From: Botryllus schlosseri
Taxonomy: Eukaryota
Direction of reading: 5' to 3'
Length of the DNA stretch: 64,000 bases
NCBI GenBank assembly: GCA_051294905.1
Contig: CM119382.1
Span: 992,001 to 1,056,000 of the forward strand
Position 1 is the stretch's first letter, and the number at the start of each line of letters is the position of its first letter. Positions 1 through 64,000 of the stretch are shown piece after piece. The notes below the pieces were generated by a model. It was given only the letters and a program-made list of their open reading frames with translations, was not told the origin of the DNA and did not search any database. The position numbers and the translations under genes are program-made.

Positions 1-869
1 AAAAAACAGCAATCATTCATCACCAACGATTGCACATCGCAATATTCCCCGATTATAACATCGCAAGGAGTTTGCTTCGACCAGGACCAAGACTACAAGC
101 TTTGTTACTGGAGGTCTTGCTCCATACACTAAAAAATGATTTTGTCTGAACTTGGTGTACAGCCTTTTCCCATATTGGTTGACGCCTCCAATCACAGCGA
201 GGTGAAGAAGTTTGGTTTATCACCCTGTGGGGGTCCAAGACCATCGTATTGCTTTTTTCGGGGAGGGGGGGTGACGAAGTGCTGTTTCGGTCCTGAATAA
301 AGGTAAACCTAGACCTGAGCGGTCGTGAGATCAATGAAGCACTTTCTGATAACAAGGAGTTGCTAGAACAGATTGTTTCTGGCGAAAGTATGGAAAATTA
401 TATGCCACGCCTCGTATAAATACACAGTATGTACGAAAACGCTTTTAAAAGTCAATCTAATTTTTCGACTGTCCTTATTTTTGGGTCCACGTCGATGCCA
501 ACCCTGCCTATATGTCTGCGGTTTTTGCTAATATCTGCGATAGCTGGGTATATCCACAGTAGTAATAGCTGAGTATGTCCACACTATCACTACTGTGGAT
601 ATGCTCATAGCTATCACAGATACCACTACTGTGGGTGTGGAATTGTGGATATTCTCAGCTATCGCTACAGTGGATATACTCAGCTATCGCAGATATCACC
701 AAAAACCGTAAACATATAGGTCATGCGTCGTTAAGGACGCAGGTATCACGTCTGACGCATGTCTGTGTCCATTAAGCGCGCATATATCCGGTCCGGACCG
801 TGCCATGCCGGATAAAAATAGTGTGCAGATATCAGGTCTGAGGCATGTCTGGCGCAGCACAAACATTTT

Positions 870-1500
870 CCAGACACGATGTCCGAGTGAAAACACAGTC
901 CGAACATACCCCAGGCATGATGTCCGAACAACTCCCTCCAGATGCGATGTCCCAGTGGCAACACAGTCCTAATACCCCAGGCATGATGTACGAACACGCC
1001 CTAGACACCATGTCCAAATGGCAACACATTCCCTACACACCCTAGGCACGATGTCCGAGCTGCAAAACTGTCCGAACACACCCAAGACATGATGTCCGAC
1101 TACACCCCAGACACGATGTCCGAGGGGCAAAACAGTCCGAACTCACCCCAGACACGATGTCTAAATGGCAAAACATTCCAAACACACCCCAGACACGATG
1201 TCCGGGTGGCAGCACAGTCGTAACACTCCAGACATGATGTCTGAACAGTGAACACGTCCTGGACACGATGTCCGAATGGCAACACATTAGGAACACAGCC
1301 TAGGCAGTAGGCACGATATCCGAGTTGCAAAATTGTCCAAACGCACCCAAGACATGATGTCCCGAAAATACCCCAGACACGATGTCCGAGGGGTAAAACA
1401 GTCCTAACTCACCCCAGATACGATGTCAGAATGGCAACACAGTCCGAACACACCCCAGACTTGTTGCCCGCACACACCCCAGACTCGATGTCCGAACACG
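870..1500 (+). repeat. Compound minisatellite with mixed ~41-bp and ~24-27-bp units
   Basis: Recurrent ccagacacgatgtccga core; higher-order period ~265 bp (1043 vs 1308). Confidence 0.85.
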
Positions 1501-2204
1501 CTCTACTAGTACTGCATTTCCATGTACAAATGAAGCGTGCTCTTAAAACTGCAATTTCATCACTTAGCAGTTTCAAAACCAAAATCAAACAGCTATGAAC
1601 GAATTCTACTTGAAGCAAACTTTCATTTAAGATCGTTTTTTTCAAAATATTTTGATATGTTTCAGAGCAATCCGCTTTATAAGTCGTGTAACGCCTGACT
1701 GATTTTAGATTCCCCCCTCAATTTAACCTTTGACCCTAACCTACCGGGTAATAAATTTCACTTGGAAATGTAGACGATCAGACAAGCTGCAGATAAATCC
1801 AAGTGCCGTATCTCAACTGTCGTCCAACATCTAACTACACCTTCTTGAATATTTCATTAATAAAACCCGAGATGTGCAGACCCATAATGAGCAGAAAATT
1901 GTGAATTTTCAAAGTGACGTAACTTTTGACCCCAAAGACCAATTTTCATAAAATTAAGTTCATCGTGTTTGGAATAAGCTCATCTCTGCGTGTACCAAAT
2001 TCCAGGAGATTTGAAGAGGTAGTGATGTGAACATCGTTTGTCTGTGTAACGTGTATGGAATGGCCCAGTTATATTATATATCCTTGGTCGAATGCCTTGC
2101 CAGACGGTAAATTTGTAGGGCCAGAATACTTGAAAAATAACGTGGCTTCTTAAAGACGAAGTCTAAATTTGTTCGGGTATTGTTCCCTACATGATTAGAC
2201 TAAT

Positions 2205-2380
2205 GAGAGAGAGAATTTATTTGGTTCCCTGAAAAATACATAGATAAATAAATACAAAGCAAAATATAATTCAATTTAGAACCAGGCCGTAGCGAAGGGA
2301 TCTCCAGACCATCAAGTCAGCTACAGCTCTGTGTTTTTAATTCATTACAGCGTTCTTGTGGAGATTCCTCGGAGCGTTTG
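2205..2380 (-). mobile_element. LINE-like 3' remnant
   Basis: aataaa plus (TC)n tail in the same arrangement as the 4463 and 18485 elements, with a different body. Confidence 0.45.
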
Positions 2381-2451
2381 ACCATAGTGTCATATATGGT
2401 GTGGACACGGCGAGAGTGAACGGCTCACTGCATTTGGGTTACGTCATACTT

Positions 2452-2706
2452 TCCATTTGACCAAAGGCAACTTCACGGCCATTTTTGACCGACTTGCCGA
2501 GCGCAAAAAAATAACACAGGTATCAAGGGAAAGTTGCTGCTGTACTGATTACGAAAATATAAATTTTATTCTGTTTATGGTCCTGCAAACCCCCCCCCCC
2601 CCACAATCAGCCTAGTGATTTGCATTGTGGTCGAGTTTTGGCATTGTGACGCAACAATTCTGTCTGGCAAAACGAGAGTGAAGCTGAGAAGAAAGAGCCA
2701 GACAGC
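2452..2706 (+). repeat. Dispersed repeat, second copy at 11482-11740
   Basis: Collinear similarity (catttttgaccg.cttgccgagc ... attacgaaaatataaattttatt ... gacgcaacaat..tgtctggc). Confidence 0.75.
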
Positions 2707-2749
2707 CCTGTTGCGCCACAATGACAAAACTCAATACTGGTTGATTTTA

Positions 2750-3169
2750 GGGGTTTGCAACCGACTCCAACTCCTACTTCAGAGTTTTTTAATATACCGA
2801 CTCCGGGAATTTCAAATTCTCCGACTCCGACATTCCTGTAAATTTACTTGGGAAATTATACCTTCATTACATTTTTAGATATGTATGGTTCACAGAAATT
2901 ATGAAAACTGAAGTTTCAGAAAGAAATTAACTTTGAGATGGCCCGAAAGCGTAAAAACTTGATGACTTCTATAACTGCGACCGCACTTTTCGGTAGCATT
3001 TGGTTCGATTTTAAAGTACCTGGAGTCGGAGTCAGACCATCTTAACAAACTCCAACTCCAGCCAGTATGTGGTTCCAACTCCGACTCGAAGGAGTGCAAC
3101 ACATTTTCTGTGAATCCGACTCCAACAAAAGAACATCGACGTAACTCGACTCCGACTCCACAGCCCGGG
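2750..3169. mobile_element. ggagtcgga-repeat MITE remnant
   Basis: Clustered ccgactcc / ggagtcgg motifs ending gactccacagccc. Confidence 0.5.
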
Positions 3170-3392
3170 TTGTAACCATGTCCGAAACAACATATTTCAT
3201 CCCCCTTCCGCCCCCAAAAAGCACTAATCTTGGGCACACCTGAGTGTAATCGATGCAACTTCGTGCGGACTAAATGGTTAGGGTTAGGACTAAACTAAAT
3301 GCATCTGCTTGTTAAAATTTGTGAATGAATTCTGTTAATAATATTGGTTTTTTCATATATTACTATAAAAATACACCCGTAGATTGCACATC

Positions 3393-3594
3393 CGGTGGTT
3401 TCCAACCTTTTATGGCCGCGAGATCAGTTCCAATTTGAAAATGTTTCGTGGTCTAGCTCAAAAAATGATAGGCTGATTAATACAGAAGTCAGCTTGACGA
3501 GACGTACTCACGGCCCATTTTGGAAGCAGATGAGGTCCAACATCATCGCGATCCCAAGAATAAACGCAAACGACCCCCAGGTTTAAAACAACTG
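3393..3594 (+). mobile_element. Degenerate hAT-type MITE
   Basis: Ends cggtggtttccaacc / ggtttaaaacaactg; TSD not preserved. Confidence 0.55.
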
Positions 3595-3965
3595 TCTTTG
3601 ACCAAACTAAACTAAAGCATCCAAACGGCCTTAACCAACTCTAGGAATATATACCGTTATCTTATAATTGCGCTTACAATTACACTTATTTCAGTAAGTG
3701 GTGGTTATTTGTATTTATTTTAGATTGCATTTTTTACGATGGCGGTCCGTGGTCTCTATATTGATATCAATAAACGTTGTATTAAATCGCAGCGCAAAGA
3801 AAAATTTCAAATAGCATAAATCGGCTTAAAACTAATATTATTTATGTTGATTTACGAAAATATTTTGAGCCTACTTCAAGCCTTCAAAATTCCGGACATT
3901 TTGGCATATTTTAGAATTTCCTCCCGGACGCAGTTTTTACGGTGAAATTCCGGACGTATGGCAAC

Positions 3966-5192
3966 TAGGGCTGGGCACAATGATTCGATTACTCGAATCT
4001 GAATCGAGTCTTAATTTTAATAATTCGAGTCGAGTAGTAAAAGACGATTTTTTCGAATACTGAAATTATACGCTCCTCGCCACTGAAAGTTAATTTATCA
4101 ACGAAAATTACAGTTTCGATACTAATTTTCCATGTTGAAGCCTTGAAACATTGATTGGCCGTATTGCAACATAATAAACACATAGTACAAAGCTACAAAC
4201 GTTACTGGAAATAGCGCATTTTCGAAGTCATGATCATCCAACAACATTGTCACCAAGTGCAATGAAATCGGTATGGTCGAAAAGATACCAAAGTTGCCTT
4301 AATGTGATGGATAACAGGCATTTTGTTCTTTGTGGTGACATAAAAGGTACGTATTTGAACTTTGACATATCATATTCTATTATGACGTTATAATGAGTGA
4401 TACTCGATTACTCGACTCGACTCATAGCATATTACGTGATTCAGAATCGAATCACTCAGGTAGAGAGAGAGAGAGAGTCTTTATTTTCATCGAACCAAAA
4501 TACATAACAAACGGCAGTGATGGTGGTACAGAAAATATGCGTGCACAGTATTCGGTATTAGATAGGAATGATCGATAAGACCGTGAAGGTCATCTAGTCT
4601 GATCACACCAGCATCCAACAGGTACACTTGACTCAGAACAGTCTGGCTGTAAAAAAATGTTTAGTTAAGAAAGGAAAATAGAAAAAAAATTAAACAATGG
4701 TAGCAAATGATCAATGAAGCAATGTCTGGGCGAGGTAGGGCAACAGTGTTAGTGTAACAACAAGAGGTGATCAAGTAGGGCTTTTTTGAATCTATTATAA
4801 GGCAATTCACGGATATGTGATGGTAATGCATTCCAGATGATAGGTCCCGAGTAGTCGATAGATCTCTTACTGAGGTTGCTATTGGGTTGGGGTAAGTAGA
4901 CGTTTCCTTTAGACGAAGATCTCGTGTAATGAGAATGGACAGGACATGTTTAGCAGGTATGAAAAAGTCATCAAACACAGGAGGCAGACTATTGCAAAAA
5001 TATTTGTGAACAACTTTTGATACTTCGAAGCGATACAGTTCATCAACTCGCAAAATTCGATGCTTACGGTAGTAAGGCGATAAATTGGTACGTAAAGGTA
5101 CAGATGAGATCAGCCGTATCGCACGGTTTTGCAGGGTTCGAATTCTGCACAAAAATGTTGTACATGCATGTACTCGATTTTCCCCAGCCCTA
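3966..5192 (-). mobile_element. MITE family B copy, interrupted by a LINE and inserted in a Blackjack TIR
   Basis: Inverted homologue of 6520-7024; TSD atggcaac (3958-3965, 5193-5200); its last ~20 bp resume after the LINE at 5173. Confidence 0.88.
4463..5169 (-). mobile_element. 5'-truncated LINE (L2/CR1-group) 3' end
   Basis: ORF2 tail LQNRAIRLIS...YRFEVSKVVHKY, frameshift, RSIDYSGPIIWNALP; aataaa followed by a (TC)n tail; possible gta TSD. Confidence 0.85.
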
Positions 5193-6325
5193 ATGGCAAC
5201 CCTAAGCTGTACTCACTTTTCAAAATGCTCAGCTAGAACTAAAGCTAGTACTAAATCAGTGGATCCTAAAGTGGGCGCCAGCGCCCCCTGGGGGTGTTCG
5301 CGAGCGTGAAGGGGGCGCTGGTCACGAAATGGGCGATTGGGGGGGGGGGGCGCTGGCTCTAACAGTGGGGCGGTAGGGAGGCGCTGAGAGAAAATGAGGC
5401 GGTATAGGTTTAGAAGACAACTGCTGCGTAGTGTTGAAACTATTGATAAATAAAGCAGCTAAATTCGCAGTAAAAATGCGGAATCGATTCAGCTGTACCG
5501 GAAAAGTCCATTGTTACTTTACAATGTTGAACCTGCCCATCAATGGACTAATTTAGCAGACGGCAGTATCCCTGAAAAGCGTGGTTCCCTGAGTGTTGTG
5601 AGAATTTGAGCAGGTATTGCTCACTGCAAGGTGTGATGGCATTACAGAAACTGCCTTGCCTGATTTTACTTTGTGTCAAACGATCGTGGATTTACCACAG
5701 TGCCGCGACCGTGGCCTTCGACACAGCGTTTCTGGTTGCGAGAAATGATATCGCTTCCACTTGACGGGCATATTTTCCAAAATTTATGAGTAGAATATAT
5801 CCGTTCTTAGTAATGATGAACCTGATAAAGGTTAAAATGGCACTGTCCGGATTCAATGATAAGCCCGTGATATTTCACCGTAATTTGATGGAGAAACATA
5901 AAGCAATCAACTCAGAAAATTGCACGAGGAGATGGTGATTCCAGGATATATTCCAATAAAAAATTCCTCTCCGGATATTCAATCCATTCTGTGAAGTTTA
6001 CGATCATGAAATGACTGGGGATCTGATTACATTGCAGTGTAGAACAAGTTTGAGTTCAACCCAAAGTTCAGTATCTCCAATCAATCGTTTTGGATACACA
6101 ATTGAATCAAATAGCAATACTCTCACTGGAGTCGGTTCGAGTTTTTCATCATTGCCCTTCCCCGCTCATATTTGATAGAACGTGTTTTAAGTGCCGTGAT
6201 AAGGTGATAAGGCTCACAGCAGAAATCGACTCGACAGTACGGGACGTGAACCCTGGAGATTTTAGAATGAGATTGTTCTTATCACGACTCAAACCCAATA
6301 TGTCGAGGATGATGATAATAATACA

Positions 6326-7433
6326 CATGGTTGCAACCAAGTCACAAGGCTCCGAGTCACAAGTCAATCTCAGTTTTATAGTTTTGACTCGAGTCAAGTC
6401 GAGTCATTTTCAATTCACTACCGAGTCAAGTCCAAGTCGAAGTCACCGAGCAGAGGGTCGAGTCCGAGTCATGGTATTATGACTCGAGTCGAGTCCAAGT
6501 CATTGTGTTGACTGCCCAGTAGGGCTGGGCAAAATCGAGTACCTGAGTGATTCGATTCTGAATCACGTAATATGCTCCGAGTCGAGTCGAGTAATCGAGT
6601 ATCACTCATTATGACGTCATAACAGAATGTAATGTATCAAAATTCAAATATGAACCTTTTATGCGACTACAAAGAATATAATGCCTATTAAAGATACTTT
6701 GGTATTCTTCCGACCTTACCGATTTCATTGCACTTGGTGACAATGTTGTGGGATGACCATGACTTCGGAAATGTGCTATTTCCAGTAACGTTCGTAGCTT
6801 TGTACTATATGTTTCGTGTGCTACGATAAGGCCAATCACGGTTTCAAGGCTTCAACAGTGCAAATTAGTATCGAAACTATAATCCTCGTTGATAAATTAA
6901 CTTTCAGTTGCGAGAAGCGTATAATTTCAGTACTCGAAAAAATGGCCTTATACTACTCGACTCGAATCATTAAAATTAATACTCGATTCAGATTCGAGTA
7001 CTCGAATCATTGTGCCCAGACCTACTGCCCAGTTTTCAGTTAAAGGCTTATAAATCCACTTTTTATAACTTTGTTTGGTGATATCGAATGGTTTTCATTT
7101 ATAATATTCTAATTTTCGTCATTTTTAGCAGTTTCTGGACGCATTTTCAAGTACCAGTACCAATAGACGAAATCCCAATAGTGTGATTACTTTACTATTC
7201 CTCGAATTTACAATGAAACGTCGGTCTTGGCCTTCTGAGTCTCGAGTCATATGACTTGGTTCGAGTCATGCGCAATGACTCGAGTCCAAGTCGAGTCAAT
7301 ACACAAATTGACTCGAGTCGAGTCGAGACATTTCCGTATTTTGAGAAAATGACTCGAGTCAAGTCGAGTCATCTGAAAAACGTGACTCGAGTCGGACTCG
7401 AGTCGAGTCATGACTCGAGTCATTACAACCCTG
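6326..7433 (+). mobile_element. hAT-type MITE family A (gactcgagtc-rich), nested in the Charlie element
   Basis: Ends catggttgcaacc / tacaaccctg; perfect TSD ataataca (6318-6325, 7434-7441). Confidence 0.88.
6520..7024 (+). mobile_element. hAT-type MITE family B (tagggctgggc TIR), nested in family A
   Basis: Ends tagggctgggca / tgcccagaccta; perfect TSD ctgcccag (6512-6519, 7025-7032). Confidence 0.9.
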
Positions 7434-7633
7434 ATAATACAACAGCTTCATCCGTCTCATTATAAGCTGTAATAAATGCAGAACAACTTTCATTTTATCA
7501 TTTAGGCGTGGTGTGAGGGGGGTGTCGGGGGGCGCTGGCACTTTATTCGTTGTCCAGGGGGGCGGTACCTAAAAATGTTTGGGAGACACTGTACTAAATT
7601 GTCAAACCTAAAACTAAACCTGAAACTACTCAC

Positions 7634-8280
7634 TCTTCGAGATCCGCAATTAGCAATCTGTATTTCCAAATCTCTCTATCACCTTTATCCTCCAAAGTTT
7701 CAGGGTAATTGTTGCTGAAGTGCGTCGCAATAAACGTTTGATCAGTAGACCTGGCCGAGTAATTATGATAATGTTTCTTAATAGTATGGTTATAATGTGA
7801 GGATTGCAAAGAACAAATATTGACACAACAGCTGTAACAGTGACCATAGTTGGGACGTTGTACTTGGTAGTTCTTTTTCCTATTGTTTGTTTCACCCAAT
7901 CGTTTTGCCGAAAATATTGGATATCAAAATTTGTTGATGCTAAATGCTCATTTTTAGATCAATAACTAGTTTAGTTTCATACAGGCCATTATGTTTTTAG
8001 TTTATTGGGTATTGTGAGACGAATACAGCACCAGTATTCATCCTTCAATATTTGGAACTCGGAATAACGTTGAATTTGTTTATTGCTGTGATCTACTGTA
8101 AGATCCTGGAATAATTTTTTGGAGGATCAAAATGGCGTCACACATTGCGAGTCTTCATTGTCACACAAAAGCTCATCAATGTGATATTTCTGGGAAAGAT
8201 GTTACTCGAAAATACGATCTCAGGATTGTTACAGATATGCATACCGGTGTCAAAACACATGAATAGTATAGGATGGGATT
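7634..8280 (-). pseudogene. Membrane-protein remnant (7TM-like), family unresolved
   Basis: TMVTVTAVVSIFVLCNPHIITILL resembles a GPCR TM6; frameshifted; ends at a gtgagt donor. Confidence 0.3.
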
Positions 8281-9254
8281 CGTTTGGCGCCGTCCAATCA
8301 GAGAACGCCACGTCGCCCTAATTGCCACGCCTATACGACGCCCATTGCCACATCATCAGCCACGCCCATTGCTACATCATCAGCTGCGTCATCAGTCACG
8401 TGCCACATCATCAAGCGCCGCGTCTATATAACGCCCATTGCCACATCATCATGATTATGCGAACTAACCTGTTTTTTGAGAATATTAATTCTCGCATAAT
8501 ACAGTGAACGTTGAACAAGATTTCAGGACGTCATCACAGAGGAATCAGCTAACTATCTTGATCTAGGTTGTAGGCTCAATTCCTGTAGTCACCACATTTC
8601 ATACGATTCAGTCCTTTTCCTATCTTCTAGCACATTGCTTTTCAGCCTTTTTGAGCTTCATTCGCACGTTTTTTGTAAAATAAATTTCATTCGCACAAAC
8701 TAACCGAATATTGTTATACGAAAAGAAGATGAAAATACAACATTTGTTTGCTCAGATTTTCAACAAATTGGCTACTATCTTATTTTAAGCTATTAAGTGT
8801 CTCATTAAATAGGCTGTACTATTTTCGCTCGTTTTGATTTCAACTATTTCACTAAAAGCCTTCTATACTAGTGCTTGGATGAACAGGCCTTTAAGTCTTT
8901 TCTGCACTCCTATCCAACATATACAGCGTATTTTTCAAGAGTGAAAAATCGTTGCTGGACAAAATTTTGAGATTTTGAGAGCTGACAAAAAGGTCTAGGA
9001 GGCTCCAGTATGTCCGAAGTGTGAATAACTCACCTGTTTGTGTTGAGGCTTTTGCCTTATGTCTTGGAATATAAGGTCCAAATGATCAAGGAGAGTAGGC
9101 AGCTTATAGAGCTCGCTATCTTATGATACGTTGCTCCAACTTTTTTTCGATTTCCCATTTTCCGTCTCGAGAGTATGTGGTAAGAGCAAATAAACTCACG
9201 ATACTGTGTGTTCTGCTCTTTAGCTCAATACGATACTGTGTGTTCTGCTCTTTA

Positions 9255-9873
9255 GCTCAATTTAACTTGAGAATTCATGACAGTTTAATAACGTTAAAGC
9301 AGTATTTCAGACTACCACCAAAATCTGAGTTTTTGTGGCATCTCGCGACCCGAGCTCCACCCATAAAAATGAATTCATTTCAAATATTACAGTAGTATGC
9401 TATGATGTGAAGGACATGCATGACATACAGAACGCACCGCAACAATTCTATCCAGCACAGCTCAATTTAACTTGAGAATTCATGACAGTTTAATAACGTT
9501 AAAGCAGTTTTTCAGACTACCACCAAAATCTGAGTTTTTGTGGCATCTCGCGACCCGAGCTCCACCCATAAAAAGGAATTCATTTTAAATATTACAGTAG
9601 TATGCTATGATGTGAAGGACATGCATGACATACAGAACGCACCGCAACAATTCTATCCAGCACAGCTCAATTTAACTTGAGAATTCATGACAGTTTAATA
9701 ACGTTGAAGCAGTTTTTCAGACTACCACCAAAATCTGAGTTTTTGTGGCATCTCGCGACCCGAGCTCCACCCATAAAAAGGAATTCATTTTAAATATTAC
9801 AGTAGTATGCTATGATGTGAAGGACATGCATGACATACAGAACGCACCGCAACAATTCTATCCAGCACAGCTC
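9255..9873 (+). repeat. Three near-identical 205-bp tandem units, preceded by a 32-bp duplication (9198-9261)
   Basis: Units start at 9255, 9460 and 9665; only a few substitutions seen. Confidence 0.93.
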
Positions 9874-10962
9874 TACCAAATATGTCTGACGCACGCGATT
9901 TCAAATCATGGTGAATTAAATTCCTTTGCGTGTCGCAGTTGTACTACTATCTACTCCAGGGGTGTCAAGCATACGGCCCGTCAGCTGATTTCATCAGGCC
10001 CGCGAAGCAATTTTGAGTAGATTGATAAATGCTTGAATATCCAGAACATTTCTAATAGAATGAACATTTCTAAAATATGTTGAGATTTTTAGTAAGAAAT
10101 ATAACCAATATACAGTCCTTCAAGATGACACATGTCAAGCATGTTTATGGGCAACATTATAACAACTAGACTACGGCGTTGAGGTTTCTAGTCACCATTA
10201 GTACCGTCGCTGACATTGACACCAAATTCCGAGAAGGCAAGAAAGTGCGGACTCATTTCACTGACGAAAGATTAGTTATTCACGGAAGAGAAAACGCCAA
10301 GAACCCTGATATGCAGGTTACATGGAAAATATATTAGAGGTCTCCAGCCTCTCGAGAAACTCGATTAGCGATATAATACTATAAAACAAATTCCAACGAC
10401 CGTGTTTCCATTCCTCACAACGCATTTGCAAGGTTGATGCCAATATATCACTAAAACGAACGGAGCGTAGAAATATGCCAACTTTAACCATCGTTAGAGC
10501 CATTGCTTTATAGGCTTATAACTTTACTCATCTGCCCAATCATCGTGATATTACGAATTCCACTGTTTGCAAATAAAAGGTTCAGCTAGAATCACTGGCG
10601 TAGCAGCGTGTGCTGCCGCCCCTGGCTCTCGCTTAAAATGCCGCCCCCTTCCCCTAAGTAGACCGCAGCAAATTTCGACATATATTGATGTTCAAGCAGT
10701 CCTGTCAATAAAAATAATTAGAACTAATATAATAAGGCCAGAAATAATAAAGACAAGAAATAGCGAACGAATGTATTGTACAAATAGAAAATCAATAGCC
10801 GCCTCAAAACTTAACTTTTCGGGCTTTCGCAGAAGCAAAATCAGCGGTAATATCCTCACATTAAAGTTTTTGAACGTAGTCTCTTTCTATAGACAGAATG
10901 GATAAATCTGATAGCCGATCATCATTCATGGTAGAACGTAAATAAGACTTAATCAGTTTGAG

Positions 10963-11415
10963 CAGTGCTTTTCAACCTTTTTCAGCTCCGATATCACTTT
11001 TTTTGTAAAATAAATTTCATTCGCACAAGCTAATCGAAAATTGTTATACAAAAAGAAGATGAAGATAGGCCTATACTTAATAATATTTTGTTCAGATGTG
11101 CAACAAACTGGCTACTATGTAGCTTAATCTATCAAGTGTCTCATTAAAAAGGCAACTTTTTTCGCTCGTTTTGCTTTCACTACGGCTTGTGACAATTACG
11201 ATTAGTGGTGCGACGTATTAAGTTTTTACAATTGCGTCGCAACTACAAATGTTACACTGACCTTAAATTTTCTATTAGGTTTATTTGAATAATTCCACCT
11301 CAGAAAAGTTAACAATTAATCACGATTTTCATTCGCACCATCTCCGTCATTCGCACTGCAATTTTTTTCATTCGCACAAGTGCGAGCGAACCGTCACGCA
11401 GGTTGAAAAGCATTG
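10963..11415 (+). mobile_element. hAT (Charlie-type) MITE; partial second copy at ~8630-8830
   Basis: TIR cagtgcttttcaacct / aggttgaaaagcattg; perfect TSD agtttgag. Confidence 0.88.
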
Positions 11416-12699
11416 AGTTTGAGCATAGTGTCCTATATCGTGTCGACACAGGCAAATCTCACGCCTCAGTGAAATTGTATCACGTCACAATTTCCATTTG
11501 GCTACAGGTAATTTGACGGTCATTTTTGACCGGCTTGCCGAGCATTAAATTTGGTTAAACAGGTATCAATCGAAAGCTGACTCTGCACTAATTACGAAAA
11601 TATAAATTTTATTCCGCTCGTGGCCCTGGAACTCCCACAATCAGCCTCGAATTTTTCATTGTTATGGAGATTGACATTGGGACGCAACAATGCTGTCTGG
11701 CGAAACGAGAGACTAGCTCAAGAGAAAAAGAGTTAGACAGCATTGTTCAACTACTTCAAGTAGTTTTAGGTTGCCTATGGAAAAAGTACTTCTACTTGTA
11801 CTTGAGTAGATTTTTTCTTCTGTACTTCTACTTCTACTTGAGTAGCTTTCTTGACTACTTTGACCACCTCTGCCTGAAACTGAAGCTGTAGCGATAAGAA
11901 GACAATATCACCAAGCTCCCTTAGGATTAACGGTATCATATCCAAATCGAATTATCAATGCCATGACAAAATCCTTATCCCAGTAATCGTGAAAACAGCA
12001 CTCAAGGCCAGCAGGAATTTTTGAGCAGAAGCATATGTTTATTTACCTGGATACAACGAGTTAAGCAATCTACATCAGGAAGATATTTGCAAATGAATAC
12101 ATACGGTGACACATATATAACCTTATCCCGTCCGAACCATCGAAATTGATACCTCCAGGCCAAAGAGTAATCAAAACAGTCACATCACCCAACCACTTTT
12201 GCCTTGACTACCAGCTTAACGCGCAACTATCAACTTAACCCAAAGATGGAGGCCAATTGATCACGCAAATATCGCGAGTAGCGCACTCCAGTGTTTATAT
12301 AGCTCAGTGGGCTATATTTACCTTATATTTTCAATGGTCAATTTCAATACATTATGACGTCACAATTGAATATTCGTGACGTCATGGCTTAAAAACAAAA
12401 GGCAATAAAAACATGTTTTAAATTAGGGCCTTGTTTTAAACATGTTTGATATTACCTGATTTTTGTTTCAAATGCAACCCTAGTCTAAAGGGTGTGTGGT
12501 ACTATCACTCTCGCAGAACTGAGCTCCAACGCGACACAGTTGAATCACCAGTCCGATTAGCCTTTTCTACACCTAACAAAAATTGCTGTTTCATTTTGAA
12601 AAATGAATGAAGCTAAATATTACTTCATAGTATGTACCAAAGCGTGTGTCGAATTTTTTGACCACGTGGCGCCCTCTAAAAGCGAAATAGTTCGCGGTC

Positions 12700-13720
12700 T
12701 GTATTCAAACCCTACCACCCGTAATATACGGGTGTGAATATACACATGTGGAACACCAAACTAGAACCTACCTCACACATTATGTTATTACACAACATTT
12801 AATTCAAGTGATACTTGCACGTAGTCACGTAGGATTAACAACCGCGATATAACTCTGAGTTAGGTTCTGTTTTCGTGTACCACCTTTCGGGTTTCCGCTA
12901 AGAGTGTAGCACTTCGAACACACTGACTGCAAGATTTGGGAAGATGACTAAAATTTTTATCGGTAGAGCTGAGAGATGTGGTGTGTTCGAAAATGTAGAG
13001 CACGTAATTCATACTTTTACATCTTCGGACGGGCCCGTTGTTTAGGCTTACCATATTTCGGAAATGAAAAAAGAGGACACATTTTCAGAAATTTCAGACA
13101 TGCAAAACTGGAGAAGAATTCTCAAAAACCGGTAAATTTTTCCCACTTCATGATCGGTTGACTAAAAAAAAAAGGTCATCACTTCCGCTCAGAGCTCAAA
13201 ATCACGTTTTTCACTCCACATTGCCAGGTGGATGACTAAAAAAAAAAAAAAGAACGTCTTCTTTTCGCTCAGAGCTGATATCACCACTTTTCCCTCCGAA
13301 ATACCCGCCGGAGCTTCACTTCTGTGCTAATTTGCGGCATATCACTCGCAATTTCCTCTAAATCTGACCTAAATTTTCAAAAAAGAGGACAAAATCTCAA
13401 AAAAGAGGACAAAAGGGCGTCCTCCGAGGACACTTTCAAAAAAGTCAAAAAAGAGGACAAATCCTCTTAAAAGAGGACGTATGGTAAGCCTACCGTTGTT
13501 ATCAATTAATTCGCTGCGTGTTATTATTTCGTTAACTTCCATCCGTTGGGCACGTGCGTACCACAGTGTATAACCGTACAAAGCTAATGGAATCGTCCAA
13601 ACATACCAGACTAGGCTATAAAGAGATACTTCTTTCGTGAGCCGCACACGATTCCTAATCGTCATTTCATCACGGAGTGCGTTACTGTATCCTGAGGAGA
13701 TCAGATTGCCAGGACAGCAC
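12700..13720 (-). pseudogene. Possible GPCR TM5-ICL3 remnant split by a Blackjack-type MITE
   Basis: Removing 13043-13500 joins ORFs 13369..13665 and 12860..13054 in frame (IDNNG|PVRRCK), about 135 open codons with LYSLVWYVWTIPLALYGYTLWYARAQR. Confidence 0.35.
13043..13492 (+). mobile_element. hAT-Blackjack-type MITE
   Basis: TIR taggcttaccata / tatggtaagccta; aagaggac subterminal repeats; perfect TSD ccgttgtt. Confidence 0.9.
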
Positions 13721-16700
13721 TATTCGGCGCCAGGAATTTGGGTGCATGTGGACAATTCAACGTGTATTGTAGGCCTATATATCGAAGGTGTGGTGATCGC
13801 TATCGTCTCATTTCTGTTTTGTTATTAGTGCTTAATTGGTTGATTGTCTGAACGTTATCTGATGCAAGCCTATAAACCATTGCGTTTCGTTGTTTGTCAA
13901 TCAATCAGTGAACAGATTATATTTTAATCTGCCCAAGACACACACACAACGCATAATGCGATATACAAGACACACAATGCGATGTAATGAACAGATAGGG
14001 AGATGAGGAACGACCAACCAGTTGGGGTCTCTTGAACTGGCATCCACCTCGACCTAGTGCCCGATGTCACAGTTTTTTTCGATGTTGTCTTATTAATAAA
14101 AGTCTTGGATGTACAGAGGTGTGGTCGATTCACGTCGGAAGGTTAGGGCCAACGTGCGGGATCATTTTCGGCAGATATTTTGGCAGCACAATTCGGGCAT
14201 AGTCTCATATTGTCCGATCTGTTATGTCTTGGTCTGCCGGCAATGGCAGGCGCAGAAGTTTTACTATAAATTATGCTTAATTTATTTTGGGTGGGGAATG
14301 ATGCTCATATCAAAATGAAGACACCTAGCGACATTAAATCGCGCGAGGCGTGAGTAAAATATTCGATTTGTGTAAATTTTCCCAAAATATCATGTAATTT
14401 ATGTTGATTTATGTAATAATTTCGGGCCCCCTTCGATCCCGCCCCCAATTGTTTCTTATGTGGTCAGATCACTGTTCAACCTACGAAGTCGCTGGTGGTA
14501 ATTACAAAAAGTTCACCACTTTCGTCCAAGCACCACTGGCTGTCCCTTGCGCTAATCTACAAGCTTTTGACCAACGGCACCTTTGCTGTGAGTCATAAAA
14601 ACGAACATCTATCATACTACACATTTAATACATTAGAATACAGGTGTAAAAAATGAACTGCGCGTCAACGATGGTGTTAAATAAAACAACCATTAAAGCA
14701 TCACCACAACAACAAAAAATCAGATTGATTCAACAGTGACGTCTTTTCCGAGTACCTGTTACGTCGTTAAGGTCATTTGTAGATGCGAAACATAGATCCG
14801 CAAGGAGTATATTCTCTACTTTTAAAAGACATCGAACAACTATAGCGGACATCCGTCGAGGGTACACGAAATCGATTAACCATTCTCCTATCACACGCGA
14901 ATGAGGTCACGCTCCCGCTTCCGTTGTCGAGAAACGAGACAAAAATCGAATCGTCTTTAAAAAAAGAAGCGGACGCCAGGAAACGTTATTCCGTCGAATG
15001 GGAGCCAAATGAAACGCAGAATAGAAAAGCTGTGATTGAAATCGATGAGATCTCAATTCCGACTACTGTGAGTTGGCTTCGAACCATGCTTGGACTATTA
15101 GATAATTTTGGTTGTATATCTATAATCTAAAGGACTTTGCGACGGACGTTCGGTATACATAGATTATATAAAACGTTGTCTTGTCCTTGATGCTTTTGCG
15201 GCATATACACCGACTCATGATATAGCCTACATGCACACGATCTTTGCATATGCGTACCATGAGTGCATAATGTGTATATGCCGCTGGACAATAAAGGTAT
15301 AGAAACAGCCTTGTTAGATTTTCTCAGTCTTGCACCACCCCTCCCTGCTATCCCGGTAATGCTGGACGCCAATCGGGAAAGCCATGGTTACCAGTGTTAA
15401 TAACCAGATCTAGCTAATTTATATCTAATTTCTGGTTATATTGGTAATGCTATGTGAAAACCGCACAGTGTCAAACGACCTAAGCCAATTATCGTACTTA
15501 TTGGAATGAGCTCCGATTTGATATGAACTGAACTTTATTTATATTACATTTAATACGGAATTGAATTCAATTTCCAAGATTTTCCGAATTCGAACTCCAA
15601 TTCGAATCAAATTTGAAATAGAAACTGTCTAGATATCATTCTGATTTGATTCCAATTTAGAACAGCTGAAAATCGGCGAATAGTTGGCCAATTCTTGCTT
15701 AGGGCGTTTCAGGATTAGGGATATGCGCATTTTCTGTTGTTTGTGGTATTCATGGTGTTTGTCGACTACAATGTTCATTTGCACCTGGCCGATATTTAAT
15801 ATTGCTGCCGACTTGTAGCACGGCCCATTTCTAGATAAACCTGCAACACTTGGGTAGGAATTCTGGAGTCGACCTCGATGCATTTTCTGTCTTGGCATCA
15901 CGACAGAATACATGCATGTGCGGGCTTACTATTTCACTCTCTCGGATTTTAACGGATCAGTAACAAGCGATAAAACCAAACTTATCGTAAGGCCTGTATC
16001 CTAAACATCAATGTCAGCAGAAATTCCACCACTTCATCAACTTCGATCATCAGTCAGAAACCGCACGAAAAGCGAAGGCCGCAATTACATGCTCGGAACC
16101 CGACCGCAATTTTGCAAGGCGACTTCTAAATTTCTAATTGCTGTCGTACAGAATTGAAAACTTCCCGTCGAATATTTACAAGCATGCATAAGGTTTACTT
16201 TCCGTCGGTGACAGCGGATTGCCACGCTATGTATCGCGAGTAGGCAAACCTCTGCCGCCAGCAGTATCGAGGCAAGAACTTGAATGAATCGTGAGACAGC
16301 AATAAACCAAGAAGATAACATCGTACGAGAGAGTATAAGGTCTGTGTTCGTGAGGGCAGGATATTCTGAAACAAGGGATTAATCGCTATCTCATGCAAAC
16401 CAAATCCAGTATCTATTAATTAGACACGGCGATAACGCCCTAGGCTTAAAAATAAATCGCTCCTATTTTAGCAAGTATATACATGCCAGTGGAGTCGTTT
16501 TAGGGTTGCGCTAAACTTAAAACATACTTGGACAACTAGAAAAATTTCAGCTTTTAGTTTAGATTAGATTTGAATTGAAGGTAAATACTTTTGCAAAATT
16601 GGACTAGACTTAGAACTGTAGCTTCACTAATTTCTAAAATTAGATTGGAATCAAAATTGCTGAATTCGAGAAAACTTTGACATATAGAATGGACTTCATT

Positions 16701-17016
16701 TCATAAAAAATCAGTATTCAGTGTTCACGAGAATGGCAAATGTCTGTACAGTACAGCAAGCTTGACTCGTTTCGCGCTATAAGCCCACAGTTCTCCTGTA
16801 GCCTTTTCATGATAAACAGAAACTAGATTACAATTAAAATTAGAACAAAGAAACATTCACAAATTATAGTTTGAGTTAGATTTCTGGTATTTCGCACTAA
16901 TTAGCCTAATTAGGGAACTACGATTATCAAATTGTCCCAGGCTGGTTGCAGATTTCAATTCCCCGTTGAAAAAGCAAAGTTAATATATTCGTATGTTTTC
17001 ACAGTTACAATTCAAA

Positions 17017-17182
17017 ATGAGATACATATTTTGTTTATTGCTGATCGCTGTGTTGTGCGGGCTAGCGACCACGAATTCGGTCGTAAAGGTGTCCCCAAGA
17101 TTAAGGAAGATTATCTGTAGGAAATGTTTCGGGAGGATGTATCGATATTGCTCGGCGAGGATGAGACTGACAAAACGCAGCG
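17017..17182 (+). CDS. Secreted cationic Cys-peptide precursor, coding exon 1 (signal peptide + peptide 1)
   Basis: ATG lies 12 nt after a ttttcacag acceptor. MRYIFCLLLIAVLCGLATTNSVVKVSPRLRKIICRKCFGRMYRYCSARMRLTKRS, then a phase-1 gtaagt donor. Confidence 0.72.
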
Positions 17183-17250
17183 GTAAGTTTGCCATCCATG
17201 TCAGAGTTGAACGACTTGAATGTTTTCAGCTTTTTCGCAACACATTGAAA

Positions 17251-17838
17251 CAATGGTTTCCAAACTTTTTCAGCTTATGGCGCACTGGAAAAATTATAAA
17301 ACACTCGCAGCACACTTAAGCTAAGAAAATTGCTATTAAAAGATAGATGTTGTTGTTTATATGAACAGAACATATACAACAGAAAAAAGTAGCATTGTTG
17401 ACAAACATACCGGAATTTCATCTTTAATTCCAAGCAGTGACTCTCATCTAGCTTTTAATTTCAGTCAAAAAAGAGAAGCCATGTTCAGATAGTCACGAGG
17501 ATGGAAATATTATCATCGTTTGGATTGTTTTTGCACCGATTAGGGAATAGGATTTGAAAGCAGACAGCCAGATCTCGCCTAATTTCATTTGTAGAAACAG
17601 CTTTTTTATAAAATGGGCATTTTCGTAAATGCTGAAATAATACTTGACTTAATTATCATGCCATGTTTGGTCTCATCGTGATTATTTATCAGCTGTTGAA
17701 GAAGTTAGACCGCCTTTAAGTCGTATGGGGTGGTCTGCCGGCCTTTTAAAAATATTTGTACAGTTCTTTTCTAAAAAATCCAAAAGTATTCGTGGCACGC
17801 CTGATGATCTGTGGCGGCACACTGTTTCGAAATCACCG
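17251..17838 (+). mobile_element. hAT-type MITE in the peptide-gene intron
   Basis: Ends caatggtttccaaac / gtttcgaaatcaccg; TSD degraded. Confidence 0.55.
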
Positions 17839-18220
17839 GATTAGAATGCTAGCTACGCATTAATTCAAATTAGAGTTAGAATTACTGCATTCGCAAAAGC
17901 TTGGAAAAAGAGTTAAAGTCCAGATTAGAAATAAATAAAACGAAAATGAAGTTCATATCAAATCGAAGTTTATTCTAAGAACGATAATGGTAAATGTCTG
18001 TACAATGACCTTGACTCGTTTCGCACGAGATAGTTCCCCTGTAGCAATTTCAGGAAAAGCAGAACTTAGATTCGAATTAAAATAAGAACATAGAGACATT
18101 TCGCAAATTAGATTATATTTAGATTACCGATATTTCGCTCTGACCGGATAATTAGACCCCCATATCGTCTGATTCTTGTCGATATCGCTGTTTGCTTACA
18201 ATTGGTTCTTTTACGCGCAG

Positions 18221-18348
18221 TCGGCGACGTATCGAGCAGCGTTAACGACCATCACTCAAGGCCAAAACGCGCGGCTTATCGGAAAGTTCGCATCCAGTTG
18301 AGAAGCTGCAGCGTCTGTCGGGACATTTGCTATAAGAAAAGGATTTGA
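18221..18348 (+). CDS. Secreted cationic Cys-peptide precursor, coding exon 2 (spacer + RPKR + peptide 2)
   Basis: ggttcttttacgcgcag acceptor, phase 1; VGDVSSSVNDHHSRPKRAAYRKVRIQLRSCSVCRDICYKKRI*. Confidence 0.68.
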
Positions 18349-18484
18349 TGTCACTCCGTCTTCGCAAAAGGTTGCAGACATAGAAGTAATGCCCACGATC
18401 GCGAGTCCGGGCGAAGAATATACTCGACGAACTCTGGACAATTTCTCTCACTAATTCCGGTCGAAGTACTTTGTACAGCGATAG

Positions 18485-18886
18485 AGAGAGAGAGAGAGAG
18501 TCTTTATTTTCATCGAACCAAAATACATAACAAACGGCAGTGATGGTGGTACAGAAAATATGCGTGCACAGTATTCGGTATTAGATAGGAATGATCGATA
18601 AGACCGTGAAGGTCATCTAGTCTGATCACACCAGCATCAAACAGGTACACAGTCTGGCTGTAAAGAAGGAAAATAGAAAAAAAATTAAACAATGGTGGCA
18701 AATGATCAATGAAGCAATGTCTGGGCGAGGTAGGGCAACAGTGTTAGTGTAACGACAAGAGGTGATCAAGTAGGGCTTTTTTGAATCTATTATAAGGCAA
18801 TTCACGGATATGTGGTGGTAATGCATTCCAGATGATAGGTCCCGAGTAGTCGATAGATCTCTTAGTTAGGTTGCTATTGGGTGGGG
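18485..18886 (-). mobile_element. Second, shorter copy of the same LINE
   Basis: Near-identical to 4463-4890 apart from two small indels; possible TSD gatag. Confidence 0.85.
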
Positions 18887-19559
18887 GATAGTAAGATATC
18901 AAGTGATTCAATCGCATTGTAGTGAAACAGCATAATGTTCCGTGGAGTATACTTGTGAATCTAATTTATTCAATTTATACAATTTACATCGTAATCGTAA
19001 ATGCAGAGCTAGAAAACTCCAAAATATCAGCCCTTCCAAAGTAGATTCGAAGTCGAATGACTGAATTCGCAAAAGCTTGTGAATATACGTTATTTCCGGA
19101 TAAGGAATAAATGCAATAGCAATCAACTTTAGTTCAATCAAACAAAAGTCTATTCTCATATGCGTACAATATCTGTACAACCAGCTTGGCTCGTTTCACG
19201 CTATACAGTTCTCCTGTTAACGTTTTCTGGAAATCCATCAATTTGGTTAGAATTAAAATGTGAGCATGGAAGCACGTCCCAATTTAATTACAATCACAAG
19301 AGAGCTGGAACTATCTAGCTAGTTGCCCAAGTACGCGCGAATGACTAATCACGGTATAACATTTTTCACCCCCAATTCTGTTGCATTCTGTGATGCAACA
19401 ATATGTCGCCAGCCGAAATTTCTTGCAATCCACCGAAAATACGGACGTGTACTATATTTTATGTTGCTATTTATTCGTGTTTTGCTGTTCTCCATTTGAT
19501 ACCGAATATTTAACCAGGAATTTTTTGTAGAGAGTCATAATATTTACAAAACTGGACTT

Positions 19560-20200
19560 TGCGAACGCAGAATGTGCAGCTCGTCGACCTACGCTGCGAT
19601 TCTAGATCTAGAGAAGTAATTGCGAGATCTTCAGCGATAAAAAATAATCGAAGTTGAAGACTGAGGATGACCGAGGACATGAAATGTTATGAACTCGCTT
19701 TTTGATAGTCACTCACGATATCTATAGAAGAACTATTTCTGATGTTCGGCTTTATTGCGAGCTTTGCACGATATATGATTCTATTTTGAAATAAAAATCA
19801 TTGAAATTCCGGAACACGTCCGTGTTTGGAAGGCTACAGACGAGAAAGATGTCGCCGATTATGATTTAGCATCGACTTTCACATTGAAGCCAATACCGTC
19901 AAATGAAGGTAGTGTCATCAATCGCAATGACTAGGCTAAAACATCAAAGTGCAGTATCAGCATTAAGTTATTAGGAATTTCATCATTTCGAAACACCACA
20001 AGACTGTGATGCAATGAAAAGATAGAAAAGTGACTTGACGACATGAAGTAGTCTTTCAAATCAGACGCCAACCTGGGCCTAGTCAATGTAAATAAGAGGC
20101 TTGCATGCTGGATGGAAAGAAATAAGGGGTAACGTAAAACGACTAATGATGAAAATGAATAACGTATGTGTCAATAGGCGAGGTTGATATATCGGGTCTT
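19560..20200 (-). pseudogene. Decayed GPCR paralogue, inverted relative to 21250-23230
   Basis: The reverse complement of 19960-20160 aligns by eye to 21268-21348 + 22485-22610 (ctaggcccaggttggcgtctgatttgaaagactacttcatgtcgt vs ctaggccaaggtgggtgtctgatttcaaagactactccatgtcgt). Also GDIFLVCSLP (TM6-like) and QSSTSIIFY (TM7-like); many stops. Confidence 0.45.
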
Positions 20201-21249
20201 GATCCGTTTAACTTGCGGGCTGACTCGTATTCCTTATCAATATGCTCTGAAACATTTTATTTTATTTACGCAATAGAGGTCGACCGTCAGATGGAATGAT
20301 TGTTCAGGCGTGGAATTCCTCCGCTGAATATCTTTCATACGGGAAATAAAACCTTGATGATCATGCCATTTTTGTACGTACCCGAAATTGAAGAATTAAC
20401 GCAACAATTCTATGAGCGAGCCGTGAACTGTCACAACCAACTTTGACGGGACGAAAACGAATATCGCGATCTCTAATTGGGACTTAAATCAGACAAAATC
20501 GACAGTATTTATTCCCGTGCGGATAATGACTTTCGCTTCGCACGGGTTAACTCCGGTAGGTATGATAAAAATGATAAAATGACCGCAAAATTGTTGGATA
20601 GGTAAAAAGCCTAGCGCCGGTGGCGCCTTTGATGTTGGCGGGCGAGAAATAGATAACGAATCGTTTGATTTACAAAGCGCGTTTTGATGACTTTGTAACG
20701 CTACTCGGATGAATCAGTACCTTATACACAGGAAGCTTATACGCGTATACAACACTGGGGTGCGGGGGTGCAGGTGGAAAATACGTATTTACACCGGGAT
20801 TGGTAAAATAGATAGGCCTAATTCTATAGTTGCCGTATTAGACTAATCAGAGCGAAATAGAATTTGTGAGCTGTTTCTATGCCCTCATTTTACCAATTTA
20901 TTCTAATATCTGGTTTAACCTGCAAATGCCATACTGGAGAACTCTATCGTGCTAAACGAGACAATCTTAATGCACTATATGCACAAATGAACATCCATTG
21001 TCCATTCTAATGCTTATGATGATGAACTTTGAATTGATATACCGAACCAGATATTTGTTGTTTTCCTATATTAGTTTCCAGTTTTTGTGAATTGAGTAAT
21101 TTCAATTGTGATCTAATTTGTATCAAACTGTGTAGCTATGATTCTAATTCTAATCTACTTTGGAAAGACAGAAAATGTTTTGTTTTCAACTCTGCGTTAC
21201 ACCTCCGTGTGTTTGATCAGAATTGAAAGCTTGCTCGACGTTTATCACA

Positions 21250-23230
21250 ATACGCCAACCTCATGCCACTTCATTTTGTCTATTGCTTTCTATCTTATCT
21301 TCATACTTTTCATTCAGTGTGCATGCCTCCTCTTTACATCGCCTAGGCCAGGGGTGGGCAAACAACGGCCCGCATCACCGTTCTGTGCGGCCCGCGAGAG
21401 TCTAAAGAATTCTTTTTTAATATTGAATCGAAAAATCGAAATAATGTAGGGACTTGATTAAACTATTTCTTCGTATATTTCACCATAATAATAATTCTAA
21501 TACAGTAGTTCTGAAACGAGGGGCGAGAAATCATCAGAAATGGGGCGCGAAGCTGAGCTCAACTGAAAATTTTTTTCGCGCTTCGCGCGATTTGCCAACG
21601 GTCTAATAATTGTTGCTCGCATTTTTCGCATTTTTAAATCTATCATTTATAGTCGTAACATTTCATAACATGAAACTATCCGTTAAGTTGGCTAGCAACC
21701 TGGTGGCGTTTTGTGATATGACGATAAGGGGGCGCGAAATCTTTCACCATCATAAGGCGTGTCTTGAAAAGCTTGAGAACTACTGTTCTAAGGTAAATAC
21801 TTCCTATGTTATTTTTCTGTTTAATTTCTTGCGCGACAGCCCGATCTCAAGGCCCACACAGTTTGAAAGGTTTCAACTGCTAAACAGCACATAAATCCTA
21901 AACGAGATTGGCATAATTCGGATCACGAGTGGGATTTCAAATTGGCCACTCGATACAGTTTTAATTATTTCAGTGAAGTGTTTATAAAAATCGATTAGCG
22001 TGTGTCTTGGGTAGATTCGTATGCGTAGAATTGGAGCATTTATATTTTATCTACACATAGTAGAAGCGTGTTTGAAGCTAACATGGTTATGATTCTGTGA
22101 GCATTGTAGGCTATGTCCTGGAACTGAACCAAAAGTTAAATTAGTAAATCTATGAACACATCGCTGCTCGCAGATTTAAATTTCCATCCTGTTCTAAGAA
22201 TCGGGACAACCGACTTTCATCTCTATAGTATTGACAAATTGGTTATTGAGGTCGACCAGCGTATGAAATCTCGCTACTATGTCTTTGACGCGTGTACGAT
22301 ATCATCAAAGCAATGTTTGGTATGTTTTAAATATGCACATATATTATCTCCATGTCCTCACTATATAATCAAATACCGATATTACGTTTTGGTTCATCCC
22401 ATTTCATATAGTGCGGCCCGCGAATGGATTCAGATGTTGAATGCGGCCCCCGAGCTCAAAAGTTTGCCCACCCCTGGCCTAGGCCCTAGGCCAAGGTGGG
22501 TGTCTGATTTCAAAGACTACTCCATGTCGTATCGACACCATCCTATCTTTTCATTGTGTCGAATTTTGTGTTGTATAGAAATGATAAAATTGCTAATAAA
22601 CCAATGATGATGAAAAAATACTGCCAGTTTGTATGTATATTTTTTTCGTCTATTGGTGTGACAACTAAAAGCCTTTCCATCTATGTACGACGATATAAGT
22701 TGGCGTATCCGTACTCTCCCTTTGTTTTAGTCTTGATTTTTTTCGTGCCTATGCGTTGTGGGAAGAGAAAACATTCAATTGTAAACGCGAACGTTGGAAT
22801 TTGGTTCAATATTTGTATTATTCAATCTCCATTCGGGTTTCTACGGAGTCCTGGGACATTTTGAGTGGAACTATTATACGGCCCACGTTGCTTGCATACC
22901 TCGGTTTCGCATTGGTACATTTCTTCAGAAAACTCTTGAGTGTACACTGTTTCGTCTTCAGCGAATTTTCTGTCGATATCACCGACTTATTATTTATCAC
23001 TGGCCACTATAAAACAGTTGCTACCTTCCTATTTCTCGTACCCACTTTTGATTCATTCCGTCTTCATTCCCTACAACCGAAAACCTTCACCCACCCCTTA
23101 GAAATGCTCCCTCCAATAAAATTTAGTAACACTTTGTTTTGTACGGACTTGCTATTAGTGAAAGTCGCAGTATCGAACACTCACAATAAAATTAACAGAG
23201 CGGAGATCTTCTAAACGTAAATGCATTGTC
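21250..23230 (+). pseudogene. Decayed class A (rhodopsin-like) GPCR interrupted by a MITE
   Basis: Fragments across frameshifts: FILSIAF / VSDF (TM2), YCQFVCIFFSSIGVTTKSLSIYVRRY (TM3, DRY-like), VGIWF...SPF (TM4 Trp), GHFEWNYYTAHVACIP (ECL2 Cys). Confidence 0.55.
21349..22476 (+). mobile_element. hAT MITE with a second hAT MITE nested at 21503-21785
   Basis: TIR caggggtgggcaaac / gtttgcccacccctg, perfect TSD gcctaggc; inner element cagtagttct / agaactactg with TSD ttctaata / ttctaagg. Confidence 0.87.
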
Positions 23231-23711
23231 GCGCTTTCCTGAATATGTATAAAGTATAGACTGTGTCGTTTGAAAATTTTCCAATTTTAACAAGGCAGGG
23301 TTAAGTAAATAAGTTAATGTCGACAATACAACTTTGAGAATCACTTTGTGTGATAAGCTTCCTCATGGTGTTGACGAACTTACACAAGACGTACTCTACT
23401 ATGAGGGCGAGTCCGCTATCCCCGTGAATATTAAAACGGCATTAGATATTGCAAAGGACAACAACTTAAAGAATAAATACAAATACAATAAAAACCGCCG
23501 CACTCTTCGCGTACCTCTGAAAAAAGCTCTCTCGTGTACCGCTAGTGTACCGCCACCACAGTTTGGGAACCACTGCTCCACAGCGCTTTGTGGTTGTAGC
23601 CGATAAAAGGCAAACCAGCTTCGTTGAGGTGCGGTGATCACTGATCACAGTAGCCTAAAACGGCAGAGCGTTGTCGTTACAATCACCCACAGCACTTAAA
23701 AAGCAACCAAA

Positions 23712-24630
23712 TCAAAATATTTCAAATAAAACAGCTGCAGCAGCGTCTTCTCTTCGACTAGGTTCGTCTTCATGATTGCCCGCAGAACAAAACGGAAAAA
23801 TTGTCTTCATCCAGTCTGGGAAAGCGGCCACAACCATCACCATGTTAGTGAAGACTATTAGTTGCACTGCCATACCGATGATCACTCCCAGCCTCTTGAT
23901 GTAGATAGCGCACAGCGTGAACCCAGTAACGTCCGTGAAGGCACAGACAGACGCACAGACCAAGGATCTGCGAATCACCGGAGTCATATCAATGGTGGAA
24001 GCCTGGTTCTCCGTACTATACCTCATAAGCGGCCGCACCAGAGTCCATAAAATGGCCGGATGGAGTAACACTGAACCGACCGCGCTGGATATCCATGGAA
24101 CATTCGCGGGAAGTAATGATCCTGTTACGGTACAACCAGAACCTTCCACGGCAAAGCAGTATGCAGTCGCGTAGATACCGGTGTTGATGAGAGGGAATAC
24201 AAGGGATAAGGCGAGAGAGAGTCGCCTCAACATCCGGAGTCCAGAAATTGTGAGATGCACGAGACCCGGCTCCTGATAAAGGGTGCTCTGACGCGCCCAG
24301 AAAGTTAGATATGAAGTCAAGAGTGCCAGATTGCCCGAAGTTACCTTCACCAGCTTAGTCGGGGCGCAGAGCGCGTGTGCGAAGTAGTCGACTACAACCT
24401 CTTCGAAGATGTCCGAGCCGAACGTACAGGCAGAGCAGACCACGCACAATATAGAGAACCTGCCAAGCCACGGATTGGTGGGAGGGTCAGCTCGCGGAGA
24501 TAACGTGTTTCCGAATCAGAGCGGATGCGAACCAGATCGAAACGAACAGGTAAAGGCTGGTAGTCGATCCGAGAAGCTCCCATTCGACCCGATTTTTCGT
24601 CACAATCACGGAAACGTTTCCCGTCTTCAT
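23712..24630 (-). pseudogene. Intronless 7TM (GPCR-like) gene with one frameshift near 24480-24500
   Basis: ATG at 24630 gives MKTGNVS...LLGSTTSLYLFVSIWFASALIRKHVISAS* (TM1). The +1 frame continues ...WLGRFSILCVVCS... into ORF 23712..24449 with six more hydrophobic helices. Removing one base gives 305 aa. Confidence 0.78.
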
Positions 24631-26862
24631 ACTACTGATGTTTCTTTCGAATGGAGTTTACAGCTCAGTCTTCCTATGTAAAAAACGCATTGATCATTCC
24701 TTTCTGATGATACCTTTCACATCCATTGTCATTCCTGAATTATGCGGTGGGGGTATTTATTTCGACGATCAGTTTTGTAATTGCCATCCACTGTTCCACG
24801 ATTATCGATGAGTGCCCCATCGTGCCGTCAGCTTGAGTTGGACGAAATAAAATTCCCAGCTTTTCCAAATTAGAATTATACCTACGCGTTTTTTTATACG
24901 GATTAGAATTACTGTATTCACAAAAACTTGAAACTCGAGTTAAATTCCTTATAGGAAAGAGATATACAACAAAAATCAAGTTCGATTCATATCTAAGCAG
25001 ACTTAATTCCCATAAGCACAAGCATTGCAAATGTCTATACGCTAAACTGGGATCGATTCACACAGCACAGTCATCTGGTAGCATTTACTGGAAAACTACA
25101 AGTTAGATTGGAATCAAAATGGGAGAATAGAAGCCTTTGACAGATTAGATTACTGGTATTTGGTTCTAATTAGGCAACTAAGATTATCTAGCGGTCCTCG
25201 TCTGCCCTCGCCCATCCCCAGGAAGCGCATAGCGCTAGACGATTCATCTTTATTTCTTTATTTCCTTGTTAGTTAATGCACAGTTATAACAAAAATACGC
25301 GGAAGAACATAAGGTAGCACGAATTTGCTCAAAAAAGAATTGTTGACAGAGAAAGCAAGAATACGAAGTCGAACACTCTCGTTTCGCAGCGAATATGGCG
25401 AACCCGGTCGCTCTACCGACCCCTCTGCATAATTGTGATACTTCATAAGTATCGTAGTTGCGATAGGAACAGGACGGAGCATAATGACAGCAAATGGCTT
25501 CAATCATCCCCATTTCAACCGATCATGCATAACTACGAATGAAATCGGAGACGCAATACTTCCCGAAACCCGAACTTTTTCAGACAGCAGCTGGCAAGAC
25601 GTTTCAGGGCAGTAACGAGCTACGCGCGGTTGTGACGTCACGAGAGACATATGTTCTAACACTCGCGAAGGAGCGTCCGGTGGACGGGAAATTGTTGACT
25701 AACAGAAAACAAGGGCCTCGTGAAAAATTTTGAAAAATAACTGCAAAGCGACATTGCGATATAATACTAAAAATGCATGGAATACGCGCGCTAATTGCCA
25801 TGGAAACAGCGGAAGAAGCAAGTTCAACGTCACTATAGTCAAATGTATAAAGAAATATTTAAAAAAGCGAAATATTTTCACATCAACATTGAACGATTTC
25901 TTTCCCTTATGCGGAAAAGTTTATTTACAGATAACTAACCTACGGATAGTCTGCCCGGCCAGGCACCCAAAGAAGACTAGAAATTGGGATTGTTGCAGAC
26001 AATCGGGGTCCCCCAATAGTTCATTGTCATCGTCATTGTAATGTATCTGAATGTCTGGAACAATGCCGATTTCGACTTTTAATGGGGGTAGTTCCCGGGT
26101 CCCTACAAGATTACGATTTATATTTTCGTTCAAGACCAATTTTATTTCCGGTCGTAACCTAGAATATTACCATATTTCATCGCTGTGGAATCAAACTAGA
26201 TTATGTCTATGTTACACACTTTGAGATGATTAACTTAATGTAAACTTTTTATTTACTTTCGGCGATATCTATGAATAACATTGAAACAATATGACAAGCA
26301 AAAACATGGCCAAGATACGGCCGTATTAAATGAAAGATTTTCATAAATTTAAAAAATGGATCGAAAAAATTGAAAAATGAACATAAACTACTTTGATTCC
26401 ACACCGAGGATTTGCTGTATCTTGGCCATATTCGAAGCAAGCCCGACATTTCATTGTTGCTCCAAAAAATAAATAAGTTACCGCATTATTCGTATTTCGT
26501 CTATCAGTACTGGAACTTAAAAAATAGGACCAGAAAGTGTTAAGAGTGATCAAATTAGTATATTATAAATGCCAGGCATTCTATATCACTCAAGCAGCGC
26601 TACATGAAAGTGGATTTTCTTCCCGACATGGACTTGACCATGTGGTGAATTGAAAGTGACTCAACTTGACTCGATTCATAACCTAATAAAGTGATATTGA
26701 CTTGTAACTAGGAACGTTATGATTTGGTTACAACCCTGTACTTTGGTTGTCTAAATGTCCAGTCGTGCAGTTCAGTGTTTCGCATCTATCCGTAAGTTAT
26801 TTATCTGTAGTTGATTGCAGTATAGCGCCCCGTATTGTTGATTCTTTTTGCGCGAGAAAACG

Positions 26863-27017
26863 TCACGCTCCGTTCAGATTTAACTGGTCGTACTGAGAAT
26901 GACTTGGTGTCGAAATAGAAAAGTTATTCGGCGTGTCCGCGCCTCCCGAGCTGTTATTGCGATAGAGTCGGTCGTAGGCGGATCTGGGAGCGTGCTGGTC
27001 GTTCCTCCCGAATGTTC
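26863..27017 (-). CDS. DCBLD-like terminal coding exon
   Basis: actacag acceptor, phase 1, ends in TGA; GTFGRNDQHAPRSAYDRLYRNNSSGGADTPNNFSISTPSHSQYDQLNLNGA*. Confidence 0.82.
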
Positions 27018-30000
27018 CTGTAGTAGAATGACGAGTATTTCATAACAGAATTTCGTGTCTGAATCAGTCAGCGTTAGGTCAAAAAATTGTTTACAAAGTC
27101 ATGCATTTGGCAATTCGTTTCTATCGCAGATGTTTGCACTGTGGGTGAACTTATCATTTGATATTTTACAGCTTGTAGCCTACTCTATAGGCCTACCGTT
27201 GTAGACGGCCCATTTTCTGCTCATTGCTAATCATAAACGGTCAAATGAAACAAATACATTTCTCCATTGTTTGCAAGCTACTTGGTAACGACAGACACTT
27301 TCTACCCGAGAATGTAGGAAAAGTATTTTTCGTTGTACTACAACAAATTTTAATTTTTTCTTCCCTAATGCGTGATGCAACTACTGGAAATCTTCATGGG
27401 TCCAGATTTCGTCAAAATAAAGTTTCTTCATGTAAAAATTTGTCTGTTTTTAAGTCAAAAAAGTTTTCCAGGCCAAACTACTTCGTGAGGACAGACAGTT
27501 CCAACCAGAAATGGAGATAAGTAGTACAATTATAACATTATCTGCCAAAAAACCTAATTTACATACACGAGGGAAAAATTTTGTCAAATTAGGTTTTTTT
27601 AAAGGCCTAAAAATGTCAAAATTTTGATTTTTTAGTTCAAAATCTTCTGTTTTTCGGCAAAAAAATCACTTTAGTCATGAACGTCATTCGGATTCCGACT
27701 GGATTTTGCACAATTTTTTGTCAGTAGGATCGGATTCCAATTCTCTATAAAATTTTGTTACGGATCTTCTCCAGATAGTTGTAACTTATATTTCGGATAT
27801 TTGTGGACAGTTCTGGCCTTAAGTGAATTTTGATTACAAGCCAGAAGGAAAATTTCTCAACTCGATAACTAAACACGGACAGCCAACAACTTTTGATAGC
27901 ACTGGTAGCACTGTAAAGTTGCTCTGTCAAGGGTCCGAGAAAATATAAATCAGCTAACCCTATCCATAGCTTTTGTAAAGCATATGGTCTGACTGTATCT
28001 TCGCATAGCTGTAGAATTGGGATTCCTCGAAAAAGTTATTCAAGGATTCTCAGACATCAATTCGTACTGGTGAATCCTATGTATATTTTGGTAGACCCTA
28101 GGGCGGTTGAAGAGTACTGCTTTAAATAATTAATAGATAAATTATGTTCAAAATAAATAAAACCTCTTGTAGACTCACCGATTGCAGAGTCGCCACCGTC
28201 AGGCGAAGCCTTTGCTTTAATCGGAAGCGCCGGAACCTCGTCCATTACCGGACGCGGAACCTTATAAGAAGGCGGCCTTCTGATCACGCCCACCTCATTC
28301 TGCTCGGGTATACTCTCCCGGCCGTACATCGCGTGATTCAACGCCATAGGAGCGCCGTCCGCGCCCGGCACCGAGGAATAATAAGGGTCGCTATGCTGCT
28401 GCTGAAAAGGGGGGTAGGAATGCGACGAATTGTTTGACGAGGAAGAATGTCTCTGCATTCGGGAGGGGGATTGCGAATTGCCCCTTCTTAAGTTCGCGGC
28501 GCGAAAAGGCGCTTCCCCCGCGGAATATCGCGCTTCGTGCGAAAAAGTATGGTTGCGATTGAGGTTGTTCGGGGGTTGAAAAGTCCCGTTTTGTTTCGGA
28601 CCGGGCAAAAAACTGGACATCGGCGGACGCCCGTTCATACCCTGGCCTTGTATTTGAAAAGCGGGCGCGTTGCCCCCGTCGATGCCCCACATTCGCTGCA
28701 TCGTGTCTGATTTTCGGCTTCGGTTTCCCAAGCTCGAACCGGTGGAAGCCTTCGACGAACCGCGTTCGATGTTGGCGGCGACTCGCTCGTCGTCGATGGT
28801 GTGGTACTCGTGGTCGTCTTCTTCTGAGGATACAGAAAGCTCGCGTCAGACTGGTGTGGATACTTATCTAGTTGGTTGACGGACATCTGATTACTGTTCT
28901 TTGAGTAATTATAGTGATATTTGTAGTTGCTAGTTTTGAAAAGGGAGTAGTTCTAGTTCTAGTTGCGCATTCAAAACAAAAATACATTGCCAAACAACTA
29001 TGAAACACGTGTCGTTGTTTGACGTGAATCGTGACATCTGTGTTCTGTTGTGTGATGTTCTTGCAGACATTGCTAGCTTAGAGTCATCACTACCAACAGT
29101 GACGTAGCCAGGGTGTGGATTTTGGGGGTCAAAACCTTTCCCGTTTGAATCTCAAAACCCCTTCCTTTTTAATTGCCAATTCTATCTCCAATCTGTCTTG
29201 GCTCGTTTGCAATTCAGTGATTAGTATGATCACTGATCAGTTATTAGTTAGTTGTGTTTTAGTTAGGTAGTTGCCGATTTTTAGATGTCGCTAGTTCTAG
29301 TTCTAGTTCTAGTTTTGAAAACCCGATAGTTTGTACAAATCTGGCAAGAGTGTATTCATGACGTAACAACGGAAGTGGCTTCACCTGAGAAACTGTCTTC
29401 GTTCGCGGAATGGAAAGACCCCTTTTGCGGCAGCAGGCCGTTTTGCATCGCCACCACGGGTTCTGATGTCACGCCCGGCGGTAATGCTGAAAGTACATCG
29501 AAATTATGGGACGAAAAGCAGGATTTTAAGATCCCGCCCATAAAATGTAATTCTAGTTTCCGTGAGTGGAAATAGTTGTATTCGCCAATTTCAGGTTTAA
29601 ACGCCAAATACATGGATGTTAAATAGGTGTATTCATCATATTCCCACTACAGTGTGAAATTTTTCGTTTACAAGGGTAGGGAATGGGTGTGTTCATCATA
29701 AATCCACCCTAGGGTGAAATTTCTAGTTTTATTGGTCTGTAAACAGGTGTATTCGTAATATTTCCACCACAAAGTGAAATTTGTTGCTGCCGTGGGTGGA
29801 AAATAAGCATCTTCCAGCCGATTTGCAACATACGGTGGAAATTGTTGCTATGATACATGGGTGGAAGGCGGGTGTGTTTTCAGATTCCCACCACAGCATG
29901 GCGTGTAAATCACGTAAACGCCACTTTCAGGTGGAAGCGTGAAGTTCAGAACCATCACACTCCTGCGATAAATCTCCATTCCAATTGGTGGTGTACTGTA

Positions 30001-33000
30001 TTTGACTGATTTTCATCCCTTGGAAGGGCATCAAGGCACACTGAAAGTGCGTTTTTTATTATTTACACCCCACAATATCATGGAAATATGACGAACACAC
30101 CTATTTGGTGGAAAATGTCTCCATACGAATTGGTGTTTTATACTCATTTCCATCCCTTGGAAGGGCGTGAAAACGATTTTGCTTGAGAAAGCGGCGTTTG
30201 CCCGATTTAAATCCTACGAAAGGGTGAAAATCGGCGATTTTAGTCACGATTTTAGTGCACAGTGTACGGTAAAACTCACCCGGTAGAAGCGTGTCTTTGT
30301 AATCCGCGTTCTGAAAATGGTCGGGAACCATCGGTCGGTTCCGTTTTCGACTTTTCTTGTTCTTGTACTGGACTGAAAATCAGACAAAATTATAATTTCT
30401 AGCCGTCAAAAAACATCTGAAATGCAAACACTCACATCCGATGTTGTTGTTATCCGGAATGATCTGCAGAGGCGTGTCCGGTTGGTCTTTTTTCCTGCAA
30501 AAGACGGGGCTTTGAAAGGGCGCGCTGCACAATTGTACGAACGACTGGATTTTCAAAACGCACAACTAGAACTATACTCGCTTTTAAAAATACGCAACAA
30601 AACCGCAACTTATTACTTTTTTAAATCCGCAACTGGAACTGTAACTAGGCCCTACTCACTTCGTAAAAAGCGCAACTAAAACTAAAGCAAGAGCTACTCT
30701 ATTTTTAAAGTGCGCAACGAGATCTAGAACTTGAACTACTCACTTTTCTAAATGCGATACTAGAACTAGCAGTGCTAAAAACAGTATTTAGTTAACCGTC
30801 AATCAACTGGATTGGTAGTTTATACAAGTCAGTAGCGCCAACTGGCGGGTTACTCACCGTTTCTTGACTAGAAACAAAACCAACGCGGCCAGGAGAATTG
30901 AAGTCACGGAAAGGGCGGCCACAATGGCGATGATCAGGATGCTGTTTTCTAAAATACAACAGCCCGCGTCAGGTCTCCGTATCATTGCTAGGTACCCAAT
31001 TACAGAGATGGTTCACGAGAAAATGTGCAGCTCTTCCAAATTAGATTACTATTAGAATATAATTGATAAACAACGTGTTTTTAATTCCCTACTGGTTGCC
31101 AACGAGTGTCAGCCGAGAATATTTTGGATTATTTTAACAAGAATATATTATTCAAATGCAAAATAAGAATTATAACTACAAAGTTGTTTTTCTTGGAAAT
31201 TATACATCAGAATTATTATTATTGAATTAGCAAAAGCTTTGAAATTGGTTTTAATCCGTCTTTAGAAACGAATACACCAATAACGAAGTCCAGTTCATAT
31301 CAAATCAGACTTGATTGTCAGAAGCATGAGAGTGGCAAACTCTCTGAAATAGAATCATAAAAGAGTCTTCGGCAAACCGCGCGAATTCTGTCGTAGACGA
31401 AATGAATGCCCGGGGTGTCGCGTGATCAAATCCTTTCTTAGAACGGAAAGGATTAGTAATTGACCTCTTCGAATTTTCATGTTTTAATGAATGCTTTCGC
31501 CCGGAATACTGTTAAATAAGAAGGCTGCTTCCGAGAGACTTGGCTCGCGTCCTACGGAATAATGAGAGTCGCACGGCTGCACGGCAGAGTTGAGTGGCTG
31601 GAAAATTTTCTGCATTTCCAAGTTACATCAGAATTACGAATTACACATTTTTCCGAAATTAGATTATAATTATGACTATGACTGCACAGATTTTACGAAT
31701 ACGAATTGTACCTGCACAATAGTTTCTAAATTAGATTTTCCAAATTAGATTAGAATTAGAATCATAGCTGAACAGTATTTTATTTAAAATTAGATTAGAA
31801 TTAGGATTATAGCCGGACAATAATTTATTCCAAATTAGGTTAGAATACGAATTGTAACTTGACAACTTTTTGTAAATTATATTAGAATTACGATAATAGC
31901 TATACATTTTTTCGAAATTAGATTAAAGTTAGAACTACAACTGCACAGATTTCTATTCCAAATTAGATTAGCATTACAATTCGCAAACGAGATACAATAA
32001 AAATCAAAAATTTCACAAATTAGATGATAATTACATTCCCGGTATTTCTCTGCGATTCATGTAATTTGAAAGCTAAAAATGTTTGGTTGTCCAAGTCTGC
32101 CACAGACAACGTAAAAAAGTCACGTTTATCCGAAGCGTGAAACGCAGCGAACAGTGTAAATTCCTCGACCATCAGAGCCGAACAAATCTCCGAAAGCAGC
32201 TCCAACTTTTCTGGTAATACGGCGCGAGTTACGCGATTAGGGGCCAGTCGACGGCGACACAGTATCGCATCACGCGCATTGAACAGTAACATACTGAGAA
32301 ACTAAGGCACGCACATTTTTTGCGACTACAAAGAATAATACACAGTCGAATGATGCATTGATATCGAAATAAACCATTCACATTTGCTGATACAGTGATC
32401 GATATACAACGATCTTTCAAATTCTCTAATGGTTGCTGGAGATTGCCCCGCCTTTCAACCTCATTTCAATATGAATATAGTATTCAACTGTATATTGATT
32501 GAATTTGTGTAGCTACAAGAGTTCTACACTGCGCGAAGATGTTTTGGCAATTGATTTTAATTTGTGACAATGCTGTGGGTTGATCAAGACTTTCCTGATA
32601 TGCTAGGGTCGCCGTATTTTGGAATCCGTGAAACATTTTAACAAATCATAAAAGTCAGATTGCCGGACTACAAAATTGCTGATTCTAAAATCTGTACCGG
32701 AAATCTTGCTGTGTTGACTAAATATCAAAATAAAAAATGGTCATCTTTCCGACTCTACTCCCGAATTACCCACTTTTTAACGATACTATTGTAGTGTTGA
32801 CCAAAAAAATACATTTTTACAGTCCTACTCCCGAATGACCTACTGGAACGTCCGCATTACAGATTCCGCGTCATTTATGGTGGTATTTTTAGTTCGGCCT
32901 GGCCATCACCCTGGCTGTCAAAGCTATAAAGGAGGACGGACGGGGCCTACGATACTACTTAAGTATCGTAGGCCCCGGGACGTATTTATAAAAAGGAGCA

Positions 33001-36000
33001 AATTTAGGCGTCCTCGGGGGTCATTTTAGATTTCCACGAAAAAGGAGGGCATATAGTAACTCTGCGATATGACGTTTCCACTAACATTTGTAGCTTTGCA
33101 CTACACTTCTCGTATGAGGCTTCAAGGCTTCCAGAGTGGAAAATAGCATTAAAATATAGTTCTAGTTGATAAATGACCTTTAAGTACGGCAAGGAACGTA
33201 TCATTCCAATATGAGAAAAAAACATCTCTCATTGATCGGATCGCGTCGTTAGAATGCACGATTCGGATTCGAAACACCCAAATCATTGTTCCCATACACA
33301 CGAGTTATCACGACGNNNNNNNNNNNNNNNNNNNNNNNNNNNNNNNNNNNNNNNNNNNNNNNNNNNNNNNNNNNNNNNNNNNNNNNNNNNNNNNNNNNNN
33401 NNNNNNNNNNNNNNNNNNNNNNNNNNNNNNNNNNNNNNNNNNNNNNNNNNNNNNNCACCTCCTATTCCGCCTTCCGACTCGGTCTGAAATGAGGATGACA
33501 GGTTTTACTGCGCTGAAAAGGACACACTGTAACGTCACACACTCACCTTGGGCGGGTTCGTCTTTTTCGGGAGTTCGATCGAAGTCGGGACTCCGGCTGA
33601 ACAAAAAGAGGCGTTCAGTAACGAAGCACTTTTGCTTTCTCATAGTACTCAAGTAGGTTATGTCTACTTGCGTTACCTACTCAAGGGATTTAAGGCTAAA
33701 CTAGGCCTGGAACACTCCTGCTTTCAGACTACTAAAGTTGGTTTAGCCTACTTAAACTACTTGCTCATATGATTATTAGAGTATTTTCAATAACAGCTTT
33801 CAGTTTTTTACCAAAAAGTGGGCCTGGAATATCAATTTTGTTACTTCCATCGAAAAATCGTAACATATGCTTGCAATCGAGCGCCACTTCTACTTCTACA
33901 AATAATCTTCAGATTTTTAGACGAAACTAGGCTTAGAACACTTACTTTTTTAAGAAATAGCTAATTCTTACTTCTACCCACAGTATTCAGTTTTTAGCCA
34001 AAACTAGGCCTGGAACACTTGATTTTTTACTTATTCGAAAATCTCTATTTCTGCTAATCGAGCATAAATTTACAACGATAGTTGTACGGAACAGTTTTTT
34101 AGCGACAACTACTAAATTCTTGGACTTAAAATCGAAAGTAGTTTAGAGGTGTGGCTGCATCAGTTTTACGAGTGAAATTGTTATCACAACTGAGAAACAG
34201 TAACCCCTGTGTCACTGCAATTGAATTTATTCATCAAGATCGCGCCTAATTGAAATGTGATAAGATCAATTTGCGTTGTCCGAGAATCTTGCAGTTTCAA
34301 TAGTAGTTCACTCTTCCTTGATAAACTTAAACTTCTTGAGTACTTTTAAGAACGTTCATATTCTTCTACCATTGGGATTAGTTTTGGCATGTCTTGTATA
34401 ATGGTACCTCTACGTTTGAGTACAAACGCCGACTAATTTGACCAATTCTACAGTCGCTTTGACCATATACTCGTAACTTGTTGAACTCACCTGGCGGTGG
34501 GCCGGTGCTGCTTAACGCAACCATCGTGAGAGGTACGGTCAGATCGCCCGGGCGTTCGATATCTGATGAAAGGAAAGGATTGATTCGAGTTAGAATGGTA
34601 CCTACGTAGTTTTTTTCAATTTCAAATTAGATTAGAATGATAAAGGTATCTACAGTTTTTTTTCACATAACTAGAAAATTATAATGTAAACTACAGTTTC
34701 TTTTTTCAAATTACATTAGACTTAGAATTTCAGCCAGTTATTTTTTCAAATTACACCAGAATAAGAGTGTAGCAGTTTTTGATTCCGGATTACATTAGAA
34801 TATGAAATTTGGCTAAAGTTATGTTTCCAAATAAGATTAGATTTAGAATTTTACCTACACATTGCATTAGAAATAGAATTTCAACTACACACCATTTTTC
34901 CAAATCACACTATATTTTAGCTTCACTTTTTGCCAATTTAGATTAGAATTAGAACAATATATGTATTTTGTCAAATTACATTAAAATTAGAATATTAGCT
35001 ACAGTTATTATTTTAAAAATTAGATAAGAATCAGAATTATTGGATTCACTTCGGAAGTTGAAAGAAATACACCAAAATCAACTCCATATCGTATCAGAGT
35101 TCATTCTGATAAGCACGACAACAGCAAAGGTCAAGTCTGGACGTGAGGGGTAAAGATCTTACCGCATCCGAACAGGGCGACTTGAAGGCTGTACCGGAGC
35201 TTCTTTGAGCTCACCGGAGTCGGATAAATCCGGATAAATCTGGCGGCGATCCGCGGCCGGATGAAGTTGTTGGTCATGTTCATGAAGATGTTTTTATTCC
35301 CGGGAAAGATCTGTTGACGAGAATTTGATATCAACATGACATACCCGCGGCCAGGATGCGAAAGGGGCTATCCCCCGTCATCTACAAATTCTTCGTCAAA
35401 TTCCTAAATACACACAAAGAAGTGTATTTTTGCAGACTTATTCACTGTTCAATGTCCGTTTTATTTCTTATCACTCCTTCAAATTTTGTGGTAAATTTTC
35501 TCAAACTTTGTAAATTTTATTATCATTCCCGACCGCCCCCAAAGCCTTCCGTAGTTTCCATCTCTTACATGAACTAAAGCATTTTTGACAGATTCATTCA
35601 ACTTGAAATTTTTCTTAATGCCATTTAGTGTTTAATGTATTCAATTGTTGATGTTAATATTTCACCCCAAAAAGTTTTCGTAAATCTTGCTACATTTACA
35701 CAGCGCAGAGTAATTTTTGAAAGATACCTCAACCATAAATTTTGCTAAATTTACACAACGTAGAGTATTTTTGGAAGATATCTTACCTTTAAACTTTTCT
35801 TAAATTTAGGAACGACGGAGCATCTTTGGTACATATATTCAAGCTGAGCTTTTCATTAGCAAGTCTCACGATTTAGTGTCACTATAAAGTTGTCGATCTC
35901 AATAGCCCCTCCCAATTTTTCTTAAATCTTCATGCATATACAAATTCACATAAACTAGAGAATTTCTCGGCTATTTTGTGTCGCTGTAGAATTATTGATT

Positions 36001-39000
36001 CTCACCTTGTCGTGAGAAACGCCCTCTTCCCTGTAGAATGTCCATTCCGAAGTCGCGTTGCCCGATAGTCTGTACGCTATCCTGTACGATTTGGTCGTGA
36101 AAAACCGGTCAGACGATCCGTGAGTCATGATGCCTGCAATGGAACCAGATGTATTCGGAACCGGTTCGGGACTATACCAACTCCTGATTAGAGCCCGGCC
36201 GATATCAGATCTGTGAGCCGATACCGATTAAACGGGTAACTAGCATTTTAACCGACAGTCCCGACATATTCAGCCGACATCAAAAACATGGCATCTTGCA
36301 TAAGGTGCATTTCCAGAACATCGGAGCATATATTTGGACAGCTTTGCATCCATTATTATGCTTGGATACAGAAAAAACTAGAAAGTCTACATCAGTGGTT
36401 CCCAACCTTTTTCGACTCATCGCCCCCTTTTCAAACTCCAGACCGATCATCGCCCCCCAAATATTGGGAACCGAAAAATGGGCATACAGACTGAAATCAC
36501 CGGCGAGTTGACTAAGAAAAAAGGTCAACTTTTCGGCTCGACCTCGAAATTACACTTTTCCAGCTAAATTTTGGTGAGTTGACTAACAAAATAGGTGATT
36601 TCTCCGACTTGATTCCAAAAGGACCGTAACAGCACTTCGTCAGCTCCCACCGCAATACGTTGGTCTTGACCCTCCTCCATAGGGCGATAAAGAAAACTTC
36701 TGCAACCCTCGGACCCAACTCCCTCGATACCTCTGTACCGCTACTTCTCAGCACAAATTTTCGGACTCTTTAGTTTGTCGGCTTAATTCGCGCGAAGCGC
36801 GAAAAATTTCTATCAGTCATGATTGAATCGGTTAATATGATCGGGAATTGCATATATATTGCTAACAATTTTTTATCCTCTCTTTGCTCATGTATTCAGA
36901 TTTACCGGTATAGCTGAGTGAGGTGTCTTGGAAAATGTAGGCCCGTAAATAATAATTGAACATATTCGGGCGGACTCGTGGGTATAATGACTTCGTTACG
37001 TAATGACATTTCGTGGTCTGTCTGCTATGTCAAAAGATATTCAAATCGCCCATACGTACTAAACTAAAAGACGCACACGATTTCAAATTGGTATTTCTGC
37101 ACTGGCAATTAATTTTCTCTGCGAGATGGCATTTTTTGCGGGGTGTTGATTGCCAGGACAGAAACATTTGGCGCCAGCCGTTTAGGCGCCCATGGACAAT
37201 TAAATATATATGTTTTGTTTATATATAGTATATATATCGAAGTCGGTCAGTATAAAGGCAGTCCTTTTCCGCCAAGGTTTTCTCATTCTGGCACACTTCT
37301 CGGAGTCGCATGTTACACGGCCTGAAACTTTATATGCCTTGGTGCGATAATGGCTGACGCCGAGATGCCCATTTCTATAACTCATGCGTATTATTTCTTG
37401 GAGGAAGGGTGACCAATAAGCAATAAATATGTGACCACGAAATGGCGCGCAGCGCGAAATTTTTTGGAAAAAGTTGCCTTGATTTCCAAAATAATACTTT
37501 ATAATTTAATTAATGTTAATTCACGAAAAAACTGTGGGCCCTCCATCCCAATTGAGGGTTTGGGTGTGGCAGTTATGGCCATGAACGCCAATATAGCCAT
37601 TTCAACGCGCAATCGCCCCCCTATCGCCCCCTTCGTCCATTTTCGCCCCCCTATCGCCCCCTTGGCTATTTTCGCCCCCCTGGACCGACAAATCGCCCCC
37701 TGGGGGGCGATATCGCCCACGTTGGGAACCACTGGTCTACATCTATACACCTCTAAGAAGAGATTGCAAGTAACGAAGTACTTCTGCCTTTTCAAAGTTA
37801 TAAGAAATAGATCAATATTCCCAGTCTATCCGAACCGATAAATCAGCCGGGGTGCATACTACAAACGCAAATCGTGTATTTCCATTGATTTTCACCCTAC
37901 TTCAAAGTGTATTTGAGGTAAACGTCACTTATCAGGTACTACATTAGGCTTTCACACCCTTCCAGTGGGTAAAAATGGGTCAAATATACCCGTGCTTATG
38001 CATGATATATATATTACGAGCTGCACAAGTACACAGAACCCACTACACCCCTACGATATATCTACATAGGGATTGGTGTGTTTGATTCAATTCCGCCCAT
38101 TGGACGGGTGTGAAAGCACACTCTTTAGTTCCTGGATGATGAGGCGTTTACCTAATCTACACTTTAAGCTGTGGTGTCAATCTGATAAACACACTTATTT
38201 TCTACAAGTGTATTTAAAGGGTACCTGTGAGGTTCTTGGACTCGCCTAGGTCGATTTCCAGCCATTGCATCGCGGTGGGGTCGTTTGGACTCCAAGCCTC
38301 GATCTGCTCGCCGAATATCGCGTTTTCTGGCTTCCATCTTCTGTTCAAGAAAAGGAATTGGTGATCCAAATCACACATAGGTCAGACTTGTACAAACTAC
38401 TGGATTATCAAAATGTGCAACGTGAACTAGAACTACTCACTTTTTAAAACTAGCAACTAGAATTAGAACTAGAACTAGAACTGAAGGTACTCACTTTTCA
38501 AAACGCGCAACTAGAGCTAGAATAGGGTTACCATACGTCCTCTTTTAAGAGGATTTGTCCTCTTTTTTGATTTTTTTGAAAGTGTCCTCAGGCCCAAATT
38601 TCCTCTTTTTTGAGATTTTGTCCTCTTTTTTGAGAATTTTGTTTAAATATAGAGTAAAATTGGAGCGAGATACAGTAAATCAGCACTGAACTAACGCTCC
38701 GGTGGCTATTTCTTGAGCTGGGCCGGAAAGTTGACATTTTCCTCCGGTATTGCAAGTCTGAAAATTTTGAAAAAGTGTCCTCTTTTCAGATTTCCAAAAT
38801 ATGGTAACCCTAAACTAGAACTACTCACCTTTTAAACTCGCAACTGGAATTAGAACTAGAACTAGAACCGCAACTACTCAGTACTCAGTTTTTAAAATGC
38901 GAATCTACAACAGGAACAAGAAATACTGAATTTTCAAAATCAGCAACCAGAACTACAACTGAAACTACTCACTTTTTAAAATGTGAAACTAAAACTCGTC

Positions 39001-42000
39001 TGGAAGTACTCACTTGACAAAATCCTAAACTAGAGTTAGCAGTATTCAGTTTCAAAGTCTACTTGAAGTGGAACTAGAATAGGAAAGGTCTAAAAACCAC
39101 TCCAGTAAGCACTTCCATAATGGGCAGCCAAAGCAGTCCGCGTTGCTACCCAAGTACATGTAAAAGTAGCTTTGGAAAGTCATACTCAATGTCTAGCAGA
39201 AGTCGCGATATCCAATACATGATAAAACTGCTCAGAGGGGAACTAGGCAGATTTATTCCCGTCAACCAACCAAGTTTGTTACAAGTGATTTCATCCTTAC
39301 ATCTGACTTTGATCCTCCTCGTCTTCAGTCCAGTAGCTCGACGCCGTTATCTGGCTTTTCGAAAACGTGATTTTGTCGTTGCAATCCGCGTCCGGCCGCT
39401 CGAACTGAATCTTCATCGCCGTGAACGACCCGCTGAAAAAGCGACAAAGCTCTGAATCGAGTGTCAGCCATCTAGTGGTGTATCACTCATTATGACATCT
39501 TACGGTATGAATGATGTGAAAATTTCAAATATGTAACTTTTACGTTACCACAGAGAATATAATGCCAGTTCTAAAACACATTCATAATTTGGAATCTTTT
39601 CGGCCATGCCTATTTCGCTGCATTTAGTGACAATGCCGTGATTGATCGCGACTTCGCAGATACGCCATTTCGCTAACGTGCGTAGATTTGCATAACTATC
39701 TCAAGCCAAAGGACACTCACGCTTCGCTGGTGACGCCGTTAGCCTCGGAAGCCCAATAGAAGTAATCTCCTGGTAGTTTCTTGACTTCTAGCGAGCCTCC
39801 AAAGCGGTCGGTAATCACTCCGGCGTGAACCGCTGCCTTGCACAAGTGAGAGTCCTGTGTAGAGGTGACAAAGTAGTTAGCGTTGCTTGCTACTCAGGTA
39901 CATATCGATGTAACCGTTTCCACGTAGGTATAAAGTAAGTATTCTAGCAGGGTTGCAACGACTCGAGTCACGATTATTTTGGTGACTCGACTTGACTCAA
40001 GTCATTTTTTGTAATGACTCGACTTGTACTCCAGTTATAGTGCATGACTCGAACCAAGTCATATAACTCGGGATCAGGACGGCAAAGACGGACATGTCAT
40101 TATAACTTCGAAGAATAGCAAAGTCACCAAATGATTGGTATTTCGTCTATCAGTCCTGATAATTGCAAAATAGGGCTGGAAACTGTTAGGCCTGAGAAGA
40201 ATTGCGATATTATGAATGCGATAATACTATATCACTCGAACAGAGTTGAAAAAGTGGGTTGAACTGGATTGAACTCAAAACTGAACACATTGACTTGGAC
40301 TCGAGTCACAACACTATGACTCGGACTCGACCCTCTATTCACTAACTTGAGTCGAGTCAAAACTATAAGGGTGAGATGACTTGCGACTCGGAGCCTTGTG
40401 ACTTGGTTACAACCCAGATTCTAGGCCTAATTTTGCCTAAAAGACCAAATACCGTTACGTAGAAGTAGAAGTAATGATATAAATACACGAGTTAACTTTA
40501 TTATGAGATTACATCTTATGCGAAGCCCCATCACCACTTCGAGAAAGTTCGCAGACGCGCACGCCGTCAAACCGGATCGCGTATGACGTTGCGGTCGCAT
40601 CGAATTACAAGTATATGGCTCGACGGAAAAGTAGCTGTCACGCCATATCGAGACGCAACATTGCCAACAAGATTTGACAGACGCGAGGAATTAATAACTG
40701 GTACTCACGTCTCGATATGTCGAGGTGCCTCTGACGACCGTTTCCGAAACGTTGGCACATCCGCCCGGACAGATCACGCTGCAACGCAAAAGAATTCCAA
40801 AGTGTGTAAACCGCGGGAGTTCGAAAATGACATGTCCAGGACATTGTCACACCCGTATACACTATACTGCAGTTTCATAGGTTTTTACTGACTCAAATCT
40901 CTGCAAACATTGTGAATGACAATAAAAGAACTTTGCCAGTAACAGTATAGCGTTTGAAATAAAAGAGGTAATCTGAATTCATGATTTAGGAGAGCAGTGA
41001 TTAGTACATGGCTATATTATCACACCCGTATCTCAGGGGTGGTACAACGGTGTGAATACACATTTTTTTCGCCAACTCAGTAGGGTTACGTTAGAGTTTG
41101 GATTTATGGGCTAGGGTTGGTGTTAGGGTTACTGCAAATTTAACATCTAATATCTTTGGATCAGTAGGAACAATTTTCAACTGCCTATTTTCATCGCGTA
41201 ACATTCTAAATATGGGACAACCCAGGTTTCAACTCATTCCCGGTAGTTGACCACCCGACTAGTCGGTAATCACGTAACGACGATGAACTTGATTGGATTA
41301 CGAACAACCTGTTTGCACAGACTGCCGTTCTACTCGAAAATTCCATATTTATGTTTTCTCAACGCAGGCAGGCTAATCCCTAGGCCGAAGAGATCCACTT
41401 CAGCGCGATCGCTAATGGATTTACATTTTTGCGGTAAGTCGCGTCACGGAACGTGATCGCGCGATCGCGTTTCACGCTTGGCTGTGTTTTAGCATAGGTT
41501 AGTTTTCTGCAGTTTTAGCGAGAGGCTTTTCCAGAAGTGCGACTCACCTGAACGATCCCGAACCAACGTGATCCGTGCCTCGGTCTGCGCATGAAACGAA
41601 ATCTGAAATGCAGAATATGATGCGTCAACGCGATTGTGTCAGTTTACCTACAGTCTGCTACAGACACGCACAAACTATTTTAAAAATACCCATATAGAAC
41701 GAGAACTACTCACTTTTTGAAATGCGCAACTCGAACTAGATCTATACACTTTATGACATGTGTAACTAGAACTTGAACTAGAACTAGAGCTGGAACTACA
41801 CACTAGTTAAAATGTGCGACTACAACTAGCACTGTACATTTTTTACATGGGCAACTAGAACTTGAACTACACACTTTTTAAAACTCGCAACTAGAACTAC
41901 AATTAATGACCTTTAATAATTCACAACCAACTAAAACACAATTACCTAATCAATTCCGTAGAAACTCATTAATTTTTATTGGGCCCAAAAATATTGGAGA

Positions 42001-45000
42001 CATCGACATTTTCATCAAACCAGAACACCACAAGATGTGTGGACAGTAGGGTTATTCACAAAAATTCAAATTTTAATCGGATAATCCATGAAATTTTCTA
42101 CAAAAGCGACTAAAAACAAATTTGGCTCAATTCCAAGCCGTATGAGCGAAGTTATTTGAGTTTTTCATCAGCAATTATGGGATTACACACTGTCAAAGCT
42201 ATTTTTCGAAATCCAGAACTTTCAACTGCAATAAATTCGCTTCTGCCAGTTGGAATTTAGCCAAATTTGTTGTGCAAATTTTTAAGCCAATCTAACAACT
42301 GTATGAAATACGAAATTTTTTTTTAAAAAAGTTATTTTTCGACTACCCTAGTGGATAGTCTTTTGCTCTTAGCTTTCATTTGTGAGCAAGGTTCATCACG
42401 TGGTTGTATCAGGCTACTTCTACTATTACGGCTATGTCAAGGTGACTTATATTTCATATAGTTTCGCTGACGGAACGAACAGAAGATCGTTTGTATCGTT
42501 TGCCTCAAGGCGCTACCAAATGGGTCGCGCCAGAAACGTTAATCGACGGATTTTTGGGATTACCAGCTCACTAGACGCTGATCAAAGCGCCAAGAAACGC
42601 GTTATCTGATATCCCACTACCACAGGACGTTACACCAGCTCGATTCCGCTCCTGATAAGACGAGTCCCGGATGCACGGACCTAATTACGCCTCTTATCGC
42701 GTGTTTAGTTTCGCGCGTCGTTACTAAACTCTCGATAAGCGACAAAGTCGTTTGTTCCGAGGTAATCGACGAGGCGTAGCTAAACCCATTGTCGCATGAA
42801 TGCATGCCAGAGCTTACAGCGTACGCGCAGACGTGTTTTCGGATTTATCGTCTCACGACTGACAGTAATAAATGTATGGTTGGACAACTAAAGAATTTTC
42901 TGTTTTTCCGAATTATATTCGAATTAGAATGAGCTAGTTTTTTTCCAAATAAGATCATAATTAGAATTACAGAATATGCAAAAACTCTGAAAATGAATTA
43001 AATTCCAATCTAGAAATACAACAATAATTAAGTTCACATCAAATCATAATTGATTATCACGTGAATAGCAAATACGGCAAGCTTGGCTCGTTTCGTAATA
43101 TACAGTTTTCTTGCAGCATTCTCCGGAAAACCATAAATTAGATTAGAATGGAAATGAGAGTATAGAAATATCTGATAGTTGCTGACGATTACCCCTGACG
43201 AGTGTCAGCGCCGAAAACATCATTATTCGATATTAATGTACAATTCAATTGTGGATGAAAAGATATTTGTTCACCAGAGACAAAATGGACGAAATTATTC
43301 AACAACCACCAAGCGTAGTCCGACCAGGTCCAGGTCATAGGTCGAGTGAGTCGTAGATACCGATACCCGGTGTTTTGGGAAAAGGCAGCGATGCGTGGTA
43401 GCGAGAAGCCGTGCTCTTGCACGGTCGCAATATCGAATAACGGCCGATTAACCGCTTAGAGACTTTACAGGTGTTGCAACCGAGATTCAGTTTCCTGTCT
43501 GAGCGTCATACCCCGTCGTTCGTGCTGGTTTCTGGACACCCGTACGTAGGTACACCCCTCCGCATATGCGTAGTATCGGTCACCAGCGAAGTAGACTGTA
43601 ATCGGGGGCCTGCTACACTCTCAGGGAAAAGGTTGTGTAATGGTTTTACTGGATATTCGATAAAATTGTTAGGTTGGCTAAAAAACACTGCACACTAAAT
43701 TTGTCTCAATTACAATCTGTAGAAGCGAATGGATTAAAGTTTCATAAAAAATTTGAATTTTTGAAAAAATCAAAAATATTCCTAATGTTACTTGAAATCC
43801 TATGAATTGCCAAGTTTCCTAAGAATTACGATTCATAGCTAATTCGACTCAATTCTGGTCGATAGACTGGAAGTTACGGGTGATAAAAATTTTTGGAATC
43901 AAAATAATAGTATTTACGGTGGCTAGTTCTATAATTATTAGCCTAATCGAGGTAATTCAAAATAATCTTCTACTTTCTACTCCAATACCTCCACTTTTAC
44001 TGGCAGGAATTGAGCAAAATTTGTTATACACCGTTCTTTTAGGCAACTCAACAATTTCATGTGATTGGTAGTCAAATTTAAAAATACAATTCACCAAATT
44101 TATATCGAGCGAAATTTGGTGTGCAACGTTTTTCAGCCAACTCAAGAAGTTTACCGAATATACGGTAAAATTTGAAGAAAAAAGTTAGTTTGAAAATACC
44201 CTAATGTATAATGTACATTGTGTGTCTTGGGCGAATGAAAATAGAACAGCCTATCGCGGTGACAAGAACAGAAAAATCTTACTTCCGACACTTTCTCTGG
44301 GACTTGTGGCGATGTAGGACACCAAAAACCCGGTGCCGCTGAAATCTGACCTTCTCTTGAACACGACGGTCATGTTGCTGGCAGCGATCTGCGCCTTCCT
44401 AAGCTCGTCACTGCCACAGTATATGTCTGCAAAGGAACAGTCACAGTTGATGCTTGCCAGGGTTGTAGTGACTCTCGAGTCGCAATTTTTCATCGACTCG
44501 ACTTGACTCGAGTATTTTCGTACATATGGACTTGACTCGACTTGAGTCTCGTGCATCAGGACCTATCATTGAAAAGTTATCCCAGAAACTGGCTTTATCT
44601 GTCTGAATATATGTATGAATAAGTATATTATGAATCCGATGCCTTCGATATCACCCAAGAGTTTCATAGCAGTGAGTTGAACCTGACTTGAACTCGATAA
44701 TGAGCAGTACCGTAAGCACAATGACTTGGACTCGGACTTGACTCGGAAGGGAATTGCAAATGACTCGACTTGACTCGAGTCAAAACTATGAAAGTAACAT
44801 TGACTTGTGACTATGAGCCTTGTGACTTGGTTACAACCTTGATGCTTGCAAAATGGCAGCCCCGATTAATATTGCGACATTTCTCATAGGATCTCGTGTT
44901 TCGATGAATCAGATCCACACCTGTACCTCGGAGGCCCAAAATACCTGATGGATGAAAATGTCGCTGCGCTTATTCGAAGCAAATAATTGTATTAGCATAC

Positions 45001-48000
45001 TAGGACAACTAGATAATTTTAGTTGTCGAATTAGACTCTTAGAGCGAAACACTGGCAATCTAATTCGTGAATTGTTTCTATGCTCTGATCGGGACCTACC
45101 ATACCTTATCGTAGTGAGTTATCGTAGGCACCGCTCTGATATTTATTTTAATCTACTTTCTGATTTTTCATGAAAATGCCACAGATGAACTGTAAAGTGC
45201 GAAACGAGCCAAGCTCGGTGTACAGACATTTACAATACTCATGCTTATAACAACGAACTCTGATTTGATAAGAGCTTAACTTGATTTTTCGTTGGTAATA
45301 TTTTGAGAATTCGGCAATTCTAATTTTCTCTAATTTGGAAAAAACGGCGTTGCTATCATTCGAATTCGAATCCAATCTGAGAAAACAACTTCATCTATAA
45401 TTATGATTGTAATCGAATTTTGAAAAAAATACTGCGTAGCTATCATTCTATAGTTCAAATCTAATTTAAAAAAAAACTTGATTTGATACGTGGTGAACTT
45501 GATTCAATTCGCAAGCTTTCGCGATTTCAGTTATTCTAATTCTAGTGTAATTTCGAAAAAATGTATAACTTTAATTCTAATTCTAATCTAATTTGGATCA
45601 AACTGTGTAGCTATAATTCTAATTCTAATTTAATTTGGTAAAGCTGAAGTATTTACTGACCACCTCCGATTTCTATAACGACCGTCGCGTCACGAAACGT
45701 CCCAGTAACTATGGCGAACGCAAAAATATGCAGCCCTTCCAGCATTCCGCATTTCTACATCGGGATACCTATCAGATGCCACAATGATGTTGCAGATTTA
45801 ATCTATTGTTACCCCATTTTGCCGCATGACCGACTTCGAGTGAGCAAACATCTCGACTCACTCTTGAAAGATGAATGACGTGCCAGAATGCAACTGCAGA
45901 TTCTCGAGTTTTGAGAAGTGAGTAGTTATAGTTATAGTTTTAGTTGAGGATATTGAAAAGTCATTAGTTCTATTTCTAGTTGCAAGTTTTGAAAAGTGAA
46001 TCGCTCGAATTCTATAGTTCCTAGTTTTGAAACGTAAGTAGTCGTAGTTCTAGTTGCTAGTTTGAAAAGTGAGTAGTTTTAGTTCTAGTTGCGAGTTTTG
46101 AAAAGTGAATCGCTCTAATTCTATAGTTCCTAGTTTTGAAACGTAAGTAGTTGTAGTTCTAGTTGCTAGTTTGAAAAGTGAGTAGTTTTAGTTCTAGTTG
46201 CGAGTTTTGAGAAGTCAGTAGTTCTAGTTCCAGTTGCAGTGTTGAAAAGTATGTTTTCTAGTTCAAGTTCTAGTTGCTATTTTTGCAAAGTGAGTAGTTC
46301 TAATCCTAGTCCTAGCTTTGGTTTCGAATTTTGAAAATCCAGTAGTTTGTACAAGTATGTAGACAAAGGGGCATGAACTTGAGAAGCATCTTTATAGAGT
46401 ACGTACTACAATGAATTTTCAATGACGAAGATTTGCGTTTTTTGAAGCCCGCTGGAAATGCCGAACAACGAATAAATTTCAGAACATTTTACGAGCCATA
46501 CGAGCAGATTGTTTACGGTTATACCGAGTCGTAAACATGTACCAACCGAGATCGTAAATCGTAAGCTCTTCAGATCCCGATTGAGAATGCACGCAATGAT
46601 TGCGATTATGCGATAAATATGCGACTCAAGGAGAAAAGCGGACGTGACGCAGGGCAGGCAACGGTTCCGTCACAGATGAAAAGTTAAATTTTTTCAACGG
46701 ATATTCTATAATATCAGATGTGTCAGTGATTCACACCGATATTTCTCTAATCCCAAACAAGAACGGGGTAAATCATGCGCAGGGTTGGCCGCGATGATTC
46801 CATTTCTCGAACCTGAATCGAGCATTAATCGTCATCAGTCGAGTCGAGCAGTGAGAGATAATTTTTCGAGTGCTAAAATTATACGCTCCGTGTCACTAAA
46901 AGTTAATTTATTAACAAAACTTATAGTTTCGATACTATTTTTCATTGCGGAGGGCGGTAAACCTCGATTGGTCGTATGGCAGCATACGAAAAATGCAGTA
47001 CAGAGCTACGCACGTTACTGGAAATGGCAGATCTGCGACGTCGTGATCAACCCGCAGAATTGTCACAAAGTGCGATGAAATAGGTATGGCCGAGAAAATA
47101 TCAAATCATCTTAAATGTGATGTGGAGCTATATATCCTTTGTCGTCGCATACAAAAGCTACACATTTGAACTTTCGAAACCAGTCATACTGTAACGAAAT
47201 GATGCAATATTCAGTGATACTTAGATGCTCGATCTTGCCCAGTCTTGTTCACGTGTCAATTAACTGGCAGAGAATATCCGAGCAGCTCGGTGCGACCATT
47301 TTATTCACAGAACAAAGGCTTGTCAGCGAAAATTCAATTTTGATATTAGTTCTCGCACACATGAAAGACGCATAAGCTCGTGAGATGCGTCTGAATCTAA
47401 TTTCCGTTCGCAAAGCCGCAGAAGACAAACGTCCAGACAAGGGAATTGAATTATAACGATTTTCATACATAATAAGATTGCTTGCAGTGAAATATTTGCC
47501 TCGCATTGAAGGCAGTCTTGCTTGCTAAGCGATCACAACAAACTTGGATAGCGGAGTAATGACTAGAGACCGAGCAATTATAATATCGATAATATCGAAT
47601 CGATATCACACTTTGAATAATCTATCGGTACGGCTACTAGATAAAAAATATATCGTCAATCTTCGTGACGTCATAACATGCTAGTATGGAGTCTGAGAAT
47701 TATTATGTGCGACTCCTACACTGGGAACATTGATAAATTCATTGTAGCTAACAGGCCTTCAACTGCAGCCGGTCTAGTTTATTTCATGTCAAGTCGTAGC
47801 AAAGGCTATAAAACTGTTGTAATAAATGCTCTGGAAATCGGTCTTATCGGTATCGGCTCAAGAATCGGCGGGGCTGCAGTAAAAATCAGTCGATCCGACG
47901 CCGGAAAATCTTGTTTGAATTATTTGTTGTGAGCTTGTATGGTCCGGCGCGCGGACTTTGTTTACATAAGCCCACAAAGGCGCAATTAATATGATAAACG

Positions 48001-51000
48001 CCCCATCATGGTTTCACGCCTCAACGAAGCTCAACGAAAGTCCTATTCACACAGTTCCTACAACTTCCGACTGCTGACGTAGCAATGGAATCCTTAAATC
48101 GCATCATAGGAAGCATACGTTAATGGTCATTCGTGATAATACCATGCACCAACACGCAAGTACATCAGGGGTCGGGAATCCATGGCTCGCGAGCCATATT
48201 ATACGTCTCGTTTGATAAAATATGGCTCTTAGATAGCTTTATAATCTTGCACATTATACCCATCTCATTTATCAATATTGATTCAAGCTCTTGATAATTT
48301 TTCATAACGACTGGCATCAATATTCTTGTGGTAGACGAGACAAGTCTTTATGAGGTCAAAACAGTGACGTATCCTGAAAACGGGACCTCAGAAACTGAAA
48401 ATCTTGACATTTATGCCAAATATTGGCTGCTGATAATTGCTCATTACTATCATTCCAATATAATAGATTTTATAGCGCAAATACGCTGTCTTCAAGTTAT
48501 TTAGTGGAATACATGGTAACAATCGAATCCGTCAAGTTCGATATGAAGTTTGCATAATGTTAAAAACGAAGTTGAGCTATGCTGAGTTGTCCAATGCTCA
48601 GCTATTGTTTTTCATCATGTTGCATGCTCAAGCGTCGGACATCCGTTGAATTGTGTGTGCGTTATAACATCATATCCGCGTATTCACGGAAATATGCTAC
48701 ACCATGACCATGGGTGCACACGACGAATCACATGCATTGAACTTCGATTTGGTGCCACCCCGACGTCACAAAGCTTCAATAGTGACGTACCAGTAAATTT
48801 GAATCATTGTATGGCTCTTTGAGAATTACAATTGAAAATATAGGGTCAATATGGCTCTTTTGATGAAAAGAGATACCGACCTCTGCATTACATGTTACAA
48901 AATTTTCAAGATTGAAGAATATACAATCGAAAAATATATCGAAGCCAGCTCGCCTCGATTATTCAAATTTACATGCCGGTGCCGTCATCGTCGGTGATAC
49001 GATTGCTGATATATTCCTTTCAATTCTCTACTAGTTGCTGACAATTATTGCCACTGACGACTGTCGGCCGAAAAGATTCGGGTTTATTTAAATATCAATA
49101 TAATATGTGATTGTATATTGAACCTCTTTACCTTCAAGAGTCTATTGAAGAATAACAAATTTGTAGTAGTTGGTCATTTACCGCAAGACATGGGCTACAA
49201 ACATGGAGGAATACTCGTATCAAATCACCAAAACTGCCATGAACGACGCATACCAACCCTAACGGACAGCCTTGGACAGCTAGATATAATTAAAGCGACA
49301 TGCCTGTAATCTAATTCTAATCTAATTTGTGAACTGTTTCTATGCTCACATTTTAATGATAATCGAATTTCTGGTTTTCCTGAAAATGCTACATGAAAAC
49401 CAGGGATATATAAATTCTAAATATCCCTGATGAGAACTGTATCATGCGAAACGAGGTGGATACCTTTCGGCATCCCCCTATCTGTTTATTACATCGCATT
49501 GTGTGTATGTCTTTGGTAGATGAAAATGTAATCTGACGAATGTTGATAGTGTCTCATGTCGATTGGTACGCCGAAAGAAGTCCTAGGAATGATTTACATT
49601 ATAAAACTGGAGGTTATACTTTCCGCTATTGAAGTAAAATGCATGCTGTGCGAACGAACTCGTTTCAACTTTATCGTGACGCGCGCCCTTAACGTTTCTG
49701 ACGAGCCTAGGCTGGAATCCGTGCTAAATCATTGCTGTCAGGCCGGGCGTATTGGCAGATTACGGTGCGGGTAGTTCTGAGTGATATTTACGTGTTTTTG
49801 AATAGCTTTGTTTTGTGTTAAGCCGATTGAATGCAGAGTTTGAAATAGGATTTGCAGTTTCGAGACATTGTGTGTAAAATCCTTCCCTGTTGTGGAATTT
49901 TGTACGTTATGCAAATGCTCAAAGATTCAATCCATAGATTCTAACCCGAGATCAGGTTTCAACTTCCTAACGACTGATAATATGAAATCTATACTACAAT
50001 CTGAATGAAATATCGGTTTCGGCCTTAAGAGGTGTAACAATATCGGTAATTCACAACATGATAGTAGGGATTCAGAGAGTTCTGCAACTGCTAGACTTGA
50101 AATATTGATCTACTTCTCATGGCTTATAGGCAGAAGAGCTCAAAGCATCCATTGCTGGTTCTCAAGTAGAAGTAAAAGTAAAATTATAGCCAATTGCAAT
50201 TAGAAGTGTCGATTTCCTAGAAAGTAAAAAAGTGAGTATTCTAGGCCTACAGTTTTACCTAAAAACTGAAAACTGCTAAGTAGAAGCAGTTCAAAATCAT
50301 AACCACTAGAGTAATTAATGCGAGTAGGCAACACCTACTTAAGTACTTCGTTACTGACCACTTCTACTCACAAGTGTCCAGATGCAGCCATTCTAGTTTA
50401 GTTCATGTCCTTTCAAGCGTAGCAATGGCTGGAAACCCGTGCTAATAAATGCTCTGAAGTTTTAGAAATGTGCCTTAAGCTAGATGCCATACCTTTTGAA
50501 CATCGACCAAAGGTGATACATATCGGTTTAATCGGTATCGGCTTAATATTACGATATGGGTCGAGGCTCTAATTATAAGTCAAACGTATCTCGCGCCCGC
50601 GGCTTTTACGTCATAAATGTCATATTTTTAGCATCGTTTGGACGTACAAGACAATCCATCATACGGTCCCATTGTCAACTCAAACGGTAGGTAGAAATGA
50701 TCAATGAAATTACGTTCCAAACACTCTCAACTTTCACCCGCTGATAAAACGTAAATGATAGCGGTATCTCTGTTCCGTCTGTTGTGCGCATAGCACCCAG
50801 GCTTTTATTATTCACGGCGATTGGTTATCAACACGAGCTGATTACTAACTCAGTTGTTCTTAAAACTGGGGCTCGCTGGAGCTCGAAACACACCCCCGAC
50901 TCATGCAGCTGAAGTCGCAATGATTTGCAGGAAATATCCACTATCATTTTTGTTTGTTTTGCGTTAGAATCGCGTTCTAATGGTTTTGTTCTTTTAAGAC

Positions 51001-54000
51001 TGTATTGTTGATTCACAGGTCATTTTTATGCGCCAGTATTCTCTAGTATTATTGGACAACTATAAAATTTTCAGATTTTCGGAATTAGACTAGCTACACA
51101 GTTTTTTTTTTTTCAAAATTAGACTAGCAGTAGAATTATAGCTACACCATGTTCTCCAAATTAAATTAGAATTGAATTAGTATTATATAGCTACACTCCA
51201 ACCGTCTTTTGCAAATAAGACTGGAATTAGAATTATAGCTACACAGTTTTTCCAAGTTACACTAGAATGGAAATTATAGCTACACGGTTTTTTCAAATTA
51301 GCTTAAAATTAGGATTATAGCTACACGGTTTTTTTTTCAAAATAGTCTAGAATTAGAATTACTGAATTCGCGCCAACTTGTAAATTGAATCAAGTTGAGG
51401 ATATTCAGATTAGGTAGAGTTTATCCTCATAAGCACGTGAATTACAAATGTCTGTATATCGAGCTTGGCGCGTTTCGCACCATAGACTTCTCAACTAGCA
51501 TTTTCAGGAAAACCGTAAATTAGATGAGAAATGCAATTGGAGCATAGAAATATTTCATTAATTATATTGGAATTAGAATTAGAGGAAGGAAACATTACAC
51601 AAGTTAGATGATAACTAAATTACCGGAAATTTCTAGTTGTCTTTTTGATTTTTTGATTTTGTGACAAGGCAAAAAAACTGGGGTTCAAAGGCTTGGAAAT
51701 TATCGTAAGGATTCACCGGATTAGAGAAGGTTAAGAACCGCTGTTTAATCGATGTCTCGCCACGTATCTATTTAGCGAGCTTTGTAGGTGACCGGAACCT
51801 ATCCGTCTGCGGGCATTACGTCACGGATAAGCTCGTTGGGTTTTAGTTCTGGGTGACTTGCCGCGTGCTAAGGTAAGGCGAGTCTTCCCTCCTTGTTCAA
51901 ACTCATAAAAATCGAATGCACGCAGCTCCAGACACGGTTTCCTATAACCCCTTGTACACCGAATTCCTGGGACGATTAGACGCGCGCATTACAAGATCAT
52001 CGATGCGCGCCATGAAGTGATTATGATGCGATATAATCGTAATGAATTCTCGCGGGAATTGCGCGGTGAGGGACTAATGGAGACTATAAGGCTGAGCAAA
52101 ACGATTCGAACATGAAATCTGATGATTCTAGTAAAGTAGTGAGAGGTGACTACTTGAAGTACTGAAATCATACACTTTTGCCACTAAAAGTTAATATAAC
52201 AACGAAAATTATAATTTTGGTACTATTTTACACTGCAGAAAGCGCTGTCAATCCAGATTGGTCGTATCGCAACATACGATACATTTAGTACCAAGATAGG
52301 CACGCTAGTGGAAATCATATAGCTGTCGTGATCGACTGGTAGCATTTTCATAAACTGCACTGAAGTAGTTATGGCCGAAAAACACCGAATTATCTTAAAT
52401 ATCATGAACAACTGGCTTTGCAGTCTTTGCGGTCGCTAGAAGGTGAAACACCGTGTATATGAACTTTGCCCTTTGAACTTTTGAAAAGTAATTAGTTCTG
52501 GTTCTATTTCCAGTTGCGAAATTATCTGTGGAAGTAGAACATCGTGTAGTTGTTTTGCGTGAATCGTGACACCGATGTTCTGTAGTGTGATGTTCTTGCA
52601 GCCATAGCTAGTTCTGAGTCATCACTACTAACAATGACGTGTTCGGGGAGTGGGATTTAGGGGTAGAAACGCCTCCCAGTTCAAACTCGAAACCGTGCAC
52701 TTTTGAAATGCCTTTTCTATCTCCCAGATTTATTAGCTCATTGGCGATTCAGTAATTCGTAATATAAATTATTGGTCAGTTGTGTCTTGGATGTGGATTT
52801 TAAGGGAGGTTAGTTCTAGTTCCAGTCGCGAGTTTTGAAAAGTGAGTAGTTGTAGTTCTAGCTGTAGAAGCGAATTTTGAAAAGTGAATAGTCCTAGTTC
52901 TAGTTGCGGATTTAAACAAATGAGTAGCTCTAGTTTTGAAAAGTGGGTAGCTCTAGTTGTAGTTGCGGATTTAGAAAGGTGAGTTGTTCTAGTTCAAGCT
53001 GCGAATTTAGAAAAATGAATAGTTTTAGTTCTAGTTGTGCACTTTGAATATCAAGTAGTTTGCACAAGTCTGCGCAATCAGGGCTTCCAATCTGCGTGTG
53101 ACGAATCTGGGTTCCGTCACGCGAGATTGTGCGTTTCGGGAGATTAGAGGCGAGTTAAAAAGTTATCCGTCTCCATCAAGCATGGCGCCGTCACTCGCTA
53201 GCCGAGAGATATTTCAAATTGAATCTATCATCCCGGCTATCTCTTTTGTAAACAATGTTTCGGCCCAAAAGCGAAACGCTGTAATTATGTCATCCACGGG
53301 GATGACCTCGCCAGATTAGCGAAGTCATTGTGACGAACGCAGCCGTGTTTTTGAACTATGTCTCTGTCCGATTTTGATTTCAACATGGTCCCTGAGGCTA
53401 TTTGAGCTAATGCTGCCAACTGGATTTCATTTATTCGCGCACGGCGCGGATTTTATTTCGCCGCGCGAACTTCAGCATTCATTTATAAGTTTTAATGTTG
53501 AGCAACTGCAAAAATCTCACCTTTTCAAATTATATTAGAATTAGAATTATAGCTACGCAATTTTTTATTATTGAACTATAGACTAGCTAATGCTGCGATC
53601 AGAATTTTTATTCGCTCACAGCGCAGGAGCTGAGCGCGCCATCGGCGGATTCTATTCGTGACGACATCTACTGCAGAGTTGGACAGCTACAGAATTTTCA
53701 GCTTTTCGAAACAGGATTAGAATTAAAAGTTCCGAATTCGTAGAAACTTGGATATCGAATTAAATCCGAATTAGGGTGAAATACAATAAAATATCAAGTC
53801 AACTTGATATCAAATTAAAGCTCATTCTCGAAAACATGAGAGTAGCAAATGTCTGTGCAGCGATCTTGGCTTGTTTGGCACGTTACAGTTCCCCTGTAGC
53901 ATTGTCAGAAAAACCATAAATGAGATTAGAAATAAGTTAAAGCATAAAAACATTTCACACATCAAATTGAAATTATCGACATTTCGCTCTAATGAGTCTA

Positions 54001-55308
54001 TTCCTACGACAAGAATTATCGAGTCGTCCAAGTCTGTCCATATACTGTCGAAGTCAGACTGTCAATCAGTGTCAATCTATACCGTGGTAGGCAAATAATC
54101 TGTTTGTCGATCCCCGCTTAAGTGCACTGCTTCCTCTGCGAGAGACACTCTTATCTCCCTAATCCAACGCTGGGAATCAATCCCCTACTTGGGTGGGTTA
54201 GGGCAGTGGCTCACGACTCTTGTCGGCTCGAGGGGCAGTAAAATTTGAAAATTTTGCAAGCCGTCGTACCTTTAATAATCTAAATCTGCCTGGATTGGAA
54301 CGACGACAGATGTACGCATCTCAACACAAATATTTTGTCAGAATTATTCAGAAATTTTGAGTCGATTTCGAGTATCACTTATTATCGGGGTTGTAACCAA
54401 TTCACAAAGTTCCGAATCCCAAGTCAATCTCACTTTTATAGTTTTGACTCGAGTCAAGTCAATTCAATTCACCCTCGAGTCAAGTCCCAGTACAAGTCAG
54501 TGAGTAGAGGGTCGAGTCCGAGTCATAGTGTTGTAACGTGAGACCGAGTCCAAGTCATAGTTTTCACTGTTTAGTTTTGAGTTCAATCCGGTCCAACCCA
54601 CTTTTTACAACTCTCCTCGAGTGATATAGAATGGCTCGCATTCATAATATCGTAATTTTCCACAATCCTACCAGTTTCTGGCCCTATTTTCCAAGTATCA
54701 GGGTTGTTAGACTGGGGCCTACGATAACTTATTAAGTTATCGTAGGCCCCGGTTAATACCAATAATGTGGTGAGTTTGCTGTTCTTCGAGGTTACAATTA
54801 AATGTGTGCCCTGGCTGTCCAAGTCTCGAGTCACATGATTCAGTTCGAGCCATGTAAAAATGACTCGAGTAGAAGTCGAGTCAATACACAAATTGACTCG
54901 AGTCGAGTCTTTTTACGCATTTGCAAAAATGACTCGAGTCAAGTCGAGTCACCAAAACATCGTGATTCACCGATTCGATCACTCGAATCCTTGTGTCCGG
55001 CCGTATACATACAAGCTGATATAAAAGTATCTCACCTAGAGATAACTTCGAAGGTCCTACCCCAGAGAACAGTTCAACATGTCCTTTCGCGCATTCGTCC
55101 TCGCCGGCGCCCATGTTAAACACGCCAAAGTTTAATAAGATGGTAAACCCAACGGGGACGATGATTTCCCATTGACACGTGATATGGCGATCGCTGTCGT
55201 CTGTGATCCCAGCGGGGGCCGCGTCCGGGCGTGTTAATGGAGAATGGGGGTAATTGGGGGAGGTGAATGTCCCGGTACTGCCTCGTAACGTACCGCCGCA
55301 TGATGAAA
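26863..55308 (-). CDS. DCBLD: Discoidin, CUB and LCCL domain-containing receptor (DCBLD1/2-like), 18 coding exons, 5' end missing
   Basis: Exons join in phase with AG/GT ends to 2492 nt (2 nt + 830 codons including stop). Domain order is CUB (CGGTLRGSTGTFTSPNYP...CQWEI...YCGS...GFLVSY), LCCL (CPGGC...YRDDSHLCKAAVHAGVI...GG...NGVTS), FA58C (ITASSYW...WLEIDLG...IAARFIRIYP...LFGC), TM, Tyr-rich tail. This order defines the DCBLD family. Confidence 0.9.
28179..28823 (-). CDS. DCBLD-like exon: large cytoplasmic exon
   Basis: tcctcag / gtgagt, 645 nt, phase 1-1, GC-rich open frame (ORF 28057..28731 extended upstream); EEDDHEYHTI...RRPPSYKVPRPVMDEVPALPIK...DSAI. Confidence 0.88.
29385..29486 (-). 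CDS. DCBLD-like exon: cytoplasmic
   Basis: ctttcag / gtgaag, 102 nt, phase 1-1; ALPPGVTSEPVVAMQNGLLPQKGSFHSANEDSFS. Confidence 0.8.
30280..30372 (-). CDS. DCBLD-like exon: cytoplasmic
   Basis: ttttcag / gtgagt, 93 nt, phase 1-1; FQYKNKKSRKRNRPMVPDHFQNADYKDTLLP. Confidence 0.85.
30436..30494 (-). CDS. DCBLD-like exon: juxtamembrane
   Basis: tttgcag / gtgagt, 59 nt, phase 2-1; KKDQPDTPLQIIPDNNNIG. Confidence 0.85.
30858..30948 (-). CDS. DCBLD-like exon: transmembrane helix
   Basis: attttag / gtgagt, 91 nt, phase 1-2; ENSILIIAIVAALSVTSILLAALVLFLVKKR. Confidence 0.92.
32941..32977. mobile_element. 37-bp hairpin insertion
   Basis: 16-bp perfect arms cggggcctacgatact, loop actta; flanks ggacgga / ggacgta. 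Confidence 0.75.
33316..33455. other. Assembly gap of 140 N inside a DCBLD-like intron
   Basis: Run of N. Confidence 1.
33459..33483 (-). CDS. DCBLD-like micro-exon at the gap edge
   Basis: atttcag acceptor, 25 nt TESEGGIG. The donor gtg runs into the N gap; phase 0-1 fits the flanking exons. Confidence 0.6.
33547..33596 (-). CDS. DCBLD-like exon: linker
   Basis: tgttcag / gtgagt, 50 nt, phase 1-0; AGVPTSIELPKKTNPPK. Confidence 0.75.
34491..34562 (-). CDS. DCBLD-like exon: Pro/Thr linker
   Basis: tcatcag / gtgagt, 72 nt, phase 1-1; DIERPGDLTVPLTMVALSSTGPPP. Confidence 0.75.
35163..35310 (-). CDS. DCBLD-like exon: FA58C end
   Basis: tcaacag / gtaaga, 148 nt, phase 0-1; IFPGNKNIFMNMTNNFIRPRIAARFIRIYPTPVSSKKLRYSLQVALFGC. 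Confidence 0.92.
36006..36133 (-). CDS. DCBLD-like exon: FA58C
   Basis: attgcag / gtgaga, 128 nt, phase 1-0; GIMTHGSSDRFFTTKSYRIAYRLSGNATSEWTFYREEGVSHDK. Confidence 0.9.
36393..37734 (+). mobile_element. hAT (Charlie-type) non-autonomous element
   Basis: TIR cagtggttcccaac / gttgggaaccactg; cgccccc subterminal repeats; perfect TSD gtctacat. Confidence 0.9.
38225..38340 (-). CDS. DCBLD-like exon: FA58C
   Basis: tgaacag / gtaccc, 116 nt, phase 2-1; RWKPENAIFGEQIEAWSPNDPTAMQWLEIDLGESKNLT. Confidence 0.9.
38523..38812 (-). mobile_element. hAT-Blackjack-type MITE, same family as 13043
   Basis: TIR tagggttaccata / tatggtaacccta; TSD agctagaa / aactagaa. Confidence 0.87.
39301..39432 (-). CDS. 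DCBLD-like exon: LCCL end and FA58C start
   Basis: ttttcag / gtaagg, 132 nt, phase 2-2; GSFTAMKIQFERPDADCNDKITFSKSQITASSYWTEDEEDQSQ. Confidence 0.88.
39721..39854 (-). CDS. DCBLD-like exon: LCCL core
   Basis: tacacag / gtgagt, 134 nt, phase 0-2; DSHLCKAAVHAGVITDRFGGSLEVKKLPGDYFYWASEANGVTSE. Confidence 0.93.
39948..40417 (-). mobile_element. MITE family A copy
   Basis: cagggttgcaacgactcgagtc ... ggttacaacccag, flanked by attctag on both sides. Confidence 0.83.
40709..40778 (-). CDS. DCBLD-like exon: LCCL
   Basis: gttgcag / gtgagt, 70 nt, phase 2-0; VICPGGCANVSETVVRGTSTYRD. Confidence 0.9.
41548..41602 (-). CDS. DCBLD-like exon: LCCL start
   Basis: atttcag / gtgagt, 55 nt, phase 1-2; NFVSCADRGTDHVGSGSF. 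Confidence 0.85.
44283..44426 (-). CDS. DCBLD-like exon: CUB C-terminal part
   Basis: tttgcag / gtaaga, 144 nt, phase 1-1; DIYCGSDELRKAQIAASNMTVVFKRRSDFSGTGFLVSYIATSPRESVG. Confidence 0.92.
44458..44841 (-). mobile_element. MITE family A copy
   Basis: cagggttgta ... ttacaaccttg; perfect TSD atgcttgc. Confidence 0.88.
45090..45133. mobile_element. 44-bp hairpin insertion, diverged
   Basis: cgggacctacc...cgtaggcaccg; perfect 7-bp TSD ctctgat. Confidence 0.75.
45920..46360 (+). repeat. Dispersed element carrying a ~37-bp agtagttctagttctagttgc array; also ~28890-29340, 30530-30830, 38382-39080, 41660-41900, 52800-53070
   Basis: Copies share a tagtttgtacaagtctg end; internal 109-bp duplication here (45991 vs 46100). 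Confidence 0.78.
46780..47247 (-). mobile_element. Older MITE family B copy; further fragments at ~39480-39660, 52150-52380, 58100-58160 and 61240-61380
   Basis: Shares attatacgctc...aaagttaattta...gattggtcgtat with 3966-4460. Confidence 0.72.
48166..48885 (+). mobile_element. hAT-type MITE
   Basis: Ends caggggtcgggaa / ataccgacctctg with atggctc subterminal motifs; TSD aagtacat / cattacat. Confidence 0.72.
51060..51600 (+). repeat. AT-rich dispersed element with aattagaattatagctacacag arrays (ten or more copies, both orientations)
   Basis: Shared gcttggctcgtttcgcac..tacagttc..tgtagcattttcaggaaaacc block at ~16760, 18010, 19185, 43080, 51465, 53865, 55710; inverted at ~45200, 49440, 60560. 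Confidence 0.72.
54386..54990 (+). mobile_element. MITE family A copy, right end decayed
   Basis: Collinear with 6326-7433 once the nested insert is removed. Confidence 0.78.
54713..54751. mobile_element. 39-bp hairpin insertion inside MITE A
   Basis: 17-bp arms ggggcctacgataactt, loop att; flanks gttagac / gttaata; absent from other MITE A copies. Confidence 0.72.
55036..55308 (-). CDS. DCBLD-like exon: CUB N-terminal part
   Basis: ttcag acceptor, gtgaga donor, 273 nt, phase 1-1; VSSCGGTLRGSTGTFTSPNYP...CQWEIIVPVGFTILLNF...GPSKLSL. Confidence 0.92.
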
Positions 55309-58300
55309 CTGAAATGAGAGATGTTATTTTAACGAAAGTCGGTCGTGAAATATAAATTTCCGCTTTAGTAGTCATAAAAGTAATGCAAACAGTGAAACAT
55401 ATCCCAAAAACTACTGCCTCATTTTTAAGATACTCTTGTAGCTACAAAACTGCAATATACAATTCAATAAAATATTCAAATTGATATAAAGCCAAGTACT
55501 CTCGACTGACACTCGCCAGGAGGAGCGTCGGACAATTAGAACATTGTCAAATTTTCCAAATTGTATCAGAATTAAAATGACTGAATCCGAAAAAAAAAAT
55601 TTAAAATTGAATTAAATTCAGAATCAGAAAGAAATCCGACAAAGTTCAAGTTCAGTTCATGTCTAATCAGAGATCATCCTCACAATCACGAAAATAGCAA
55701 AGATCTGTACACTAAGATTTCAGCTTTCTATACAGTTTTCTTGTAGCATTTTCAAGAAAACCTGATATTAGATTATAATTAAAATCAGAGCAGAGGAACA
55801 TTGCACAAATTACATTACCGGAACTTCGCTCTAATTAGCCTAATTATACATCCAGAACTATGTAATTGTCCAAGCCTGGTAAAGGTCTGGTCAGGTAGAG
55901 AATTGAAGAGAACAAAGTTTCCTCGCTACATAAATACCTTTGGAGAGCTTCTTGAGGTTACAAAACTTCAATATACAATTGCAAAGTATGTTCATATCCA
56001 AATAAACCCGACTATTTTCGGTTGACACTCGTCAAGGGTAATCGTCAGCAACTAGTAATAAATGGGAAAGAACATTGTATATCAACAATCATATCACAAA
56101 TATGACATCATTGGCGTGAAATTTCGAATAATCGGGCGGAGAGAGCGCTTTATCTCAATGTACTAATTTCAGATGCTAAAAGAAGTCCTTCTGTTGGCGC
56201 TGACTTGGTTGGGGTATTTTGAAAAAAATCGAGCCCAATGCACCAAATGAAAGTGTAAACGGCCTCACCCTAACCTACGAGTTCCTGACGATTATCCCTG
56301 ACGAGTGCCAGCCGAAAATATTCCGGTTCATTTCAATATCAATATCAATATATTATTTAATTGGAACTATCTCTGTCGAGAAGCAAGTGTTAGAAATACT
56401 TTTCCGTATGACGTAACGGATAATCTGGACGACAGACTAAGATAGCGCGAGTGAAGCGTAACGGGAAAAGTACGTAACGTGATATCCGCGCAACTGACTG
56501 CTCCCAATCGATACTCAAAATCGAGGTTCGCACCCCCGTTACTAAGAGCTTTTCTGTTATGGTTTATCTTTGCATCGTTCGAGATCTGCGGGGTGATAGA
56601 TCGAGTTCGCTGTGAAAAATAACACATATACACGCCTCGCCCGCTTAGTCACCCGTTGTGTTTTTACAGTCCGGATCAGGCCAGTGATCCTTCGACTGAA
56701 ATCCGACAGTGTACTGACCTGGCTCACTAGATAATTCTAGTTGTTCCAATTCTAGAATAATTACAACGTAACGTAGGTAATAAAATTCTATGGGGCATTC
56801 AATTCGATTTGTTGCACTCCTGGAATAAATCTTCACAAGGAACTATGTATTTCCTTCATTGTAAACCTTTAAAAGGGTGAGAAATCACAATTTGCTACCT
56901 AAAACCGTGCCTTATGTGATTTACACTCAATCCATGGTGGAATTGACATTAGTACACCCATATAACACACACGAAAACGATATATGACACCCTATGGTGG
57001 AAATTGATGAATTGATGATCACAACTATTCTGCCCCCATTGATTTACAATGTAAGGTAGAAACGGGTATTTACGCCCTATGGTGGAAATCTGATGCATAC
57101 ACCTATTTCGCACTCACGGATTTACAATTTGCGACACGAATTGCCACGTATGCCAAGGTGAAGGCCTGGATCTAGTTTGCGAGATGAACTGAACGGTGAA
57201 CATGTCACAATCAACAAGAGTGTTTGTTGAATGTCGACCAGGCGTCTTTTCACCACGAATCGCGTTTCCCATTCAAGTTTGCTGCGCGAAGTGGTGGCGA
57301 TATTTTGAGGTTTACAAAAGTTGTCTGCGTCTGCGATGGCTCTGTTGAGTAACTGTCATCGCTGGAGTTGATAGATAACGAGTCGGAATCGTGAAATATA
57401 CCAGTTCAACGGAACGTTCGCATGTAGCCGAAATTTATGAGGCAAATACACCGCAAACGACACACGCTGTTGATTACGACGTTCGACAACTAGCCAATAT
57501 TCAGCTTTTCCCAAATTAAGCCACAAGTAGAATTACTGAATTGGCAAAAACTTGCAGATTCTGTTACATTTCTAATTGAAAAAAAAAATACAACAAATAT
57601 CAATTTCACTTCACATTTGATCATTCATTCTCGTGTCTGTACCGGTACACTGTCTGCACACTATAGGGGCGTTCAAAAATGACTTTTTGTCTCAAATTGT
57701 ACTGGCTACTTGAATAAATTGTTAGGTTACTTGAGCCTGTACACCAAATTTGGTTTAATTCCAACCAGTAGAAGTATCTATTTGTCCGAGTCTGGCCGAT
57801 TGTCGCAGTGCGCAGTTGGCCTTGATGTCGTTTGGCTACTGCGCAGCGTTCATGTCGCAATTCACAGTTTCAAAAAAATCAACGGCCGGACGTTAAACAA
57901 AGCGGCTCTGAAGCGTCGGGAAACACACTGCGACCTCGTTTCTAAATTTAGATCTAACGGAATTGAAATAGCGTCTAGTTTTGCTTGGGAAAACCAGAGT
58001 TACGCCACGCTGGTTTAATCCGCGACCCGATAATTCGCAATAGCGAACCTTGCTGATTATCGGAACACTATAACCAAATAATGACTTGTGATCATGGTGC
58101 ACAATATCAAGTGACTGAGTGATTCGAGTCCAAATCGAATAGTCGCATTCGAGTCGAGTATTCGAATGTCCATTGGTTTGTCACCTCTGGTGATACGGCT
58201 GTTGATATACAATGTTCTTTTCAATTCTCTACTAGTTGATGACGATTACCCCTGACGAATATCACCCGAAAATATTGGGGTCTATTTCTATATCAATATA

Positions 58301-59167
58301 TTATTCGATTGTGCAATAATCCGTGAAGAAATATTCGCTGTGTGTCACGGCGCCATTGACAAAATACCCCGATTGATATCAGAGTTCGTGTATCAATTTG
58401 CAGAGCGCTTGGTAAAGTAGCATTTGGGGCGTAGTTTTATTTGCCATCTCCATTGTAGTCCCGTGTAAAACACGACGGCATCAAATGGATTAGTAGATCC
58501 GCCGGACTGGTGTGGAATGTAACTGGATATTAGCAGAGATCCCGGGCACAATGGACCCTTCTATTGACTGATAACGGGCGATGACAACATCGCACAATAC
58601 AAGACGGGAGAATGTCCGCAAACAACCAGAACTAAAAAGTGACTCCGATGCAGCGGATTAGAAAAACACTCGAACGCAATTTTTGAATTAATGCGAAAAT
58701 ATAATATTTGAGTTGGTGAGCGCTCGGAAAAAATCCCATTCAAAAGCACGCACGCGATTTTAGAGGGGAGGTAAACATCGGTGGACTTTGTATAATTCCA
58801 TTCCCCCGATTATTTGATCAGGGGCGCACGGTTTGAGTTGTAAAGCTTTGAAGGAAAAATGGAGTTTGATTCATTGATTGCATATCATCTCAACCTCGCC
58901 CGATCGACGGCAGATATCGGATTTTTGAATCGATTCCGATAAAGCCGATAACTATGACTAATACATATTCAACCGATATTCAAAATAAGCGACATCCAGG
59001 TTAAAGCGCATTTCTAAAAGCATTTACTCGAACTTCCACTTCTACTTGAGTATAAAAGATGGCTACTTTGACAAAATCTGCTTGTAAGCTATGTGAAATC
59101 TATCAATATCACCTGTCAGTCGCAGATTTTACCTCTCATGGGCGATGACGATAATAAACGGTCGAAC

Positions 59168-59207
59168 CGGGGCCTACGATATGATACGATACGATACGTA
59201 GGCCCCG
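59168..59207. mobile_element. 40-bp hairpin insertion
   Basis: cggggcctacg...cgtaggccccg around a (gatac)n loop; perfect 7-bp TSD gtcgaac. Confidence 0.78.
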
Positions 59208-59237
59208 GTCGAACTATACTCAAAATATTTGTTACCT

Positions 59238-59667
59238 GAGGTTGCATTTAAAACAAATGGTTTTTTAAAACGCTTTGTTCAAAAGGCCCTTTTACAAAAA
59301 TGTGTTTTTTCAAGTTGTAAAATCATGCCATAATTGTGTAAATACTTTCCAAAAACATGTTGTATGAGCCGACGGACGACGATTACCACCCGACATAGCC
59401 GACGTATACGATATGGCATAGTTGGAACTTGGGACCCTAAAAAAATCGGTTCAACAGCTATAGTACGTATATATTTCGTCAAAGGAGCTATGTTTACTCT
59501 ATATTTTCAATTGTCAATGTCATTCCAACATGACATCACAATTATTGAATATTTGTGACGCAATGGCCTTAAAAAAATGAAAAAATAATAAAAAACATGT
59601 TTTAAAAAAGGGCTTTGTTTTAAACATGTTTGTTTTAAATTGAATTTTATGTTACCTGAATGCAACC
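59238..59667 (+). mobile_element. TIR element (ggttgcatt / aatgcaacc); partial copy at ~12290-12484
   Basis: 59480-59660 aligns to 12310-12480. Confidence 0.65.
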
Positions 59668-62600
59668 GGGGCCTACGATGCAATTTGTCGTTATTGACTT
59701 GCTCACCGGATGACATGAGAATTAATTAGATTGGAGTATTTGGTTGCATGAAGGTACTAACCGTAAACAAACGTCTTTTTATTAAATATATGAAATGATG
59801 ACTAGTATCTGTGGAGAGTGGATAGGATGGTTATGTAATTTTCATTTTGCGAATGCAGTCGCATATGGCACCATCGAATTATCGATTTCGGGTCATTGGA
59901 ACCATTTTATAAAAAACAAATTGCATATTCTCAATTCTCATCACCCGTTTCATGCGTGAATATAAATCACATTTGGGGGTTCGGCTGTATAGTTTGACAA
60001 TGATTCTATTTTCGCTTTTCGCTATTTACGCTATTGTGGTGAAGGGACGCCGCCGCGATGGGAGATTGTTACAAAAGAATGAGATTTCACAGTTGAAAAT
60101 TTCACGGATTTTGCATCACAATGGAAGCGGCCGCGGCTCGTTCCTTTTGTGAAAACGCGGGGACATAAATAACTCTTTGCATTACACTTTTAGAAAACTC
60201 GGTTTTGCGTCAATCTCGGTTTGAAGGTCCGACAAATAATATATTCATACTGAAATAAAAACGAATATTTTCGGCAGACACTCGTCAAGGGGAATCGTCA
60301 GCTATAGTACGTAGAGAATGGGATAGAATTGGAAAGAACATTATATATGGCCGGAGTCCGGAGACATTGCAGTGTACATCAATATGAATATAATATTCAA
60401 TTGTATTCTGAAGTTGTGTACCGCCGAGACATACTTGACAATTCTAGTTGACTAATTAATTAATTAGAGCGATATGCAGTTGATTTAATTATAATCTTAT
60501 CTACGAAATATTTCTAAGCTCTAATTTTCATTTTCGTGAAAATGCTACTGGAGAACTGTATAGTGCGAAACGAGCCTAGTTTGATGCATGAGCAATTGCC
60601 GTTCCTGTGCTTACGAGGATCACCTCTGACTTGATTTTGTTGTATTCATGTCCAATTATGAATCGAATTAAATTTCCAAAAAAACTACGCAGCTATAATT
60701 TCAATTCTACCCTAATTTGGAAAATGTGAGCATTTTCCAGTCGTCCAACTGTTCTTGTAAAACGTGATATCGCGTAGACCGACGGCGCCATTGACATGGA
60801 GAAATTGGAAATTGGTTTCTGTTGCTAAGGATTCTGTCAACGGGATTTCATTTAAAAGCTCCGAATCTCGGGAGTCAACACGGACAGGTCTCGTGGGCGA
60901 TTACATACATCAAGCAAAACATCGAAACGTACAATGGTGTTACATTCTTAAGGATAGAGGACGGAATATCTGAATAAACATAGCTATCCGATCAGACATC
61001 AATCCATGGTCGTATCGCGTGATTCCACGGCTGTCATGGAATGACGAATGTCTCCTGTCTCCATAACAACCAACATGAGGATTGTGACTAACTAAAGATG
61101 AAATCCCATTAAGCAGAGATAATATGCACAAGAATCAAGTAAACTTGAAGCCGATAACTAGGAGTAGGTCCAGTTTTATTAGTTCGTGTATAATCTAAAT
61201 ATAGTACGCTGAGTTCAGGCCATCCCTCCATTATTCGACTTGGTCGTATCACTACATACGATACATGCTGTCCAAAGTTCGCACATTAGTAATAATGACA
61301 CATCTGTGAAGTCGTAGTCAACCTTAGCATTGATGCAAAGTGCAATGAAATAGATATGACTGAACAAACACTAAATATTCTTTAATGTAGGGTCACCATT
61401 TGTCCTCGTTAAAGAGGATCTGTCATCCTTTTTCGTGAAATTGAAAATGTCCCCGAGGACGCCTGAATGTCCTTCTTTTTGGCAATTCGCGCTCCTTCAT
61501 AGCTTTCAGAGCCAGGATAATGTACATGTTCTTGTGAAAATCGGCATAAATAGCCCTATTTTAATGTGGCCAGCATTGTATCATTGAGGTAGCATAAAAG
61601 ATACATATTTGAACCTTCCGTTTGCGTGAAACTCTTAATTCAGAATCTGGTCACTCAGATACTGGATTTCACCTACTCATAAATCGATAGCGCTCATCCC
61701 AGCAGATCAACGCAAGATACTGCTCCAGTCACGAATGCAAATTCCGCATTGCGTCATAACCTCGCTTGACACGATCGCTTTTAATGAGTGTCATCCGAAA
61801 AGCTTTACCAATCACGGCGAGTCAATAGTGTGGCCCCAGGAGGGTTACAAAAGACGGGCGTTCGATATCGCAGCGCAACTGGCTTGATCGCGACATTTAT
61901 TGGAAAGCGAAATCTTGTCGAAATGCCCACGACACGATACAGTGGATAGACCATGAAATCAGCCGATGCTTTTAGTTTAGATACGGCATGAAATTGCGGT
62001 CTATTTTCGTCGATAGTAATTAAGATGCCATGATTAGGGTTACAGAACCTCAATATACAATTGAATAATATATTCATATTGAAATGAGCCCGAATATTTT
62101 TCGGCTGACACTCGTCGGGGGTAATCGTCAGCAACTATAGCAGAGAATTGGAAATAACAATGTATATCAACAATCGTATCACCCAAATATTTTCAGCATG
62201 AATCTATCGTTGCGAAAACTAATTTATATTTCTATTGAATCACGGGTGGTAATAAAAACGTCTATTCTCACAGAGTATTGCTTGTCTGGCTAAATGGCAT
62301 TTAACGATTCTCTGAAGTTATTCCGGATTAAGACGAGAAAATCACTACCTGCCAAGAGAGTCGAGCGATTATTAACTTTTTAATTGCCGGCTTCGTAATC
62401 ACCCCGAAAAATGATCTGGCGTTCCGGGTTGGAAAGCATCAATTAACTAGTTTTCGGCGATGTGTTATTCGATACAAATTTGCCTTTGTGTTGCTGTAGT
62501 CTGGTCATAAATAGAGTGCGACCAATTATTGTTATCTATCAAGTCGATATCACACTTATAGAAAGAGATTTCCAAATAAGTAAAAAAGGCATGTATTCTA

Positions 62601-63789
62601 TAGGCATAAGTTTGCACGGAAAATTGGAAAACCGTGTCACAGAAGTAGAATTACATCGTAAATTGCTACTCAAGTAAAACTAACGATTTTCAAGTGAGTT
62701 TTCTAGGCAGGGTTTTGATTATAAACTCGAAATCGTGTGGTAGAAGTAGAATAGGGCTGTTCAATATTAACTTTCTCATTTAAATTATGCTGGGTACTTG
62801 ATAAAATTAGTAGGTTACTTGAAAAAAACGCTGCCCCCCAAATTTGGCTCAATTCCATCCTACAGAAGCATTGCTGTACAAGAAAAACGTTTTGGATTTA
62901 TTTATCAAAAATAAACATACTGGCTACCCCATGAAATTGTTAGGTTGTCTGAAGAAACGCTGCACCACAAACTTGGCTCACTCCCAACCAGTAGAAGCGA
63001 AGTTATTGAGGTACAGAATTTTGGATTTGAAAATGATTGTATCTATAGTGGCAGTTTCTTCAATTATTCAATTTGGATCTAACCACCGTAAATACTATGA
63101 TTGGAAATCCTAAATTGTGAACATCAATAACTTCGCTTCTCCTGAATGGAATGTAGCCAGTAAAATTTGAAATTTTTGAAATTTTGAACATGGCCATAAT
63201 GTAGAAGTACATAGTTAATTTATACTCAAGTAGACGTAAAAGTAGCGATTTTCGAGCTGAATGTATCGTGGATATCAGTGTAGGTGCTAGTAATCGGTTT
63301 TATCGGCATCTAAAATTCTGTACCGGCCTGCCCTTACAAACATCACAATCAACCATAAACAGTCATCAGTCAAGCACCCGTAAACAGAAGCCTTTCCCGA
63401 ATATCTGCAGAAATGCCATGTTTGTTTCTCACGACCCGGAGCGCGGATAACCAGCTGTTCCCCATGACTGCCTACGAACAAAGGCTTTAGAGATTAGGAC
63501 TCTGACGCAGCAGAGATAGACTCCATTTAACGGCAAACCCCACACCACTGGGCGCTAGCTCTTATCACCCACACGATATACCCTCATAAACAATCCGTCA
63601 AATGAAGACTTTGTTAAAAGCCTTTAGTCTTTGCTAGATCATAAAGCAATAAAACTAAGCGTTTCTTGTCGATTCACTTAGTTTATAAGACCGTCTAATT
63701 GGCAAAGTAGCATTGCAATCAAGCGTTAGCTGAGGCGTCTAACTTTACATATTTTACAGAAAATATTATTAGAGGTACAGAACCTTAAT

Positions 63790-63930
63790 ATACAATTGAA
63801 TAATATATTGATATGCAATGTTCTTTCCAATTCCCTACTAGTTGCTGACGATTGCCCCTGACGAGTGTCGGCCGAACATATTCGGGATTATTTCAACATA
63901 AATAGATTATACAATTGTATATTGAAGTTA
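63790..63930 (+). repeat. Dispersed repeat with gctgacgattacccctgacgagtgtcagc stem-loop; also ~43170, 49030, 56280, 58210, inverted ~56020, 60280, 62100
   Basis: Conserved ~50-bp core with a gctgac/gtcagc stem and shared aattcaattgtatattg flank. Confidence 0.7.
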
Positions 63931-64000
63931 TGTACCTCTAAGGAACTTTTGATTATTTCTCTTCCATTTGTAGCTCATCAATGATAAAAGAAACGTTAAA

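What the first reader, a model, noticed from the sequence alone, without database searches (positions are those of the whole stretch)
17017..18348. Candidate novel two-chain cationic cysteine peptide precursor
Seen: a 97-aa spliced ORF made of a hydrophobic signal peptide; peptide 1 NSVVKVSPRLRKIICRKCFGRMYRYCSARMRLT (10 K/R, no acidic residue, C-x2-C-x7-C); KR; a 16-aa spacer; an RPKR furin-type site; and peptide 2 AAYRKVRIQLRSCSVCRDICYKKRI (8 K/R, 1 D, C-x2-C-x3-C). Known: the signal-B-C-A layout with a phase-1 intron in the connecting peptide is that of insulin/relaxin genes, but those have 2+4 Cys with a CC pair, absent here. C-x2-C-x3-C also ends the six-Cys ascidian turgencin antimicrobial peptides, which are single-chain. 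Inference: three Cys per chain implies inter-chain disulfides, giving a processed, strongly cationic heterodimer that could be a host-defence peptide or an unusual hormone. I recognise no described family with this pattern.
Basis: partly seen in the sequence, partly recalled or inferred. Interest (0 to 1): 0.85.

Follow-up and report, generated by a model that had tools for sequence, protein, structure and literature searches.

The report
Conserved sea-squirt two-chain cationic peptide gene
This is a real two-exon sea-squirt gene for a small secreted precursor, conserved across three ascidian orders but never characterised, that is probably cut into two positively charged, disulfide-linked peptides (an undescribed hormone-like or defence peptide).

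Summary

It is not a chance ORF. An exhaustive HMMER search found homologues in Styela clava (two "uncharacterized" genes, best E 3e-16) and Phallusia mammillata. It also found an unspliced exon-1 ORF in a Logan contig. A profile search added Clavelina lepadiformis.

- All six Cys and the KR-S site are invariant. The basic RxKR-type site before peptide 2 is conserved as a basic cluster.
- The signal peptide and spacer diverge.
- The phase-1 intron sits at the same codon in the window, Styela and Clavelina.

No Pfam family (including Insulin and Pro-MCH), solved structure, turgencin or paper matches it. It is therefore an ascidian-restricted orphan family with an insulin-like signal-B-C-A layout and a new 3+3 Cys framework.

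Weak points:
- Four RNA runs showed no exon-1 reads and no splice junction.
- AlphaFold models have low confidence.
- Processing, disulfide pairing and function are inferred.

I lean towards a signalling peptide (about 0.45-0.5) over an antimicrobial peptide (about 0.27). The scan noted another cationic Cys-peptide family elsewhere in this genome (s1-253984); I could not test whether it is related.

The parts
17017..17079 (+). Signal peptide, aa 1-21 (MRYIFCLLLIAVLCGLATTNS). The cleavage point is approximate, after A17 to S21. Alignment with the homologues' ...A|K sites favours S21|V22.
   Evidence: Styela and Phallusia have a hydrophobic N-terminus of the same type, with poorly conserved sequence (4-7 of 21 identical). 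In Clavelina it appears only if an upstream in-frame ATG is used.
17080..17172 (+). Peptide 1 ('B-like' chain), aa 22-52: VVKVSPRLRKIICRKCFGRMYRYCSARMRLT. Net charge is +10, with three Cys in the pattern C-x2-C-x7-C.
   Evidence: The conserved core is IC-R-[RK]-C-[WF]-x-[RK]-[ML]-[YF]-x-[YHP]-C in all 6 relatives. tblastx conservation with Styela covers 17086-17187.
17173..17178 (+). Dibasic cleavage site KR (aa 53-54), followed by an invariant Ser.
   Evidence: K53, R54 and S55 are invariant columns in alignments A1 and A2.
17183..18220 (+). Phase-1 intron of 1038 nt (GTAAGT...CAG). It contains one copy of a ~330-nt interspersed repeat at about 17860-18140.
   Evidence: Styela (AAA AGA AGT G|GTGAGT ... 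TTTCAG|TT) and Clavelina (AAA CGA AGC C|GTAAGT ... TTTCAG|TA) have the same position and phase. Repeat.
18221..18258 (+). Connecting peptide (with 17179-17182: aa 55-68, SVGDVSSSVNDHHS). It is weakly acidic and variable in length and sequence among relatives.
   Evidence: Only 2-5 of 13 spacer residues are identical to the relatives, and their spacers are about 22-38 aa long.
18259..18270 (+). Furin-type site RPKR (aa 69-72).
   Evidence: Styela (both paralogues) and Clavelina have RRKR here; Phallusia has SRKK within a basic cluster.
18271..18333 (+). Peptide 2 ('A-like' chain) core, aa 73-93: AAYRKVRIQLRSCSVCRDICY. It has three Cys in the pattern C-x2-C-x3-C and ends C-[FY] as in the relatives.
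   Evidence: 13 of 21 residues are identical to Styela P0001. C85, C88, C92, R76 and R79 are invariant. tblastx with Styela covers 18253-18333.
18334..18348 (+). C-terminal extension KKRI plus the TGA stop. It is present only in this species. KKR may be a further basic processing site that would leave the C-terminus at Tyr93, as in the relatives (inference).
   Evidence: The relatives end at C-F, C-Y-S or C-F-N.

Best explanation
A real protein-coding gene with two coding exons. It is a member of an ascidian-restricted, so far uncharacterised family: Styela clava LOC120338163 and LOC120338504, a Phallusia mammillata transcript named after Ciona LOC100184058, and a Clavelina lepadiformis gene. 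Its 97-aa product enters the secretory pathway. Disulfides form in the single-chain precursor. Proprotein convertases then cut at the invariant KR|S and at RPKR|, and perhaps at KKR near the C-terminus. This removes a variable, weakly acidic connecting peptide. What remains is two strongly cationic chains of about 31 and 21 aa. Each chain has three invariant Cys, an odd number, so at least one disulfide must link the chains. The layout works like an insulin/relaxin-type prohormone (signal-B-C-A) but with a new 3+3 Cys framework. I commit to the reading that the product is an extracellular signalling ligand (hormone- or neuropeptide-like) made in a rare cell type or stage. What is shown: the gene model, the homology, the conserved Cys and basic sites, and the intron position. 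What is inferred: secretion, cleavage, the two-chain disulfide linkage and the function.
For: - Homology: phmmer against 1.84 billion proteins gave E values of 3e-16 to 6e-6 to four proteins. Profile searches added Clavelina. The named relatives are all ascidian and called 'uncharacterized' or 'unnamed' by their sources; the Logan contig hit has no taxon label.
- Conservation pattern: six Cys, KR-S and two Arg of peptide 2 are invariant. Peptide 1 is 11-15 of 31 identical and peptide 2 is 7-13 of 21 identical. The signal peptide (4-7 of 21) and the spacer (2-5 of 13) are far less conserved. Conserved mature peptides with a variable spacer are typical of prohormones.
- Intron: a phase-1 intron lies at the identical codon in the window, Styela and Clavelina.
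- Locus comparison: between this window and the Styela locus, the two exons give the strongest matches.
- Copy number: one copy in this 64-kb window and two unlinked paralogues in Styela. This is unlike clustered, fast-evolving antimicrobial peptide families.
- Amphipathicity: helical hydrophobic moments are mostly modest at 0.18-0.37 (0.53 for Clavelina peptide 2).
- Expression: no reads in 7-10 million records of each of two bulk RNA runs. This fits a rare cell type better than ubiquitous blood cells.
- Literature: the roughly 40 characterised Ciona neuropeptides are described as homologues of cholecystokinin, calcitonin, GnRH, galanin-like peptide, tachykinin and vasopressin plus Ciona-specific peptides, and the terms cysteine and disulfide do not occur in that paper (PMC6475428).
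Against: - No transcript evidence here for exon 1 or for the 17182>18221 junction in four RNA runs.
- The only RNA signal is low-depth contigs colinear with the genome over 18236-18471. These could be read-through from the adjacent highly transcribed LINE fragment. The word shares likewise show that the RNA runs hold exon-2 words but no exon-1 words.
- Very high net positive charge (+10 and +7) with a neutral-to-acidic propiece is also the classic layout of antimicrobial-peptide precursors.
- AlphaFold2 models have low confidence (pLDDT 53 and 56) and give no fold.
- There is no peptidomic, receptor or expression data.
- Only six sequences define the family.
Confidence: 0.45

Rival explanations
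1. Host-defence (antimicrobial) peptide precursor. The molecule and its processing are the same, but the cationic disulfide-stabilised product kills or binds microbes, and the acidic spacer neutralises it during storage.
For: Conserved net charge of +6 to +10 (peptide 1) and +5 to +10 (peptide 2), with neutral or acidic spacers. Ascidians make Cys-rich cationic antimicrobial peptides such as the turgencins, whose C-terminal half also reads C-x2-C-x3-C (PMC7024374). Silence in ordinary RNA-seq could mean inducible expression.
Against: Mature peptides are conserved across three ascidian orders while the signal peptide and propiece are not, which is the reverse of the usual antimicrobial-peptide pattern. 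There are only one or two unclustered copies. Hydrophobic moments are mostly modest. There is no similarity to turgencin A (hhalign probability 0.5%). The family is not among the Ciona in-silico antimicrobial candidates shown in PMC7387483.
Confidence: 0.27
2. Not a heterodimer. Either the precursor stays as one folded chain (the basic sites are not used), or the two peptides are released separately, each with an internal ring plus one Cys used for homodimers.
For: No direct evidence for cleavage or pairing. C-x7-C in peptide 1 could form an MCH- or somatostatin-like ring on its own. The spacings (3 and 8 against 3 and 4) do not fit a simple three-rung helix-helix ladder (sequence).
Against: The invariance of KR-S and the conserved basic site before peptide 2, flanking a freely varying spacer, is hard to explain without cleavage. 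An odd number of Cys in each part, all six invariant, is most simply satisfied by pairing within the precursor before cleavage.
Confidence: 0.12
3. A highly diverged offshoot of the insulin/relaxin superfamily (true homology, not only analogy).
For: It has a signal-B-C-A layout with basic junctions and a phase-1 intron near the start of the connecting peptide. Cys 1 to Cys 3 of peptide 1 span 10 residues, against 11 in insulin B chains. From my own recollection, not checked here: some C. elegans insulin-like peptides lack the A6-A11 bond and carry 3+3 Cys.
Against: No member hits Pfam Insulin at E<=10. There is no CC pair, no C-x3-C-x8-C A chain and no B-chain C-x11-C. There are no PDB sequence hits.
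Confidence: 0.08
4. An MCH-type peptide. The ring C-[WF]-x-[RK]-[ML]-[YF]-x-[YHP]-C (Clavelina CWKRLYRPC) recalls vertebrate MCH (CMLGRVYRPC, recalled from memory).
For: An R-[LVM]-Y-[RK]-x-C motif is shared. In four of six sequences a basic residue is penultimate to the second Cys, a feature listed for MCH-type peptides (PMC4772807).
Against: The peptide is N-terminal in the precursor, not C-terminal. The ring is C-x7-C (vertebrate MCH has x8 by my recollection; ambulacrarian MCH-type peptides have two more residues than vertebrate ones). W or F follows the first Cys instead of Met or Ile. There is an extra Cys and a second Cys-bearing peptide. No Pfam Pro-MCH hit was found.
Confidence: 0.04
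5. Not a secreted peptide at all: either a chance ORF or pseudogene, or a small basic intracellular zinc-ribbon protein (CxxC...CxxC).
For: No transcript support in this species. Weak Pfam Rpr2 zinc-ribbon matches appear in 3 of 6 members (best E 0.014, below the cut-off).
Against: HMMER E is 3e-16 across orders, the ORF and splice sites are intact, and the intron is conserved. A signal-peptide-like N-terminus is seen in the window, Styela, Phallusia and the Logan relative, and in Clavelina if the upstream ATG is used. The basic sites flank a variable spacer.
Confidence: 0.04

Closest known systems
Uncharacterised ascidian proteins: Styela clava LOC120338163 (XP_039262033) and LOC120338504 (XP_039262455), Phallusia mammillata CAB3262844 ('LOC100184058'), and a Clavelina lepadiformis unnamed product
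   Same: True homologues, 33-47% identical overall. They share six invariant Cys, the KR-S and RxKR sites, a two-exon structure and the phase-1 intron at the same codon.
   Different: The window protein has the shortest spacer (14 aa against about 22-38). It has F instead of W after the second Cys, RPKR instead of RRKR, and a unique C-terminal KKRI extension. None of the relatives has a described function.
Insulin/relaxin superfamily prohormones
   Same: Signal-B-C-A precursor, basic cleavage sites at both junctions, a variable connecting peptide, a phase-1 intron in the connecting peptide, and an expected disulfide-linked two-chain product.
   Different: The Cys framework is 3+3 (C-x2-C-x7-C / C-x2-C-x3-C) instead of 2+4 (C-x11-C / CC-x3-C-x8-C). 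No Pfam Insulin match was found. The chains are far more cationic.
Turgencins A/B (antimicrobial peptides of the ascidian Synoicum turgens; PMC7024374)
   Same: Ascidian origin, cationic, six Cys, and C-x2-C-x3-C as the last three Cys. Turgencin is a helix-loop-helix held by three disulfides.
   Different: Turgencins are single chains of about 34-36 aa. Their first half is C-x3-C-x4-C and they are C-terminally amidated. hhalign finds no similarity (probability 0.5%). The family here has no C-terminal Gly for amidation.
MCH-type neuropeptides (vertebrates; echinoderm and hemichordate precursors, PMC4772807)
   Same: A cationic disulfide ring containing R-hydrophobic-Y, with a mostly basic residue penultimate to the closing Cys.
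   Different: The position in the precursor is wrong (N-terminal), the ring is one residue shorter than in vertebrates, there is a third Cys, and there is a second Cys-bearing peptide. No profile match was found.

Membership tests
Ascidian orphan family (Styela LOC120338163-like) | Significant sequence similarity over both Cys-bearing segments | tested here: met
   phmmer E 3.3e-16, 1.1e-8 and 6.1e-6. Profile E 2e-48 to 4e-9 among members.
Ascidian orphan family (Styela LOC120338163-like) | Six Cys as C-x2-C-x7-C ... C-x2-C-x3-C, KR-S after peptide 1, and a basic RxKR-type site before peptide 2 | tested here: met
   Invariant columns C34, C37, C45, K53, R54, S55, C85, C88 and C92.
Ascidian orphan family (Styela LOC120338163-like) | Two coding exons with a phase-1 intron directly after the KRS codons | tested here: met
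   Window, Styela L001 and Clavelina L002.
Insulin/relaxin superfamily | Signal-B-C-A precursor with basic junctions and a phase-1 intron in the C-peptide | tested here: met
   Sequence and splice sites. The intron phase of insulin and relaxin genes is from established knowledge and was not checked here.
Insulin/relaxin superfamily | B chain with two Cys as C-x11-C, and A chain CC-x3-C-x8-C | tested here: not met
   All six members have C-x2-C-x7-C and C-x2-C-x3-C, with no CC pair.
Insulin/relaxin superfamily | Match to the Pfam Insulin profile, or to the insulin fold | tested here: not met
   No Insulin hit at E<=10 in any of the 6 members. No PDB sequence hit. The fold is not testable: AF2 pLDDT is 53-56 and Foldseek gave 0 hits.
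MCH-type neuropeptide precursors | [quoted passage not shown] | tested here: not met
   The MCH-like ring lies directly after the signal peptide and has a third Cys. Criteria are from PMC4772807.
MCH-type neuropeptide precursors | Met or Ile after the first Cys, and a basic residue penultimate to the second Cys | tested here: inconclusive
   W or F follows the Cys in all members. The penultimate residue is R or K in 4 of 6.
Turgencins | Single-chain peptide of about 34-36 aa with C-x3-C-x4-C-x8-C-x2-C-x3-C, amidated | tested here: not met
   Only the last three Cys match in spacing. The Cys halves are 39-64 aa apart with basic sites between them. There is no C-terminal Gly. hhalign probability is 0.5%.
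Proprotein-convertase-processed secreted peptide precursors (general kind) | Actual cleavage at the basic sites and secretion | not testable with these tools
   This needs peptidomics. Only the conservation of the sites is shown.

The most novel reading that the evidence does not exclude
An ascidian-wide, previously undescribed two-chain peptide hormone. It has a new 3+3 cysteine framework, is built on an insulin-like precursor plan, and acts through its own still unknown receptor. That would be a chordate signalling system missed by all neuropeptide catalogues of Ciona and other tunicates.
Probability: 0.35. Interest if true: 0.8.

Novelty: new variant of a known kind. Interest (0 to 1): 0.62.

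Why it matters
[quoted passage not shown] The characterised Ciona peptide set described in PMC6475428 shows no such two-chain Cys peptide.

A conserved orphan precursor, present in stolidobranch, phlebobranch and aplousobranch ascidians, is a concrete and testable candidate. It has an insulin-like processing plan but a new disulfide framework. It could be a new ligand-receptor system, or the first ascidian defence peptide family conserved across orders.

Its chains are short (about 31 and 21 aa), so they can be synthesised and tested directly. The finding also fills an annotation gap: no gene with exactly this product is on record for this genome.

Tried and rejected
- **Word-index protein search with the single sequence:** nothing found. 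The exhaustive HMMER search was needed.
- **Exact-product look-ups:** the 97-aa protein, the 105-aa version from the upstream ATG, and the 108-aa unspliced ORF all returned no record. Look-ups for P0001, P0003 and P0004 also returned nothing. The DNA of the Logan contig that carries P0002 could not be fetched.
- **ESM Atlas on each exon:** only weak "small secreted peptide" look-alikes, such as Toddler, conotoxins and GPR15L, at scores of 0.75 or below. These are not evidence.
- **Pfam on all six members:** only sub-threshold zinc-ribbon noise.
- **PDB sequence search:** one chance hit at E 1.6.
- **Structure:** AlphaFold2 on two alignments gave pLDDT 53 and 56. Foldseek against the PDB gave 0 hits. 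I drew no structural conclusion.
- **Turgencin A:** hhalign found no similarity.
- **MCH idea:** rejected as membership and kept only as a low-odds lead.
- **Tandem duplication idea:** I considered that the ~1.2-kb spacing of repeats means exon 1 and exon 2 arose by tandem duplication. Only a ~330-nt interspersed repeat is shared, not the exons, and the intron is also present in Styela and Clavelina.
- **Synteny:** none detected beyond the gene itself.
- **Literature:** searches by LOC ids, peptide motifs and topic found no description of the family.
- **RNA:** the single read-laying run gave no junction. In hindsight, the unclassified runs X27-X29 and X6, which hold 91% of the exon-2 words, would have been worth laying.
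Full report
**1. The observation**

- The ATG is at 17017.
- Exon 1 is 17017-17182 and ends AAA CGC AGC G|GTAAGT.
- The intron is 1038 nt and ends TTTTACGCGCAG at 18220.
- Exon 2 is 18221-18348 and ends in TGA.
- The product is 97 aa. The intron is phase 1 and splits codon 56, one residue after the KRS that follows peptide 1.

Two details differ slightly. The spacer is 14 aa before RPKR. An in-frame ATG eight codons upstream (16993) also exists, but it does not fit the homologues' N-termini.

**2. Is it more than chance?**

Statistics on the window alone are weak. By a crude rule, 15 ATG-ORFs with a signal-like N-terminus occur on the two strands. The word-index protein search found nothing.

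The exhaustive phmmer search of 1.84 billion representatives did find relatives:
- P0001, E 3.3e-16
- P0002, E 1.7e-11
- P0003, E 1.1e-8
- P0004, E 6.1e-6

Their sources are as follows.
- Two "uncharacterized" RefSeq proteins of Styela clava: LOC120338163 and LOC120338504.
- One Phallusia mammillata entry, named after Ciona LOC100184058.
- One ORF on a Logan contig. This is an unspliced read-through of exon 1 in a closer relative, and the similarity even continues into the first intron codons.

Profile searches added a Clavelina lepadiformis protein. Its annotated start is too far downstream; an upstream in-frame ATG supplies the signal peptide MKLCLNYLILLLLVLVLKA.

The family is therefore present in stolidobranch, phlebobranch and aplousobranch ascidians. 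Nothing outside ascidians was found.

**3. What is conserved**

In the six-sequence alignment, the invariant columns are:
- all six Cys (C-x2-C-x7-C and C-x2-C-x3-C);
- I33 and R35;
- the KR-S after peptide 1;
- K71 of the basic site before peptide 2;
- two Arg of peptide 2.

The site before peptide 2 is RRKR in Styela and Clavelina, RPKR here, and SRKK within a basic cluster in Phallusia.

Identity to the window protein, region by region:

| Region | Identical residues |
|---|---|
| Signal peptide | 4-7 of 21 |
| Peptide 1 | 11-15 of 31 |
| Spacer | 2-5 of 13 |
| Peptide 2 | 7-13 of 21 |

The spacer also varies in length, from 14 to about 38 aa.

The relatives end at C-F, C-Y-S or C-F-N. The window protein continues Y-KKR-I. 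A further basic cleavage with carboxypeptidase trimming would give the same C-terminus; this is inference.

The intron lies at the same codon and phase in the window, Styela (G|GTGAGT...TTTCAG) and Clavelina (C|GTAAGT...TTTCAG). In a tblastx comparison of the 64-kb window with the 14.5-kb Styela locus, the two strongest matches are the two exons. The other four segments are short and lie elsewhere in the window.

Together these results establish a real gene under constraint. The constraint falls on the two Cys-bearing peptides and the basic sites.

**4. Transcript evidence in this species**

This is the weak point. RNA-labelled runs hold words from the exon 2 / 3' region only.
- X1 holds 0.71 of 21 words there, which equals all of its 0.09 of 164 words over 16900-18500.
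- X2 and X3 show the same pattern.

The single read-laying run covered X1 and X2 contigs and X12 and X13 raw reads.
- There were no reads on exon 1.
- There was no 17182>18221 joint.
- The only signal was low-depth contigs colinear with the genome: 18236-18419 at depth 2.8, and 18297-18471 at depth 4.2.
- Depth rises steeply into 18520-18924. That region is a multi-copy LINE-like fragment on the minus strand, so the exon-2 signal may be read-through from it.
- The two bulk runs (7 and 10 million records read) had no reads on either exon.

The gene is therefore silent or very rare in those samples. The Phallusia entry appears to come from a transcript set, judging by the form of its accession and name. 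The Styela entries are RefSeq gene models. I could not check their RNA support.

**5. What it is not**

- No member hits any Pfam family above noise. There is no Insulin and no Pro-MCH hit, only sub-threshold zinc-ribbon matches caused by CxxC...CxxC.
- There is no meaningful PDB sequence hit.
- The ESM Atlas gives only weak look-alikes among small secreted peptides.
- AlphaFold2 on two alignments is unconfident (pLDDT 53 and 56). It merely suggests helices over both Cys segments. Foldseek finds nothing.
- Turgencin A shares only the spacing of the last three Cys. Its sequence and its C1-C6/C2-C5/C3-C4 helix-loop-helix come from PMC7024374. hhalign probability is 0.5%.
- The ring of peptide 1 recalls MCH; Clavelina has CWKRLYRPC. 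The MCH-type criteria in PMC4772807 are not met. These are a C-terminal position in the precursor, two Cys, and Met or Ile after the first Cys.
- Searches of 8.4 million papers by LOC ids, motifs and topic found no description.
- PMC6475428 describes the roughly 40 characterised Ciona neuropeptides as vertebrate homologues plus Ciona-specific peptides, and the words cysteine and disulfide do not occur in it.
- The Ciona in-silico antimicrobial candidates shown in PMC7387483 do not include the family either.

**6. How it most likely works**

- **Secretion.** The signal peptide directs the precursor into the ER. This is inferred from the conserved hydrophobic N-terminus.
- **Disulfides.** The six Cys pair within the single chain. 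Each peptide carries three, so at least one bond must link the two parts.
- **Cleavage.** Convertases cut at KR|S, a dibasic site of the regulated-pathway type, and at RxKR|, a furin-type site. This releases the variable connecting peptide.
- **Product.** The result is a two-chain peptide of about 31 + 21 aa with net charge around +14 to +17.

This is the working plan of insulin/relaxin prohormones, including a phase-1 intron in the connecting peptide. The defining Cys framework is absent, however. I therefore say it works like an insulin-type precursor but do not file it as a member.

**7. Function: signalling ligand or defence peptide**

For a signalling ligand:
- The mature peptides, not the propiece, are conserved over very deep ascidian divergences.
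- There are one or two unclustered copies per genome.
- Amphipathicity is mostly modest.
- Bulk RNA shows no reads.

For a defence peptide:
- The cationic charge is extreme and conserved, and the spacer is neutral to acidic.
- Ascidians have a record of Cys-rich antimicrobial peptides.

I put about 0.45-0.5 on a signalling ligand and about 0.27 on host defence. The rest falls on no heterodimer, true insulin homology, an MCH relation, or a non-secreted or non-functional product.

**8. Novelty and context**

Relatives exist in databases, but only as uncharacterised predictions. The family, its processing plan and its 3+3 Cys framework are undescribed as far as these tools can see. I rate it a new variant of a known kind, namely convertase-processed two-chain Cys-peptide precursors.

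This fits Styela clava, a styelid, being the closest named relative. I did not verify it.

Another note (s1-253984) reports an unrecognised family of secreted cationic Cys-peptide precursors on another piece of this genome. Whether it is related could not be tested here.

Noticed in passing
window 18500-18924 (- strand); second copy near 4510-4850: A fragment of the 3' end of a non-LTR (LINE-like) retroelement. The ORF at 18744-18917 (-) reads ...GPIIWNALPPHIRELPYNRFKKALLDHL..., and the element ends at a (GA)n run at about 18480-18500. RNA depth is very high in all four runs, with reads that fit only partly, so it is a multi-copy transcribed repeat. It abuts the 3' UTR of the peptide gene and may explain the weak RNA signal over exon 2.
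   Followed up: partly
window 16590-16900, 17860-18140, 19038-19260: Three direct copies of a ~330-nt interspersed repeat, about 70-75% alike and about 1.2 kb apart. One lies upstream of exon 1, one in the intron just before exon 2, and one downstream of the gene. The exons themselves are not part of the repeat.
   Followed up: partly
window 59729-59755 (+); RNA loose ends at 18570 and 18830: RNA reads of X12 and X13 carry the same 5' letters, ATTGGAGTATTTGGTTGTATTA, after the SMART oligo end (...ACATGGG). They join the repeat at two different places, as a trans-spliced leader would. The window holds a 21-of-23 match, GATTGGAGTATTTGGTTGCATGAAG, followed by GT. This may be a spliced-leader RNA gene or a variant copy. 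Rfam found no hit.
   Followed up: partly
window 16990-17016: Just upstream of the start codon there is a pyrimidine run followed by CAG (cgtatgttttcacag, ending 17004). It lies between the upstream in-frame ATG (16993) and the ATG at 17017. If the mRNA is trans-spliced there, only the 17017 ATG would remain. This is speculative.
   Followed up: no
window 54884-55375 (-) and 26863-28823: A CUB-domain exon (Pfam E 3.8e-9) lies on the minus strand. The peptide gene sits about 8.5 kb beyond that gene's 3' end, on the opposite strand.
   Followed up: partly
L002 (Clavelina lepadiformis) 5800-6100 and 10891-13360: The annotated Clavelina homologue (81 aa) starts at an internal Met. An upstream in-frame ATG adds a signal peptide. 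A Peptidase_M14 (carboxypeptidase) gene lies 3.5 kb downstream on the opposite strand; this is probably coincidence.
   Followed up: partly
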